From Myxococcales bacterium (GTDB taxonomy: Bacteria; Myxococcota_A; Polyangia; Haliangiales; Haliangiaceae): a DNA stretch of 64,000 nt. Under the pieces are notes generated by a model, which saw nothing but the letters and a program-made list of their open reading frames with translations, ran no database searches and was not told the DNA's origin. The stretch spans positions 821,625 through 885,624 of the forward strand of contig JADJGV010000034.1 of assembly GCA_016707895.1 (NCBI GenBank). Direction: 5' to 3'. Shown piece after piece: positions 1 through 64,000 of the stretch (its first letter is position 1; each line of letters starts with the position of its first letter). The translations under genes and the position numbers were made by a program.

Positions 1-771
1 CTCACGCCGGGCACCCACCAGCCGGCGCCGGGCTCGCCGCGCTGCCCCCGGGTGTTCATCTCGCTCGACCTGGATCCGGCGTCGACGCCGGAGATCGAGC
101 CGTTCTATCGCGCGGTGGTGCTGCACCTGAAGCGCAAGCACGCGCAGCTGGTGATCGCGACCACCTGGTACCAGGCGCCGCCGCTGGTCGAGCGCTACCT
201 GCGCGAGACCATCGACGTCGCGATCGCGCCCGCGGGCACCGACGGGTACGCCGGCGCGCCCGACCGGGCCTACGAGAAGAACGTCGACTACGTCAACCTC
301 GGCTTCCGCGACGGCAAGGGCGCCATCATCCAGCAGTTCGGCACCGACCTGCGCAGCGCCTTCGACGGCCGCGCCGACGACGGCACGCCGCTCGACCGCA
401 TCCCGATGATGCAGGGCCTCAACAAGCTGAAGGACTTCGATCTGATCGTGCTGGTCAGCGCCGGCTCGCCGGGCGCCAAGGAGTACGTGCAGTTCGTCGG
501 CACCCGCGAGAAGCTGCCGATGATCGCCGCGTGCACCGCGGTGTCGACCACCGACCTGGCGCCGTACTTCCAGACCGGGCAGCTGGTCGGGCTGGTCGGC
601 GGCATGGCCGGCTCGGCCGGCTACGAGGACCTGGTCGGCAAGCCCGGGGCCGGCACCGCCGGCGCCGACGTGCTCAACATCGCCAACCTGGTGGTGATCG
701 CGGCGATCATCTTCGGCAACGTGGTGTTCTTCGCCGGGCGCGCCCACCGGCGCCGGGGAGGTCGCCCGTGA
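1..771 (+). CDS. Hypothetical protein, 5'-partial (the ORF runs off the window start; no in-frame stop upstream)
   Basis: The open frame continues from nt 1 and has GC3-rich codon usage. I did not recognise a family. Confidence 0.55.
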   Translation, partial: LTPGTHQPAPGSPRCPRVFISLDLDPASTPEIEPFYRAVVLHLKRKHAQLVIATTWYQAPPLVERYLRETIDVAIAPAGTDGYAGAPDRAYEKNVDYVNLGFRDGKGAIIQQFGTDLRSAFDGRADDGTPLDRIPMMQGLNKLKDFDLIVLVSAGSPGAKEYVQFVGTREKLPMIAACTAVSTTDLAPYFQTGQLVGLVGGMAGSAGYEDLVGKPGAGTAGADVLNIANLVVIAAIIFGNVVFFAGRAHRRRGGRP

Positions 772-1772
772 CCGCGCTGCCGTGGATCGACATCGTCGGC
801 TACTGGGTCGGCATCTTCATCACGTTCTGCTGCCTGTCGTTCCTGTACAAGGACAACCCGTTCTACAAGCTGATCGAGCACCTCTTCATCGGGGTGTCGG
901 TCGGCTACCTGATCGTCCTGCAGTACGGCGAGAACATCGAGCCCAAGGTGGTCGACGCGATCTTCGGCGGCGGCGTCCACGGCGCGTGGCTGCTGCTGCG
1001 CGTGGTCGCGCTGGTGCTGGTGGTGATGATGTTCGCCAAGGTGCTGCAGCCGCGCTGGGCGTGGCTGGGCCGCTACCCGCTGGCGTTCGTCGTCGCGTTC
1101 TACGCCGGCCTGCAGGTCAACGCGGTCGCGCAGTCCGAGCTGGGCGAGCAGATCAAGTTCTCGGCGGGCTCGATCGACGCGCCCAAGGTCGACCTCAACC
1201 ACGCCGAGCCCGAGGCGCTGACCGCGCTGCCGGGCAGCTCGCCGGCGGTCGCCAAGAAGTGGCTCGCCGAGCGCGCCCAGCGGCCGTTCGCCAGCCTCGA
1301 CGACGCCGCCACCCGGCCCAGCCTGACGCCGCTCGAGCGCGGCGACCTGGCGGCGGCCCGCGGCTCGCTGGTCGGCCTGGACGCCAAGGCCGCGGTCGAG
1401 GCCGGGCACCACGACGGCTTCGGCATCGTCTCGAACCTGTTGCTCCTGGCCGGCCTCTTGGCGTCGCTGGTGTACTTCTACTTCTCGGTCGCCCACCGCG
1501 GCCCGATCGGCGGCATCTCGCGGTTCGGCGTGTGGACGCTGATGATCGGCTTCGGCGCCAGCTTCGGCCTGACCGTCCAGGGGCGCATCTCGCTGGCCAT
1601 CGGCCGCGCCTACGACGTGCTGGGGCGCACGCTGGCGCCGCAGGACGCCGCCCGGGTCCACGGCCCGCTGGTGTCGCTGGTGTCGATCGGACTCATCACC
1701 GCCGGCATCGTGATCTGGGAGCGGCGGAACCGGGATCGTGGTGACGGACCTGGCGCCGACGGCCAGAGCTGA
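768..1772 (+). CDS. Polytopic membrane protein with an internal ComEA-like helix-hairpin-helix segment
   Basis: A GTG start overlaps the upstream stop (GTGA). There are multiple hydrophobic helices. The motif VDLNHAEPEALTALPGSSPAVAKKWLAERAQRPFASLDD resembles the ComEA HhH motif. Confidence 0.6.
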   Translation: MTALPWIDIVGYWVGIFITFCCLSFLYKDNPFYKLIEHLFIGVSVGYLIVLQYGENIEPKVVDAIFGGGVHGAWLLLRVVALVLVVMMFAKVLQPRWAWLGRYPLAFVVAFYAGLQVNAVAQSELGEQIKFSAGSIDAPKVDLNHAEPEALTALPGSSPAVAKKWLAERAQRPFASLDDAATRPSLTPLERGDLAAARGSLVGLDAKAAVEAGHHDGFGIVSNLLLLAGLLASLVYFYFSVAHRGPIGGISRFGVWTLMIGFGASFGLTVQGRISLAIGRAYDVLGRTLAPQDAARVHGPLVSLVSIGLITAGIVIWERRNRDRGDGPGADGQS

Positions 1773-1787
1773 TAGGTTCCACGGCGC

Positions 1788-3185
<1,398 letters not shown>

Positions 3186-3187
3186 CT

Positions 3188-3213
3188 GGGAAGGTTTGTC
3201 GACAAACCTTCCC
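3188..3213. terminator. Perfect 13-bp-arm palindrome GGGAAGGTTTGTC/GACAAACCTTCCC between convergent genes (likely bidirectional terminator)
   Basis: The site lies 3 bp after the lolE-like stop. It sits between the convergent 3' ends of 1788..3185 and 3318..7034, and is followed by a second GC hairpin (CCCGCGGGG). Confidence 0.55.
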
Positions 3214-3317
3214 CCGCGGGGTCATGCCCCCGCGGGGCCCCCATCCGATACGCGAGAGCGTTCAGCGTGGGTTGGGGGGGGCGCGTGGGCGCGCGGCCCC
3301 CACCCGAAACGCGTCGG

Positions 3318-6300
3318 TCAGGCGCCGAAGAGGCGGAGCAGGGCGACGGGGGCGATGGCGCCGCGGCGCTGGAGCTCGGCGACGACGGCGGCGTGCTCGG
3401 CGGCGCCGGCGGTGCCGCCGACCAGCGTGGCGACCCGGGCGCGCGCGGCCAGCGCGAACCCAGCCATGCCGGCGGCGGTGGCGGCGCGGCCGGCCTCGAC
3501 GTAGGCGGCGCGGGCGCGGGCCGGCTCGGCGCGCAGCTCGGCCAGGTGGCCGCGGGCCAGCGCGGTGAGCGGCGCGGCCCAGTCGGCGCCTTCGCGCTCG
3601 ACGCGCTGCACGCAGTCGTGCGCGACCCGCAGGCGCGCGGCGCGATCGTGCGGCTCGGCGGCGGCCGCCGCCAGCGCGGCGCGGGCGTGCAGCAGATCGG
3701 CCTCGACGCGCGTCAGCTGCAAGCCGATCAGCGGTGAGCGCCACAGCCGCGGCCAGGCGGCGTCGATCGTGGCCAGCGCCCGCGCCGCGTCGCCGCGGTA
3801 CAGGTCGACCTTGGCCGTGGCGACGGCGCGGAAGTAGTGGTGCAGGTGGAACTCGTCGTCGTCGGTGCGGTGGTCGAAGCCGGCCTCGGCCATCGCCAGC
3901 GCGTCGGCCGGGCGATCGACGATCAGCCAGTACAGGTTGCCGCGGCCGGTGCGCAGCCCGCCCAGCGCGTGGACGTCGCCCAGCTCCTCGGCCTCGGCCA
4001 GCTGCCGCGGGATCGAGGCGATCAGCCCGGCGAGGTCGCCGAGGTACCAGCGGGCGGCGGGCTGGAAGAACTGCACCAGGTTGAGCGCCCAGCGCACGCC
4101 GACGTAGTCGCGCTGCTGGGCCTCGGCCGCGCGCAGCCGGCGGTCGGCCTCGCGCCAGCGCCCGGTGAGCGCGGCGGCCACGCCGGCCCCGCCCTCGAGC
4201 AGCGCGGCCAGCTCGGGGCGGCCGAGCTCGTCGCACAGCGCCCGCGCCGCGGCCTCGACCGCCGCGGTGGCGGTCGCGGACTTGGTGCCGCCGTGGGCGG
4301 TGTGCGCGATCTCGATGCACAGCACCCGCGCCACCCGCTCGGGATCGCCGAGCGCGCGCGCCGCGTCGAGCAGGTGCAGCTGCGGCACGCGCGCCAGCGC
4401 CGGGTTGACGTAGGCCAGGCCGGCGGTCAGCGACCACAGCGTGTCGACCACCGCGCGCTCGCGATCGGTGACCTGCTCGGGCGTGCGGCGGGTGAAGCCG
4501 AAGCCGCGGACCCGGCGGGCCAGCCCCTCGGCCAGGAGCTTGGCCGCCCCGGCGGTGCGGCCGAGCGTGACGCCGGCGCCCAGCTCGTCGCACAGCGCCT
4601 GCGCGTCGGCCAGGCCGCGCCGCAGGTCGCCGCTGCGCAGCGCGTACTCGATCTGCATCCGGCGCAGCGCGATGGCCTCGGCCGGCGTGGCGTCGGGCAG
4701 CGCCGCCGCCAGCGTCGCCAGCGCGGCCTCGATGCGCCCGACGTTGGCGTGGCACTCGGCCTGCCGCCGGCGCAGCGCGACCCGGTGCGCGGGCGTCGCC
4801 GCGCCGGCCAGCGCGACCTCGTACATCGCCGCGGCGTGGCGGAACGCAAGGCTGGCCTCGGCGGCCAGCGCGGCGCGCTCGGCGTGCGGCGCGGCCCGGG
4901 CGGGCTCGCCGGCGGCGCGCCAGTGGGCGACCAGCTCGTCGAGCGGCGGCGCTGGCAGCCGCTCCAGCTCGGCGGCGAGCCGGGCGTGCAGCGCGGCGGC
5001 GGCGGCGGCCGGCAGCGCCGCCAGCGCCGCGGCGCGGATGCGATCGTGGTAGGGTTCGACGTACCACTCGCCGTGGGCCCTGCCGCCCACCAGCAGCCGC
5101 TCGCTGCACAGCCGGGTCAGCGCGGCCAGCCCGTCGCCCAGCCCAGCGGCGGCGATCGCGAACGGCAGCGGCCGGGCGGCCACCGCGGCGAGCGCCAGCA
5201 GCCCGCGGGCGTCGTCGTCGAGCGCGGCCAGCCGGCGGGCCAGCACCTGCTCGAGGCTGGCCGGCGCGGCGGCGGCGTCGGCGGCGCGGTGGCGGGCCAG
5301 CTCGACCAGCAGGAACGGCGTGCCGGCGGCCGCGTCGTCGAGCGCCGCGTCGTCGGCGCCGATCGCCGCGCGCAGCGCGTGGGCCGCGGCGCGATCGAGC
5401 GGGCCCACCGCGAGGTCGCGGACGACGATCGGCGAGCGGCCGCTGGGCTGGGCGACGTCGGTCAGGCGCACCGTCGGCGTGCCGGCGTCGTTCGGCAGCG
5501 CGGCGGCCGGCGTGTCGAGCGGCCGCGACGACAGCACGAACAACGCGCCGGTCCCGACGAAGTAGCGCACCAGCTCGCCGAGCAGGCCGGCGGTGTCGGC
5601 GTTGCTCCACTGCATGTCGTCGAGGAACACCACCGGCAGGCGATCGCCGGCCAGGCGCTGGATCAGCTCGGCGCACGCGGTCACGGCGCGGCGCCGCAGC
5701 TCGGCCGGATCGGCCGGCACCCGCCCCAGCGCTCGCGCGGTGGCGACCGCCTGGACCCGCGCCAGCGCCGGGAACAGCCGCGCCAGCGCCGCGACGTCGC
5801 GCGGCATCGACGCCGCCGCGCGCTCGGCCGGCATCGCCGCCAGCGCGTTGGCCAGGGCGTCGACCATGGTCTCGATGGCCGGGTAGGGCACGGTCTCGCG
5901 CTGGTGGCAGCGGCCGGTCAGCACCAGCGCCGCGCCCGGCTCGAGGCTGGCCAGGTAGTGGCGCACCAGCGCGGTCTTGCCGATGCCCGAGGCGCCGGTC
6001 AGCGCGACCACGACGCTGTCGCCGTCGCGCGCGGTCGCGAACGCCGCCGCCAGCGCGCCCAGCTCGGCGGCGCGACCGACGAACGGCGGCGCCGCGGTGC
6101 GCTCGGCCACCGCGCGGGTGGCCGAGGTCGGCTGGCGGCCCAGCGCGGCCAGCAGCACCGCGCCGTCGCCGCGGCGCGCCGGGCTGCGATCGAGCAGCCG
6201 CATGCAGGCGGCGTCGAGCTCGGGCGGCACGGTCGGCACCAGCGCCCGCGGCGGCGGCGGATCCTCGGCGACCCGGCGCGCCATCACCTGATCGCGGGTG

Positions 6301-7034
6301 CCGCGGAACGGGCGCACGCCGGTGAGCGCCTCGTACAGCATGACGCCGACGCTGTACCAGTCGGCGGCGGAGGTCAGCGGCTGATCGAGCACCTGCTCGG
6401 GCGACATGTAGCCGGGCGTGCCGACCGCCGAGGCCTCGTGGGTGCGCTCGGGATCGCCGCCGTGGCGGACGTCGCCGCTGATCAGCCCGAAGTCGAGCAC
6501 GACCACCCGGCCCGCGGCGGTGACCAGCACGTTCGACGGCTTGAGATCGCGGTGGACCTTGCCGGTGGCGTGGATCGCGGCCACCGCGTCGGCGAGCTGG
6601 AAGAAGCGATCGCGCACGCGCTCGAGCTCGGCCGGGCGGGGCTCGCTCGGCGGCGGCGCGGTGTCGCCGCGGCCGGCGGCGCTGCCCAGGCGCAGGCCGA
6701 GGTGCTCGTGGATCGGCACCCCGGCGACCAGCTCCATCGTGAACCACGGCGGATCGTCGGTGAGGAACAGCTCGTAGAGCCGCACCAGGTTGGGGTGGAC
6801 GACGTCGCGCAGCGTGCGGAACTCGCGCTTGAAGCGGAAGAGGGCGGTGGTGTCGTGGTCGGCGCTCAGCACCTTCAGCGCCACCTCGCGGCCCAGCACC
6901 ATGTCGAGCGCGCGGTAGACCGTGCCGTGGGCGCCCTGGCCGAGCCGGCCGAGCACGAAGAAGCGATCGGGCGCCTCCCACGCCGGGCTGGCCGGGGCGC
7001 GCTGCGGCTCGGAACCGTCCCCCCGGCTCGGCAT
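3318..7034 (-). CDS. Large STAND-type Ser/Thr protein kinase (N-terminal Hanks kinase, central AAA/NACHT-like ATPase, C-terminal TPR-like helical repeats)
   Basis: Kinase motifs are present: GxGxxG (LGQGAHGTVY), VALK, HRDLKPSNVLV, DFGL, GTPGYMSPE. There is a Walker A motif LTGASGIGKTAL. The C-terminus is long and helical. Length is 1238 aa. Confidence 0.85.
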   Translation of the reverse strand: MPSRGDGSEPQRAPASPAWEAPDRFFVLGRLGQGAHGTVYRALDMVLGREVALKVLSADHDTTALFRFKREFRTLRDVVHPNLVRLYELFLTDDPPWFTMELVAGVPIHEHLGLRLGSAAGRGDTAPPPSEPRPAELERVRDRFFQLADAVAAIHATGKVHRDLKPSNVLVTAAGRVVVLDFGLISGDVRHGGDPERTHEASAVGTPGYMSPEQVLDQPLTSAADWYSVGVMLYEALTGVRPFRGTRDQVMARRVAEDPPPPRALVPTVPPELDAACMRLLDRSPARRGDGAVLLAALGRQPTSATRAVAERTAAPPFVGRAAELGALAAAFATARDGDSVVVALTGASGIGKTALVRHYLASLEPGAALVLTGRCHQRETVPYPAIETMVDALANALAAMPAERAAASMPRDVAALARLFPALARVQAVATARALGRVPADPAELRRRAVTACAELIQRLAGDRLPVVFLDDMQWSNADTAGLLGELVRYFVGTGALFVLSSRPLDTPAAALPNDAGTPTVRLTDVAQPSGRSPIVVRDLAVGPLDRAAAHALRAAIGADDAALDDAAAGTPFLLVELARHRAADAAAAPASLEQVLARRLAALDDDARGLLALAAVAARPLPFAIAAAGLGDGLAALTRLCSERLLVGGRAHGEWYVEPYHDRIRAAALAALPAAAAAALHARLAAELERLPAPPLDELVAHWRAAGEPARAAPHAERAALAAEASLAFRHAAAMYEVALAGAATPAHRVALRRRQAECHANVGRIEAALATLAAALPDATPAEAIALRRMQIEYALRSGDLRRGLADAQALCDELGAGVTLGRTAGAAKLLAEGLARRVRGFGFTRRTPEQVTDRERAVVDTLWSLTAGLAYVNPALARVPQLHLLDAARALGDPERVARVLCIEIAHTAHGGTKSATATAAVEAAARALCDELGRPELAALLEGGAGVAAALTGRWREADRRLRAAEAQQRDYVGVRWALNLVQFFQPAARWYLGDLAGLIASIPRQLAEAEELGDVHALGGLRTGRGNLYWLIVDRPADALAMAEAGFDHRTDDDEFHLHHYFRAVATAKVDLYRGDAARALATIDAAWPRLWRSPLIGLQLTRVEADLLHARAALAAAAAEPHDRAARLRVAHDCVQRVEREGADWAAPLTALARGHLAELRAEPARARAAYVEAGRAATAAGMAGFALAARARVATLVGGTAGAAEHAAVVAELQRRGAIAPVALLRLFGA

Positions 7035-7087
7035 CGTCGCGCGATAGTACCGCGGGCGCGAGCGCGAGCGCCGGCTGCGGCCGCCGA

Positions 7088-7733
7088 TCAGTCGCCGGGC
7101 GCGGCGATCGCCTCGGCGCCGACCACCGCCAGCGACACGTCGCGCAGCGCCGCGGTGGCGGTGATGATCATCGCGGTGCCGTCGATGTGGGCGGCCAGAT
7201 CGGCGCGCAGCGCGCCGGCGGCGTCGGCGGTGACCGCGACCGCGAACCGGGTGCGCGGCGCCTTGCGCAGGCCGAGCGGCACGTGGTCACCGTCGGCGTC
7301 GACCAGCGACCAGTCGAGGATCAGGTCGGCCTGGCCGGTGCCGACCAGCGCGTCGGCCGGGAGCTCGTCGGGCAGCGCCACCGCGAGCTGGGTGCCGAGG
7401 CGCAGCACCAGGTCGGTGAAGCGCACCGGGCGCTCGGCGATCATGCCGGCTGGCAGCGTGACGTCGGCCAGCGGCAGCGTCAGGTCCTCGACCAGGAGGT
7501 AGCCGTCGGCGGTGGTGCGCACGACGATCTGGCCGCCGGTGATGGTCGGTGCGATCGCCAGCGCGTGGCCGCTGGCCACCGCGGTGGCGTCGAGGTCGCT
7601 GGCGGTGGTCACCGCCAGCTGGGCGCGATCGGCGAGGCGGTCCACCAGCGGGACCGGGGCGCCCGCGGGATCGAAGCCGCACGCGGCGGTGACGGCGATC
7701 GCGGCGGCGGTGGTGGCGAGGTGCAGGTTCATG
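7088..7733 (-). CDS. Hypothetical lipoprotein
   Basis: Signal peptide plus lipobox MNLHLATTAAAIAVTAACG. The gene is divergent from ycaO. Confidence 0.6.
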
Positions 7734-7794
7734 GCCCCAGTCGTAGTCACCGCGGCGCGCCCGGCAACCGCCCGGCTCGACGTGAATTCGCATC

Positions 7795-7835
7795 TTATTG
7801 ACTTCGGGTCAATAAAACATGAAAATAGTTTCATG
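7795..7835. promoter_or_regulatory. Two adjacent perfect palindromes (TTATTGAC-N5-GTCAATAA and CATGAAA-ATAG-TTTCATG) in an AT-rich island of the divergent lipoprotein/ycaO intergenic region
   Basis: This is the only markedly AT-rich segment in the window. Both dyads are perfect. Confidence 0.5.
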
Positions 7836-7902
7836 AATCGCGGTCGCCGCGGACTCACCCAAGGCCCCTTCGTAGCGGCGCGTACGAAGTACACCCCGGG
7901 CG

Positions 7903-9162
7903 TTGGCCGCCACCGGCGATCCGATCGCGCGCCGCCGCGATCGACACGCCGGCGCGCTGGCCCTACTGTGCGCCGCCGTGATCGCGTCCTGCTTCGGTGA
8001 GCCGCTGGCCGCGCCCGTGCGCGCGCGCACCGGCACGCTGCGCGCCGCGACCGTCGCCGCGACCTGGCGGCGGTTCGCGCCGGTGGCGCCGCGGATCGGC
8101 CTGACCCGGCTGGCCGAGCTGACCGGGCTCGACGCGCTCGGCGTGCCCGTGTGGGCGGCGATCCGGCCGATGGGGCGGTCGCTGTCGTCGGCGCAGGGCA
8201 AGGGCGTGACGTCGCTCGCGGCCAAGGTGTCGGCGCTGATGGAGAGCATCGAGACCTGGCACGCCGAGCAGCGCCGGCCCGATCGGCTGGCCAGCGCGCG
8301 CGCGCTGGGCGCCGCGACCATCGCGCGGGCCCAGGCGCTGCCGCGCCACCCGCGGCGGTTCGCCCTCGACGCGACGCGGCCGTGGGTGCGCGGCGTCGCG
8401 CTGCCCAGCGGCCGCCCGGCGTGGATCCCGTGGGAGGCGGTGACGCTCGACACCGTCGCCGCCGCCGCCGCGCCGCCGCTGTTCGACGTGTCGTCCAACG
8501 GCCTGGCCTCGGGCAACACGCTGGGCGAGGCGATCGTCCACGGCCTGAGCGAGGTGATCGAGCGCGACGCCGAGGCCACCTGGCGGCTCACCGGCCACGA
8601 TCGCCGGGTCGTGCTCGACACGATCGCCGATCGCAGCGTGCGCGGGCTGATCGAGCGCGTCACCGGCGCCGGCGCGCGGCTGTGGCTGTGGGACCTGACG
8701 TCCGACGTCGGCGTGCCGGTGTTCGGCTGCGGGCTGATGCACGATCCGGCCGAGCCGACCTGGCGCGCGGTTGGCTTCTACCAGGGCTTCGGCTGTCACC
8801 TCGATCCGATCATCGCGATGGCCCGGGCCATCACCGAGGCGGCGCAGACCCGGATGACCTACATCGCCGGCGCGCGCGACGACTTCTTCCCCCACGACTA
8901 CCGCCGCGCCACCGATCGCGCCGTGCTGCGCCGGATCTGGCGGCGCTACGCGGCGCCGCCCGACGAGTCGATCGACGCCCGCGACTACCCGCGCCCGCGG
9001 ATCGCCGACCTCGGCGACGCGCTGGCGACGCTGGTCGATGCGCTCGCCGCCGCCGGCAGCCCCGAGGTGCTGGTCGCCGATCTGCGGCAGCCGGGCCTCG
9101 GCGTGCCGGTGGTCAAGGTGCTGGTGCCGGGCCGCGCGACCGCCCTCGAGGGGCTGGGCTGA
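7903..9162 (+). CDS. ycaO: YcaO-domain protein (ATP-dependent amide backbone activating enzyme, TfuA-associated class)
   Basis: The hallmark motif is present: IRPMGRSLSSAQGKGVTS...MESIETWHAE...SNGLASGNTLGEAIVHGLSEVIERDA. It is translationally coupled to tfuA through an ATGA overlap. The start is uncertain (TTG at 7903 or GTG at 7978). Confidence 0.85.
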   Translation: MAATGDPIARRRDRHAGALALLCAAVIASCFGEPLAAPVRARTGTLRAATVAATWRRFAPVAPRIGLTRLAELTGLDALGVPVWAAIRPMGRSLSSAQGKGVTSLAAKVSALMESIETWHAEQRRPDRLASARALGAATIARAQALPRHPRRFALDATRPWVRGVALPSGRPAWIPWEAVTLDTVAAAAAPPLFDVSSNGLASGNTLGEAIVHGLSEVIERDAEATWRLTGHDRRVVLDTIADRSVRGLIERVTGAGARLWLWDLTSDVGVPVFGCGLMHDPAEPTWRAVGFYQGFGCHLDPIIAMARAITEAAQTRMTYIAGARDDFFPHDYRRATDRAVLRRIWRRYAAPPDESIDARDYPRPRIADLGDALATLVDALAAAGSPEVLVADLRQPGLGVPVVKVLVPGRATALEGLG

Positions 9163-9893
9163 TGGCGCGGCGCGACGGCGGCACGATCGTGTTCCTCGGC
9201 CCCAGCCTGCCGGCGGCCGAGGCGCGGGCGCGGCTGCCCGACGCCGAGCTTGCGCCGCCGGTGGCGGTGCTCGACGTGGCGCGCCTGCTGCGGCGCCGGC
9301 GGCCGGCGCGGCTGGCCATCATCGACGGCTACTTCGAGCGGATGGCCGCGGTGTGGCACAAGGAGCTGTTGCTCGCGCTCGAGCTCGGCGTCGAGGTGTG
9401 GGGCGCGGCGTCGATGGGCGCGCTGCGCGCCGCCGAGCTCGATGGCCACGGCATGCGCGGCGTCGGGGCGATCTACCAGGCCTACCGGCGCGGCCGGCTG
9501 ACCAGCGACGCCGAGGTGGCGGTGGCGCACCTGCCGGCCGAGGGCGGCTACCTGGCGGTGTCGGTGCCGCTGGTCAACGTCCGCGCGCAGGTCGCGCGGG
9601 CCCGGGCCGCGCGGATGCTCGACGCGGCGACCGCGCGGGCGACGATCGCGGCCGCCGCCGCGGTGCCCTACTGGGATCGCACCTGGGACGCCGTGGACGC
9701 CGCGCTGCCGGCCCCGACCCGGGCGCGGTTCGCGGCGTGGCGCGCCGCGCACCCGTTCGATCAGAAGGCCGCCGACGCGCGCGCGCTGCTCGACGCGCTG
9801 GCGGCGACGCCGCCGACCGCGCCGCGGGCGACGCCGGTGCCGCGGACCTGGGCGTTCACGCAGCTCCTGGCGCTCGCCGCGCGGCGGCGCTGA
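9162..9893 (+). CDS. tfuA: TfuA-like protein (YcaO partner required for thioamidation)
   Basis: TfuA N-terminus (GGTIVFLGPSL) and conserved core (LAIIDGYFERMAAVWHKELLLALELGVEVWGAASMGALRAAE). Start overlaps the ycaO stop. Confidence 0.8.
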   Translation: MARRDGGTIVFLGPSLPAAEARARLPDAELAPPVAVLDVARLLRRRRPARLAIIDGYFERMAAVWHKELLLALELGVEVWGAASMGALRAAELDGHGMRGVGAIYQAYRRGRLTSDAEVAVAHLPAEGGYLAVSVPLVNVRAQVARARAARMLDAATARATIAAAAAVPYWDRTWDAVDAALPAPTRARFAAWRAAHPFDQKAADARALLDALAATPPTAPRATPVPRTWAFTQLLALAARRR

Positions 9894-9902
9894 ACGCTCC
9901 CG

Positions 9903-11580
9903 CTACAGCTCGATGCCGGCGGCCAGGCACGCGCGCTTGACCTGCGCCTTGAGCCGCGGCTTCGAGACGCTGCGCAGCGCGGCCTTGGCGGCGCCGAGGT
10001 CCTGGTTCTGGCAGTAGGCCTCGGCGCGGATCGCGAACAGCACCTGCGCGCTCGGGAACTTGTTGAGCGCGGCCCGCGTGACCTGCAGCGCCGTGTCGGG
10101 GTCGCCGGCGCGCAGCGCGGCGCGGGCCTCGACCGCCGCGGCCCGGACGTCGGGCGGGTCGGCGTCGTCGTCGGCGGGCGCGCCCCCGCCAGCGTCGAGG
10201 CGCGGCGCGGGCGGGCGGGCGTCGGTGGGGCGGGCGGCGCGGGCGTCGGTGGGCGGCGCGGCGTCGGCCGGCGCGGCGCCGGCGTCGTCGAGCTCCGTCG
10301 GCGGCACCGCGAGCGCGGCGTCGCTGGTGGGCGTCGTCGGCGCGGCGTCGATCGGCGCGCTGGCCACCGCCCCGGCGTCGACCGCGGTGGCCGGCGCGGG
10401 CGTGGTCGGCTTGCCGCCACCGCCGCCGCCGAGCACCACCACCGCGGCCACCGCCGCGCCGGCCAGCACCACGACCGCGGCGACGATCACGCCGGTGCGC
10501 TTCTTCGGCGGCGCCGCCAGCGCCGGGGCCGAGGCCACGGTCTGGGCCGAGGCCACCGGCCCGGCCTTGAGCGCCTCGCGGGCCTGGCTGGCCAGCGCGC
10601 TGCCGTGATCCTCCCGAGCCGACGGTCTGCGCGAACGCGTCCTGGGTGCTCTGCTTGGTCGGCGTGGCCGGCGTCACCGCCGGCCGCACGTTGGTCGGGA
10701 TCGGCGCGCGGCCGGTGGCCAGCGGCGATCCGGTCAGCGCCTCGACGAACGCCGCGACGTCGGGCCAGCGCTCGGCGGCCTTCTTGGCCAGCGCGCGGTC
10801 GACCGCGGCCGCGGCCGCGGCCGGCACCGCCGGCGCCAGGCTCGCCACCGTCGGCGCCGGGTCGAACACCACCTTGAACACCACCTCGGGGATGGTCGCG
10901 CCGCCGAACGCCGCCTGGCCGGTCAGCATCTCGAACACCACCGCGCCCAGCGCGAACACGTCGGTGCGGCCGTCGACCTGATCGTGGCGGCCGGTCGCTT
11001 GCTCGGGCGCCATGTACTGCGGCGTGCCCAGCATCTGGGTGTCCTGGGTCTTCACCGTGTTCGAGCCGTGGATCTTCGAGATGCCGAAGTCGAGCACCTT
11101 GGCCCGCGGCGGGCCCTCGTCCTGGGGGATCAGGAAGATGTTGGCCGGCTTGAGATCGCGGTGGACGATGCCCTCGCGGTGAGCCGCGGCCAGCGCCGCG
11201 CCGACCTGGCGGATGATCGGCGCGACCTCGTCGAGCGTCATCGGCCCGCGCCGCAGCCGGTCGGCCAGCGACTCGCCGACCAGGAGCTCGAGCACCAGGT
11301 AGGGCGTGCCGTCGGGCAGCTGGTTCCAGTCGTGGACCTCGACGATGTTGGGGTGGCCGAGCCGCGACGCGATCTCCGCCTCGCGCCGGAACCGCGCCAG
11401 CGACTCGGCGTCGGCCACGTCGGGGTGCAGGACCTTGATCGCCACCTTCTTGCCCGGCAGCCGGGCGTGGCTGGCCACGAACACCGCGCCCATCCCGCCG
11501 CGCCCCAGCAGCCCCTCGACCGTGTAGGTCTCCGCGATCACGGAGCCCACATCGAGGGCGTGCGTCGGTGAATGCGCCAT
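9903..11580 (-). CDS. Membrane-anchored Ser/Thr protein kinase (kinase, Pro-rich linker, TM helix, TPR-like C-terminus); an apparent frameshift near 10605-10620 splits it across two frames
   Basis: The kinase domain is MAHSP...HRDLKPANIFL...DFGIS...GTPQYMAPE. The C-terminal part is in another frame (TGVIVAAVVVLAGAAVAAVVVL plus a TPR-like tail ending at 9903). The kinase frame itself has no stop until 9856 and reads Arg-rich nonsense. Confidence 0.65.
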
Positions 11581-11607
11581 CGCCCGGCATCGTATAATGC
11601 CCGGACC

Positions 11608-12384
11608 ATGCGCGCAGCCCCTGTCGCCCTCGTCGTGATCGCTACCCTGGCGCCGTGGGGCGCCGCCGACGCCCGGCCCAAGAAGAAGAAGGCCTCGGAG
11701 CTGGTCGACATCAGCGCCGCCCGGGCCCAGCTCAAGGTGCTGACCGACAGCGACGGCGCCATCTACGTGATGGACAGCGGCTACCGCGACGACACGATGG
11801 TGTTCTACGGCGACAAGAAGGTGCTGCACCGCCAGCGCATCATCGGCGGCGGCGCCAACGGCCCGGCGTTCAGCTTCCGGTTCTGGGCGCCGCGCGTCGA
11901 TCACCGCACCGACATCGGCCGCAAGGACAACGGCGACTTCTTCGTGTCGTGCGGCGACCAGGAGGAGATCTTGAAGCCGGTGGCCGACGGCGACGCCCGG
12001 GCGGTGCTGGACAAGGCGGCGTTCAAGACCGCGATGTGGAAGCACCAGGGCCACGTGCTGGCCCGCGACGACAGCGGCACCTACTACTACGTCGATCGGC
12101 TGCGCGACGAGGAGGGCGGCAAGGGCTACCGGATCTTCGTCGGCCCGGCCGGCGCGATGAAGCAGCAGGTCATGAAGAACGTGGTGTCGGACTCGGTCGG
12201 CGAGATCTTCTCGACCAAGAACGGCCAGCTCCGGCTGGTGACCTCGAACTCCGAGACCACCTGGATCAAGGGCAACGTCAAGAGCTCGCTCACGCCGGTG
12301 CCGGTCGAGGACAACATCCGCCTGGTCTACGGCGACCTCGGCGTCTACCCGGCGGGCCTCGGCACGCCGTGCGACGATCTCTAG
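11608..12384 (+). CDS. Secreted hypothetical protein
   Basis: Signal peptide MRAAPVALVVIATLAPWGAADA. The body is lysine-containing with good codon usage. It is divergent from the kinase. Confidence 0.65.
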   Translation: MRAAPVALVVIATLAPWGAADARPKKKKASELVDISAARAQLKVLTDSDGAIYVMDSGYRDDTMVFYGDKKVLHRQRIIGGGANGPAFSFRFWAPRVDHRTDIGRKDNGDFFVSCGDQEEILKPVADGDARAVLDKAAFKTAMWKHQGHVLARDDSGTYYYVDRLRDEEGGKGYRIFVGPAGAMKQQVMKNVVSDSVGEIFSTKNGQLRLVTSNSETTWIKGNVKSSLTPVPVEDNIRLVYGDLGVYPAGLGTPCDDL

Positions 12385-12431
12385 CGCGCGTCCCCTTGGA
12401 ATCGGCGGCGGCGGCGCCGCGTTGGATCGCC

Positions 12432-13166
12432 ATGCGACCACGCGGCCTCGCGGTGCTCCTGGTGACGGTGGCGTGCCACGGCGGCGGCCCGGCGCGGCCC
12501 CTCGCCAACACCCCGCCGGCGCCGCCGCCGACCGGCGCGTTCATGGCCGGGTTGTTCGGGGGCGACCGCACGTTGATCTACGACGTCACCCAGGAGGCGT
12601 CGTTCTTCGACGATCAGGATCCGGCCGCCGACGCCAGCGGCGTCGTCAAGACCGCGTCGACCGACCCGGTGACCTGCCACCTCGCGGTCGCGACCCTCGG
12701 CCGCTACCGCACCGCGACGATCGCCTGCGACGACGGCGCGGCCGCCACCAGCGGCGCCCGGGTGCTCGACGAGCTCGAGCGCACCTACGCCACCGATGGC
12801 GCGCAGCTGTGGCGGCTGGAGGGTGGCGAGCTGCCGACGACGGTCGCCGACCTCGAGGCCGCGCTGCCCGATGCGCCCGACCTGGTGGCCGGCCAGCCGT
12901 CGGTCGAGCAGGGCGGCTACGACGACACCAGCGACGACGACGACGGCGACGGGAACCCCGACGATGGCGAGGACGACGCGCGGTTCGGCACCGTGCACCG
13001 GGTCACCGCCACCACCGACGGCTGGTGCGTCGAGGACGAGGGCTGGGGCGGCGACGAGGGCGGCGCCAGCTGGTGCGTGTCGGCCGCCCGCGGCGTCACC
13101 GCGGTCACCTGGTACTTCGCCGGCGGCTCGTCCCAGGATCAGCGCGCCGAGCTGCGCGCGCCGTGA
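12432..13166 (+). CDS. Secreted/lipoprotein hypothetical protein with an acidic Asp-rich C-terminal region
   Basis: Signal MRPRGLAVLLVTVACHGGG. Asp/Gly-rich stretch DDTSDDDDGDGNPDDGEDD. Confidence 0.6.
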   Translation: MRPRGLAVLLVTVACHGGGPARPLANTPPAPPPTGAFMAGLFGGDRTLIYDVTQEASFFDDQDPAADASGVVKTASTDPVTCHLAVATLGRYRTATIACDDGAAATSGARVLDELERTYATDGAQLWRLEGGELPTTVADLEAALPDAPDLVAGQPSVEQGGYDDTSDDDDGDGNPDDGEDDARFGTVHRVTATTDGWCVEDEGWGGDEGGASWCVSAARGVTAVTWYFAGGSSQDQRAELRAP

Positions 13167-15028
<1,862 letters not shown>

Positions 15029-15037
15029 GCGCCGACG

Positions 15038-15265
15038 ATGGCACGCCGCGCGGCCGCGTGGCAGGGTGGTCGCGTGGACCCCGCCCCGTGCCCGCACCGC
15101 GACCGCGTCGACGGCGTCTGCGCCGCCTGCGGGCACTGCGAGCACGACGTGATCCTCAACGGCGCGTGCCTGGCCTGCGGCTCCACCGCGCTCGATCCGG
15201 TGGCGCGCTCGCCGCGGCCCGAGCTGGTGCCGGCCGACGCGCTGGTGCGGCGGCGGCCGGGGTGA
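15038..15265 (+). CDS. Possible small zinc-ribbon protein (75 aa, six Cys including CxxCxxC...CxxC)
   Basis: ORF MARRAAAWQGGRVDPAPCPHRDRVDGVCAACGHCEHDVILNGACLACGS... is divergent from the GNAT gene. Support is weak in a high-GC background. Confidence 0.3.
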   Translation: MARRAAAWQGGRVDPAPCPHRDRVDGVCAACGHCEHDVILNGACLACGSTALDPVARSPRPELVPADALVRRRPG

Positions 15266-15362
15266 GCTGCGCCGGCCGCGGTGGTGCGCTGGCCGACCGT
15301 CGTGACGCCGGGCGTGCGTCGGCGCTTGTGAGGTCGCGGGCGCGGGTGTATGCAGCCGACCG

Positions 15363-16433
15363 ATGAGAGCCTTGGCCTACCTCGCCATGATCGCGGTGGC
15401 TGCGTGCGGCGGCGCGCCGGCGGGCAGCGGGGACGACATCCTGCTGATCGATTCGCGCGGCGCCGGGAGCGACGGCGCCGGTGGCGGCGACGGCGGCGTG
15501 CCGATCGACGGGCCGAGCAACGGCGCGCCGGCGTTGCGCCACTGCACCGGGCGCGCGTTCACGCCGACGCCGGCCGCCGGGTTCGCGACGGTCGGCGGCA
15601 CGCTGGTCGCGCTGGGCGGCGCCGCCAACCACGGCGGCGAGGACATCGTGACGCCGCCGGGCACGCCGGTGTCGGCGCGGGCCCGCTTCACCTACGGCAC
15701 CACCGCGACCGCGCTCGATCAGGAGCCGGTGGCGGTGTGGCTCGACGACTGCAACGGCTGGCACGCGCTGGGCACGCACACCACCGCGGCCGGTCAGCTC
15801 GACGTGCCGGTCGACGTCACGCTGGCGCCGGGCATCTACGAGGCGCGGTTCGAGGTGCTGGGCGACGCCACCGTCACCGTCAGCTACCTGTGGATCCTGC
15901 CGACCGGCAGCCACATCGCGGTCACCGACATCGACGGCACGCTCACCACCAGCGACACCGAGCTGTTCGTGCAGATCCTGCTCAACAGCTACGTCCCGAC
16001 CGCGTACCCGAGCGCCGCCGAGCTGACCACCGCCCACGCCGCCAAGCGCCACGTCGTCGCGTACATCACGGGCCGGCCGACGTTCCTCGCGATCGCCAGC
16101 CGGCAGTGGCTGGCCGACCTCGGCTTCGCGCCCGGGCCGCTGCACCTGACCACCACCACCGCCGAGAGCCTGCCCACCAACACCGGCGTCGGCGACTACA
16201 AGAAGGCGTGGCTCGCGTCGCTCACGGCCAAGGGCTACGTGCTCGATCTGGCCTACGGCAACGCCACCACCGACATCTACGCCTACGAGGGCGCGGGCAT
16301 CGCCGACGGCAAGCAGTGGATCATCGGCACCAACGCCGGCATGAACGGCACCAACGCGGTGATGGACAGCTGGGCGGCGCGGGTGGCGGAGGTGCAGGCG
16401 ATGCCGGTGGTCGTGCAGCCGTTCATGCCGTGA
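15363..16433 (+). CDS. Lipoprotein with an App1/LNS2 (lipin-like, HAD DxDxT) phosphatidate-phosphatase-type domain
   Basis: Lipobox MIAVAACGG. Catalytic motif VTDIDGTLTTSD. Downstream there is a conserved K...GNATTD. Confidence 0.7.
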   Translation: MRALAYLAMIAVAACGGAPAGSGDDILLIDSRGAGSDGAGGGDGGVPIDGPSNGAPALRHCTGRAFTPTPAAGFATVGGTLVALGGAANHGGEDIVTPPGTPVSARARFTYGTTATALDQEPVAVWLDDCNGWHALGTHTTAAGQLDVPVDVTLAPGIYEARFEVLGDATVTVSYLWILPTGSHIAVTDIDGTLTTSDTELFVQILLNSYVPTAYPSAAELTTAHAAKRHVVAYITGRPTFLAIASRQWLADLGFAPGPLHLTTTTAESLPTNTGVGDYKKAWLASLTAKGYVLDLAYGNATTDIYAYEGAGIADGKQWIIGTNAGMNGTNAVMDSWAARVAEVQAMPVVVQPFMP

Positions 16434-16478
16434 GCGCCTGCGCCAGCTGACCGCCGCGGCGCGCGCGGTCGGTCCGGC

Positions 16479-17255
16479 TCACAGATCGATCGCGTCGAGG
16501 TCGGCGTCGGCGAAGGCGCGCGGGGGTGACGGCGACGCGGTCAACGCGGTCGACGCGGTCGGCGGGCTCGACGGCGCTGGCGTGCGGGCCGCGGCCTGGC
16601 ACAGCGAACAGCTCGCGGGCAGGTGCGGCGCGTCCTTGCGGTGCAGGTCGAGCACCGCGCGCGACAGCTGGGCCAGCTCGCGGCGCACCTCGCGGCGGCG
16701 GCCGGCCACTCGCTCGATGCGCATGTCGTCGTAGCCGGTGGTCTGGTGCCGCATCCACGCGATCACCGCGGCGGCGGCGCGCTCGTCGATGCTGATCCGC
16801 TGGGTGCGCGCGACGGTGCCACTGCCGACCGGCGTGGCGTGGGCCGCGACCCGTGCCGCCACCGCGTCGCCCAGCGCCGCCCAGCGGGGCGCGAACCGCA
16901 GGAACGCCCGCACCTCCTGCTCGAACGACACCGCGTACGCGGCCTGCGCGCGATCGCGGCGATCGCGATCGCTGGCGCGCCGGCGCGCGTAGCCCTCGGT
17001 CGCTCGCTCGGCCTCGATCGCCACCCGGGCCGCGTCGATGTGCGCGCGCGGCGCCCACAGCCCGCGGGAGAACTGCTTGCGCCCGCGCTGCTCGAGCACC
17101 GCCCACGACGGGCCGGCGGCCTTGACCCGGCGGGTCAGCCCGGCGTCGCCCGGCGGCAAGCAGGCCCAGTCGGCCGGCGGGCTCAGGCGGCGGCCGTCGG
17201 AGTGGACGAACACCCGCGGGTCGGCGGTCGGTGCGAGGACGAGCGATTCCGGCAT
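16479..17255 (-). CDS. DUF2293-family protein
   Basis: Conserved C-terminal block AVIAWMRHQTTGYDDM. It is convergent with the upstream gene. Confidence 0.6.
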   Translation of the reverse strand: MPESLVLAPTADPRVFVHSDGRRLSPPADWACLPPGDAGLTRRVKAAGPSWAVLEQRGRKQFSRGLWAPRAHIDAARVAIEAERATEGYARRRASDRDRRDRAQAAYAVSFEQEVRAFLRFAPRWAALGDAVAARVAAHATPVGSGTVARTQRISIDERAAAAVIAWMRHQTTGYDDMRIERVAGRRREVRRELAQLSRAVLDLHRKDAPHLPASCSLCQAAARTPAPSSPPTASTALTASPSPPRAFADADLDAIDL

Positions 17256-17348
17256 CGGCGGGCGCGACCATGCCGCAGGGGGGCCGGTGCCGGCGAGCGC
17301 GCGCCTGGCGAAATCGTCGACGGCGGCGCGCGGGGATCGTCAGCGCCG

Positions 17349-17648
17349 CTATTCGGCGGGGGGCGGCTGGCCCGGGGCCAGCTCGGGGCACTCGCCGCGG
17401 TAGAGCGCCCACTCCTCGCAGGTCTGCTCGCCCTTGGTGCAGTAGCCGGCCTGGCCGCCGGCCTCGTCGCGGATCTCGAGCGTGCCGCCGATCTCGACGC
17501 AGTAGGTGGACGCGGGGTTGGCCAGCTGCGTGGTGGTCGGCGCCGGCGTCGCGGGGCCGGGCGCCGGCGCGGCGGGCTTGCCGGGACCTCCGCAGGCGGT
17601 GGTGAGGATCCCGAGGGCCAGGGCGACGCGGATGGCGGTGCGCTGCAT
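17349..17648 (-). CDS. DUF333-family small lipoprotein (putative hemolysin-like)
   Basis: Lipobox LTTACGG. NPASTYC...G...YC..GEQC motif. Confidence 0.65.
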   Translation of the reverse strand: MQRTAIRVALALGILTTACGGPGKPAAPAPGPATPAPTTTQLANPASTYCVEIGGTLEIRDEAGGQAGYCTKGEQTCEEWALYRGECPELAPGQPPPAE

Positions 17649-17708
17649 CGCCGGCAGTCTACCGGAGCACCGGTCGACGCGCCGGGACTCTCGCGTCCTG
17701 GTGGGAGG

Positions 17709-17756
17709 CTCGGCGGGGACCCGGCCCCGCCGAGGGAGGTTCGGTGACGAACCTCC
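17709..17756. terminator. Two tandem GC-rich hairpins (CTCGGCGGGG-ACCCGG-CCCCGCCGAG and GGAGGTTCG-GTGA-CGAACCTCC) immediately downstream of the minus-strand gene 17763..18014
   Basis: Perfect inverted repeats sit just past the stop codon. Confidence 0.5.
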
Positions 17757-17762
17757 TGCAAC

Positions 17763-18014
17763 TCAGTGCTGGTTGTCGAACTTGATGCCCAGCTCGACCT
17801 CGTCGATCGCCTGCTTGAGCAGCACGATCGCCTTGGCGCGGTGGCCGCCCTTGTCGGGCGTCGCCTGATCGAGCTGGGCGCGGGCCTTCTTCATGTCGAC
17901 CAGCGCGCCGCGCATGTGCGGCTGGCGGTCGGCGATCGCGGGAGCGATCACCGTGGTCGTGGCGAAGGCGGCGAGGAGGGCGAGGGTCGAGAGCTTCCAG
18001 GGGTTGGTGCGCAT
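17763..18014 (-). CDS. Small secreted protein (83 aa)
   Basis: Signal peptide MRTNPWKLSTLALLAAFATTTVIAPAIA. The C-terminus is lysine-rich. Confidence 0.55.
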   Translation of the reverse strand: MRTNPWKLSTLALLAAFATTTVIAPAIADRQPHMRGALVDMKKARAQLDQATPDKGGHRAKAIVLLKQAIDEVELGIKFDNQH

Positions 18015-18055
18015 GAGGCTCTGACCACGGCTGCGCCCGAAGGTTAGGTCGCCCG

Positions 18056-18793
18056 CTACGGTTCGCCCTTGCGCGAGCACGTGACCTTGCCGTGGTCCGG
18101 CGATCCCTTGACCACCTGGCAGAAGTAGCCGGCGCTGCGGCCGGGGCCAGCGGCGGGAGTGTCGGGGCGCGGGCCCCAGTGCTCGCCGTCGCCTTGCAGA
18201 TCGCACCACACGCCGGTCGGTGAGGGCGGCATGCCGGCGGGGGTGTCGGCGCGACGCAGCAGGTTGCGCTGCTCCCAGCCGGTCGGCGTCGCGGTGCAGC
18301 GCACGTCGGCGGGCGCGACCCGGTTGGGCACCGGCGGCGGTGGCGGGCGACGATCGCAGACGAACACCGCCGGATCGGTGGTGCGATGGCACACCGCGGT
18401 CGGTCGGCCGCAGCCGGCGGTGTCGGCCACGACCAGCAGCGCCTCGCCGGTCGCGCAGCTCGGGCCGCCGACGCAACCACACGGACAGCTCGTCGAGTCG
18501 GCGACGCACGGCGCGCAGCCCCACGTCTGCCCGGCGCGGCACTGGCCGAGCATCGGCACCGGGCGCGGCGCCTCGGTGGGATCGGGCGTACCCGCAGCGT
18601 CGGTCGCGGTCGCGGTCGCGGTCGTCGTCGCGCCGGTCGTCGTCGCGCCGGTCGTCGTCGTGCCGGTCGTCGTCGCGCCGGTCGTCGTCGTGCCGGTCCC
18701 GCCGGCGCGCGCCAGCGGGCCGCTGGGCGGTGGCGTGCACGCGGCGAGCACGGCGGCGGAGCACAGCATCGGCCAGGCGGTGCGGAGGCGCAT
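18056..18793 (-). CDS. Cys-rich lipoprotein with an N-terminal Thr/Gly low-complexity linker
   Basis: Lipobox VLAACT. (TTTTGA)n linker encoded by 15-bp tandem DNA repeats. There are more than 20 Cys in the body. Confidence 0.6.
   Translation of the reverse strand: MRLRTAWPMLCSAAVLAACTPPPSGPLARAGGTGTTTTGATTTGTTTTGATTTGATTTATATATDAAGTPDPTEAPRPVPMLGQCRAGQTWGCAPCVADSTSCPCGCVGGPSCATGEALLVVADTAGCGRPTAVCHRTTDPAVFVCDRRPPPPPVPNRVAPADVRCTATPTGWEQRNLLRRADTPAGMPPSPTGVWCDLQGDGEHWGPRPDTPAAGPGRSAGYFCQVVKGSPDHGKVTCSRKGEP
18600..18700. repeat. Tandem ~15-bp repeat array (GCCGGTCGTCGTCGC/G) encoding the Thr-Gly linker of the lipoprotein
   Basis: About six to seven consecutive near-identical units are visible on the plus strand. 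Confidence 0.7.
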
Positions 18794-18814
18794 GGCGCGA
18801 TGATACCGCCGCGG

Positions 18815-19162
18815 TCAGGCCTTGCGCAGGAACTCGGCCTTGAGCATCACGCTCAGGTTGTCGACCTTGCAGTCGACCGCGTGGTCGCCGTCGGCCAGGC
18901 GGATGTTGGTGATCTTGGTGCCTTGCTTGAGCGTCACCGACGAGCCCTTCACCTTCAGGCTCTTGATCAGCACCACCGCGTCGCCGTTGGCCAGCGGCAC
19001 GCCGTTCACGTCGCGCACGACGCCGTCGTCCTCGGGCGCGGCGGCGGCGGCCGGGGCGGTCGCCAGCGACCACTCGTGGGCGCAGTCGGCGCACACCCAG
19101 CGCTCGCCGTCCGGGTACACGTTGGGCTGCGCGCAGCGCGGACAGGTCGTGGGCTCGTCCAT
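18815..19162 (-). CDS. phnA: PhnA/YjdC-family zinc-ribbon protein
   Basis: N-terminal CPRC...CADCAHEW zinc ribbon. The C-terminal domain is conserved ([25 protein letters not shown]-like). Length is 115 aa. Confidence 0.75.
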   Translation of the reverse strand: MDEPTTCPRCAQPNVYPDGERWVCADCAHEWSLATAPAAAAAPEDDGVVRDVNGVPLANGDAVVLIKSLKVKGSSVTLKQGTKITNIRLADGDHAVDCKVDNLSVMLKAEFLRKA

Positions 19163-19241
19163 CGCGGCCTTGTCGCAGAACCGCGGGCCGCGCGCAACGT
19201 CGCGGCGGCGACACCTCGTCGCGCCGACCGGGCCCGTGGGA

Positions 19242-20078
19242 TCACAGCGCGGCCCAGGCGCGCATGGCCCGGGCGCCGGCGGCGCGCCCGCGCTGGTAGT
19301 CGGCGAGCAGCACGTCGACGTCGCGGGTGATCCGGCTGGTGCGCAGGCCGTCGGGGGCGACGTGGACCACCTGGCAGTCGGCCGGCGGTCGCGCGATGAA
19401 CCCGCGCGCGCGCTCGTAGATCGCGCGGTAGCGACGGAACGCGCCCACCAGCGCCGGGTGTTCGCGCAACAGCCGCGCCGCCAGCGCGCACTCCAGGCGT
19501 GACGGACCCGGGAAGTCCGACGGGCGCGAGCGGATCACCAGGATGCGGCGGGCGCCGCGCTGGTAGGCCTCCTCGACCGGGATCGGCGCACCGAGGCCGC
19601 CGTCGGTGAACGCGCGACCGTCGACCTCGACGAAGCGGCGGAACAGCACCGGCACCGCCGACGACGCCTGCAGCACCTGCGACATCGACGCCGCGTCGGG
19701 CTCGAACCACACCGCGGCGCCGGTGTCGACCGCCGTCGCCGCCACCACCAGCCGCGTCGGGCCCGCCACGATCGCCGCCGCGTCGAGCGGATCCTCGCGC
19801 TCGAAGGCGTCCCACAAGTAGTCGATGTCGAGCCAGTGGCCGCCGCGCAAGAACCGGCCGGCATCGACGAACTCGCGGCGCCGCATCTGGTTGAAGAAGC
19901 AGCGGCGGTTGCGGCCGTGCTGGCGGGCCAGGTGCGACGACAGGTTGCACGCACCGGCCGAGCTGCCGATCGCCAGGTCGAACGGCGCGAAGTCGTGCTC
20001 GAGGAACACGTCGAGCACGCCGGCGGCGAAGACGCCGCGCATGGCGCCTCCTTCGACGACGATCGCGGCGTGCGCCAT
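19242..20078 (-). CDS. Patatin-like phospholipase
   Basis: GGAMRG oxyanion motif and GSSAG nucleophile elbow. A DGG motif (FTDGGL) is present. Confidence 0.8.
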   Translation of the reverse strand: MAHAAIVVEGGAMRGVFAAGVLDVFLEHDFAPFDLAIGSSAGACNLSSHLARQHGRNRRCFFNQMRRREFVDAGRFLRGGHWLDIDYLWDAFEREDPLDAAAIVAGPTRLVVAATAVDTGAAVWFEPDAASMSQVLQASSAVPVLFRRFVEVDGRAFTDGGLGAPIPVEEAYQRGARRILVIRSRPSDFPGPSRLECALAARLLREHPALVGAFRRYRAIYERARGFIARPPADCQVVHVAPDGLRTSRITRDVDVLLADYQRGRAAGARAMRAWAAL

Positions 20079-20352
20079 GGGCGGCGCAGTCTCGCAGGTT
20101 CGGCCGGCGGTGGCGATGGCCCGGGCGGCGCAGACGTCTGCGGCGACGCCGGTCAGGTAGCGCGCTGCTTCGACGGGAGCGTCTGGGCGGCCCGGGCTGG
20201 CCGGTGTCCGGGCCGGACCCCCGCGGCTGTCCGGGGATGGCCGGAGAGCCGGACAATCCGGACGAGATCCGGCCGTCTTGTCCGAGATTCGGACACGCGG
20301 CACGCGGTGTCGCGGAGTTGCGGCTGGCGCGCGGCTTGCTGAGGGGTTGGGC

Positions 20353-21663
20353 ATGGTGGACAGGGCAGCGGGCGGACAGCAGGTGAGCGAGGTGGCGGCG
20401 GCGGGCGCGGCGGCGGCTGCGGACGACTGGCGCGTGGTCGACCGGACGCTGCGCGGGCTGGCGCGGCGGCGGGCGGCGCTCGACGTCGAGGAGGCCGCGT
20501 GGCTGCGGCGCGCACGGGCGCTGGGCGTCCATCGCGAGCTCGGCTTCGCGTCGTTCTTCGAGTACGTCGAGCGCATCCTGGGCTACGCGCCGGGGCCAGC
20601 GCGGGAGCGGCTGCGGGTCGCCGACGCGCTGGCGGCCCTGCCGAAGCTGCGGGCGGCGATGAGCGCCGGCGACGTCGCGTACAGCGCGGCGAGGGAGCTG
20701 ACCCGGGTCGCGACGGTCGACACCGAGGCGGCGTGGCTGACGGCGGCGGCCAAGCACACCGTGCGGGAGATCGAGGAGATGGTCAGCGGGCGGCGGCGGG
20801 GCGACTCGCCGGACGATCCGCCCGACCCCGCCGCGCGGCTGCACGAGCTCCGGCTGCTGCTGCCCGCGGCGGTGCTGGGCAAGTTCACCGCGGCGCGGCG
20901 CGCGCTGGAGGCGGCGTGCGGGCATCCGCTGACCGATGGCGACCTGCTCGCGACCTTGTGCGATGGCCAGCTGGCCGGCGCGGGCTCCCACGTGGGAGAT
21001 GCCGTGGCGGGCTCCCACGTGGGAGATGCCGCGGCGGCATCCAAGCCCATGTATCAGATCGCGATCACGCGGTGCCCCGACTGCACGCGCGCGTGGCAGG
21101 ACGTCGCCGGGCACACGATCGAGATCAGCGAGACCGAGCTGGCGCAGGCGTCGTGCGACGCCGAGCTGCTGGGGCGGGTCGACGGCGACAAGCCGGCGCG
21201 GGTGACCAAGACGATCCCGCCGCGGACCCGGCTCGCCGTGCTGCGGCGGGATCGCGGGCGGTGCGTGGTGCCGGGGTGCCGCAACGCGCGGTACGTCGAC
21301 GTCCACCACGTCGTCCCGCGGTCGGCGGGCGGCAAGCACACGCCGAGCAAGCTGTCGGTGCTGTGCTCGGCTCACCACAAGGCCGCGCACGATGGCCGGC
21401 TGCGGGTCGAGGGTACCGCGCCTGGGAAGCTGCGGTTCACGCACGCCGACGGGCGGCCGTACGGGGCGCCGCCGTCCCACGTGGAAGATGGGGACGCGGT
21501 GGCGCCGCCTCCGCCAGGAGGCGAGGTCGCGGTGGCGCCGTCCCAGGCGGGCGTCGAGGTCGAGGCGCCGCCGGTCCCACGCGGGCGCCGCCGAGCCAAG
21601 GCGGCACCGGCGAGGGGAACGCGGGGCCCTCGAAGGCGGGTGGTCGCCAGCGGGGGACGCTAA
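20353..21663 (+). CDS. DUF222 / HNH endonuclease domain protein (13E12-repeat-like family) with an internal 9-aa tandem duplication
   Basis: The DUF222 N-terminal region is present (LRRARALGVHRELGFASFFEYVERILGY...). The C-terminal HNH motif is C..PGC.....DVHHVVPRSAGG.......LCSAHHKAAHDG. The repeat is AGSHVGDAV|AGSHVGDAA. Confidence 0.8.
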   Translation: MVDRAAGGQQVSEVAAAGAAAAADDWRVVDRTLRGLARRRAALDVEEAAWLRRARALGVHRELGFASFFEYVERILGYAPGPARERLRVADALAALPKLRAAMSAGDVAYSAARELTRVATVDTEAAWLTAAAKHTVREIEEMVSGRRRGDSPDDPPDPAARLHELRLLLPAAVLGKFTAARRALEAACGHPLTDGDLLATLCDGQLAGAGSHVGDAVAGSHVGDAAAASKPMYQIAITRCPDCTRAWQDVAGHTIEISETELAQASCDAELLGRVDGDKPARVTKTIPPRTRLAVLRRDRGRCVVPGCRNARYVDVHHVVPRSAGGKHTPSKLSVLCSAHHKAAHDGRLRVEGTAPGKLRFTHADGRPYGAPPSHVEDGDAVAPPPPGGEVAVAPSQAGVEVEAPPVPRGRRRAKAAPARGTRGPRRRVVASGGR

Positions 21664-21689
21664 CCATGCCCCGACCGGGTGATGTTGAA

Positions 21690-22076
21690 CTAGCGGCGGA
21701 AGAACGACGCCTGCTGGAAGCGCAGGCCGGCGACGATCTGATCGACGCAGGCTGCCGACAGCGCGCCGATGCGCGCGCCCAGCCGGGCCTTGGGGATCGA
21801 CGACACCTGCGACACCACGACGACGCTCTGCGTCGGCAAGTCGCCCTCGCCCGGCGCCAGCAGCACGTTGCCGGGCTCGCCGGCGCGGTGCAGGTTCGAC
21901 GTCAGGGCGCAGACGATCACGGTGGTCACGCGGGCGTGGTTGAAGACGTCGTCCTGGACCACCACGTGGGGGTGGGCGTAGGGCGGGGCCGGGCCGCGGC
22001 TCTCGTCGCCGGCGACCCAGTACAGCTCGCCGCGGTAGATCGGCGCGTTGCCGGGGCGGTCGGGTGGGGCGTCCAT
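21690..22076 (-). CDS. PemK/MazF-like type II toxin (CcdB/MazF fold), apparently solitary
   Basis: Family-like blocks are YWV......PHVVVQDDVFN...TVIVCALTSNL...PGNVLL...GEGDLP..SVVVVSQVSSIPKARL. No adjacent small antitoxin ORF was found. Confidence 0.6.
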   Translation of the reverse strand: MDAPPDRPGNAPIYRGELYWVAGDESRGPAPPYAHPHVVVQDDVFNHARVTTVIVCALTSNLHRAGEPGNVLLAPGEGDLPTQSVVVVSQVSSIPKARLGARIGALSAACVDQIVAGLRFQQASFFRR

Positions 22077-22151
22077 GGCCGAGGATACGGCGCCGGCGGA
22101 TGATCGGCGATCGGCCCGATACGAAGTCGCGGCAGCGCGCTCTACCCGGGC

Positions 22152-23291
22152 ATGTCGCACCTCGCTCGCTCATCGCTCCTGCTCGTCGCGCTCGTCGCGG
22201 TCGCCGGGTCCTCAGGCGCCGCCGCCGCCGCGCCCACCTTCGGCGACGGCGCCGTGCTGGCGCCGATCCCCGCCGCTGCCCGCTATTGCGCCGGTCAAGC
22301 CGGCTGCAACGGCGGCTACCCCGAGGGCGTCGCCGTGGTCGGCGACCGCGTCTACGTGGCGGGCCCCGCCACCTTTGGCACCGCGGGCAAGGGGCCCAGC
22401 GTGGTCACCGTGCTCAACCGCGCCAGCGGCGACCTGATCACCGAGATCCCGATCGCCGGCGAGCAGCTGGCCTTCGAGCACGCCCTCAGCGGCATCGCGG
22501 TCGACGCCGCCGGCGACGTGTTCGTGGTGTCGACGCAGCTCGGCGTGATCCGCCTGCACCGCCACGGCCGCCGCTATCAGCAGTCGTCGTACGCGCCGCC
22601 GCTGCCCGACCTGCCCGCGTGCACCCCGGGCGGGCCGGCCCCGTGTACCCCGACCTTCGTCGACCTGCCGCCGCTGTCCAACGAGATGACGTTCGACGCC
22701 GCCGGCAACCTGTACGTCACCGACTCGCTGCAGGCGACGATCTTCCGCGTCCCGGCCGGCGGCGGCTCGATCGCGCCCTGGTTCGCCAGCCCGCTCCTGG
22801 CCGGCAACCTCGCGGCGCCGCTGCCGTTCGGCGCCAACGGCATCAAGCTCAGCCCGGATCGCGCGTACCTCTACCTGGTCGAGACCTTCGATCCGGTCGA
22901 CCCCAGCCTGGGCCACGTCTACCGCGTGCCGCTGGTCGACGCGCCGGCGCCCGACAGCATCGAACACGTCGCGACGTTCGGCGGCGGCGTGGTCCCCGAC
23001 AGCCTGACCTTCGGGGCGTCGGGTACGATCTACGTAACGCTGGCCGGCGCCAGCCAGATCGCCGTGCTCGAGCCCGACGGCACCGAGCGGACCCGGATCA
23101 CCGGCCCGGCGGGTAGCCCGATCCCGTTCGACAACCCGGCGACGATGGCGTTCGACGACGGGCGGCGGTCGCTGCTGGTGACCAACCACGCCATCTTCGG
23201 CGACCCGGCCCACTTCGCCGTGCTGCGGGTCTTCGTCGGCGAGCGCGGCGATCCGCGCCCGGGCGATGACGACGACGGTGACGACGACTGA
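22152..23291 (+). CDS. Secreted six-bladed beta-propeller protein (SMP-30/gluconolactonase/NHL-like) with an acidic C-terminus
   Basis: Signal peptide. Repeated GxxYVTD/IYVT motifs. The tail is DDDDGDDD. Confidence 0.65.
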   Translation: MSHLARSSLLLVALVAVAGSSGAAAAAPTFGDGAVLAPIPAAARYCAGQAGCNGGYPEGVAVVGDRVYVAGPATFGTAGKGPSVVTVLNRASGDLITEIPIAGEQLAFEHALSGIAVDAAGDVFVVSTQLGVIRLHRHGRRYQQSSYAPPLPDLPACTPGGPAPCTPTFVDLPPLSNEMTFDAAGNLYVTDSLQATIFRVPAGGGSIAPWFASPLLAGNLAAPLPFGANGIKLSPDRAYLYLVETFDPVDPSLGHVYRVPLVDAPAPDSIEHVATFGGGVVPDSLTFGASGTIYVTLAGASQIAVLEPDGTERTRITGPAGSPIPFDNPATMAFDDGRRSLLVTNHAIFGDPAHFAVLRVFVGERGDPRPGDDDDGDDD

Positions 23292-23296
23292 GTCGA

Positions 23297-23939
23297 TCAG
23301 GCCATGGCCAGCAGCGCACGGCGTATCCGCTCGTCGGCCTGGGCCTTCGCGTCGGCGTGTGTCCAGCGTGGGTTCGCCGTCCGCGCGAGCTCGGTCGCGC
23401 GGCGCTCACGGGCGTTGGCGGCCACCGCCAGCGCGACGATAGCCGGCTCGACTGCGCCGGTGATCTTGAGCTGGCCGAACGCGGTGACGATGACCGCCTG
23501 GTTGGCCTCCGCGGACGTGACGTCGTCGAACCATGCGTCGACGACCTCGGGGCGGGGCTCGGCGAGGTCGGGCAGCGTCAGCCCCCCAGTTCGCCAGCAA
23601 CGCATCGAGGAACGCCGCGCCGCCGCCGCGCCGCGGCCGCGCGGTCCAGGCCTGGAGCGCGTCGGAGCCGGCGTCGCTGCCGAACGGGGCGAACTCGTCG
23701 TCGGTCGTGTAGAAGAATGGGCCCTCGCACCGCGCGACGAACGGTGGGTGGCTGGTCGCGGGCGCGGGGCCGACCTCGGGCTCGTCGACGTCGCGCCGGG
23801 GCGGAACCGACTTCGCGGCGGCCCACCGCAGCATCGGCTTGGCGCGCTTCGCGGGCCGAGCCGCCGAGGCCTTGGCGCTGGTGCGGGCTGGCGGACGCTT
23901 GGCCGGTGAGCGGGACGTGGAGGGCTTCGCGCGGGCCAT
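23297..23939 (-). CDS. Hypothetical protein with a Lys/Ala/Arg-rich N-terminus; an apparent frameshift at a C6 run (about 23585-23590) splits it over two frames
   Basis: The N-terminal part is in frame 1 (MARAKPSTSRSPAKRPPA...FLDALLANWG). The C-terminal part is in frame 2 (GLTLPDLAEPRPEVVDAWFDD...LAMA*). The junction falls exactly at a CCCCCC run, and the joined protein reads naturally. Confidence 0.5.
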
Positions 23940-24023
23940 GGCCCGACTGTGTCGCGCCGCCTGCGTCGGGGCGGCGCGGCGCAGGTCCACACCGTTGGCC
24001 CACGGTTCGCTAGGGGCGAGGCC

Positions 24024-25571
24024 ATGGCCATCTCCGTTCGTGCAAGTCTGGTGATCGCGGTAGTGGGCGCGGCGTGTGCGGCGCCGCGTGCGACCGCGGT
24101 CGCGACACCCCCTGCGACGGTCGCGGGCGCGCCGCCACGCGCGGCGACGACGCCGCCGCTTGCGGCGCCTGCCGCGGCGACGTCATCCCCGGTCGAGGTG
24201 CGGTTCCTCGCGCGCGCCGATCGCGCGAGCCCATGGCGGCCGATCGACGATCCGGCGCGGCTGGCCGCGCTGCGCGCCGCGATCGACAACGAGCCGGCGC
24301 GGTTCGCGCTGGCCCTGTACGCGGTGGCGTGGGAGCTGGCGCCGCCGCCGGCGCCAGCTCCGGGCGCGCCGATCTTGTTCATCGGCGTCGAGGAGGGCGG
24401 CAACCACGCCGAGGTCGGGCTGACGATGATCGAGGGCGACGCGCCGCTGGCGTTGCCGCAGCTGCCGTACCTGCGGCTGGCCGACGATCGCGACACGCTG
24501 CGCGGCACGCTGTTGCACGAGACCGGCCACGCCGTCCACGCGCTGCTGGCGCGGGCGCGGGCCGACGCCGAACCGCTGGCCGACGGCGCCATCGCGCCCA
24601 TCCCGCACTCGACCGCGGCGGTGACCGACCGGCGCACCGCGCTGGCCGAGGGCCTCGCGATCAGCCTCGAGGCGATCGCCGCCCACTGCGGCCGCGACCC
24701 CGACGTGCGGCGGTTCTACGATCACGCGTCGCCGCGCCACGGCCCGACCGGCGACAAGGCCGGCGAGTACTTCTTCGCGGCGCGCGATCTGATGACCTAC
24801 GCCCAGACCTTCGCGCGCTACCAGGCGGTGCGCGACGGCGCGTTCGGGTTCGAGCCGGCGCTGCGCGGCGACTACCTGCGGGTGCAGCTCGACCCCGCGC
24901 GCGACCTGCGCACGCTGCGCGACCCCGGCTCGCTGGTGGCCTCCGAGGGCTTCGTCGCCAGCGTGCTGTTCCAGCTGATCGCCGCCGACGGCTGCGGCGA
25001 CGACCTCGCCGCGCTGGCGCCGCGCTACCGCGCGCTGTGGCAGGCGCTGGCGACCGCCGAGACCTCCGCCGGCCCGCTCGACGCTACGCCGTTGCTCGAC
25101 GTGGTCGCCGCTCGAGGCGCGCCGGCCATCGCGGCGTTCCTCGACCTGTCCCACGGCGCCACCGTCGACGCCGACGCCGCGGCGCAGTGGGCCGCGCTGT
25201 ACGACGCGGCGCTCACCGTCGACGTCGCGACCCGCAAGCGGCTGATGGCCGAGTCCGAGCCGCGCCGGGCGCGGTGGCTGGCCGAGGCCATCGCCGATCC
25301 CGCGGTGCTCGCCCGCCGGCTCGGCCCGGTGGTGCGGGTCGAGGTGGCCGCGGTCCGCGTGCGGCTGGTCGCGTTCGGCGACGCCCAGCCGCTGCGCTTC
25401 GACGTCAACGCCGGCGGCGCCGCGATGCTCGAGTTGGTCCCGGGCTGGGACCGCGCGGCGGTGGCGACGATCCTCGCCGAGCGGCGCCGGGCGTCGTTCG
25501 CCAGCTACGCTGACCTGATCTCCCGGCTGCGCGCCCACCGCGTGAAGGTCACCGCGCTGGCGCCGGGTTGA
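24024..25571 (+). CDS. Secreted HExxH-motif protein (putative zinc metallopeptidase-like) with a C-terminal ComEA-like HhH domain
   Basis: Signal MAISVRASLVIAVVGAACAAP. LLHETGHAVHAL. The C-terminus is ...AMLELVPGWDRAAVATILAERRRASFASYADLISRL. Confidence 0.6.
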   Translation: MAISVRASLVIAVVGAACAAPRATAVATPPATVAGAPPRAATTPPLAAPAAATSSPVEVRFLARADRASPWRPIDDPARLAALRAAIDNEPARFALALYAVAWELAPPPAPAPGAPILFIGVEEGGNHAEVGLTMIEGDAPLALPQLPYLRLADDRDTLRGTLLHETGHAVHALLARARADAEPLADGAIAPIPHSTAAVTDRRTALAEGLAISLEAIAAHCGRDPDVRRFYDHASPRHGPTGDKAGEYFFAARDLMTYAQTFARYQAVRDGAFGFEPALRGDYLRVQLDPARDLRTLRDPGSLVASEGFVASVLFQLIAADGCGDDLAALAPRYRALWQALATAETSAGPLDATPLLDVVAARGAPAIAAFLDLSHGATVDADAAAQWAALYDAALTVDVATRKRLMAESEPRRARWLAEAIADPAVLARRLGPVVRVEVAAVRVRLVAFGDAQPLRFDVNAGGAAMLELVPGWDRAAVATILAERRRASFASYADLISRLRAHRVKVTALAPG

Positions 25572-25645
25572 GCCGCCGGCAGCGATCGCCGCCGACCCGG
25601 TCGATTTCGTCTGACGTCGCGCCGGCGGGCGCTGTTTCCGTCCGC

Positions 25646-26539
25646 ATGTCCCTGATCCCGCCCGCCGCCGCCGCGGTCCGCTGGTCGCTCGTCATCGCCA
25701 TCTCGCTCGCCGCGCTGGCCGCCGGGTGCGGCATCGGCTACGGGCAGAAGGTCCAGTCGAGCACGATCGGCCGCTACGACGGCGACTTCAACATCGACGG
25801 CGACCCCGCCTACGAGGGCACGACCGCCTACACCACGACCGGCCACAGCGTGACGCTGTACGACACCACCGGCATCCTGCTGTCGGTCGCCGGCAGCGCC
25901 GGCGCGGCCTACACCGCGCGCCAGAAGGCCGAGGCCGCCGCGATCGAGCGCGGCGGCAAGGCCGGCGACCGGTTCTCGTATTCGTACCAGGTGTACATGC
26001 CGGTGCCCGACAGGCTCACCACGCTCAGCTACTCGTGGGGCGACACCACCGGCGTCGACAACTCGCGCGCCGACGGCGCCGCCGCGACCGGCTCGTACTT
26101 CGAGTTCGACATGACCGCGCGGCCCAAGACCTGGTTCATCGGCGGCGATCAGCTCACGCTGGTGATGAGCGCCAACTGGCAGAACTGGACGGTGACGGGC
26201 ATCCCCGGCGCGCTGTTCCCGGTCGACGTCGACCGCATCGGCATGCCGGTCGGCTTGTCGTACGGCCACCTGCTGGTGCCGCACGTGCAGGTCGAGGGCC
26301 GGGTGGCGTGGGATCCGCTGTCGCTGGCCACCTTCATCGACGGCGCGCACCACGCCGACTACACCGCCGGGATCCACGCCTCGGCGGTCATCGCCTCGTG
26401 GCTGCGGGTCGAGGCTGACGCGTCGTACCAGCGGATGCCGCTCGACTTCGGCAAGCGCGACCTGCGCGAGCTGACCGCCAACGTCAACCTGGTGCTGTGG
26501 TGGAAGGGCCCCGCGTTCTGGCAGGTCATGCACAAGTAG
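25646..26539 (+). CDS. Hypothetical lipoprotein (possibly beta-rich/outer-membrane associated)
   Basis: Lipobox LAALAAGCG. The body is rich in Tyr/Thr/Gly with alternating hydrophobic positions. Confidence 0.6.
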   Translation: MSLIPPAAAAVRWSLVIAISLAALAAGCGIGYGQKVQSSTIGRYDGDFNIDGDPAYEGTTAYTTTGHSVTLYDTTGILLSVAGSAGAAYTARQKAEAAAIERGGKAGDRFSYSYQVYMPVPDRLTTLSYSWGDTTGVDNSRADGAAATGSYFEFDMTARPKTWFIGGDQLTLVMSANWQNWTVTGIPGALFPVDVDRIGMPVGLSYGHLLVPHVQVEGRVAWDPLSLATFIDGAHHADYTAGIHASAVIASWLRVEADASYQRMPLDFGKRDLRELTANVNLVLWWKGPAFWQVMHK

Positions 26540-26723
26540 CGGCGCGGCTCAGCGGTGGGCCAGCGCGCGCAGTTCGTCGCGGCGGGCCTGGGCCTGCGCG
26601 AGTCTGCGCTGGCGCTCGACGGGCTCGGCCTGGTCGCGCGGGTCGTCGGTGCCGTGTTCGAGCGCGACGGCTCCACGCGCGGCCGGGGAGCCGGGAGGCG
26701 GCGACGCGGTCACGGCGCCGAGT

Positions 26724-27401
26724 CTAGCCGCGGCGGCGGCGCGCGGTCGAGGGCGGCGCGGCGGTCGGCGGCGCGGCCAGGCACATGCCGCGGACCTGGG
26801 CCAGCACGGCGGCCTTGCGGGCGGCGACGGTTGCGGCGGCGCGCACGTCCTTGCCGACGAAGTCGGAGGCGAGGCTGGCGGTGGCGAAGTAGAAGACGTG
26901 GAGGCCGACGATCGACATCACCAGCTGGCGCGGGTCCTGGCGGCGGAACGCGCCGGCGTCCATGCCGGCCTGCAGGAACGCGGCGGTCGCGTGCAGGTTG
27001 ACCATCACCTGGGCGCCGCCGGCGCCGCGCAGGTAGTCGCCGTCGCCGGCCAGTTCGCGGGTCAAGAGCTTGGCGGCGTGCGGGTGCTCGACGAAGTAGT
27101 CGATCATCAGCGCGCCGAGCCGGTCGAGGCGCCCCGCGAAGTCGCCGGCGTCCAGCCCGGCGGCCAGCAGCAGCGCGCGCAGCTCGCCGACGGTGGTGTC
27201 GAGGACCGCGTTGTAGAGCGCCTCCTTGGCCGGGAAGTGGTGGTACAGCGACGCCTTGCGTAGCCCGGCGGCGGCGGCGATCTCGCCGAGGCTGGCGGCG
27301 GCGTAGCCGCGCTCAGCGAACGCCTGCGCGGCGATCGCCACCAGCGCGGGCCGTTCGATGGGGTGGGCGGGACGGCCGGCGCGGCGGCGGGGCGAGGTCA
27401 C
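26724..27401 (-). CDS. TetR-family transcriptional regulator
   Basis: N-terminal HTH (ASLGEIAAAAGLRKASLYHHFPAKEAL). It is divergent from the hydrolase gene. Confidence 0.85.
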   Translation of the reverse strand: MTSPRRRAGRPAHPIERPALVAIAAQAFAERGYAAASLGEIAAAAGLRKASLYHHFPAKEALYNAVLDTTVGELRALLLAAGLDAGDFAGRLDRLGALMIDYFVEHPHAAKLLTRELAGDGDYLRGAGGAQVMVNLHATAAFLQAGMDAGAFRRQDPRQLVMSIVGLHVFYFATASLASDFVGKDVRAAATVAARKAAVLAQVRGMCLAAPPTAAPPSTARRRRG

Positions 27402-27475
27402 GCGCCGATGCTCCCACAGTTCGGGCTTGACGAATAAACCTGCCGGCCGTTAGGTTTCGCGCCAGGAGGACCTCC

Positions 27476-28561
27476 ATGGACGGATCGAGCCGGGTCGGAC
27501 GTGATCACCCCAACCGCGCGTGCGGCGTGCTGGCCGCCGTGCTGCTCGCGCTCGCCGCGTGCGGCGCCGACGGCGGCAGCGGCGCCGACGCCACCCCGTC
27601 GCCGGGCGACGCCGCCGCGGCGCCGGACGCCAGCGCCGCGGTCGACGCGTGCGCGTGCACGACCCGCGATCCCGGCGAGCCGGGGCCGCAGGCGACGACC
27701 ACTGCCAGCTTCGACCTCGCGCTGCCGGGGGCCACGATCCCGCTGACGATCTACGCGCCCGACGGCCCCGGCCGCTTCCCGGTCGTCGTGTTCCACCACG
27801 GCTTCCAGCTCGCGCCCACGCAGTACGGGTCGTACGGCACCCACCTGGCGAGCTGGGGCTACGTGGTGGTGATGCCGCAGATGCCGGGCGGGCTGATCGG
27901 CGGGCCGACCCACCGCGACCTCGCCGGCTACGTGGTCGGCATCCTCGACTGGCTCGACGCCCAGGCGACCGCGACGAGCGGCCCGCTGGCGGGGCGGGTC
28001 GACGCCGTCCACGTCGCGCTGGCCGGCCACTCGATGGGCGGCAAGATCTCGATGCTGGCCGCCGCGTCGGACCCCCGGCCGCGCGCGGTCGTCGGCATCG
28101 ATCCGGTCGACGCGGTCGGCAGCCCGCTGCCGGTGTCGGCGACGGACTACCCGTCGGTGACGCCCGAGCTGATGGGGGCGATCACCGCGCCGATCGCGAT
28201 GCTCGGCGAGCTGACCAACGCCACCTGCAGCGGCGCGCTGTGCCAGGCGTGCGCGCCGGCCGCCGACAACTTCCACCAGTACTACGAGCACGCGACCCAC
28301 GCCGCGATCGAGATCGAGGTCATGGGCGCGAGCCACATGTCGTTCCTCGACGATCCGGCGTGCGGCTTCACCTGCTCGAGCTGCCCGGCCGGCACCGACG
28401 ACCCGGCCACCTCGCGGCGCCTGACGCGCCGCTACCTCACGGCGTTCCTCAACGTCACGCTGCGCGGCCTGCCGGCCTACCGCTCGTACCTGATCGGCGC
28501 CGACATGGCCGGCGACGTCGCGGCGGGGCGGGTGCGCGCGGCCGCCAAGAACGGGCTGTGA
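27476..28561 (+). CDS. Secreted alpha/beta hydrolase (dienelactone hydrolase / PAF-acetylhydrolase / cutinase-like)
   Basis: Lipobox LLALAACGA. The nucleophile elbow GHSMGG sits within VHVALAGHSMGGKISM. Several Cys pairs are present. Confidence 0.75.
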   Translation: MDGSSRVGRDHPNRACGVLAAVLLALAACGADGGSGADATPSPGDAAAAPDASAAVDACACTTRDPGEPGPQATTTASFDLALPGATIPLTIYAPDGPGRFPVVVFHHGFQLAPTQYGSYGTHLASWGYVVVMPQMPGGLIGGPTHRDLAGYVVGILDWLDAQATATSGPLAGRVDAVHVALAGHSMGGKISMLAAASDPRPRAVVGIDPVDAVGSPLPVSATDYPSVTPELMGAITAPIAMLGELTNATCSGALCQACAPAADNFHQYYEHATHAAIEIEVMGASHMSFLDDPACGFTCSSCPAGTDDPATSRRLTRRYLTAFLNVTLRGLPAYRSYLIGADMAGDVAAGRVRAAAKNGL

Positions 28562-28573
28562 CGCCGCGCCGGC

Positions 28574-29392
28574 CTACTTGGCCGACAGCGTCGCGTCTTC
28601 GACGATCACCGGGTAGCTGTAGCCGGCGCCGAAGTCCTTGTTGAGCGACAGGGTGCCGCGGGCCACGACGATGTCGCCGACGGCGACCGGCGCCGCGGTG
28701 TCGGCGGTGGTGATCGTGAGGTCGCCGGTGCCGTCCTGCAGGTGCAGCCAGTTGTGGCCGAGGATCTGGGCGTTGTACTTGACCACCTTGCCGCGGATGG
28801 CGATCGGCTTGCCGGCGAGCGGGGCCGGCGCGGCCAGCACCGCGGCGATGGTCTGGCCACCGGCGATCGGCTCGATCTTCTCGGTCGGCGTGGCCGGCGC
28901 CGCCGGTGGCATGGCCCCGCCGTGGGCCGCGGCGACCGCGCCCGCGCCCGCGGCGCCCCCGGTGCCGGCGGGCGGCAGCGCGTTGACGAAGTAGATGCGG
29001 TCGAACGTGCGGTTGAGCGTGTTGCTGGTGAAGTTGGTCATCAGCGTGCCGCCGACCATGTCGACCTTGTCGCCGACCGCGAGCTTGGTCTCGGGCCCGG
29101 CGACCCACACCTGCTCGGCGCCGAGGTCGAGCTTGGCGTAGGTGTAGCCGCCCGAGTTCATCGTCTCGAGCACCGCGCCGGTGGTCGCCGCCGCCACCGC
29201 GGGCGGCGCCGGCATCGGCGGCCGCGCGGCGAGGTTCGGCATGGCGCCGGGGGCGGGGGGCGCGGCCGGCTGCGCCGCGGTCGTCGGCGGGGTGCCGGAG
29301 GCGGCCGGCTCCTTCTTGCAGCCGGTGAGCAGGCCGGCCGACAGGCCGGCGCCGAGGAGGACGCGCATCGCGATCGAAGGCCGGGGGTGCAT
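28574..29392 (-). CDS. Hypothetical lipoprotein
   Basis: Signal peptide plus lipobox LLTGCKKE. A Pro/Ala-rich linker is followed by a globular domain. Confidence 0.6.
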   Translation of the reverse strand: MHPRPSIAMRVLLGAGLSAGLLTGCKKEPAASGTPPTTAAQPAAPPAPGAMPNLAARPPMPAPPAVAAATTGAVLETMNSGGYTYAKLDLGAEQVWVAGPETKLAVGDKVDMVGGTLMTNFTSNTLNRTFDRIYFVNALPPAGTGGAAGAGAVAAAHGGAMPPAAPATPTEKIEPIAGGQTIAAVLAAPAPLAGKPIAIRGKVVKYNAQILGHNWLHLQDGTGDLTITTADTAAPVAVGDIVVARGTLSLNKDFGAGYSYPVIVEDATLSAK

Positions 29393-29472
29393 GCCGGTGG
29401 TCTACCACGCCCGGCCGGTCCGTCGCGTCCGGCGACGGCGCGGCGGCCGGTCGCGGTGAGGCGGGGGCGCGA

Positions 29473-30786
29473 TCACCCGGTCGCCGGGGCTCCAACCTCG
29501 GGATCGCCCTCCGGCGCGCGCCCCGCCACAGCCACCGCGATCGCCAGATCGCCGGCGACGTTGACCGTCGTGCGGCACATGTCGAGCACGCGATCGACGC
29601 CGAGGATCAGCGCGAGGCCCTGGGCCGGCACGTCGACCATCTCGAGCATCATCGCGATCACCGGCAGCGTCGCGCCGGGGATGCCGGCGGTGCCGATGCC
29701 GCCCAGCACGCAGATCAGCATGATCACCAGCTGCTGCCCGAGGCTCAGGTCGACGCCGTAGACCTGGGCCAGGAACAGCACGGTCACGCCCTCGAACAGC
29801 GCCGAGCCGTTCTGGTTCATCGACGCGCCGGCGGTGAGCACGAAGCGCGCGACCGACCGCGGCAGGCGCAGCTCGGTCTCGGCGACCCGCAGCGTGGTCG
29901 GCAGGGTCGCGGCTGACGACGCGGTCGCGAACGCGGTGGTGAGCGCCAGCCGCGATCCGGCGAAGAACCGGCGCGGCCCCATGCCGCCCAGCACCCGCAC
30001 GAACACCGGGTACACGACGAACGTGTGCAGCAGCAGCGCCGCCAGCACGGTCGCGACGTAGCCGCCGATCGTCGTGAACAGATCGAGGCCCAGCGTCGCG
30101 AAGCTGCCGAACAACAGCGCCGCGACCCCCAGCGGCGCCAGGCGCATGACCTGCTGGATGAGCCACATCGACACCTCGGCCAGCCCGGCGATCGTGGTGC
30201 GCAGCGCGCGCGGCGCCTCGCCCTTGGCCACCGCGAGGCCGACGCCCAGCACCAGCGCGAAGACGATCAGCCCGAGCATGTCGCCGGTGGCGGCCGCCGC
30301 CACCGGGTTGGTCGGGATCATCTGCACCACGCCGCCGAGCCCGGGCCGCTCGGCGACCTGGATGTCGGGCCCCTTCAGGTGGCTGGCCTGCGCCATCAGC
30401 TCGGCGCGGTTCCAGGTGCCGGGCGCGATCGCGTTGACCAGCAGGAGGCCGAGGCCGACCGCGATCGCCGACAGGATCGCGGTGTACGCCAGCGTCCGCA
30501 CGCCGATCCGGCCCAGCGCCTTGGGGTCGAGCTCGGCGACGCCGGTGACCAGCGCGGCGAAGATCAGCGGCACCGCGAGCATGAACATCAGCCGCAGGAA
30601 CACCTGCCCGAGCGGCAGCGTGATCCACCGGATGATCCACTGCACGTCGGCGGCGCCCAGCACGCCGGCGCTGACCAGGCCGCTGGCGGTGAGGCCGAGC
30701 GCGCTGCCGGCGAGCACGCCGATCAGGATCGCGTGGTGAGGCTTGGGTGCGGCGGCGGCCGGGCGGGGGGCGTCGTCGACGGTCAT
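29473..30786 (-). CDS. Dicarboxylate/amino acid:cation symporter (DAACS; GltP/DctA-like)
   Basis: Family-typical motifs AGASMNQNGSALFEG and the DRVLDMCRT-VNVAGD tail are present. There are about 8-10 transmembrane segments. Confidence 0.85.
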   Translation of the reverse strand: MTVDDAPRPAAAAPKPHHAILIGVLAGSALGLTASGLVSAGVLGAADVQWIIRWITLPLGQVFLRLMFMLAVPLIFAALVTGVAELDPKALGRIGVRTLAYTAILSAIAVGLGLLLVNAIAPGTWNRAELMAQASHLKGPDIQVAERPGLGGVVQMIPTNPVAAAATGDMLGLIVFALVLGVGLAVAKGEAPRALRTTIAGLAEVSMWLIQQVMRLAPLGVAALLFGSFATLGLDLFTTIGGYVATVLAALLLHTFVVYPVFVRVLGGMGPRRFFAGSRLALTTAFATASSAATLPTTLRVAETELRLPRSVARFVLTAGASMNQNGSALFEGVTVLFLAQVYGVDLSLGQQLVIMLICVLGGIGTAGIPGATLPVIAMMLEMVDVPAQGLALILGVDRVLDMCRTTVNVAGDLAIAVAVAGRAPEGDPEVGAPATG

Positions 30787-30824
30787 GCGCCATCGTGAGG
30801 GCGCGCCCCGCGCGGCGCAAGCCG

Positions 30825-32141
30825 CTACGGCGTCGGCGCGGGCAGCGCGGCGGGCGGCCGGCCGAGGTCGTGCAAGTAGCCGGCGCAGTGGCCGAGCGCC
30901 GACCAGAACCCGCGGTAGTCGCGGTACGTCAGCCCGAACTCGGCGCAGGTCGCGCGCACGACCGGCGCGATCGTCGGGTAGAGGTAGATCGACATGCTGG
31001 GGAACAGGTGGTGCTCGATCTGGTGGTTGAGCCCGCCCGAGATCCAGTTGTAGACGCGCGAGCCGGCCCGCCAGTTGGCGCTGCCCTGCACCTGCTGCGC
31101 GGCCCAGTGCGCGTCCGGGCGCGGCACCAGCCCCGCTTGCAGGTGGTTCACGATGAAGATCGACTCCATGTAGTACGCGCCGACCGCCATCATCACCAGC
31201 GTCGTCAGCACGCCGTGCACCGGGCCGAGCACGACGATCGGCGCGACGACGTGCATCGCGACCCACAGGCTCTTGAACGCCAGCACCTGGAGCCACGCGC
31301 CGCGCGACACGTGGAACGCGGCGTGGGTGACCCGCCCGCGGCGCAGGTGCGCGAGGTCGGAGACCAGCCACTTCACCAGGCCGATGCTCATGCCGACGCC
31401 GAGGATCACGGTCTGGACGCGGTGGATCGGGCGCCGGCGCAGCGCCGGGTGGAAGCGCAGGAACGGCGCGCCGATCTCGGCGTCGTTGTCGTGACCGCTG
31501 ACGTTGGGGCGGCCGTGGTGCGAGACCTGGTGCGACGCCTGCCACACCAGGCTCGAGCCGCCGACGAAGTCCATGATCGTGCCGAGCAGGCGGTTGGCGA
31601 CGCTGCGCCGCGCGACCGCCGCGTGGTTGCCGCTGTGCATCGCGAAGCCGAGGCGCGCGACCACCAGCCCGCCGAGCACCGCGGCCAGGTACGAGCCGGT
31701 CGCCAGCCGCCACGCCCACGCGCCGACGAACAGCGCCAGCAGCACCACGGCCTCGAGCACCAGCGCCCAGCCGAAGCTGCGGTAGTCGCGGCCGCGCCGG
31801 CGCAGCTCCTCGTCGACCCGGGTCCGCACCGCGTCGAAGAACGCCGGGTCGCCGTACGGCTCGCGCTCGCCGGGCGCCAGCGTGCCCACCAGGCGCCCCT
31901 GCTTGCCGAGCGCGCGGCGCGCCCGATCGAGCGACGGCCCGGGGTGGTACGACTCGAACAGCGTGGTGGCGTGGCGGCCGGCGCCCAAGGTCGCCAGCCC
32001 GCCGCCGGGGTGGCGCGGCACGAAGTCGGTCACGTCGTAGACCGCGCCCTGGACCTCGATCCAGTAGCTGCCGTCGCGCCCGTCGTGGCGCGCGACCTCG
32101 TCCATGGTCAGCTCGGCGGTCAGCTCGGCGGGCGTCGACAC
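30825..32141 (-). CDS. Cytochrome b5-domain fused to a membrane fatty-acid ('front-end'/sphingolipid-type) desaturase
   Basis: N-terminal heme-binding HPGG (DFVPRHPGGG). His boxes are HSGNH, HQVSHH and QIEHHLFP. Confidence 0.85.
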   Translation of the reverse strand: MSTPAELTAELTMDEVARHDGRDGSYWIEVQGAVYDVTDFVPRHPGGGLATLGAGRHATTLFESYHPGPSLDRARRALGKQGRLVGTLAPGEREPYGDPAFFDAVRTRVDEELRRRGRDYRSFGWALVLEAVVLLALFVGAWAWRLATGSYLAAVLGGLVVARLGFAMHSGNHAAVARRSVANRLLGTIMDFVGGSSLVWQASHQVSHHGRPNVSGHDNDAEIGAPFLRFHPALRRRPIHRVQTVILGVGMSIGLVKWLVSDLAHLRRGRVTHAAFHVSRGAWLQVLAFKSLWVAMHVVAPIVVLGPVHGVLTTLVMMAVGAYYMESIFIVNHLQAGLVPRPDAHWAAQQVQGSANWRAGSRVYNWISGGLNHQIEHHLFPSMSIYLYPTIAPVVRATCAEFGLTYRDYRGFWSALGHCAGYLHDLGRPPAALPAPTP

Positions 32142-32603
32142 GTGGCCCGCAGTGTAGGGATCCGCGCCGCGGCGATTGCCACGGCTTGGTCACGGCTGGC
32201 GCACCGCCGCGCAGCGGCGTCGCGCTGGGGCGGGGCGGCCGGTACGCTCGGGGCGATGCGCGCGTCGGCCGCCGTGCTGCTCGGGCTGCTCGTCGGCGGG
32301 ACGGCACGCGATCGGCGGGCACGTTGCCGATCGCGTGGACGATCACCCGCGACGACACCGGGTGCACCGCGCAGCCGGCGTCGCGCAGCCGGCTGACCCC
32401 GGCGCCGCCGCCATTCCCGGTCGCGTGCATCGCCGCCTACCCTCGAGGCGTGACCGAGATCGAGCGCGATCGTGACACCGGGGCCTGCGCGATCCCCGAC
32501 GAGCCGTGCCCCGAGGGGTGCGCGCTGCGAGCCGGCCGAGGACACGCCGGTGCCGTGCCCCGAGCCTGCGGGTCGCTGACGCCGGCTGCGCTACGCTGTC
32601 GCG

Positions 32604-33263
32604 GTGACCAGGGCCCACTACCCGGCGCGCTACCAGGACGCCCACGGCAGCGAGCACACGACGATCTCCAACGACGGCTCGTGCCTGCGGATGGTCGTGC
32701 GCGGCGTGGGGTGGCGTGGGCGTGACTTCGACCGGTTCGCGCCCGAGGCAGGGACGCCCGACGAGCTGCTCGCGACGTTCACGCTCGCCGGTGGCGAGCT
32801 GTGCCAGTGCGAGGTGGCGTGCGAGATCCCGGCCGTGGTCGTCGGCCCCGGTGGCGCGTCGACCGCGACGCTCACCGTCGCGCTCACGCTCGGTCGGCCG
32901 TCGCCGCGCGGCGGCATCGACGAGGTGACCCTGCGCATCGTGCTCACCTGGGCCGAGGGGCGGGCCGAGGGGACCGGCGCCAGCGGTTGGTTCGAGGACG
33001 AGCTCCTCGAGATCCAGCGTCAGCTACCGCCGGACGTCTACCTGCGGAGCTGCATCAACTGCCAGTACTCCGACTACAGCCCGGGCGGCCACGGGCTGTT
33101 CGGCGACCTGCTGTGCTTCCGCAACGCGAAGGACGCGTACGCTCAGGTCCGCTCGAAGGAGACGTTCTGGCCGGTGCTGCGGCTCGCCGAACGATCGGTG
33201 CAAGAGACCGATCACTGCGACCAGTTCGCGCGGCGCGTGCCCGGCACGGGCTACCGCGGCTGA
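32604..33263 (+). CDS. Hypothetical Cys-containing protein (GTG start; may extend upstream, see findings)
   Basis: The frame is clean with good codon usage. No family was recognised. Confidence 0.5.
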   Translation: MTRAHYPARYQDAHGSEHTTISNDGSCLRMVVRGVGWRGRDFDRFAPEAGTPDELLATFTLAGGELCQCEVACEIPAVVVGPGGASTATLTVALTLGRPSPRGGIDEVTLRIVLTWAEGRAEGTGASGWFEDELLEIQRQLPPDVYLRSCINCQYSDYSPGGHGLFGDLLCFRNAKDAYAQVRSKETFWPVLRLAERSVQETDHCDQFARRVPGTGYRG

Positions 33264-33269
33264 CCGCGG

Positions 33270-33980
33270 CTACGCGACCTGCGCGGCCAGCGCCAGCGCC
33301 AGCTCGACCATCCGCGCGAAGCCGCGCTGGCGCTCGTCGGCGGTGGTGTGGGCGCCGGTGAGCACGTGGTCGCTGACGGTGAGGATCGACAGCGCGCGGG
33401 CGCCGGCGTGGGCGGCCAGCGTGTACAGCGCCGCCGTCTCCATCTCGGCGGCGAGGACGCCGTGCGCGGCCCAGCGGGTCCACCAGTCCTCGCGGCGGGC
33501 GTAGAACGTGTCGCTGGTCAGCACCGGCCCGACCCGCGGCGGGCGTGGCAGGCCGGCGCCGAGGTCGGCGGCGCGGCGCAGCAGGTCGAAGCTCGCGGTC
33601 GGCGCGTAGTCCATGCCGTCGAAGCGGTGGCGGATCATCGCCGAGTCGGTCGAGGCGCTCATCGCCAGCACGACGTCGCCCAGCTGGAGGTCGGGCTGGA
33701 TCGCGCCGCAGGTGCCGATCCGGATCAGCACCCGCGCGCCGTAGCCGGCCAGCAGCTCGTGGACGTAGATCGCGCACGACGGCATGCCCATGCCGGTGCT
33801 CTGCACCGACACCGGGTGCGCGCCGACACGGCCGGTGTAGCCCAGCGCGCCGCGCACGCGGTTGTGGCAGGTGGCGTCGGTCAGGAACTGCTCGGCGACG
33901 AACTGCGCGCGCAGCGGATCGCCGGGCAAGAGCACCACCGGCGCGATGGCGCCGGGCGCGGCCTCGAGGTGGACGGTCAT
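33270..33980 (-). CDS. deoD: Purine nucleoside phosphorylase, DeoD-type
   Basis: PNP/UDP-family core (GDPLRAQF...VQSTGMGMPS...RIGTCGA...AAEMETAALY). Length is 236 aa. Confidence 0.9.
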   Translation of the reverse strand: MTVHLEAAPGAIAPVVLLPGDPLRAQFVAEQFLTDATCHNRVRGALGYTGRVGAHPVSVQSTGMGMPSCAIYVHELLAGYGARVLIRIGTCGAIQPDLQLGDVVLAMSASTDSAMIRHRFDGMDYAPTASFDLLRRAADLGAGLPRPPRVGPVLTSDTFYARREDWWTRWAAHGVLAAEMETAALYTLAAHAGARALSILTVSDHVLTGAHTTADERQRGFARMVELALALAAQVA

Positions 33981-34023
33981 CCCCGCACAGTACCGGAGCT
34001 AGCGACCGCCGCGTCGCGGGGGC

Positions 34024-34887
34024 TCACCCCAGGCGCACCTCGCGCGCGCCCTGCTTGGCGAGGTGGCGGATCACGACGCGCGCGTTCTGCGCCAGCGGCG
34101 TCGCCCGCAGCACCGGCGCCACCGTGGCGAACAGCTGCTCGGCGTCGAGCCCGTAGAAGTACAGCGCGGTCTCGCGCGGCCCTTGCCACGACCCGCGGAA
34201 GTCGAGGTCGTCGCCGAGCGCGACCGCCAGCTGCTCGAGCAGCTCCTCGAGGCAGGTCGGCGTGTAGACCTCCTTGGGCAGGGTCACGCCGTCGAGGTAG
34301 ATCGCCAGCCCCTCGGTGATGCCGACCGGCACCTCGACCTCCTGCCCGTCGTGCTCGTAGCGCAGCGACGAGCCCTTGGCCGCGCCGGTCTCGGCGAGGA
34401 AGCGGCGGATCACCGACAGCGCCGCGAGCGACGTGATCTCGACGTCGAAGTCGGCCTCCTGGATCTCGCCGTCCTTGCTGCACAGCGTGCCGCCGCCGTC
34501 GCCCGGCCCGCCGAGCCCGCCCGCCGCGAGCAGCTCGAACAGCGGCTCCTCGTAGCGCTCGCCGCGATCGATCGGCTGTACCGGCTCGGTGAGCGTGACG
34601 TTGACCGCGATCGGCGCCGGGGCGGGCTTGGCCTTGGCCTTGGCGGCGGGCTTGGCCTTGGTCTTGGCCTTGGCCTTGGCGGCGGGCTTGGCCTTGGTCG
34701 CGGCCTTGGCGGCGGCCTTGGTCTTGGCGGCGGGCTTGGCCTTGGTCGCGGCCTTGGCGGCGGGCTTGGCCTTGGCCTTGGCGGCGGGCTTGGCCTTGGC
34801 TTTGGCCTTGGCCTTGGCGGCGGGCTTGGCCTTGGCAGCGGGCTTGGCCTTGGCCTTGGGCTTCGCCTTCGTCGGCTTGGTCGGCAT
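34024..34887 (-). CDS. Histone H1-like protein: N-terminal (K/A)KPAA repeat tail plus a C-terminal globular domain
   Basis: The first ~110 aa are AKAKPAAKAK repeats. The C-terminal half is a non-repetitive domain. Confidence 0.7.
   Translation of the reverse strand: MPTKPTKAKPKAKAKPAAKAKPAAKAKAKAKAKPAAKAKAKPAAKAATKAKPAAKTKAAAKAATKAKPAAKAKAKTKAKPAAKAKAKPAPAPIAVNVTLTEPVQPIDRGERYEEPLFELLAAGGLGGPGDGGGTLCSKDGEIQEADFDVEITSLAALSVIRRFLAETGAAKGSSLRYEHDGQEVEVPVGITEGLAIYLDGVTLPKEVYTPTCLEELLEQLAVALGDDLDFRGSWQGPRETALYFYGLDAEQLFATVAPVLRATPLAQNARVVIRHLAKQGAREVRLG
34610..34870. repeat. Degenerate tandem repeats (GGCCTTGGC/GGCGGGCTTGGCCTTG units) encoding the KAKPAA tail
   Basis: The periodic repeats are visible directly on the plus strand. 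Confidence 0.7.
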
Positions 34888-34984
34888 GCCGCGATCTCAG
34901 CCGTGCGCGGCGCGCAGGTCAACCCCGCGCGAAATGCGTGTGCGCGATCGCCGCGCGTCGCGGCGCCATGTGACGCTCCGCCGC

Positions 34985-35776
34985 ATGTCGCTCACGTTCG
35001 TCGATCTGGACACCGCCAAGACCGCGACCGATCCCGTGCTGGTCACGTCGAGCCTGGTGCCGAGCCCGTGGTCGGAGGCCGCGAAGGGCCTGTTCCGGCT
35101 GGCCCGGGTGCCGGTGCTGGTGGTGCGGCGCGGCCTCGACAAGACCGCCATCGACGCGTGGACCGGCGTCGACAACGTGCCGGCGCTGCGCCACGGCATC
35201 GAGCCGGTGCGCACCAGCTGGGCCGCGATCACCGCGCTGGTGGCCCGGCTCGGCGTCGGGCGGGGCGGGCCGCCGCTGGTGCCCGACGCGCCGGCGGCGC
35301 GCGCCGCGGCGTACGGGACGCTGCACGAGATCGCCGGCGAGGGCGGCGTCGGGTGGAACGCGCGGCTGGCGATGATCGACGCCGGGCGCGCCAGCGACGG
35401 CGCCCGCGGCTTCCCGGCGCCGGTGTCGAAGTTCCTCGGCCGCCGCTACGGCTACGCCGCCGGCGAGGTCGAGGCCAGCCGCGCCCGGATGGCCGCACAG
35501 CTGGCGTTCCTCGACGAGCAGCTCGCCGCGCAGCGCCGCGCCGGGCACGCGTATTTCGGCGGCGCCGCGCCGTCGGCGATCGACGTCTACGTCGCGACGT
35601 TCCTGACGCCGGTCGCCGCGCCGATCAGCGAGGCCGACTGCCCGGGGCTGACGCCGCTCCTGCGCCAGGCCTTCGCCACCGCCCACGAGGCCCTCGGCGG
35701 GCTGGTGCCGCCGGCGCTGCTCGCGCACCGCGCCCACATGTTCGCCACGCACCTGGCCTGGCCGATCGAGCTGTAG
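34985..35776 (+). CDS. Glutathione S-transferase-like (thioredoxin-fold/GST C-terminal-like) protein
   Basis: The start is at MSLTFVDLD. Fold-level resemblance only. The long upstream extension in the ORF track is Ala/Leu nonsense. Confidence 0.5.
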   Translation: MSLTFVDLDTAKTATDPVLVTSSLVPSPWSEAAKGLFRLARVPVLVVRRGLDKTAIDAWTGVDNVPALRHGIEPVRTSWAAITALVARLGVGRGGPPLVPDAPAARAAAYGTLHEIAGEGGVGWNARLAMIDAGRASDGARGFPAPVSKFLGRRYGYAAGEVEASRARMAAQLAFLDEQLAAQRRAGHAYFGGAAPSAIDVYVATFLTPVAAPISEADCPGLTPLLRQAFATAHEALGGLVPPALLAHRAHMFATHLAWPIEL

Positions 35777-35802
35777 CCGTGCCTCCGGTCGATCGTGCGG
35801 CG

Positions 35803-36397
35803 ATGGCTCGAGATCCGATGGCGCCGTTGGTGATCCTCCTCGCGCTCGGCGCGTGCGGCCAGCGCGACGACGCGGTCCCGCCCCAGGCCGGTGCGGCCGC
35901 GCCGGTGCCCAAGGCGACGCTCGCCGCCGACCCGTTCACGCCTCGCGACGTCAGCAGGGCGGCGCTGGTGCGCGTCGAGGACGCGGTGCCGGGCGCGCCG
36001 TTCGCGATCGAGCTGCCGACCGGGCTGGTCCGCGAGGCCAAGGGCGCCTACGTCACCTGGCGCTGGCCCGACGGCACGTTCAACGCGCCGTCGATCACCG
36101 TGATGACCGTGGACCGGCCGCCGGCGACCCTCCGAGGCGGCGGTGGCGGCGGCCAAGCTCACCAGCGACCCCGCGCTGGTGGTCGCGACGCAGCAACAGG
36201 TGCACGACGGCTTCCTGGTCAGCGTGCACCGGCCCGACGATCACTACATGGCGACCGAGCTGACCCGCACGTTCGGCGGCCAGGCGCTGCGGTGCTTGGT
36301 CGTGTATCGCACCACCGCCAAGCAAGGCCCGATCCCGGCGCGCGCCCTGACCACCACGCTGGCCGAGACGATCTGCGTGTCGCTCGCGCCGCGGTGA
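35803..36397 (+). CDS. Hypothetical lipoprotein with an apparent frameshift near 36130-36136
   Basis: Frame 1 reads MARDPMAPLVILLALGACGQ...ITVMTVDRPPATL. Frame 2 reads EAAVAAAKLTSDPALVVATQQ...SLAPR*. The junction is at CCC/GGCGG. Confidence 0.5.
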
Positions 36398-36486
36398 CGA
36401 TCGGCGCGACGACATGTCGCGCCGCGCGCCGGCGGCCGCGGCGGTAGCGTGGACAGGCCGTGGCGGGTTGCCCGGCGTCCCCCCTG

Positions 36487-37512
36487 ATGTCCAGCTCGGA
36501 ACCGCCCGTCGCCATCGACGATGTCGCGATCGTCGACGCCCTGCCGGCCGCCGTCGTCGTGATCGACGACCACGGCACGATCATCCGCGCCAACCCGCGC
36601 GCCTGCGAGGTGCTCGATCGGCCGACGTTGCTGGGCCTGTCGATCCACGTCGTGCTGGGGCCGTGGCCGCTGCCGCCGCTGTCCGAGCCGATGCGCGCCG
36701 AGCGCAACGTGGTGCGGCCCGACGGCAGCCCGCGCACCGTGGGGCTGGCCGCGTCGCCGATCCCGGGCGGCGGCATGGTGATCGTGTTCCAGGATCTGGC
36801 GCGCTGGCAGCGGCTGCGCGACGAGCGCGATCGGCTGATGCGCCTGGCGATGGTGGGCGAGGCGCTGCCGACGATCCTCCACGAGCTCAAGAACCCGCTC
36901 GCGGCGCTGATCGCGGCCAGCGAGATCCTGATCGAGGACACCCCGGCGGGCGCGGTGCAGGATCAGCTCCACGCGATCGTCGGCGAGGCCCGCCGGCTGC
37001 GGCTGGGCCTCGACGGCATCGGCTCGGTCGGGCGGGCGCTGGCGTCGCCGCGCTACCAGGTGATCGATCAGGCCTGCCGCGAGGCGTTCAAGGTGCTCGA
37101 GCTCCGCGCCAACCGCGCCGGGATCGCCACCCGCTGCGACGTGCGCGACCTGCCGTTGCTGCCGCTCGAGGCCGCGGTGGTGCGGGCGATGGTGTTCAAC
37201 CTGGTCAACAACGCCATCCACGCGTGCGCCGCCGGCGCGGCGATCAACCTCCACGCGCGCCTGATCGACGATGGCCGGTGGTTCGAGTTGACCGTCGTCG
37301 ACACCGGCTCGGGCATGCCCCACGACGTCCTGGTCCGGTGCACCGACCTGTTCTACTCGACCAAGCGCAACGGCTCGGGCATCGGCCTGGCCGTGGTGCG
37401 GCAGGCCGTCGTCGACGCCGGCGGCCGCCTCGACGTCGAGTCGGTGCCGGGGTTCGGCACCGGCATCACCGCGCGCATCCCGGTCACGCCCGAGGCGCGC
37501 CCGGCGGCCTGA
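36487..37512 (+). CDS. PAS-domain sensor histidine kinase (cytoplasmic)
   Basis: PAS-like N-terminus. H-box ILHELKNPLAAL. N/G boxes are NLVNNAIHA and VVDTGSGMP...GSGIGLAV. Confidence 0.85.
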   Translation: MSSSEPPVAIDDVAIVDALPAAVVVIDDHGTIIRANPRACEVLDRPTLLGLSIHVVLGPWPLPPLSEPMRAERNVVRPDGSPRTVGLAASPIPGGGMVIVFQDLARWQRLRDERDRLMRLAMVGEALPTILHELKNPLAALIAASEILIEDTPAGAVQDQLHAIVGEARRLRLGLDGIGSVGRALASPRYQVIDQACREAFKVLELRANRAGIATRCDVRDLPLLPLEAAVVRAMVFNLVNNAIHACAAGAAINLHARLIDDGRWFELTVVDTGSGMPHDVLVRCTDLFYSTKRNGSGIGLAVVRQAVVDAGGRLDVESVPGFGTGITARIPVTPEARPAA

Positions 37513-37531
37513 GCGGCGGCGCGGCGGTCGA

Positions 37532-38149
37532 TCACGCGGCGGCGCGGGCCGCGATCCGGGCGCGCCGGGGCCCTCGGCGGGCGTCGCGCGCGGCGAGGGC
37601 GCCGACCTGCGCGAGCCAGCGGTCGCGCGCCGCGGCGTCGAGCGCGCGGGTGCGGTGGATCGTCGTGAACGCGACCGGCGCCAGCCCGCAGAACGCCAGC
37701 GTGCCGCGGCCGAAGCTCGCGTGCAGCGTCCGCCGCAGCGCCAGGCGATACCACCAGCCGGGGCTGTCCATGGTCGTGACCACCCGGCTGGCGCGGCCCG
37801 CGAGCAGGCCGGTGGGCAGCGCGTGGCCCTCGAAGCGGAACGCCCAGCCCGGGAGGAACACCCGGTCGACGAAGCCGCGCACCACCGCCGGCGGCGCCGC
37901 CCAGTAGGTCGGGAACACCCAGATCAGGTGATCGGCGCGCTCGATCGCCGCGCGGGCGGCGAGCAGGTCGGGCTCGAGCGGCTGGTCGGTGCGGTAGCCG
38001 TGGCGGAGCACCGGGTCGAACCGCAGCGCGGTCAGGTCGAGGCGCTCGACCGCGCCGCCCGCCGCGAAGCCGTCGGCGTAGGCGGCGGCGAGGCGGTGGT
38101 TGAACGAGCCGGGGTCGGCGTGGCCGAGCAGCACGAGGGCGTTGGGCAT
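37532..38149 (-). CDS. Flavodoxin-like fold NAD(P)H-dependent (quinone) oxidoreductase
   Basis: MPNALVLLGHADPGSFNHRLAAAYADGF...IWVFPTYWAAPPA is typical of the NQO1/MdaB-like family. Confidence 0.75.
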   Translation of the reverse strand: MPNALVLLGHADPGSFNHRLAAAYADGFAAGGAVERLDLTALRFDPVLRHGYRTDQPLEPDLLAARAAIERADHLIWVFPTYWAAPPAVVRGFVDRVFLPGWAFRFEGHALPTGLLAGRASRVVTTMDSPGWWYRLALRRTLHASFGRGTLAFCGLAPVAFTTIHRTRALDAAARDRWLAQVGALAARDARRGPRRARIAARAAA

Positions 38150-38168
38150 GGCCTCATCCTGGCGACGC

Positions 38169-38204
38169 CTGCGATGCAGCAATAGCGGTATGATCGCATC
38201 GCAG
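38169..38204. promoter_or_regulatory. Inverted repeat CTGCGATGC-N18-GCATCGCAG in the divergent oxidoreductase/LysR promoter region (candidate LysR site)
   Basis: Perfect 9-bp arms lie between the two start codons. Confidence 0.45.
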
Positions 38205-38218
38205 ATATGCGAAGACGC

Positions 38219-39127
38219 ATGGCAGCCCGGCCGCCGCCGGTGCCCGGCCCGACCCTCGGCCGGGCCGCCTGGGACGACGTCCGGGTGCTGCTCGCGGTGC
38301 TGCGCCACGGCAGCTTCACCGCCGCCGCCCGGGCGCTGGCCACCGAGCAGTCGACGGTCAGCCGGCGGATCGCCGCGCTCGAGGCGGCGCTGGGCGTGGC
38401 GCTGTTCGAGCGCGGGCGGCGCGCGCCGACGCCCACCGAGGCCGCGCGGCGCCTGCGCCCGGCGGCCGAGCGCGTCGAGGCCGAGGTCGGGCAGCTGATC
38501 GACGCCGCCGCCGAGCCGCGCCCGGACGCGGTGCGGGGCCGGGTCCGCGTCGCCACCACCGACGAGCTGGCCGCCCACGTGCTGGTGCCGCAGGCGCTGC
38601 CCGGCCTCCGCGCCGCCCACCCGGCGCTCACCGTCGAGCTGATCACCAGCTACGCCGCGGCCGACCTGATCGGGCACCAGGCCGACGTCGGCGTGCGGTT
38701 CTTCCCCACCACCCGCGGCGAGCTGGTCGGACGCCGGATCGCGCGGCTGCCGACGGCGATCCTGTGCGCGCGCGGCAAGGCCGCGGCGTGGCGCCGCCGC
38801 GCGCTGTCCGAGCTCGACTGGATCGAGGTCGAGCTGGCCGGGCTGGCGACGCCCGAGTCGGCGTGGCTCGCCGCGCACGTCGCGCGGCCGCCCAGCCTGG
38901 TGTGCACCAGCTACCAGGTGCAGCTGGCCGCGATCCGCAGCGGGCTCGGCGTCGGCGTCGGCCCGCGCGCCTACGCGCGGTTCGATCGCGGGCTCGACAT
39001 CCTCGATGGGGCCGACCTGCCGGCGCTCGACGTCTACCTGGTCACCCGCCGCGCGATCCGGCATCAGCCGCGGATCGCGGTGGTGCTCGACGCGGTGGCG
39101 GCCGCGATCGGCGCGCTGGCCGAGTGA
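38219..39127 (+). CDS. LysR-family transcriptional regulator
   Basis: N-terminal HTH (LLAVLRHGSFTAAARALATEQSTVSRRIAALE). It is divergent from its probable target. Confidence 0.85.
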   Translation: MAARPPPVPGPTLGRAAWDDVRVLLAVLRHGSFTAAARALATEQSTVSRRIAALEAALGVALFERGRRAPTPTEAARRLRPAAERVEAEVGQLIDAAAEPRPDAVRGRVRVATTDELAAHVLVPQALPGLRAAHPALTVELITSYAAADLIGHQADVGVRFFPTTRGELVGRRIARLPTAILCARGKAAAWRRRALSELDWIEVELAGLATPESAWLAAHVARPPSLVCTSYQVQLAAIRSGLGVGVGPRAYARFDRGLDILDGADLPALDVYLVTRRAIRHQPRIAVVLDAVAAAIGALAE

Positions 39128-39164
39128 GCGCGCCACCCGCGGCGCGCCGTGGTACCAGCGCCGC

Positions 39165-39596
39165 ATGGGTGAACCGCTGCCGGCGCACGCCGGGTTCCTG
39201 GGGACCTGGGTGCTGCTGCCCGAGACCTGCGTCTACGAGCAGGGCCTGCCGCCGCGCGCCGGCACCTACCGCATCGAGGAGGACGGCGACGCGCTGCGGT
39301 TCACGATCGACTGGATCGCGGCCGACGGCGCCGCCCACGCGGTGACGTTCGCCGGGCGCCCCGACGGGGTCGCGGTCCCGTTCGCCGGCGGCGACGCGGT
39401 CGACGCGATGGCGATCACGCTGGCGTCGCCCCGCGACCTGCGCTCGACGGCGTTCTGGCGCGGGCAGGAGCGAATGGTCGCGCAGCGGCAGCTCGACGCC
39501 CGCGGCGACGCGATGCGCGTGACCCAGCTGGTGCGGTTCGCCGACGGCACCCACGCCGCCAACGTCGCCGTGTACCGGCGCCACGCGCCGTCGTGA
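39165..39596 (+). CDS. Hypothetical protein (lipocalin-like/beta-rich)
   Basis: Clean frame MGEPLPAHAGFLGTWVLLPE... Confidence 0.5.
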   Translation: MGEPLPAHAGFLGTWVLLPETCVYEQGLPPRAGTYRIEEDGDALRFTIDWIAADGAAHAVTFAGRPDGVAVPFAGGDAVDAMAITLASPRDLRSTAFWRGQERMVAQRQLDARGDAMRVTQLVRFADGTHAANVAVYRRHAPS

Positions 39597-39653
39597 CCTG
39601 CGCGGCGTGCGCCCACTCGAGGTCGAGCAGCGTCGGGCAGCTGGTGTCGCCGG

Positions 39654-40562
39654 TCACGGCGCGCGCACGGTCTCGACGTGGACGAACTGGTCGGCGTAGC
39701 TCTCGAGCACGGCGCAGCCGCGCGGCGTCTCGAGCCGGGCCTGGTGGTGGACCTCGATCCACGCGTTCTCGATGTACGTGCCGATGCCGGTCTCGCCGGC
39801 GAGGATCAGCCGATCGAGGAGCGCCGCGGGGATCGTGAGCTCGCCGGCGGCGGCGGGCGCGACGCACTCGACGTAGGCGCGGACGCCGTGGTGATCGCTG
39901 TCGAAGTGCACGAGCACCTCGGCCTCGGCCGGCGTGGCGATCGGGGTCCACGCGACGTCCATCGGCGCGTGCTCGCGCGCGACCAGCTGGGTGGTCGGCA
40001 AGGCCAGCGGCGGCACGCCGCGCACGGTCGCCGAAAGCGCCGCGACCGGGCCGGCGCCGGCCAGCGCCAGCGTGATCGGATCGCCGGGGCGGTACAGGCC
40101 AGGGTAGCCCTGGTCGGCGTAGTAGCCGTTGCCGGCGCGCGGCGTCAGCGTCACCGGCGGCGTCGTGCCGGTAACGGTGAACGCGCCCGCGGCCAGCGCC
40201 TCGGGGTAGTCGGCGCAGCGCCCGTCGACGTCGCACACCTGGGCGCCGCCGCAGGCCGGCTCGCACAGCGCCGGGCGCGCGCCGACGAACCGGCAGCTGC
40301 CCTCGGTGAGCAGCGTCGCCTCGAGGCGCGGGTGCGGGAACGCCAGCAGCTGGCCGCCGACCTGGCTGCCGAGGCGCGCGCTGGCGCCGGGCTCGGCGAC
40401 GACCGAGAACCGCGCGCTGGGTTCGCGGTCGCTGGCGCAGCTGGGGTCGACGGGCGGGCCGTCGGGGCCGGCGTCGCCGCCGCTTGCGCCGTCGCCGCCG
40501 CAGCCGGCGTGGGCGACGAGCAGCGCGAGCGACCAGGTGGCGCGGAGCAGCGGCGGGCGCAT
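39654..40562 (-). CDS. Secreted Cys-containing lipoprotein
   Basis: Signal peptide plus lipobox LLVAHAGCGG. Confidence 0.6.
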   Translation of the reverse strand: MRPPLLRATWSLALLVAHAGCGGDGASGGDAGPDGPPVDPSCASDREPSARFSVVAEPGASARLGSQVGGQLLAFPHPRLEATLLTEGSCRFVGARPALCEPACGGAQVCDVDGRCADYPEALAAGAFTVTGTTPPVTLTPRAGNGYYADQGYPGLYRPGDPITLALAGAGPVAALSATVRGVPPLALPTTQLVAREHAPMDVAWTPIATPAEAEVLVHFDSDHHGVRAYVECVAPAAAGELTIPAALLDRLILAGETGIGTYIENAWIEVHHQARLETPRGCAVLESYADQFVHVETVRAP

Positions 40563-40640
40563 CGCGGCGAGTCTACCAGCCGCACCCGCGGTGGCGGCGC
40601 GCCGATGGCGAGCGCGGCGGTCGGGGCGTAGAGTCGGGCG

Positions 40641-42506
40641 ATGTCCGCCGCACCCCGCGTCTGCTGCGCGCTGGTCGTGGTGGTCGCGCTCGTCGGCCAC
40701 GCCGGCCGGGCGACGGCCACCGAGTACACCGCGGGGCCGGCGGACTACCGCGACGTCGTCGCCCGGCTGCAGCCCGGCGACGTGTTGACGCTGGCGCCGG
40801 GGACCTACACCCGCACGCTGCCGATCACCGGCGTCAACGGTCGGGCCGACGCGTGGATCACCATCCGCGGCCCGGCGAGCGGCGCGCCCGCGGTGTTCAC
40901 CGCCGATCCGGGCCCGTGCTGCAACACCGTCGAGCTGGTCGACGCGAGCTACCTCGCGCTCGAGCACCTGGTGATCGACGGCGGCGGCGTCGCCGGCGCG
41001 TTCGGCATCAGCGCCAAGGCGGGCGCGGTCCACCACATCCGCGTCGAGGCCTGCGAGCTGCGCGGGCACGGCGCGACGCAGCAGACCGTGGCGATCTCGA
41101 CCAAGGTCGCGACGTGGGGCTGGGTGATCCGCGGCAACCGCATCCGCGACGCCGGCACCGGCCTGTACCTCGGCAACTCCGACGGCTCGGCGCCGTTCGT
41201 CGAGGGCGTGATCGAGCACAACCTGGTGACCGGGACGGTCGGCTACGGCATGCAGATCAAGTTCCAGACCGCACGACCGGCGGGGCTGCCGCCCGGGCCG
41301 ACGCGCACGCTCATCCGCCACAACGTGTTCGTCAAGGACGACCGGCCCAGCCCCGACGGCGATCGGCCGAACCTGCTGGTCGGTGGCTTCCCGGCGAGCG
41401 GCGCCGGCGCCGACGATCGCTACGAGATCTACGGCAACCTGCTCGTGCACAACCCGCGCGAGGCGCTGCTGCAGGCGTCGGGGCGGGTCAGCATCCACGA
41501 CAACGTCCTGGTCGACGTCGCCGGCGCCGCGATCGTGCTGGCCGATCACGATCGGCCGCTGGTCAGCGCGCGCGTCTACCACAACACCATCTTCGGGGCC
41601 GGCACCGGCGTCGACGTCGCCAGCGCGGGCGACGCGGCGGCCGGCGGCGTGGCGGTGGCGGGCAACCTGATCTTCGCGGCGACGCCGATCGCGGGCGCGA
41701 CGCGGGCGCGGGTCGCCGACAACCAGACCGGCGCCGAGGCCGACGCCGCCGCGGTGGTGGCAGCGCCGTCGCGCATCCTCGGGGCGATGGACTTCTACCC
41801 GCGGCCGGGGCAGGCCCAGGGCCCCGCGATCGACGCGGCGATCCTGGCCGACGACGTCGACGCGCGGCGTGACTTCAACGGCGCCGACAAGGGTGGCCTC
41901 GGGTTCCGCGGCGCCTACGCCGGCGCGGGCGCCAACCCGGGCTGGCCGCTGGCCGAGGACGTCAAGGTGCTCGGGGCCGGCGCCGGTGATCCCGACGGCG
42001 GGGCCGGCGGCGGCGAAGCCTCGGCGGGTGGCTGCGGGTGCGCCAGCGGTGGCGACGCTGGCGCGGTGCTGGTGCTGCCGGTGGTGGCGGCCCTCGCGCG
42101 GCGGCGTCGGCGGGCCGCGGCGCGGTGCGCCGTCCTGGTGGTCGCCGTCGCGGCCGGCGGGTGCGGTGGGCCGGCGCCGCGCGCGGCCCCGCCCGCGAAC
42201 ACGACCGCCACGCCGACGCCGCTGGCGCCGCCGCCGCCCGAGCCGTGGTTCCACGACAAGCCCGACGCCTACGCCGAGTGCGCCGCGCCGCCGTCGGCCG
42301 CACCGGCGGTGGCGTTGCCGGCGCCGTACGAGCGCTGCGACGGCGCCGAGGAGGGATGGGCCAGCCCACCCGGCGGCAACGAGCTGCACTTCCACTACCG
42401 CGCGTTCTCGGCCGCGGTCACCGCCGCGCGTCGGGTCGGCGACCCGGGCGTGTGCTGCTACCTGGTCTGGGAGTTCCCGAGCTTCCGGCCCGACGACGGA
42501 TCGTAG
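40641..42506 (+). CDS. Secreted right-handed parallel beta-helix (pectate-lyase-fold) protein containing an internal MYXO-CTERM-like segment followed by a second signal-like segment
   Basis: Signal peptide. Repeated beta-helix turns (NxxxGxxxG). GGCGCASGG...LVLPVVAALARRRRR occurs at aa ~468-495, yet the frame continues for a further ~125 aa. Confidence 0.6.
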   Translation: MSAAPRVCCALVVVVALVGHAGRATATEYTAGPADYRDVVARLQPGDVLTLAPGTYTRTLPITGVNGRADAWITIRGPASGAPAVFTADPGPCCNTVELVDASYLALEHLVIDGGGVAGAFGISAKAGAVHHIRVEACELRGHGATQQTVAISTKVATWGWVIRGNRIRDAGTGLYLGNSDGSAPFVEGVIEHNLVTGTVGYGMQIKFQTARPAGLPPGPTRTLIRHNVFVKDDRPSPDGDRPNLLVGGFPASGAGADDRYEIYGNLLVHNPREALLQASGRVSIHDNVLVDVAGAAIVLADHDRPLVSARVYHNTIFGAGTGVDVASAGDAAAGGVAVAGNLIFAATPIAGATRARVADNQTGAEADAAAVVAAPSRILGAMDFYPRPGQAQGPAIDAAILADDVDARRDFNGADKGGLGFRGAYAGAGANPGWPLAEDVKVLGAGAGDPDGGAGGGEASAGGCGCASGGDAGAVLVLPVVAALARRRRRAAARCAVLVVAVAAGGCGGPAPRAAPPANTTATPTPLAPPPPEPWFHDKPDAYAECAAPPSAAPAVALPAPYERCDGAEEGWASPPGGNELHFHYRAFSAAVTAARRVGDPGVCCYLVWEFPSFRPDDGS

Positions 42507-42515
42507 GCCCGGGCG

Positions 42516-43070
42516 ATGCGGCGCCCGGGGATGCGCGTCGTCCGCGCGCTCGGCGTCGTGGCGGCGACGATCGCGTTCGCCGCGATGTTGCTGATCGCGT
42601 GGCGGGCGCTCGGCGGCGCCAGCGTCGGGTTCGCCGTCGCGGTGGTGTGGCTGCCGATGACCTGGCTCGGCACGGTCAGCCACGTCGTGCCGTTCCGCTT
42701 GCCGGCCACGGTCCACGCGCTGCGCGGCTGGGAGCGCGACGGGCGGGTGTACGAGCGGCTGGGCGTCGGGCTGATCAAGCGGCTGCTGCGGCGCAGGCCG
42801 ATCGCGTGGTTCAACCCCGGCCTGCGGCTGCCCGCCGAGCGCAGCGCGGCCGGGCTCGCGACGCTCGCGCGACGGATGTCCACCGCCGAGGCCAGCCACG
42901 GGATCGCGCTGGTGCTCTCGCTGGGCGCGGTGGCCCACGCGGCGGCGCGCGGCTGGTGGTTGGCCGCCGCGGTGACGCTGGGCCTCGACGTGCTGATCAA
43001 CGGCTACCCGGTGATGCTGCAGCGCTACAACCGGGCCCGCCTGCGCGCCCGGTTCGGGGCCGGCGCCTGA
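42516..43070 (+). CDS. Small polytopic membrane protein (CrtO-like acyltransferase-family resemblance, NGYPVMLQRYNR motif)
   Basis: Four TM helices and a C-terminal N.YP.MLQRYNR motif. Confidence 0.5.
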   Translation: MRRPGMRVVRALGVVAATIAFAAMLLIAWRALGGASVGFAVAVVWLPMTWLGTVSHVVPFRLPATVHALRGWERDGRVYERLGVGLIKRLLRRRPIAWFNPGLRLPAERSAAGLATLARRMSTAEASHGIALVLSLGAVAHAAARGWWLAAAVTLGLDVLINGYPVMLQRYNRARLRARFGAGA

Positions 43071-43159
43071 GACCTCGCGAGACCTTCCTCACGCGACGTG
43101 GGGCCGGCCGTCGGGTGCGCGGGACTACCCCGTCGCCGTGGCGCGTTGATCCCGCGGTC

Positions 43160-44779
43160 ATGCGCGTCGTGCTGCTCGTCGCCGCGTGGCTGGCCGCCGC
43201 CGCGGCGCCGGTCGACGCCGATCGCTTCTCCGCGCCGGCGACCGCGATCGGCGACAACCCCGCCTGGGTGCGGACCCGGGCCGGCGCCGGCGCCGCGCGC
43301 GCCGCCGAGATGGACGAGGTGACGTTCCGCTACCACCTGCGGACCGCGCCCGCGTGGTCGGGCGTCGAGGACGTCGAGCGCACCGTCCGGCTCCACCAGG
43401 TCGATGGCTGGTTGCGGTCGCTGCTGGCGACGATGGCGGTCGGCGAGCGGCGGCGCGCGTGGGTCCGCGAGGTCGACCCTGACGGCTGCGACCACTTCGG
43501 CTGCGGGGCGATCCTCCGCCAGGTGGTCGACCTCGAGCTGGTCGGGCTGCGCGCGTTCCACGACGCGCTGCCGGGCGGGCGGGTGATCGCGAGCGACGGC
43601 GGGCGCCGGGTGGCGATCCGCCGCGGCGCGACCGTCGCGTGGCTGCCGGTGCCGTTCGCGATCGAGTCCCTCGACGAGGTGCGGCTGTCGCCGGGCGGCG
43701 TCGAGGTGACGGTCGTGCCGGCGTGCGGCGCGGGCGCCGTCCGCCTGACGTTCACCTTCGACCAGCTCGACGCGCGGCTCGAGCTCGCGGCGGCGCGCCG
43801 GCGGGAGCGGCGCGATCGCGCCGCGGCGATCGCCGGCTACCGGCGGGCGATCGCGCTCGACGCCAGCCTCGACGAGGCGCACGTCGGGCTGGCCCGCGCG
43901 CTGCTGCGGGCGGGGCGGCCGCGCGACGCGGTCGCGGCGGTGGCGCCCGTCCTGGCCCGCAACCCGGTGTGGCTCCACTGGCGCACGCTGGTCGAGCCCG
44001 GGCTGGCGGCCTTGCGGCGCGAGCCCGAGCTGCGGGCGCTGCGCGCGGCCGCGCCGGGCAGCTTCGACGTCACCGGCTTCCGCGTCGGCTACGGCGGCGG
44101 GGTGGTGACCTACGGGGTCGAGCCCCGCGGCCGCTACCTGGCCGCCCACACCGGCTACGACTGGAGCGCCGATCGCTTCGCCCAGGACGCGGTGTCGATC
44201 ATCGATCGCCGCACCGGCGCGGTGGTCGCGGTGCTGCCGCTGCGGCTGGTCGGCGGCGCCCGCGACGAGGTCGCCAGCGTCCAGCGCGCGCTGGCCGAGC
44301 TGGGCTTCGCGCCGGCCACCGGCGAGGTCGCGATGATCACGTCGCTCGATCCCGGGCGGGTCTGGCCGATCGACAACCGCGTGACGTTCGCGATCGCCGG
44401 CGTCGAGGCGATCCAGTCGCCGCGCGGCGTCGCGATCACCGGCGCCGCGATCGTCCCCGTGACGGCGCCGCCGGTCCCCGGCCCGATCACCGAAGCGCGC
44501 CTCTTGCCCGACGCGCTCGTCGTGCACGTCGACGATCGCCTGGCGTGCTGGGCCAACCCCCACGTGACCGCCGTGCTGGTGCCGCTGACCGCGCGCCCGC
44601 CGCCGCCGCCCACGCTGCCGCTGTCGCTCGCGCCGCCGCCGCGGCCGGCGGCGCCGCCGGGCGTGCGCGGGCCTCCGTCGGGGGCGACCGCGGGCTGCGC
44701 CGCGGCTGAACCGGGCGCGGCGCTGATCCTCGGCGTGCTCGGCGTCGGGGCGGCTCACCGCCGGCGCAGGAGGAAGTAG
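43160..44779 (+). CDS. Secreted TPR-containing protein with a C-terminal MYXO-CTERM sorting signal
   Basis: Signal MRVVLLVAAWLAAAAAPVDA. The protein ends ...SGATAGCAAAEPGAALILGVLGVGAAHRRRRRK*. Confidence 0.7.
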   Translation: MRVVLLVAAWLAAAAAPVDADRFSAPATAIGDNPAWVRTRAGAGAARAAEMDEVTFRYHLRTAPAWSGVEDVERTVRLHQVDGWLRSLLATMAVGERRRAWVREVDPDGCDHFGCGAILRQVVDLELVGLRAFHDALPGGRVIASDGGRRVAIRRGATVAWLPVPFAIESLDEVRLSPGGVEVTVVPACGAGAVRLTFTFDQLDARLELAAARRRERRDRAAAIAGYRRAIALDASLDEAHVGLARALLRAGRPRDAVAAVAPVLARNPVWLHWRTLVEPGLAALRREPELRALRAAAPGSFDVTGFRVGYGGGVVTYGVEPRGRYLAAHTGYDWSADRFAQDAVSIIDRRTGAVVAVLPLRLVGGARDEVASVQRALAELGFAPATGEVAMITSLDPGRVWPIDNRVTFAIAGVEAIQSPRGVAITGAAIVPVTAPPVPGPITEARLLPDALVVHVDDRLACWANPHVTAVLVPLTARPPPPPTLPLSLAPPPRPAAPPGVRGPPSGATAGCAAAEPGAALILGVLGVGAAHRRRRRK

Positions 44780-45025
44780 CGCGCCACGACGATCGCGCCG
44801 ATCGGCACCGCGGCCTGGCCGACGAGCCGGCCCGCCTCGTACGCCGCGCTGCGCCGCTGACCGTCGCTCGGCCGCGGACGCCACCTCCATCGCGGTCGCG
44901 GTCTCGGCGTAGGCGACGTCGCCCGCGGTGGCCTGCTTGCCCGCGCCGCTGACGACGCCGTGGTGGAATTCGTCGAGCTGCGCGCGGACCGTGCCGGCGG
45001 CGGGCGCGGTGAACACGAACTGCAT
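44776..45025 (-). CDS. Possible small tail-anchored protein, split by an apparent frameshift near 44855-44870
   Basis: The N-terminal part is MQFVFTAPAAGTVRAQLDEFHHGVV... The C-terminal part is ...AAYEAGRLVGQAAVPIGAIVVARYFLLRRR*. The two parts lie in different frames. Confidence 0.3.
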
Positions 45026-45153
45026 GACGCCGAGCCGCTCGCCGTCGCCGCTGTCCTATCCACAGGTGTCGCGGATCGCGCGCGTCGTCAGCGGGGCGCG
45101 ATCGGGCTCGCCATCGGCCGACGATGGCGCAGCGCGGCGCGTATGATCACGGC

Positions 45154-45831
45154 ATGCGCGTCGTCGCGGTCGCCGATACGCACCTGTTCCACGACGCGCG
45201 CTACGCGGTGCCCGACGGCGACGTCTTCGTCCACGCCGGCGACCTGTGCCGGCGCGGCGACCTCGACGAGCTGGCGGAGGCGGCGCGCTGGATCGCCGGC
45301 CTGCCGCACCGGCACAAGCTGATCGTGGCCGGCAACCACGACTGGGCCTTCGCCCGGCCGGCCGAGGCCGCGCGGGCGCGCGCGCTGCTCGGCGGCGCGG
45401 TCTACCTCGAGGACAGCGGCGTCGAGCTCGACGGGCTGCGCTGCTGGGGCAGCCCGTGGCAGCCGGCGTTCCACGGCTGGGCGTTCAACCTGCCGCGCGG
45501 CGACGCGCTGCGCGCCGTGTGGGCGCGCATCCCCGCGGGCCTCGACCTGCTGATCACCCACAGCCCGCCGGCCGGCATCGGCGATCACGCCGGCTGGAAC
45601 GACGCCGCGCGCGCCGGCTGCGCCGAGTTGCGGGCGCGCCTCGCCGTGGTCGCGCCGCGCTTGCACCTGTTCGGCCACATCCACCAGGACGGCGGGCTGT
45701 GGCGCGTCGGCGCGACGGTGCACGCCAACGTGACATCGTGGGAGTGCACGCGGGCGCCGACGGTGATCGATCTCGAGCCCGGCAGCGTCACGCCGATCGT
45801 GGTGCCGCCGGCCCGACCCGACGTCCCGTGA
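45154..45831 (+). CDS. Calcineurin-like metallophosphoesterase
   Basis: Motifs DTHL..., GD.......GNHD, GH.H. Confidence 0.8.
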   Translation: MRVVAVADTHLFHDARYAVPDGDVFVHAGDLCRRGDLDELAEAARWIAGLPHRHKLIVAGNHDWAFARPAEAARARALLGGAVYLEDSGVELDGLRCWGSPWQPAFHGWAFNLPRGDALRAVWARIPAGLDLLITHSPPAGIGDHAGWNDAARAGCAELRARLAVVAPRLHLFGHIHQDGGLWRVGATVHANVTSWECTRAPTVIDLEPGSVTPIVVPPARPDVP

Positions 45832-45920
45832 CCAGCCCGCGGCGACGTCGACGTCCCCGCCCGCGGGCTTGTCACCCGGCCGGGACGCGACGGTCGCGGG
45901 CGGCGGCTATCACCGACGCC

Positions 45921-46235
45921 ATGGACGCATGCATCCGCTTCGCCGGGCGCTACCGCTTCGCGCGTCGCGCTGAGCTCGATCGCGCGCTCGGGCGCGCGCG
46001 CGAGCAGCTCGACCTCGAGGACGAGCTGCCCGCGCCGGGCGCCTGGCTGCGGGGCCTCGTCGTCGACGGCGCGACGCTGACGGTCGCGCTCGCGGTCCCG
46101 GCGAGCGCCGAGCTGCGGTTCGCGGCGGCCGAGCTGTTCGAGACGCTGGCGCGGGCGGCGATCGACGGGGTGGTCGAGGGCACGCTCGACGGGCGCCCGG
46201 TCGACTACTACCCGTCCGGCGCCGACGACGACTGA
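45921..46235 (+). CDS. Hypothetical protein (104 aa)
   Basis: Clean frame starting at MDACIRFAGRY. Confidence 0.45.
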   Translation: MDACIRFAGRYRFARRAELDRALGRAREQLDLEDELPAPGAWLRGLVVDGATLTVALAVPASAELRFAAAELFETLARAAIDGVVEGTLDGRPVDYYPSGADDD

Positions 46236-46550
46236 CGCGCCGTACCAGAAGGCATGCCCCGGCCGCCGCCTCCGGCGATCCGCGCTTCGAGTTCGCGTGC
46301 GCGCGGACCCGGGACTCGCTGGATCCGACCCGCGACCCCGACGTTCGGCACTGCGACAGGTGCTGGCGTCTCGTGCATCGCGTCCTCAGCGATGCCGCGC
46401 TCCAGGAGCACGGCCGACGTGGCCACTGCGTCGCGCTGCTGCCCGATCCGTACGTCTGGCCCGCGCGCGCGATGCGGACCGGCTCCGCGGCGCCGACGTC
46501 ACGCGGGGGCGCGCCGACGTGGCGCCGCGGGTGCTGGCCGACGGCGCGGA

Positions 46551-47027
46551 TCACCCGCGGGGGCGCAGCTCGACCTGCACGACGTCGCCGTCACCCTTGT
46601 CGCCGCGGACCTTCTTGGGCACCGCGAGCAGCGTGCCGTGCTTCTTGTCGCGCCACACGCTGGTCGCCCAGCTGACGCCGTCGACGGTCGCCAGCACCGG
46701 CGTCCGCCCCCAGGCGTGGGTCGCTGGCGGCGCGTGGCGCGCCGGCACCTTGGCGAACGTCCAGCCGCCCGCGCCGGGGTAGCGGAACAGCTTCGCGCGG
46801 AACGTCACGCGGCCATCATCGCGCCGCCGGCCGGTCGACGCCAGGTCGCGCTCGATCAAGGCCGCCGCGATCTGCAACGCCTTGATCCGCCGCACCAGCA
46901 GCGTGTGCTGCGCCGTGCCCGGCCGCAGCTTGGGCTGGACCTGCTCGCACTTGCTGACCGTCGAGACGATCGCCCGCAGCGCCTCCGCCAGCTCCGCCTT
47001 CGCGAACGGTGGGGTGGCGGCGGTCAC
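46551..47027 (-). CDS. DUF1905 (YdeI-like) domain protein
   Basis: Motif ...TFRAKLFRYPGAGGWTFAKVP.... Confidence 0.6.
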   Translation of the reverse strand: MTAATPPFAKAELAEALRAIVSTVSKCEQVQPKLRPGTAQHTLLVRRIKALQIAAALIERDLASTGRRRDDGRVTFRAKLFRYPGAGGWTFAKVPARHAPPATHAWGRTPVLATVDGVSWATSVWRDKKHGTLLAVPKKVRGDKGDGDVVQVELRPRG

Positions 47028-47169
47028 CCGGCGATCCTACCGCGCGCCGGGGCGCGGGCGTGGGGGGGGGGCCGAGCTGAGCGCGCGCAACCGCGGCCGC
47101 CGAGCGGTGTCCGATCGGCATGCAGCGTCGTAGGTCCTCCGCACCTGGGTTCGGCCGCGAGGCGGCGGC

Positions 47170-47463
47170 GTGGTCGTGAGCGCGACGGTGGGGCCCGCGC
47201 GCCTGCGTCGGTGGCGCTGGCCGGCGCTGGTCGCGCTCGCCGCGGCGGCCGCCGTGGGCGGGCTCGGGGCGTGGGCGGGCGGCGTCGACCGGACCGACCG
47301 CGCCGCGCCCGTGCGCCGGTGGCGCTGCGGGAACGAGACGCCCGCCGAAAGCGCCGCCCTCGACCGCATCGCCCGCGATCGCGCCGCCTTCGACCGCGCC
47401 GCCCTCGACCGCGCCCGCCTCGACAGGGCGCGCGGTGCCGCGCCGCCCGTGGCGCCGCCCTGA
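47170..47463 (+). CDS. Possible small membrane-anchored protein with an A(L/F)DRA pentapeptide repeat tail
   Basis: A GTG start is followed by a hydrophobic anchor WPALVALAAAAAVGGLGAWAGG, then five 15-bp tandem repeats. Support is weak. Confidence 0.3.
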   Translation: MVVSATVGPARLRRWRWPALVALAAAAAVGGLGAWAGGVDRTDRAAPVRRWRCGNETPAESAALDRIARDRAAFDRAALDRARLDRARGAAPPVAPP

Positions 47464-47545
47464 CCACCCGCGCTGCTGACCGGCGTCGCAGGTTCTGGGT
47501 CCCCGCGACGGCACGCGGGCTCCGAACGGGCTAGGGTGTGCCCAG

Positions 47546-48340
47546 ATGAGTTCCATCCGAGACGTCCTCCGCGCCGCGAAGCAGCGAGATCAGAAGGCCT
47601 TCGAGGCCTCGCCCTTCGCGCCGGTCGTCGTCGCCGACTACAAGGCCGCGCTCGCGGCGCGCCTGGTGCTTGGCGACCCCGGCGCCATGGGCCTCAAGCC
47701 GTTGGTCGTCGACCGCTCGGGCGGCTACTTCTTGGTCTGGGAGCGCGGCCCGATCGCGGGGTGCATCGTCTACCTCGGCGCCGAGGGCCAGCAGTACGTC
47801 GCCGCCGGCAGCGAGGACGAGATGATCTCGATGCTGCCGTACGGCGGCGCGGTGCTCGACGCGATGGCGTACTGGGCGCAGCGGCTCACCGCGCCGGCGT
47901 CGACGGCGGCCGCCCCCGGGGGCCTCACCCCGGCGGACTTCGAGGCCCGGCGCGCCGCGGCCGACCCCGCCGACGCCTGGCTCGTCAAGCTCGTGCCCGC
48001 GATGACCGCCGCCGGGGTCGCGATCGCGCCCGATCCGCTCGCGACGATCGAGGCGGCGAACCGCGCGGTGCTCGTCGAGTGGCGCGCGGTGTGCGAGCGC
48101 CGGTTCGAGACCCAGGCCGTCAAGGCCGATCTCGCGGTGGCGCCGCGCCCCTACCAGGCCACCGCGCTGTTCCAGATCGGCGAGCGGATCCAGCACCCGA
48201 CCTTCGGCGAGGGCGTCGTCGAGGCGCGGCCGGACCCCGGCAAGATGACCGTGTTCTTCAAGTCCGGCCGCAAGGTGCTGGTGCAGGCCAAGGAGCCGCC
48301 GCCGCCGCCGGTCGTCAAGGCCCGCGGCCGCCGGCGCTGA
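47546..48340 (+). CDS. Hypothetical protein
   Basis: Clean 264-aa frame with Lys/Glu content atypical for noise. It has a PPPPVVKARGRRR tail. Confidence 0.55.
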   Translation: MSSIRDVLRAAKQRDQKAFEASPFAPVVVADYKAALAARLVLGDPGAMGLKPLVVDRSGGYFLVWERGPIAGCIVYLGAEGQQYVAAGSEDEMISMLPYGGAVLDAMAYWAQRLTAPASTAAAPGGLTPADFEARRAAADPADAWLVKLVPAMTAAGVAIAPDPLATIEAANRAVLVEWRAVCERRFETQAVKADLAVAPRPYQATALFQIGERIQHPTFGEGVVEARPDPGKMTVFFKSGRKVLVQAKEPPPPPVVKARGRRR

Positions 48341-48380
48341 TCATCGCCACCGCGGCGCGTGGGTTGGGTACCCTGGTCGC

Positions 48381-49703
48381 GTGCCTGTGCCCAGCTCGAT
48401 GCGTCGGAGGTGGTTCGTCGTCGTCGCCGCCGTCGCGGTGGCCGCGTGCGGCGCGGGGAGCGCGCAGCCCGACGCCACCCCGGCCGACGCCGCCCCGGAC
48501 GCCCGGGCCGCCCCCGACTACGGGCGGCTGTTCCCCACCGATCGCGTGATCGACGTCGCGCTCGACACCAGCGCCGCCGACTGGGCGGCGCTGATGGCCG
48601 ACCCGCTCAACGACGCGCTGCAGATCCCGGCCACGGTCACCTACGACGGCGCGGTCGTCACCCAGGTCAGCCTCAGCACCAAGGGCAACTCGTCGCGCAA
48701 CTCGGTCCGCGCGATGGGCTCGCAGCGCTACAGCTTCAAGCTCGACCTCGACGAGCGGGTGCCGGGGCAGCGGCTGTTCGGCGTCGACAAGCTCAACCTG
48801 CACAACTCGTTCAAGGACCCGACGCTGCTGCGCGAGACGATCGGCTACGCGATGATGCAGGGCGCCGGGGTCCCGGCCAGCCGCACGGCGTTCGCGCGCC
48901 TCACGATCAACGGCCAGCCGTGGGGCCTCTACGTCGTGGTCGAGCAGGTCGAGGCCGACTTCCTGCGCGACCGGTTCGGCGCCGCCGACGGTGAGCTGCT
49001 CAAGCCCGACCAGCCGTCGGGGCCGCTGACCCTCCGCGGCGCGACCTTCGCCGACTACCCGGGCGTCGAGGTGAAGCTCGACGGCGGCGACCCGACGCAC
49101 CAGCGGTTCCTCGATCTGATCGCGGCGCTCGATCACGGCACCGAGGCCGAGGTGGCGGCGGTGCTCGACGTCGATCGCCTGCTGCCGTGGCTGGCGATCA
49201 ACACGTACCTGGCCAACCTCGACAGCTACGCCGGCAGCGCCCACAACTACTACCTGTACCTGGACCCGGCCAGCGCGCGCTGGATCCTCGTGCCCTGGGA
49301 TCTCAACGAGACCTTCGGCAACTTCCGCTGCGGCTGGACCGCGGCGAACATCGTCGCGCTCGATCACCTGCGGCCGCAGTGCAACCAGCCGGCGCCGCGG
49401 CCGCTGATCAGCAAGGTGCTGGCGTCGCCCACCTGGCGCGCGCGCTACCAGGCGCTGCTGCGCGACCTGATCGCCGGCCCCGGGGCGCCGACCGCGGTGC
49501 GGATCGACGTCGACGCCCGCGCCGCGCTGATCCGCGACGCGGTCGCGGCCGATCCGACCAAGTTCTTCACGCTGGCGCAGTTCGACACGGCGATCCACGA
49601 CGACCTGCCGGTCACCAACCAGCCCGGCCTCGACTCCGCGATCCTCGGGCTGACCGCGTTCGCCGAACGGCGCGCCGCCGCGCTCGCGACGCAGCTGCCG
49701 TAG
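48381..49703 (+). CDS. CotH-family (spore-coat-protein-H-like kinase fold) lipoprotein
   Basis: Lipobox VAVAACGA. The family-like core is FKLDLDE...KLNLHNSFKDPTLLRE...YLANLDSY...HNYYLY. Confidence 0.75.
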   Translation: MPVPSSMRRRWFVVVAAVAVAACGAGSAQPDATPADAAPDARAAPDYGRLFPTDRVIDVALDTSAADWAALMADPLNDALQIPATVTYDGAVVTQVSLSTKGNSSRNSVRAMGSQRYSFKLDLDERVPGQRLFGVDKLNLHNSFKDPTLLRETIGYAMMQGAGVPASRTAFARLTINGQPWGLYVVVEQVEADFLRDRFGAADGELLKPDQPSGPLTLRGATFADYPGVEVKLDGGDPTHQRFLDLIAALDHGTEAEVAAVLDVDRLLPWLAINTYLANLDSYAGSAHNYYLYLDPASARWILVPWDLNETFGNFRCGWTAANIVALDHLRPQCNQPAPRPLISKVLASPTWRARYQALLRDLIAGPGAPTAVRIDVDARAALIRDAVAADPTKFFTLAQFDTAIHDDLPVTNQPGLDSAILGLTAFAERRAAALATQLP

Positions 49704-49730
49704 CCCACCGCTGGCCTCGCAGGCCGCGCG

Positions 49731-50552
49731 TCAGGGCAGGAAGGCCGCGGGCCCCTGCGCGATCAGCAGGTCGAACTCGGCGCCGCGCAGCGCGCGGTCG
49801 AACACCGCGGCCTCGTCGATCAGGCCGAGCAGCGTCCCGAGATCGGAGAGGCCGCCCGTGAAGTTGGCCGCGCCGATCGAGAGCCCGGACTCGGCCTTGC
49901 CATCGTTGTGGACGTGGGTGTGCTCGTCGAACCTGTTGACGTCGTGGCTGCCCGAGTACTGGCCGGCGGTCGCGCCCGGCGCCGGGTCGACGAACACGTC
50001 CAGCGTGTCGCTGGCCGCCACGTAGGTCGCGATCACCTGGTGCCAGTTGCCGTCGTCGATCGCGACGTCGGTGTGCGGGTTGCTGACCCAGCCGCTGTCC
50101 CACTGCACCGTCTGGCTGCGCACGAACATCGCCTTCGAACCCTGGTTCCACGCGGTCCCGGCGGGGTTGCGCGAGAACAGCGCGCCCGACGACGACGACG
50201 TGCGCACGTAGACGTGCCAGGTGAAGTCGGCGTTGAAGTCGAACCCGGCCGGCGCGCCGACGTCGAAGCGGTCCCCCGCGGTGCCGAGCCGCAGGGCCTC
50301 GCCGCGGCGTCCGGACCCGCCGGTGCTGATCCGGGCGGCGCCGACCAGCGTCCCGGCGTGGGGGCCGACCAGATCGCGGCCATCGACGTCGAAGCTCCAG
50401 TAGCCGGCGGGTGGATCGAACGCCGGGCCGGCGTCGACGTCGCGCGCGGCGCCGTCGATGGCGCCGCTGTCGACCGCGCCGACCTCGGAGCCGCCGGCTG
50501 GTGTGAAGCTGCAGCCGGTGACCAGCCCGAGGAGCACGCACGAGCGCCACAT
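49731..50552 (-). CDS. LamG/concanavalin-A-like lectin-fold lipoprotein
   Basis: Lipobox LGLVTGCS. Motifs are typical of LamG jelly-roll proteins (FTWHVYVRT...GNWHQVIATY). Confidence 0.65.
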   Translation of the reverse strand: MWRSCVLLGLVTGCSFTPAGGSEVGAVDSGAIDGAARDVDAGPAFDPPAGYWSFDVDGRDLVGPHAGTLVGAARISTGGSGRRGEALRLGTAGDRFDVGAPAGFDFNADFTWHVYVRTSSSSGALFSRNPAGTAWNQGSKAMFVRSQTVQWDSGWVSNPHTDVAIDDGNWHQVIATYVAASDTLDVFVDPAPGATAGQYSGSHDVNRFDEHTHVHNDGKAESGLSIGAANFTGGLSDLGTLLGLIDEAAVFDRALRGAEFDLLIAQGPAAFLP

Positions 50553-50633
50553 GGTCGACCAGTGTAGCGCGGGCGCGGGCGCGGAGATCAATGGCGTCGC
50601 CGCTCCGGCGGTGGCGACGCGGGCGAGGGCGGT

Positions 50634-50963
50634 TCAGTCGAAGATGTCCCACCACGACCGCTTGCGACCCGGGTAGCGGCCGCGGTCGTCGTCGTCGTCG
50701 TCGTCGCGGCGGCGCCGGCGGTCGTCGTCGTCGCGCCGGCGGTCGTCGTCGTCGTCGTCGCGGTGGGCCGGGCCGGCCGCGGCGCGCGGCGGGGCGTCGC
50801 GGAGGTCGCGGGGGCCGGCCTCGGCGTCCCGGGCGCGCGCGAGCAGCTTCTCGAGCTCGCCGCGATCGAGCCAGATGCCGCGGCAGCGGTCGCAGCGGTC
50901 GATCGTGACGCCGTCGCGGTCGAGCTCGAGCAGCGGTGCGTCGTGGCAGCGGGGACAGTTCAT
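50634..50963 (-). CDS. zf-TFIIB-type zinc-ribbon protein with a highly charged D/R-rich tail
   Basis: MNCPRCHDAPL...VTIDRCDRCRGIWLDRGELEKL. The tail is poly-D/R. Confidence 0.7.
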   Translation of the reverse strand: MNCPRCHDAPLLELDRDGVTIDRCDRCRGIWLDRGELEKLLARARDAEAGPRDLRDAPPRAAAGPAHRDDDDDDRRRDDDDRRRRRDDDDDDDRGRYPGRKRSWWDIFD

Positions 50964-51199
50964 CGACTTCTCCTGGTGGGCGGGCGCGGCCGCCGGGGCG
51001 GCGCGTCGGGCGTGGGCCGTGGTGGACATGCCCTCAACCTGGGGCGCCCGCGGCCCTTCGTCGAATCGAAAGTTCGCATCGGAGAGTGTGAGAAAAACGA
51101 CACGACGTTCCATCCGCGGACGGCCGCCGCCCGGGCCCGTGATCTCGGAGACTTGCGCGTCGGCTGTCACACCTGGCCGGCGCGCGACTCCACCTGTGC

Positions 51200-52405
51200 A
51201 TGGAGACCTCGGCCCGGCAGTCACGCGATCAGGAGACCGGCGGCGCGGAGCAAGAGGCGGCGTTCGCCAACGGGAACGCCGAGCGGCCAGCGGCGCCGGC
51301 GGCGCTCGAGGCCCGCGCCATCCTGGCCGGCGGCGGCGGCGCCAAGGCGCTGGCCGCGCTGCTCCACCAGCACCCCGATCAGCGCGAGCCGATCGTCGCC
51401 GAGATCCAGCAGCACCCGGCCGGCGGCAACGCGGTCTGCGGCGAGGTGCTCGAGGAGATGGCGGTGCCCAAGGGCCCCGAGCCGCTGCTGCGCGTCGGGT
51501 CCCGCGGCGAGCCGGTGGTGCGCCTGCAGCAGGGCCTCATCAAGCACGGCGCGACGATCAGCGCCGACGGCGCGTTCGGCCCGCAGACCGCCGGCGCGGT
51601 GATGGCGTTCCAGCTCCAGAACGACCTGGTCGCCGACGGGATCGTCGGGCCCAAGACCTGGGGCGCCCTCGACGGCGCGCCGGCCGCCGAGCAGCAGGCC
51701 GAGCCCAAGGCGCCGGCGGCCGAGCCGGTGCAGGACGAGCACCCCGCGCCCACCACGCCGACGCCGACGACGACCCCGGGCACCGGCGCGGGCGGCGCCA
51801 CGACCGCGGGCGACAAGTACCGCGAGCAGTACGTCTCGCAGCTGCTCTACTTCGAGGGCGCGCAGGAGGGCGACGCGAAGTTCGAGTCGATCATGTCGCA
51901 CGAGGGCCTCGAGGCGCAGCGCAAGGCGGCCGACGGCAAGACCTTCAGCACCTGCAACTCGTTCTCGGGGATCATGCAGACGATGGCCGAGCAGAAGTCG
52001 GGCGTGAAGATGAAGGCCAAGATCAACCTGTACGTGATGGACCCCAAGTGGCGCGAGAAGAACCTGCCCGAGGGCGCGTTCCACCCGGGCGGCGGCGGCG
52101 ACCGGCCCAAGCCGGGCGACATCCTGATCTTCTCGCAGCTCGACGGGCGGACCTTCGCGCACATGGGCAACTTCATCGAGGGCCCGATCGCCACCGACGA
52201 CGGGCTCGAGGAGTGGCAGTGCATCGACGGCGGCCAGGGCCAGGCCGGCAAGTACGTCGACGGCGTCTGCGTGCAGCAGGGGCACGAGATGATCGGCCGC
52301 ACCCACATCAAGTACAACCCGGCCAACAACCAGACCGTCCCCAAGTGGGGCAACCCGCGGATGGTCTACGGCTGGGTCGACATCGCGATGCTCGCCGCCG
52401 AGTGA
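51200..52405 (+). CDS. Peptidoglycan-binding (PG_binding_1) domain protein with a C-terminal Cys/His-containing domain (candidate cell-wall hydrolase/effector); no signal peptide
   Basis: PG-binding motif LRVGSRGEPVVRLQQGLIKHGATISADGAFGPQTAGAVMAFQ. It is followed by a PT-rich linker and a domain with TCNSFSG...FAHMGNF...CIDGG. Confidence 0.65.
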   Translation: METSARQSRDQETGGAEQEAAFANGNAERPAAPAALEARAILAGGGGAKALAALLHQHPDQREPIVAEIQQHPAGGNAVCGEVLEEMAVPKGPEPLLRVGSRGEPVVRLQQGLIKHGATISADGAFGPQTAGAVMAFQLQNDLVADGIVGPKTWGALDGAPAAEQQAEPKAPAAEPVQDEHPAPTTPTPTTTPGTGAGGATTAGDKYREQYVSQLLYFEGAQEGDAKFESIMSHEGLEAQRKAADGKTFSTCNSFSGIMQTMAEQKSGVKMKAKINLYVMDPKWREKNLPEGAFHPGGGGDRPKPGDILIFSQLDGRTFAHMGNFIEGPIATDDGLEEWQCIDGGQGQAGKYVDGVCVQQGHEMIGRTHIKYNPANNQTVPKWGNPRMVYGWVDIAMLAAE

Positions 52406-52427
52406 CGGCCGCGACCGGGTTGCCGCC

Positions 52428-52697
52428 TCAGGGCTCGACGGGCTCGAGGTCGCACTGCGCCCGACAGCGCGCGTCGACCTCGTCGTACTCGCCGTCCTCG
52501 GTCATCAGGCAATCCTCGAGGCAGCGCAGCGCCTCCTGGTACACGGGGTCGGGAGGCTCCTCGGGCTTGGGCGTGGCCGAGGCGGCCGGGGCCGAGGCGG
52601 GCGGCGCCGCCGCCGCCGGCGCGGGCGTCGCGGTCGGCGCCGGCGCACCACCGCACGCGATCACCAGCACGAGCGCGAGCGTCGAGGTTCGGATCAT
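52428..52697 (-). CDS. Small lipoprotein with a Cys-rich acidic C-terminus
   Basis: Lipobox LVIACGG. Four Cys lie in the last 35 aa. Confidence 0.55.
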   Translation of the reverse strand: MIRTSTLALVLVIACGGAPAPTATPAPAAAAPPASAPAASATPKPEEPPDPVYQEALRCLEDCLMTEDGEYDEVDARCRAQCDLEPVEP

Positions 52698-52761
52698 CGC
52701 CCCATCGTAGGGGATCTCGGACCGGCGTGGCGGAGATCGCGGTGACGGCGGCGGCCCACCA

Positions 52762-53142
52762 TCAGCCCCGGCTGGCGATCCAGATCAGGTAGTCGCGCAG
52801 TCGCGCCCAGTACAGGCGGCGCACCCGGGGCAGGCGGCGCAAGAGCGGTGGCTGGCAGCGCGGGTTGAGCCACATCGCGGTGGCGCGCCCGGGCACCTCG
52901 GCGAACCGCGCGCGGGCGTCGGCGACCAGGCGATCGATCAGCAGGTCGACGTCGATCACGTCGGCGGCGCGGCGCAGCAGCGCGCCCTCGAGCCGATGGT
53001 CGGCGAGCCCGATGGCGGCGCAGTACGAGCGCACGCCGTCGTCCGAGATCGCCGCCGGGCGCGCGGCGTCGCGCAGCCGTCGCCCGAGCGTCCACAGCGT
53101 CCGATCGACGTCGGCAGGGAGAGACGCAGATTGAGCCAGCAT
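52762..53142 (-). CDS. Hypothetical protein
   Basis: The start is at MLAQSAS. It is divergent from arr. Confidence 0.45.
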   Translation of the reverse strand: MLAQSASLPADVDRTLWTLGRRLRDAARPAAISDDGVRSYCAAIGLADHRLEGALLRRAADVIDVDLLIDRLVADARARFAEVPGRATAMWLNPRCQPPLLRRLPRVRRLYWARLRDYLIWIASRG

Positions 53143-53254
53143 GCCTGAGGTCGTTTCAACCGGCGTGCCAGTCTGCAAGTCGCCGTCGCGACACGCGCGC
53201 GCCGCGCGCCGCCGTTGCCAAACGCAACCGTCGACGTCGACCGCGGACCGTAGG

Positions 53255-53716
53255 ATGCTCGACGCGATGAGCACCACCGCCCCGGCGCCGGTCCCGTTCG
53301 AGGTGTGGACCGACACCGACGGCGCGCCGCGCTACCTCCACGGGACCAAGGCCGCGCTCGCGCCTGGCGAGCTGATCGAGCCCGGTCGCGCCTCGAACTT
53401 CGGCAAGCGATCGGCCGCCGCGTTCGTCTACCTGACCGCGACGCTCGACGCCGCGACCTGGGGCGCCGAGCTGGCGATCGGCGACGGCCCCGGCCGCATC
53501 TACATCGTCGAGCCGACCGGGCCGATCGAGGACGATCCCAACCTCACCGACCAGAAGTTCCCCGGCAACCCCACGCGCTCGTACCGGTCGCGGGCGCCGC
53601 TGCGGGTCGTCGCCGAGCTCCGCGACTGGCGCGGCCACGCCCCCGCACAGCTCGAGGCCATGCGGGCGGGGCTGGCGCGCCTGGCGGCGCAGGGGATCGA
53701 GGCGATCGAGGACTGA
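53255..53716 (+). CDS. arr: NAD(+)--rifampin ADP-ribosyltransferase (Arr)
   Basis: Arr-family signature YLHGTKA.L.PGELIEPG..SNF...........VYLTATLDAATWGAELA.GDG.GRIYIVEPTGPIEDDPNLTDQKFPGNPTRSYRS..PLRVV over ~140 aa. The alternative start is 53267. Confidence 0.85.
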   Translation: MLDAMSTTAPAPVPFEVWTDTDGAPRYLHGTKAALAPGELIEPGRASNFGKRSAAAFVYLTATLDAATWGAELAIGDGPGRIYIVEPTGPIEDDPNLTDQKFPGNPTRSYRSRAPLRVVAELRDWRGHAPAQLEAMRAGLARLAAQGIEAIED

Positions 53717-53875
53717 CGCGCGGGCCGACCGCCGCCCGCCGGGCGACCACGTCGGGCGGCCACCTGGGTAGCCGGGGTGGTGGCGAGTGGCCTGTTCGCC
53801 GACATCGCGGCGCGGGCTAACCCCGCGACGTCACACCTCCGGGGTGATGGCACCGCACGTGCAAAGGGCCGGCCC

Positions 53876-55846
53876 ATGATGAGAATCACTGGGTGGCTCG
53901 CCCTGAGCCTTGGGATGACGTTGGTCGCGGCTTGTGACACGGCGGATGACGATCCGCTGGATGGGATCGACGACACCTTCGTGAGCGACGGCAAGACCGA
54001 CGTCGCTGGCGTCGAGGACAAGTCGCCGGCGGCGTGCGCGCTGCTCCGGGTCGCGCGCGAGGCCAGCTTCGACGAGCTCGACGACGACGTCCGCTTGAAC
54101 GCCAAGGCGGCGCGGGCGATCGTCGCGGCGCGCGAGGACGACTTCCTGCCGACCCTGGCCGCGCTCGACGCGGTTCGGTACATCGGCCCGGCGGCGGTCC
54201 GCCGGCTCGACACGTACGCCAAGGCCCACTCGGCCTACGCGTGTGGCAGCCAGCAGGTCCAGGTCCTCGCCACCAACGACTTCCACGGCAACCTCAAGCC
54301 GCCGTCCGGCTCGAGCGGCCGCATCACGACCGCGGTCGGGACGCCGCCGACCACCGTCGACGCGGGCGGCGCCGAGTACCTGGCCACGCACCTGGCCGCG
54401 CTGCGCGCCACCAACCCGCAGACCGTGACGGTCGCGGCCGGCGACGTCATCGGCGCGACGCCGCTGATCTCGGCGCTGTTCCATGACGAGCCCACGATCG
54501 AGTCGATGAACGCGGCCGGCCTCGACGTGGCTGGCGTCGGCAACCACGAGTTCGACGAGGGGCCCGACGAGCTGCTGCGCATGGCCTACGGGGGCTGCCA
54601 CCCGACCGACGGTTGCCAGGACGGCGACGCCTTCGCCGGCGCGTCGTTTGGCTACCTCGCGGCCAACGTGGTCGTCGATGACAGCGGCGAGACGCTGTTC
54701 CCGCCGTACGAGATCCGCGCCTTCCGCGCCGCGCGGGTCGCCTTCATCGGCCTCACCCTCGAGGGCACGCCGAACATCGTCACCCCTGCCGGCGTGGCCG
54801 GCCTCAGCTTCACGGACGAGATCCAGACCGTCAACGCGCTGGTGCCCGAGCTCAAGCGGCAGGGCGTCGAGACCATCGTCGTGCTCTTGCACGAGGGTGG
54901 CTTCGCGACCGGGCTCTACAACGAGTGCGCCGGCATCTCCGGGCCGGTGTTCGACATCGCCCGCGGGTTCGATCCCGAGGTCGACGTGGTCGTGGCCGGC
55001 CACACCAACGCCGCCCACCTGTGCGACATCGACGGCAAGCTCGTGACCAGCGCGGCGTCGTTCGGCCGACTCATCACCGACATCGACCTGACCATCGACG
55101 AGGTGACCGGCGAGGTGAGCGCCAAGACCGCGCAGAACGTCATCGTCACCCGCACGGTGGCCAAGGACGCCGCCCAGACCGCCCTCATCACCAAGTACGA
55201 CACGCTGGTGGCGCCGCTCGCCAACCGGGTGGTCGGCACGATCACCGGCGACCTCACGCGCCTCGCCAACGCCGCCGGCGAGTCGCTGATGGGCGACGTC
55301 ATCGCCGACGCCCAGCTCGCGGCGACCCGCGCGCCGGCCCAGGGCGCCTCGGTCCTGGCGCTGATGAACCCCGGCGGCGTGCGCGCCGACCTCACGGTCG
55401 CGCAGATCACCGGCGGCGAGCAGCCCGGGCAGATCACCTACGGTGAGGCCTTCACGGTGCAGCCGTTCGGCAACGCGGTCGTCAGCATGTCGATCACCGG
55501 CGCCGAGCTCGACGCGGTCCTCGAGCAGCAGTGGACGCTGGTCGGCGGCGTGCGTCGCGTGGCGATGCTCGCGCCGTCGGCGGGCCTGACCTACACCTGG
55601 ACCGCGGCCAGCGCGGACGGCGACAAGGTCAGCGACATCCGGCTCGCCGGCGTCCCGATCGACCCCGCGGCCCGCTACCGGATCACCGTCAACAGCTTCC
55701 TCGCCGACGGTGGCGACGGGTTCACCGTCCTCAAGCAGGGCATCGACCGGATCGGCGGCGAGGTCGATCTCGACGCCCTCACCGCCTACCTCACCGCCAC
55801 CTCGCCGCTGGCCCCGCCTACGCTCGGCCGCATCACGATGCGCTGA
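53876..55846 (+). CDS. Lipoprotein 5'-nucleotidase/metallophosphoesterase (UshA-like) with an N-terminal ComEA-like HhH domain
   Basis: Lipobox MTLVAACD. The HhH is AREASFDELDDDVRLNAKAARAIVAAR. Metallophosphatase motifs are NDFHG, GNHEFD and GH.H. The C-terminal domain is the 5'-NT type. Confidence 0.85.
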   Translation: MMRITGWLALSLGMTLVAACDTADDDPLDGIDDTFVSDGKTDVAGVEDKSPAACALLRVAREASFDELDDDVRLNAKAARAIVAAREDDFLPTLAALDAVRYIGPAAVRRLDTYAKAHSAYACGSQQVQVLATNDFHGNLKPPSGSSGRITTAVGTPPTTVDAGGAEYLATHLAALRATNPQTVTVAAGDVIGATPLISALFHDEPTIESMNAAGLDVAGVGNHEFDEGPDELLRMAYGGCHPTDGCQDGDAFAGASFGYLAANVVVDDSGETLFPPYEIRAFRAARVAFIGLTLEGTPNIVTPAGVAGLSFTDEIQTVNALVPELKRQGVETIVVLLHEGGFATGLYNECAGISGPVFDIARGFDPEVDVVVAGHTNAAHLCDIDGKLVTSAASFGRLITDIDLTIDEVTGEVSAKTAQNVIVTRTVAKDAAQTALITKYDTLVAPLANRVVGTITGDLTRLANAAGESLMGDVIADAQLAATRAPAQGASVLALMNPGGVRADLTVAQITGGEQPGQITYGEAFTVQPFGNAVVSMSITGAELDAVLEQQWTLVGGVRRVAMLAPSAGLTYTWTAASADGDKVSDIRLAGVPIDPAARYRITVNSFLADGGDGFTVLKQGIDRIGGEVDLDALTAYLTATSPLAPPTLGRITMR

Positions 55847-55855
55847 GTCGCGCGA

Positions 55856-56251
55856 TCAGCGGCCGCGGCCGTCGAACGACCAGCGCCCAGCGCCGCGGGC
55901 GGCGATGAACAGCAGCACGAAGCAGTACAGCGCCGCGAGCTCGCCGTGGTTGACCGCCGGCAGCCACTTCCAGTCGGCGAACTGGCCCTTGTGGTGGAAC
56001 TGGAAGTAGGCCACCGCCATCGTGCCCGAGCCGAGCAGCGCGGCGAGGCGGGTGCCCAGGCCGATCGCGATCAGCGCGCCCGCGACCAGCTCGATCACGC
56101 CGCCGATCCACAGCTGGCTGCCGAACGCCGGCGTGGGCCTGGTGGTCAGCCAGCCGAACACCTTCTGCAGGCCGTGGCAGGTGAACATCGCGCCGGCGAC
56201 GATCCGCAGCGCGGCGTAGGCCGGGTCCTCGAGCTTGGCGAGCATGCGCAT
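55856..56251 (-). CDS. DoxX-family membrane protein
   Basis: Four TM helices. The N-terminus LRIVAGAMFTCHGLQK is typical of DoxX. Confidence 0.75.
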   Translation of the reverse strand: MRMLAKLEDPAYAALRIVAGAMFTCHGLQKVFGWLTTRPTPAFGSQLWIGGVIELVAGALIAIGLGTRLAALLGSGTMAVAYFQFHHKGQFADWKWLPAVNHGELAALYCFVLLFIAARGAGRWSFDGRGR

Positions 56252-56270
56252 CGCGGCAGTGGAGCACGTC

Positions 56271-56524
56271 TCGGCGCGCGCGCATCCGGCGCCGCGCGCT
56301 GTGTAGACTGCGCGTCACGGCCGAGCCCATCGATCGCGTGACGCTGTTCGTGCCTGGCGTCCCACCGGACGCGTCGCTCCAGCTCGGCGATCAGATCGCG
56401 CACGAGTGGGTCGCCAACGACGGCCGCTGCGCCGACGCGTTCCGGTGCGCAGCCGCGGCTACGTCGATCTCGAGCCCGAGCTGGCGTGGGAACAGTGGCA
56501 GCTGGTGCGCGACCGGCCCGGGTG
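56271..56524 (+). pseudogene. Internally deleted, diverged remnant of the hypothetical gene at 58621..59529 (5' ~185 bp including upstream leader joined to last ~70 bp; ATG mutated to ACG)
   Basis: Direct nucleotide similarity: 56271-56455 matches 58572-58757 and 56456-56524 matches 59455-59529. The start codon is lost. Confidence 0.7.
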
Positions 56525-56670
56525 ACCGCGCGCCTCAGGCGCCGCCGTCGCGCGGCGCCACCGACAGCCGACGGGGGGAGGGCTCATTGGAACGGGACCG
56601 AGCGGGGGAGGGCGATCATGGCGTCTCCCGTCACGTGACGCGCGCCCCGCGGCGGTTCACGGAGATCGGC

Positions 56671-58437
56671 TCAGCGCGCGAGCATGCCGTCGATCGCGAT
56701 GCCCACGCCGGCCAGGCTCTCGCCGGCGATCAGCCCGGCCGCGGCCACCACCAGGAACCGCGTGCTCCAGCGCGGGGTCACCCGCTCGCAGGTCGCCGCG
56801 ACCACCGCGCCGAAGCACATCGAGATCGCGTTGTACGCGGGCAGCACGAAGGCGAGGCCCAGCGCCGACGGGCTCGGCACCCACCGGCGGGCGCGCGCCG
56901 GCAGCGTCCGCTCGGCGATCGCCAGCGCGCTCCCGGCGGCGCCCGCGATCAGGATCGCCCAGCCCGCGCCGCCAGGCATCGCGTGGAAGCCCTGCTTGAA
57001 GACCTCGGCCACCGCCTTCCACGTCGCGACGGCCGGCGCCGGCCACTCCTCGGTGAGCAGCATGGTCTGCGGATCGGGGATCAAGATCAGGTAGGCGGCG
57101 CTGCCGATGCACGCGCCGGCCAGCGCGCCCATCACCTGAGCCAGCGCCTGGTAACGCGGCATCGCCCCCAGCAGGTAGCCGGTCTTCAGGTCGTGGAGCA
57201 GATCGGCGCACTGGCTGGCGGCGCCGCCGGTGACGTTGGCGGCCATCAGGTTGGGCGCGACCTGGCCGGGCGCGAGCGCCCCGAACAGGAGCTGGGTCAC
57301 TTTGCCCATCGCGCCGATCGGCGTGACGTTGGTCTCGCCGGCCACGCGGCCCGCGACGATCGCGAGCACGAACGACACCAGCACGCCCAGCACCGCGATC
57401 GGCCAGAAGATGTCGAACAGCGCGACCTGCAGCAGCACCGAGAGCACCAGCGCGACCGCGGCGCCGCGCAGCCACCAGGTCCGGCTGACCTCGCCCGTGT
57501 CCTCCGTCGACCCGCCGCCCTGGGTCCGCCGGAACGCCCCCGCGATCGAGCGCCACGAGAACGCGAACGAGGTCAGCGCCGAGGTCACCATCATCGCGAC
57601 GCCGGGCCACAAGAGCCACTTGTTGAGCGGGATGAACCAGGCCGCGTCTGGCGCGCCCGCGACCGCCCAGCCCTCACCCAGCGCGATCGGCGCGAGCACG
57701 ACGTACGCGACGATCGCGCCGAGCAGCAGCGACAGCCCGGCGCGCAGGCCGATCAGCCCGCCGATGCCCACCATCAGCAGGTTCGGCTCGACCGCGAGCG
57801 TCAGGTTGCCCGCCGAGACGCTGCCGGCCGCGCCGGCGTAGCGGCCCGGCAACGCGACCTTCCCCACCAGCTTCAGGTGCTCGGCGACCTTCACCGCGGC
57901 GGCCAGCGCGCCGGCGCCGACCAGCATCCACACCCGCGCCACCGCCTCCTTGCCCGACGCGTACATCTCCTTCAGCGTCTCGGCCGAGGCGATGCCGCTG
58001 GGGAACGGCAGCCGATCGACCAGCAACATCTGGCGCCGCAGCCCGATCGCGACGACGATCCCGACGCAGCACACCGAGAACGTCCACAGCGCCAGCAGCG
58101 GCCACGACAGCGACGTGCCGTCGAGCAAGGTCAGCGCGGGGATCGGCGCGACCAGGCCGGCCGACGAGATCGCCGCGCCGGCCGACGCCGCGGTCTGGTT
58201 GAGGTTGTTCTCCAGCATCGTGAACGGGGCCATCGGCCGCACCGCGCTCATCGCCCGCCAGAACGCGAACCCGAGCAGGGCCGCGGTGACCGACATGTTG
58301 TTGCTCCAGCCGATCTTCAGGCCGCTGTACAGGTTGCACAGCGACAGCAGCCCGCCGAGGACCATGCCGGTCGCGACCGCGCGCACGGTGAGTTGCCGCA
58401 TCGTCCGGTCGAGCGGCGCGGGCTGGAGGGATGCCAT
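56671..58437 (-). CDS. OPT-family oligopeptide transporter
   Basis: Length is 589 aa with about 15-16 TM helices. OPT-typical blocks (NLYSGLKIGWSNNMSV, GETNVTPIGAMGKVTQL). Confidence 0.8.
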   Translation of the reverse strand: MASLQPAPLDRTMRQLTVRAVATGMVLGGLLSLCNLYSGLKIGWSNNMSVTAALLGFAFWRAMSAVRPMAPFTMLENNLNQTAASAGAAISSAGLVAPIPALTLLDGTSLSWPLLALWTFSVCCVGIVVAIGLRRQMLLVDRLPFPSGIASAETLKEMYASGKEAVARVWMLVGAGALAAAVKVAEHLKLVGKVALPGRYAGAAGSVSAGNLTLAVEPNLLMVGIGGLIGLRAGLSLLLGAIVAYVVLAPIALGEGWAVAGAPDAAWFIPLNKWLLWPGVAMMVTSALTSFAFSWRSIAGAFRRTQGGGSTEDTGEVSRTWWLRGAAVALVLSVLLQVALFDIFWPIAVLGVLVSFVLAIVAGRVAGETNVTPIGAMGKVTQLLFGALAPGQVAPNLMAANVTGGAASQCADLLHDLKTGYLLGAMPRYQALAQVMGALAGACIGSAAYLILIPDPQTMLLTEEWPAPAVATWKAVAEVFKQGFHAMPGGAGWAILIAGAAGSALAIAERTLPARARRWVPSPSALGLAFVLPAYNAISMCFGAVVAATCERVTPRWSTRFLVVAAAGLIAGESLAGVGIAIDGMLAR

Positions 58438-58620
58438 GCTGTCAGGTATCACGTCGCGCGCCGTGGTCGCAGTGGCCAGGCGCGCTCCCCTGGTCTCGTT
58501 GTTGATCGCGACCGCGTGTGCCTCGACGGCGCCCCGGGCGGTAAGCCGGCGGCGTCGGTCGCGGCACGTCGCGGCGCGCGCGCACGCTTCCGCTGCCGCG
58601 CGCTGTGTAGACTGCGCGCC

Positions 58621-59529
58621 ATGGCCGAGCCCATCGACCGCGTGACCCTGTTCGTGCCTGGCGTCCCACCGGACGCGTCGCTCCAGCTCGGCGATCAGGT
58701 CGCGCACGAGTGGGTCGCCAACGATGGCCGCTTCGCCGACGCGTTCCGGTTCGGGACGGTCGAGCCCGACGTGCTGGCGCGGCTCGCCGTGACGCCCGGC
58801 GCGGTCGTCGTCTCCGCCCGCGTCGACCTGCGCGAGGGCCGGGAGGCGTTGATCGCCGCGGTCGAGCGCTTGCGCGACGCCGGCGCGATCGCGGTGCGGC
58901 TCGAGGAGTCGATGCTCGGCTGGGACGTCGCGCGCTGGCTCGAGCTGGTGTCGTCTCCGTCGCCGTGGGACTGGCACCGCGCCGCGGTCGTCGTGCTGTC
59001 TGGCGACGGCGCGCTGCAGTCGTGCGGCATGCACGCGTTCTCGCTGCCCGACGTGCGCATCGAGCTCGATGGCGATCGGGCCGCGCTGCAGGAGCTCGCC
59101 GAGACGCTCAACGTGTACCAGCTGGCCGAGGACCCGGTGCTCCGGTCAGGGCAGACGTTCCGCCCCGACGACGAGGCGCCGCGGCGCGTCGTCGAGCGGT
59201 GGCCCGACGTCGTGTACCCGCCGGGCCACGCTTGCCACAACCCGTACGGCGTCTGGCGGCTCGGCCCACCTGGTGGCGCCGGGCGGGGCGTCGGCGAGCT
59301 GGTGCCGGTCTTCGTCCCGGCGCTCGCCGCCGTCCTCGGCGCGCTCGAGGCGCAGCACGGCCAGCCGCTGACCGAGGCGCAGGTGCTCGAGGCCCGCGAC
59401 CGCGGCGCGTGCATCATGATGGAGCCGCGCGACGCGCAGCGGCTGGAGCGATCGCGTGGCTACGTCGACCTCGAGCCCGAGCTCGCGTGGGAGCAGTGGC
59501 AGCTGCTGCGCGGCGCCGGCGAAGGCTAG
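58621..59529 (+). CDS. Hypothetical protein (302 aa), intact copy of the duplicated gene
   Basis: Clean frame MAEPIDRVTLFVPGVPPDASLQLGDQVAHEW... Its 5' and 3' ends are duplicated at 56271..56524. Confidence 0.6.
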   Translation: MAEPIDRVTLFVPGVPPDASLQLGDQVAHEWVANDGRFADAFRFGTVEPDVLARLAVTPGAVVVSARVDLREGREALIAAVERLRDAGAIAVRLEESMLGWDVARWLELVSSPSPWDWHRAAVVVLSGDGALQSCGMHAFSLPDVRIELDGDRAALQELAETLNVYQLAEDPVLRSGQTFRPDDEAPRRVVERWPDVVYPPGHACHNPYGVWRLGPPGGAGRGVGELVPVFVPALAAVLGALEAQHGQPLTEAQVLEARDRGACIMMEPRDAQRLERSRGYVDLEPELAWEQWQLLRGAGEG

Positions 59530-59769
59530 GGCCACGCCCGGGGGCTACGGGCTCTCCGCCCTGGGCGCGCGCAGGTATGCGGCCTGGAGCGCCGCCGCCA
59601 GCTCGACGTGCTCCGGGTTGGCGGGGGCGGTCGGATCGAAGGGGCCCTGGGTCCTGCCGGCGCCGACGTCCGTGGTGGTGCCGTGGACGAACACCTGGAC
59701 GAAGTCGAGGTTGTCCCGCCGTCGGGCCTCACGCCAGCGTATCGTGCGGGGCCGCGCCGGGCCCGGCGT

Positions 59770-59905
59770 GCGCGCCGCGATCGAACACGCCGCGCGGCGG
59801 ATCAGTTCGGCATGCAACGCGACGCCGAAGCCGGTGGCGCGGTCCTTGGGGACCGCCGGGCCGGCCAGGTCGACGTGGCGCCAGCGGCGGCCGGCGGTCG
59901 CGCCG
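59770..59905 (-). repeat. Diverged (~90% identical) copy of the last ~38 codons plus ~25 bp downstream flank of pepA (62516..62655); the stop codon is mutated
   Basis: Nucleotide alignment to the pepA 3' end. The translation is DEFGATAGRRWRHVDLAGPAVPKDRATGFGVALHAELIRRAA. A third short copy lies at 60527..60560. Confidence 0.75.
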
Positions 59906-59911
59906 AACTCG

Positions 59912-60502
59912 TCACGACGACGTGACCTCGCCCTCGGCGTCGAGGAAGTACGCGTTGCCGGCCTGGACGATGAAGCTGCCCTCGTCGATCCAGTCGCGCA
60001 CGGCCTCGAGATCCTCGGGCGAGGCATCCGGATTCGCGCCCACGGCGTCGTCGTGCAAGTGGAACGGGAACGGCACCACGGCGTAGTGCCACAGGTCGGG
60101 GTGGATGAACGCGAGCATCGGCGCGCTCCCGACGTGGAGAAAGCCGATCTCGTCGGACAGCAGGTCGAGCAGCGCCTCGCCGTCGTCGAGCAGCTCGGCG
60201 TCGGCGTGGATCGCGCGCGCCGTCACCGTACCGTCGCGGTGGGACACGACGACGTTGAGCGGGGCCTGGTCGATGCCGGACAGCCGCGGCACGCCGACGA
60301 AGACGAGCGTCGGCAGGCCGTCGCCGCTCGCGCCGGCGAGCCATCCGTAGGCCTCGCTCGTCTGCACCAGGTAGCGCCGCGCCGGATCGACGAACTGCGC
60401 CACGGTGGCGACGTCCATGCCGAGCCGCTGCGCGATCGCCGGTGCGTCGTACGCGCGCAGGTCGAGCTTCTCGAGGAACGCCTTGTCGAGAAACCAGGTC
60501 AC
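59912..60502 (-). CDS. Hypothetical protein (196 aa)
   Basis: Clean frame MTWFLDKAFLEKLDLRAYDAPAIAQRLGMD... It is flanked by pepA-3' fragments. Confidence 0.55.
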   Translation of the reverse strand: MTWFLDKAFLEKLDLRAYDAPAIAQRLGMDVATVAQFVDPARRYLVQTSEAYGWLAGASGDGLPTLVFVGVPRLSGIDQAPLNVVVSHRDGTVTARAIHADAELLDDGEALLDLLSDEIGFLHVGSAPMLAFIHPDLWHYAVVPFPFHLHDDAVGANPDASPEDLEAVRDWIDEGSFIVQAGNAYFLDAEGEVTSS

Positions 60503-60764
60503 GAACGGAGTCTAGAACGCGGGTCGCGCGATCGCGCCGCGCGGCGGACCAATTCGGCGAGCCGCCGCAGCCGATGCGCGTGTCGGTCCCGCAGCCGGGC
60601 CGCGAGCTTCTCGGTGTGCGGTCGAGCTCGTCGTCGGTGTGGATCGTCGCGATCGCGCACCGGCGCCGTGGTCGCGACCGAGGTCATGGCGGCGGCGGCG
60701 AGCTGCCCGAGCTTCGCGATGGTCCGCGGCGGCGAGTCCAGCACGTCGGTGTCGACCGACGACG

Positions 60765-61397
60765 TCAACCGGCGGGTGGCGCGGCGGCTCGCCCGAGGTA
60801 GCGCACGACGAGCTCGATGAGCTCGGCGCGGAAGCCGGGCTCGTCGAGCAACGCCGGCTCGTCGACCACCGCCGCCTCGATGACCCGCTCGACCGCGTGG
60901 ACCGCGATCCACGCCATCAGCCCGTGGGGGCCGGGCCGGACGTCGTCGCGGCGGGTCATCGCGGCCGCGACCTCGCGGCGCACGGTGCGGTCGACCTCGT
61001 CGCTGACCGGCGCGGTCCAGCTCGGCGGCACCTGGCGGCGGATCGCCTGGCGCAGGCCGATGCCCCCCAGCTCGCCGAGCAGCGCGTCGATGATGCGGCC
61101 GGCCACCTCGGCCAGCGGCGCGTCGCCGGCGGTGACCAGGATCTGGACCGCCAGCGCCTCGGTGCGGCGCTCCAGCCGGCGGGCCAGCTCGGCGAGCAGC
61201 GCGTCCTTGTTGGGGAAGTACTGGTACAGCGAGCCGATGCTGACGCCGGCGCGCTCGGCGACCTGGTTGGTCGTGAAGCCGTCGAGGCCGCGCTCGTCGA
61301 GGACCTGGCTGGCGGCGGCGAGGACCGACTCGATGATGTCGGCGCCGGCGCGGGTGGACGGCGGCTTGCGGGGCGCGATCCGGCGGTCGCGAGGCAC
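60765..61397 (-). CDS. TetR-family transcriptional regulator
   Basis: HTH FTTNQVAERAGVSIGSLYQYFPNKDALL. It is divergent from a lipoprotein gene. Confidence 0.8.
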   Translation of the reverse strand: MPRDRRIAPRKPPSTRAGADIIESVLAAASQVLDERGLDGFTTNQVAERAGVSIGSLYQYFPNKDALLAELARRLERRTEALAVQILVTAGDAPLAEVAGRIIDALLGELGGIGLRQAIRRQVPPSWTAPVSDEVDRTVRREVAAAMTRRDDVRPGPHGLMAWIAVHAVERVIEAAVVDEPALLDEPGFRAELIELVVRYLGRAAAPPAG

Positions 61398-61413
61398 GGG
61401 GCGATGGTGCCAC

Positions 61414-61447
61414 GACCGGCGGCGCGCCGCGACCGGCGGCGCGCCGC
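61414..61447. promoter_or_regulatory. Tandem 17-bp direct repeat GACCGGCGGCGCGCCGC x2, each with the 12-bp perfect palindrome GCGGCGCGCCGC, in the divergent TetR/lipoprotein intergenic region (candidate operator); a third copy lies at 62519..62539
   Basis: The repeats are visible directly. The same unit recurs between the convergent ends of 61481..62497 and pepA. Confidence 0.45.
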
Positions 61448-61480
61448 GCCTGCTGCCCGTGGGGCGTGGTACCAGTCGTC

Positions 61481-62497
61481 ATGCGCGTTGCTCTGATCTG
61501 TTTGATGGTCGCGAGCGCGTGCGCCTCGACCGCGTCCCGCGGGACGACGGCGCCGCCGCCGACCCCTCGTCTCGATGTCACGACTGCGCCTCACGAGCCG
61601 GTCGCGCCGCCGTCGCCGTCGCCGCCGCCACCGCCACCGCCGATCGCCGAGGCGCCGGCCTGGGATGCGCCGCCGCCACGGCCGCACGTGGTCGCCGTCC
61701 TCGCCCAGGTCCCCGCGGCTGCGCGGTTCGTCGCCGGGCTCGACGCGGCGCGGCTCGTGCGCGGCCCACTCGCCAGCCGGTTCCAGGGCATGCTGGCCAT
61801 GGTCGGCGTGATGATGCCCGCCGCCTGCGGTGCGGTGACGCTGAGCCAGTTCGACCAGGTGGTCATGGCCGGCGTCGGCACCAAGGGCGATCACGTGGTG
61901 TTCCTGGGGCCGAAATTCGCGGAGCGGAGCACTGCGGATTGCCTGACGGCCGCGACGATGGGGCGCAACGGCGTGACCGTGAAGCGCCGGAAGGCGTTCG
62001 GGACCACCGTGTACTTCGAGGCGGGACCGCAAGCCACCGGCGGCGCGCTCGCCTGGAGCAAGGGCTCGGGGCCGATCGTGGCGGACCACGAGCCGTGGCT
62101 GGCGGCCGCGCTCGATCCCAAGGCGGCCAAGGCCGAGCCCGAGTTGGTCGCCCTGGCCAGCAGCGTCGATCACGGGCGGACGTTGTGGCTCGCCGCGCTG
62201 CTGTCCGAGCAAGACGTGGCCGGCCTCGGCGCGCCGCCGGGGACGTTCAGCGGGCCGTTCGCGTTGCGCCTCGGCGTCGACATCGACGGCGAGGCTGACA
62301 TCGACGTCGATCTAGTGTTCGCGTCCGAGGCCACCGCGGCGCAGGCCGCGGACTACCTGCGCAGCCAGTTCGCCCCGATGCAAGCCGACGGCGGCACGCG
62401 CGTGAGTCTGGGGGTGCACGGCGCCGAGGTGCGGCTGATCCTGCGCTTCGATGCCGCCAGCGTGCAGCGGTTCCTGGCGATGCTGCCCGCGAGCTGA
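61481..62497 (+). CDS. Hypothetical lipoprotein
   Basis: Lipobox LMVASACAS. A Pro-rich linker is followed by a globular domain. Confidence 0.6.
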   Translation: MRVALICLMVASACASTASRGTTAPPPTPRLDVTTAPHEPVAPPSPSPPPPPPPIAEAPAWDAPPPRPHVVAVLAQVPAAARFVAGLDAARLVRGPLASRFQGMLAMVGVMMPAACGAVTLSQFDQVVMAGVGTKGDHVVFLGPKFAERSTADCLTAATMGRNGVTVKRRKAFGTTVYFEAGPQATGGALAWSKGSGPIVADHEPWLAAALDPKAAKAEPELVALASSVDHGRTLWLAALLSEQDVAGLGAPPGTFSGPFALRLGVDIDGEADIDVDLVFASEATAAQAADYLRSQFAPMQADGGTRVSLGVHGAEVRLILRFDAASVQRFLAMLPAS

Positions 62498-62541
62498 GCG
62501 GCGCCGGCGCGCTCGCGCGACCGGCGGCGCGCCGCGACCGA

Positions 62542-63996
<1,455 letters not shown>

Positions 63997-64000
63997 GGCG

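Follow-up and report, generated by a model that had tools for sequence, protein, structure and literature searches.

A probable relic of a resident DUF4261-related gene and a divergent intact homologue on either side of an OPT transporter gene

In the window, that is, the whole 64,000-nucleotide stretch of DNA that was analysed, a minus-strand gene encoding an OPT-family transporter is bracketed by two direct copies of one gene, a short copy and an intact gene, as the initial annotation had described. The short copy most probably represents what is left of the resident gene (X1), now a pseudogene, and did not arise by degradation of a duplicate of the intact gene nearby (X2). The proposal of that annotation, duplication of the intact gene followed by internal deletion, was not sustained, since the short copy occupies the ancestral syntenic site and its relics resemble the intact X gene of the nearest relative (L001). 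X2 was found only in this species and is probably an older paralogue or a xenologue rather than the parent of the short copy.

Structure of the short copy

The two repeat pieces were delimited by repeat search and self-BLAST. In the 5' piece, 56264-56449 aligned with 58564-58753 over 190 columns at 92.1% identity (E=1e-74), with an ungapped core of 176 nt at 93%, and in the 3' piece, 56454-56511 aligned with 59455-59512 over 58 nt at 91.4% identity (E=1e-16). Both matches lie far outside chance expectation for a 64 kb window, so the self-comparison suggested by the initial annotation placed both pieces well above background, and its repeat coordinates were borne out within ~8 nt. The ~85% identity it had reported for the 3' segment is correct only when the count extends over the final 17 nt ahead of the stop of the short copy; otherwise the value is 91.4% over 58 nt. 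These 17 nt gave no alignment to the long copy and aligned to the L001 orthologue.

The short copy has ACG at 56317-56319 where the long gene has ATG (58621), and sequence and translation thus confirmed both the start codon change and the internal deletion noted earlier. The offset between the copies is 2304 (3n) for the 5' piece and 3001 (3n+1) for the 3' piece, so that the 5' piece shares the reading frame of the long gene but the 3' piece does not, indicating a frame-shifting internal deletion of 697 bp with its out-of-frame junction at 56446|56447. In the leader relic, the TAGACT box (56304-56309) is kept, ending 8 nt before the start codon position, together with a deletion of 4-5 nt and one unique substitution. 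Because a MAFFT alignment of the short copy, L001 and X2 misplaced the 3' half, BLAST coordinates and direct reading were relied on in its place. The identical scar was found in two further assemblies, L069 (GCA_964269055.1, 99.94% identical) and L079 (99.8%), indicating that it is not an assembly artefact. Homology to the gene, a disabled start and frame, an intact syntenic gene in relatives and lineage-specific lesions were all found for the X1 relic, and the annotation of 56264-56619 should show a pair of pseudogene relics, one of X1 and one of a terpene synthase, and no small gene.

Table 1. Features of the region around the OPT gene (window positions)
Feature	Coordinates	Strand	Evidence
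DoxX gene, divergent neighbour of X1	55856..56251	-	Pfam DoxX 9.9e-12
X1 leader relic	56264..56316	+	Leader alignment; repeat of 58564-58620
X1 5' relic, codons 1-43 and one base	56317..56446	+	Translation, site table, codon comparison
X1 3' relic, last ~26 codons and TGA stop (56523-56525)	56447..56525	+	BLAST to L001, alignment
Terpene synthase Y 3' relic, ~10-12 codons, stop 56535-56537	56535..56571	-	tblastn, Y aa 328-337 at 56570-56541
Terpene synthase Y 5' relic, ~15 codons, ATG 56619-56617	56574..56619	-	tblastn, Y aa 1-15 at 56619-56575
OPT-family oligopeptide transporter, intact	56671..58437	-	Pfam OPT (PF03169) 3.3e-95, 320.5 bits (cut-off 25.8)
X2 leader, repeat of X1 leader	58564..58620	+	TAGACT box 58608-58613
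X2, 302-aa DUF4261-related gene	58621..59529	+	Intact; structure model pLDDT 95.8
DNA between X2 and pepA fragment	59545..59762		Gene calls, alignment
pepA 3' end fragment (aa 446-484 and ~21 nt downstream)	59763..59905	-	Duplicates 62521-62662

Synteny and neighbouring genes

Five related contigs gave the ancestral gene order DoxX(-), X(+), terpene synthase Y(-), OPT(-). DoxX lies divergently 63-70 bp upstream of X in L001, L073, L074 and L075; X is followed by a convergent Y in the first three of these, while the contig of L075 goes no further than the stop codon of X. OPT followed by Y was found in L001 and L080. This order in the relatives indicates that the short copy occupies the original X1 site.

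The identities of the relics agree with this position. The 3' relic of the window matched X1 of L001 at 74/76 positions compared with 53/58 for X2, and by BLAST the stretch 56444-56571 was 96.9% identical to L001 3584-3711. In the sister strains that carry a different scar (type B, below), the middle relic matched X1 of L001 at 152/159 positions against 130/157 for X2, and the 5' relic at 103/105 against 91/104. Outside a converted block (below), the relics thus share 96-98% identity with the intact X gene in L001 and 83-91% with X2, the former being the same level as that of the flanking DoxX gene, which served as calibration (370/388, 95.4% between window and L001). With no more than 76-159 nt per relic segment, each single identity has a wide error, and it is the agreement among them, together with the synteny, that carries the case.

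The adjoining terpene synthase gene is gutted as well. Its 3' relic is convergent with X1, the two stop codons being 9 nt apart, ~934 bp of Y are gone between its two relics, and the stretch 56574-56677, beginning with the 5' relic, is 92.4% identical to L001 4646-4749 (BLAST). The intact Y of L001 was assigned to Terpene_syn_C_2 (PF19086; 1.2e-22, 81.1 bits against a cut-off of 23.7), with DDWLD and NDLYSWPKE, the metal-binding motifs of bacterial terpene synthases, readable in its sequence. In 53 X loci that are more distant, no pairing of X with a terpene synthase was found, which leaves no ground for claiming that the two are functionally linked in general.

The OPT gene also matched TIGR00728 (226.8 bits, cut-off 128.35), and as it scored 118.8 on the equivalog model TIGR00733, below the cut-off of 182.5, membership is supported at the superfamily level only. 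Its orthologues adjoin Y and/or DoxX in L001, L080 and L056, and it is single-copy in all six same-species assemblies that span the interval. OPT is a stable, vertically inherited gene and not mobile cargo.

On the other side of X2, a minus-strand ORF of 90 aa (59545-59817) called in some assemblies had no Pfam match; it is broken by a deletion of ~95 bp in type B strains and is therefore probably not a gene. The pepA 3' fragment, which matched 62521-62662 at 91.6% over 143 nt (self-BLAST) and at 92% over 39 aa (tblastn), is a further scar flanking X2. With the gutted terpene synthase, this fragment and the indels between strains, the earlier description of a recombination-scarred neighbourhood is supported. 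No transposase or mobile-element gene was present near the region in the gene calls of L069, an Rfam search of 55800-59950 gave no match, and the repeats are pieces of the DUF4261-related gene and not the ends of a composite transposon or IS-bounded element.

Strain haplotypes, the intact gene and gene conversion

Within the same species, two different scars were observed, type A (the window, L069 and L079) and type B (L055, L076 and L077), in three assemblies each. Type A carries the 697-bp frame-shifting X1 deletion, the ~934-bp Y deletion, the ATG to ACG change and the small leader deletion. In type B, an in-frame deletion at a CGACG microhomology joins aa 35 to aa 184 of X1, a second deletion runs from X1 aa 241 into the start of Y, and the TAGACT box is lost. 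The right-hand ends of the Y deletions of both types coincide within ~3 nt at the G-run GGGGGAGGGG, which is not expected of two fully independent deletions. A third, independent scar is present in the more distant relative L056, where X1 and Y were lost with no X2 seen nearby; this observation counts against redundancy as the cause of decay.

X2 and its leader repeat the X1 locus from a point that, at X1, lies 12 nt away from the start codon of DoxX, and the homology stops at 59512, giving a unit of 950 bp (57-nt leader and coding sequence to 17 nt before the stop); the last 5-6 codons of X2 are unrelated to X1. X2 was 85-87% identical at the nucleotide level to four X1 genes, which are 88-94% identical among themselves, and an NJ tree placed it as sister to the X1 clade, indicating that X2 had already branched off when the X1 orthologues of the sample diverged from one another. 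The identities to five outgroups were 70, 70, 69, 66 and 66% for X2 and 70, 66, 69, 62 and 65% for X1 of L001; being no lower, the X2 values indicate that X2 is not accelerated.

Among 5.8 billion proteins, X2-type proteins formed one cluster (at least 90% identity) only, and its full-length members on the examined contigs (window/L069-L072, L076, L077 and L079) had the same gene order and 98-99.9% nucleotide identity. A 76-aa cluster member on a 1.74 Mb contig (P0122) was considered as a possible relic and rejected, as it is the C-terminal part of X2. Upstream of OPT, X2 was absent in L056, L081 and L082, and unrelated neighbours stand there in these three and in L083; near the L084 orthologue of the 196-aa gene, no X2 was found within ~600 bp. 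Of the L001-like lineages, L001 ends inside OPT and L080 reaches only 25 bp upstream of it. MAG-81 has one X locus only, MAGs being incomplete. A compositional sign of foreign origin was not seen for X2, GC being flat at 0.72-0.77 across the region. A sigma-70 consensus scan found no promoter; TAGACT, read from the leader alignment as a conserved element, is probably the promoter box of a leaderless mRNA.

A conversion tract was found in the type A relic, which at coding-sequence nt 39-64 (56355-56380) is X2-type at 8/8 diagnostic sites and at the flanking sites 18, 27 and 105 is X1-type; every diagnostic site of the type B relic has the X1 state. The run of donor-type sites, the recipient-type flanks and the absence of the run from the sister sequence are those of ectopic gene conversion, with a tract of 26-77 nt, and by our own count such contiguity would arise by chance with a probability of 4/165. 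Since X1 of L073 has X2-type states at 5/8 sites of this block, part of it may go back to an old polymorphism and not to X2. Conversion from X2 makes the 5' piece look more X2-like than its ancestry predicts (125/131 to X2 against 117/126 to L001). The converted recipient is a dead relic, so no functional consequence is expected.

The X2 protein scored 25.8 bits on DUF4261 (PF14080), just under the Pfam cut-off of 27, with about one third of the protein covered; among its homologues, 50/53 matched DUF4261 with E values below 0.01, the best being 2.8e-9. Cys/His motifs are invariant in the family. PDB sequences gave no match in a profile search, Foldseek against PDB gave nothing significant, and the one paper found in the literature to mention DUF4261 does not deal with its function.

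Interpretation and known systems

The ancestor of this group of Kofleriaceae would have carried DoxX(-), X1(+), Y(-) and OPT(-) in this order. The sampled species also has X2 on the other side of OPT, either as an old paralogue lost elsewhere or as an import from a more distant relative, and with X2 supplying the function, X1 and Y would have decayed by different lesions in the type A and type B haplotypes. The relic and X2, 2.3 kb apart in direct orientation, are near enough to recombine, and in type A the relic has received X2 sequence. The scars, synteny, identities, haplotypes and conversion tract are observed, whereas the leaderless promoter, the sequence in which the deletions arose and the role of redundancy in causing the decay are inferred.

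A local origin, in which the intact gene at 58621-59529 was copied across OPT and the new copy was internally deleted and lost its start, would account for direct repeats 2.3 kb apart, for a 5' repeat of 92-93% that includes the leader and for a 5' piece nearer to X2 than to L001. It is nevertheless very unlikely and largely refuted already by the synteny and the relic-to-L001 identities: the extra 5' similarity is one block of 8 clustered sites with X1-type states around it, the 3' piece, with its final 17 nt and the DNA beyond, follows L001 with no X2 alignment past 56511, four relatives have an intact X at the position of the short copy, and the type B relic is 95.6-98% L001-like against 83-88% X2-like, so that the copies are not mutual closest relatives, as expected after a recent local duplication. 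The initial annotation had also seen in the repeats a substrate for excision or amplification of OPT. The gene is indeed flanked by direct repeats, one of 176 nt (93% identity) and one of 58 nt (91%), and the conversion tract shows that the copies paired at least once, but no excision variant was found, a single OPT is present in every spanning assembly of the species, and the gene keeps this position in L001, L080 and L056, which have no such repeats. For short repeats with 7-9% divergence, homologous recombination is strongly lowered, and a working module for excision or amplification of OPT within the population is highly improbable. Still less credible is a functional small gene, the outcome that the initial annotation had named as contrary to its own reading. 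Type B does still begin with ATG, and its fusion is in frame, so that gene calling gave an ORF of 109 aa in two assemblies; however, the portions of X1 left in type A and in type B are not the same, type A is frameshifted and without ATG, type B is without the TAGACT box and its ORF continues into the antisense of the Y start, relatives have the full-length gene at this locus, and no such short protein was present among the best 120 of 320 homologues or in the X2 cluster of at least 90% identity. The 109-aa ORF of the sister strains is not a gene.

With the short copy taken as a relic of resident X1, a possible variant concerns the origin of X2: a xenologue from a Kofleriaceae lineage ~12-15% diverged would have entered by illegitimate recombination upstream of OPT and displaced X1. 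The position of X2 outside the whole X1 clade without acceleration, the lack of X2-type orthologues in other lineages while X1-type genes were sampled from four, its absence from the corresponding sites of L056, L081, L082 and L084, and a copy that ends within coding sequence between unrelated gene fragments are in line with such an import. The flat GC, the lack of a nearby mobile-element gene and the absence of a donor lineage from the sampling speak against it, and an old in-genome duplication with loss elsewhere fits the same tree. On a further, unlikely reading, the X1-Y pair, a DUF4261/SUFU-like Cys/His protein with a terpene synthase, would have been destroyed at least three times independently in close lineages while an X copy was kept beside OPT in this species. 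Selection might then have favoured loss of the terpene synthase, or X might serve a DoxX/OPT-tied function (metal- or peptide-related, for example) and be kept through in-situ replacement by a foreign allele. The shared right-hand end of two deletions at GGGGGAGGGG might also mark a sequence-specific deletion hotspot and not be due to chance.

Among known systems, DUF4261 proteins and SUFU-like alpha/beta domains were considered, as were the SUFU-type immunity proteins that belong to polymorphic toxin systems (Zhang et al. PMC3113570, 2011; PMC3482391, 2012). X2 differs in its sub-threshold, partial match, and no toxin gene or cassette adjoins X, its neighbours being DoxX, the terpene synthase, OPT and unannotated small genes; for SUFU-type immunity proteins, no description of the Cys/His motifs of the X family was found.

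As in short-tract ectopic gene conversion, 8 sites within 26 nt are of donor type between orthologue-type flanks, the donor reads in the same direction at a distance of 2.3 kb, and the sister haplotype is without the tract; here, however, the recipient is dead and part of the block also occurs in the orthologue of L073. Xenologous or paralogous gene displacement is likewise matched by a divergent intact homologue with its own promoter near a decaying resident, in one species among those sampled, and differs in that X2 may stem from transfer or from old duplication, with no donor or mobile element identified. Deletional pseudogene relics share the homology to an intact gene, the lost start, the frame-shifting deletion, the syntenic orthologue and the strain-specific lesions. 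Unlike them, the surviving copy here is an older-diverged gene 2.3 kb away and not a recent duplicate, the adjoining terpene synthase has decayed too, and two scars segregate in one species. Beyond annotation, this example of decay and the stability of OPT, the understanding of such systems is unchanged. The locus is a case of ordinary pseudogene decay after redundancy, unusually well documented through the different scar in sister strains, and offers a clean natural example of how a resident gene decays once a second copy is available, with two decay paths and a conversion tract in one species.

Relics at the ancestral locus

Two pseudogene relics, of the resident gene X1 and of a neighbouring terpene synthase gene (Y), make up the feature; they lie at their ancestral locus and adjoin an older-diverged intact copy of the same family, X2. 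Both copies and the degraded state of the short one, as described in the initial annotation, were recovered in the window, at the coordinates given there, by a repeat finder and by self-BLAST. The two matches between the copies are collinear: the first spans the 57-nt leader together with 130 nt at the start of X2, and the second is the 3′ end of X2, stopping 17 nt short of the stop codon. The short copy carries ACG in place of the start codon, and the match offsets (2304 and 3001) mean that its two pieces are joined out of frame.

Coordinates of the relics, repeats and neighbouring features in the window
Feature	Position	Strand	Remark
First match of X copies	56264-56449 vs 58564-58753		190 columns, 92.1%, E=1e-74; 176 nt ungapped at 93%
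Second match of X copies	56454-56511 vs 59455-59512		58 nt, 91.4%, E=1e-16
X2	58621-59529	plus	intact, 302 aa
OPT-family transporter gene (OPT)	56671-58437	minus	between the two X copies; Pfam 3.3e-95; TIGR00728 above cut-off
Block 1 vs L001	55849-56444		92.4%
Block 2 vs L001	56444-56571		96.9%
Block 3 vs L001	56574-56677		92.4%
TAGACT box with the stretch up to the start codon	56304-56316; 58608-58620		X1 relic; X2
G-run GGGGGAGGGG	56571-56585		first codons of the terpene synthase gene; equivalent in L055/L076/L077
Open frame, 1063 aa	56338-59529	plus	GTG inside X1 relic, antisense through whole OPT, to X2 stop; in frame with both
5′-nucleotidase/metallophosphoesterase gene	53777-55846		689 aa; indel interval 53267-55850
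ORF, 90 aa	59545-59817	minus	called in type A assemblies, broken in type B
About 95 bp lacking in type B	59595-59806		L076 6975-7089; further ~80 bp differ
pepA (M17 aminopeptidase) 3′ fragment	59763-59905 vs 62521-62662		91.6% identical to the genuine pepA end; carries aa 446-484 and about 21 nt beyond; located between X2 and the 196-aa gene
Third copy of pepA end	60519-60585		78.6%, 67-70 nt; weaker; just upstream of the 196-aa gene
Weak dispersed repeats	50652-50826 vs 10127-10290 and 18601-18711		70-80% over 84-176 nt; unrelated to the X copies

In the nearest other lineage, Myxococcales MAG-81 (L001), the gene order is DoxX (minus), a 69 bp spacer, a full-length X (plus), Y and the 3′ end of OPT. 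Y of L001 (338 aa) is convergent with X, begins 9 nt past its stop codon and is a terpene synthase (Pfam Terpene_syn_C_2, 1.2e-22), with the motifs DDWLD and NDLYSWPKE readable in its sequence. The order DoxX, X, Y was also found on the short contigs L073 and L074, DoxX and X on L075, which stops at the X stop codon, and in L080, where OPT is 95% identical, Y begins 52 nt beyond the OPT stop codon. This gives DoxX(-) X(+) Y(-) OPT(-) as the ancestral order.

Alignment of the window to L001 in three blocks places the short copy as the resident gene X1 at its original position. Two stretches of L001 are missing from the window, 2888-3583 (697 bp, in X) and 3712-4645 (934 bp, in Y), and about 15 N-terminal and 10 C-terminal codons of Y remain. 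One deletion gutted X1 and another Y. The 1063-aa open frame is in phase with both copies because 2304, the offset of the first match, is divisible by 3; it almost certainly reflects the 74% GC content and is not a gene.

Scars of X1 in related assemblies

Four public contigs encode the exact 302-aa protein, whose annotation names a Kofleriaceae bacterium MAG as source. Contig L069 (GCA_964269055.1, 373 kb) matches window 48620-64000 at 99.94% identity and shares its scar, and the scar is also present in a third assembly (L079, 99.8% identical), so this scar (type A) is not an assembly accident. A different scar (type B) is carried by L055, L076 (GCA_943370995.1) and L077, from strains about 98% identical to the window. 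There the ATG is kept, and a CGACG microhomology marks the in-frame join of X1 codons 1-35 with codons 184-241. The fused piece abuts the Y start directly, and gene callers return type B as a 109-aa ORF. Each type retains parts missing in the other, so neither can be derived from the other, and at the split of the two haplotypes X1 was thus still largely intact. A third scar, in the more distant L056 (DoxX and OPT about 88%), consists of ~33 nt of leader, ~50 nt of the X 3′ end and the OPT stop codon.

Every intact X gene carries a TAGACT box that stops 8 nt short of its ATG or GTG start codon; the box is present in both window leaders and in those of L001 and L073-L075. The X leaders have no Shine-Dalgarno sequence and no room for a ribosome-binding site after the box, and a scan for consensus promoters found nothing. 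From this arrangement, TAGACT is predicted to be the -10 element of a leaderless X mRNA. The ATG is gone in type A and the box in type B, two independent routes to silencing of X1.

On the Y side, the deletions of types A and B have right-hand ends no more than about 3 nt apart, which fall at the G-run. Possibly the Y deletion is shared and type B then deleted leftwards through the similarity of GCCGCGG and GCCGACGG; the G-run may also be a deletion hotspot.

Origin of X2 and exchange between the copies

The interpretation in the initial annotation is supported in part. Its view of the short copy as offspring of the intact gene did not hold, since outside one converted block the relics are closer to X1 of L001. 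Window and L001 share 95.4% identity in the DoxX flank, and the X1 relics match L001 X at this level or better, X2 much less well. The values against L001 X1 and X2, respectively, were 74/76 and 53/58 for the window 3′ relic, 152/159 and 130/157 for the type B middle relic, and 103/105 and 91/104 for the type B 5′ relic. Judged from these alignments, the intact X2 is not the parent of the X1 relic. Full-length X2 has 85-87% nucleotide identity to the four syntenic X1 genes, which share 88-94% among themselves, and it is sister to all four in a neighbour-joining tree. A recent, fast-evolving copy was ruled out because the identities of X2 to five outgroup proteins (70, 70, 69, 66 and 66%) are not below, and if anything above, those of the X1 genes.

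Among 5.8 billion proteins, X2-type sequences are confined to a single cluster (≥90% identity), and the next-best matches are X1-type genes. Full-length cluster members on the examined contigs all stand in the gene order of the window (98-99.9% nt identity). L056, L081 and L082/L083 have no X2 upstream of OPT, and L084 has none beside its orthologue of the downstream 196-aa gene. Two origins are left for X2, that of an old paralogue and that of a xenologue, and the L001-like contigs, which end short of the upstream side of OPT, do not discriminate between them.

In a site-by-site table, the window 5′ relic carries X1 states at CDS positions 18, 27 and 105 and X2 states at 8/8 diagnostic positions (39 to 64); the type B relic carries X1 states at every site. 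This conversion tract of 26-77 nt explains why the 5′ repeat is more like X2 (125/131) than L001 (117/126), and shows past pairing of the two X copies. Part of the converted block may be an older polymorphism, because X1 of L073 has 5/8 of the X2-type states.

The transporter, its neighbourhood and the X family

No support was found for the proposal that the repeats underlie excision or amplification of OPT, which is single-copy in all six assemblies of the species spanning the interval, nor for OPT as mobile cargo, as it occupies the same place in relatives without the repeats. GC content is flat across the region, and the gene calls contain no mobile-element genes nearby. What varies in the neighbourhood is the X1-Y pair, X2, the DNA immediately downstream of X2 and, in L056, the 5′-nucleotidase block. 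In L056, DNA matching window 53266-52762 follows within about 70 bp of the DoxX gene (L056 2611-3181); the 5′-nucleotidase gene, present in this species and absent in L056, is therefore another indel. The pepA fragment is old, since 68 nt of it can still be aligned in L084, a lineage about 15% diverged. The 90-aa ORF is probably not a gene, given that it is broken in type B.

X2 scores 25.8 bits against DUF4261, just below the Pfam cut-off of 27, and 50 of 53 X homologues match this domain. An AlphaFold model of X2 from the 53 homologues was of very high confidence, with pLDDT 95.8 and pTM 0.91; a PDB sequence profile search and Foldseek gave no significant solved homologue of the fold. C135, H138, Y199 and W212 are invariant in the family alignment and H203, C205 and H206 nearly so, with the invariant motifs SCGMHxFSxPD and HxCHNPxGVWR. 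This conservation suggests a metal or catalytic site, and X may be a metal-binding or catalytic protein. Its distribution is patchy (Kofleriaceae/Haliangiales, Micromonosporaceae, a Nocardioides at 59% identity, and Planctomycetota). Immunity roles in polymorphic toxin systems have been proposed for SUFU-like domains (PMC3113570, PMC3482391); no toxin gene adjoins X at this locus, so X is not grouped with them here.

The function of X is not needed to explain the relics. The X1/Y relic pair is of a well-known kind, and population variants and a conversion tract document it well here.
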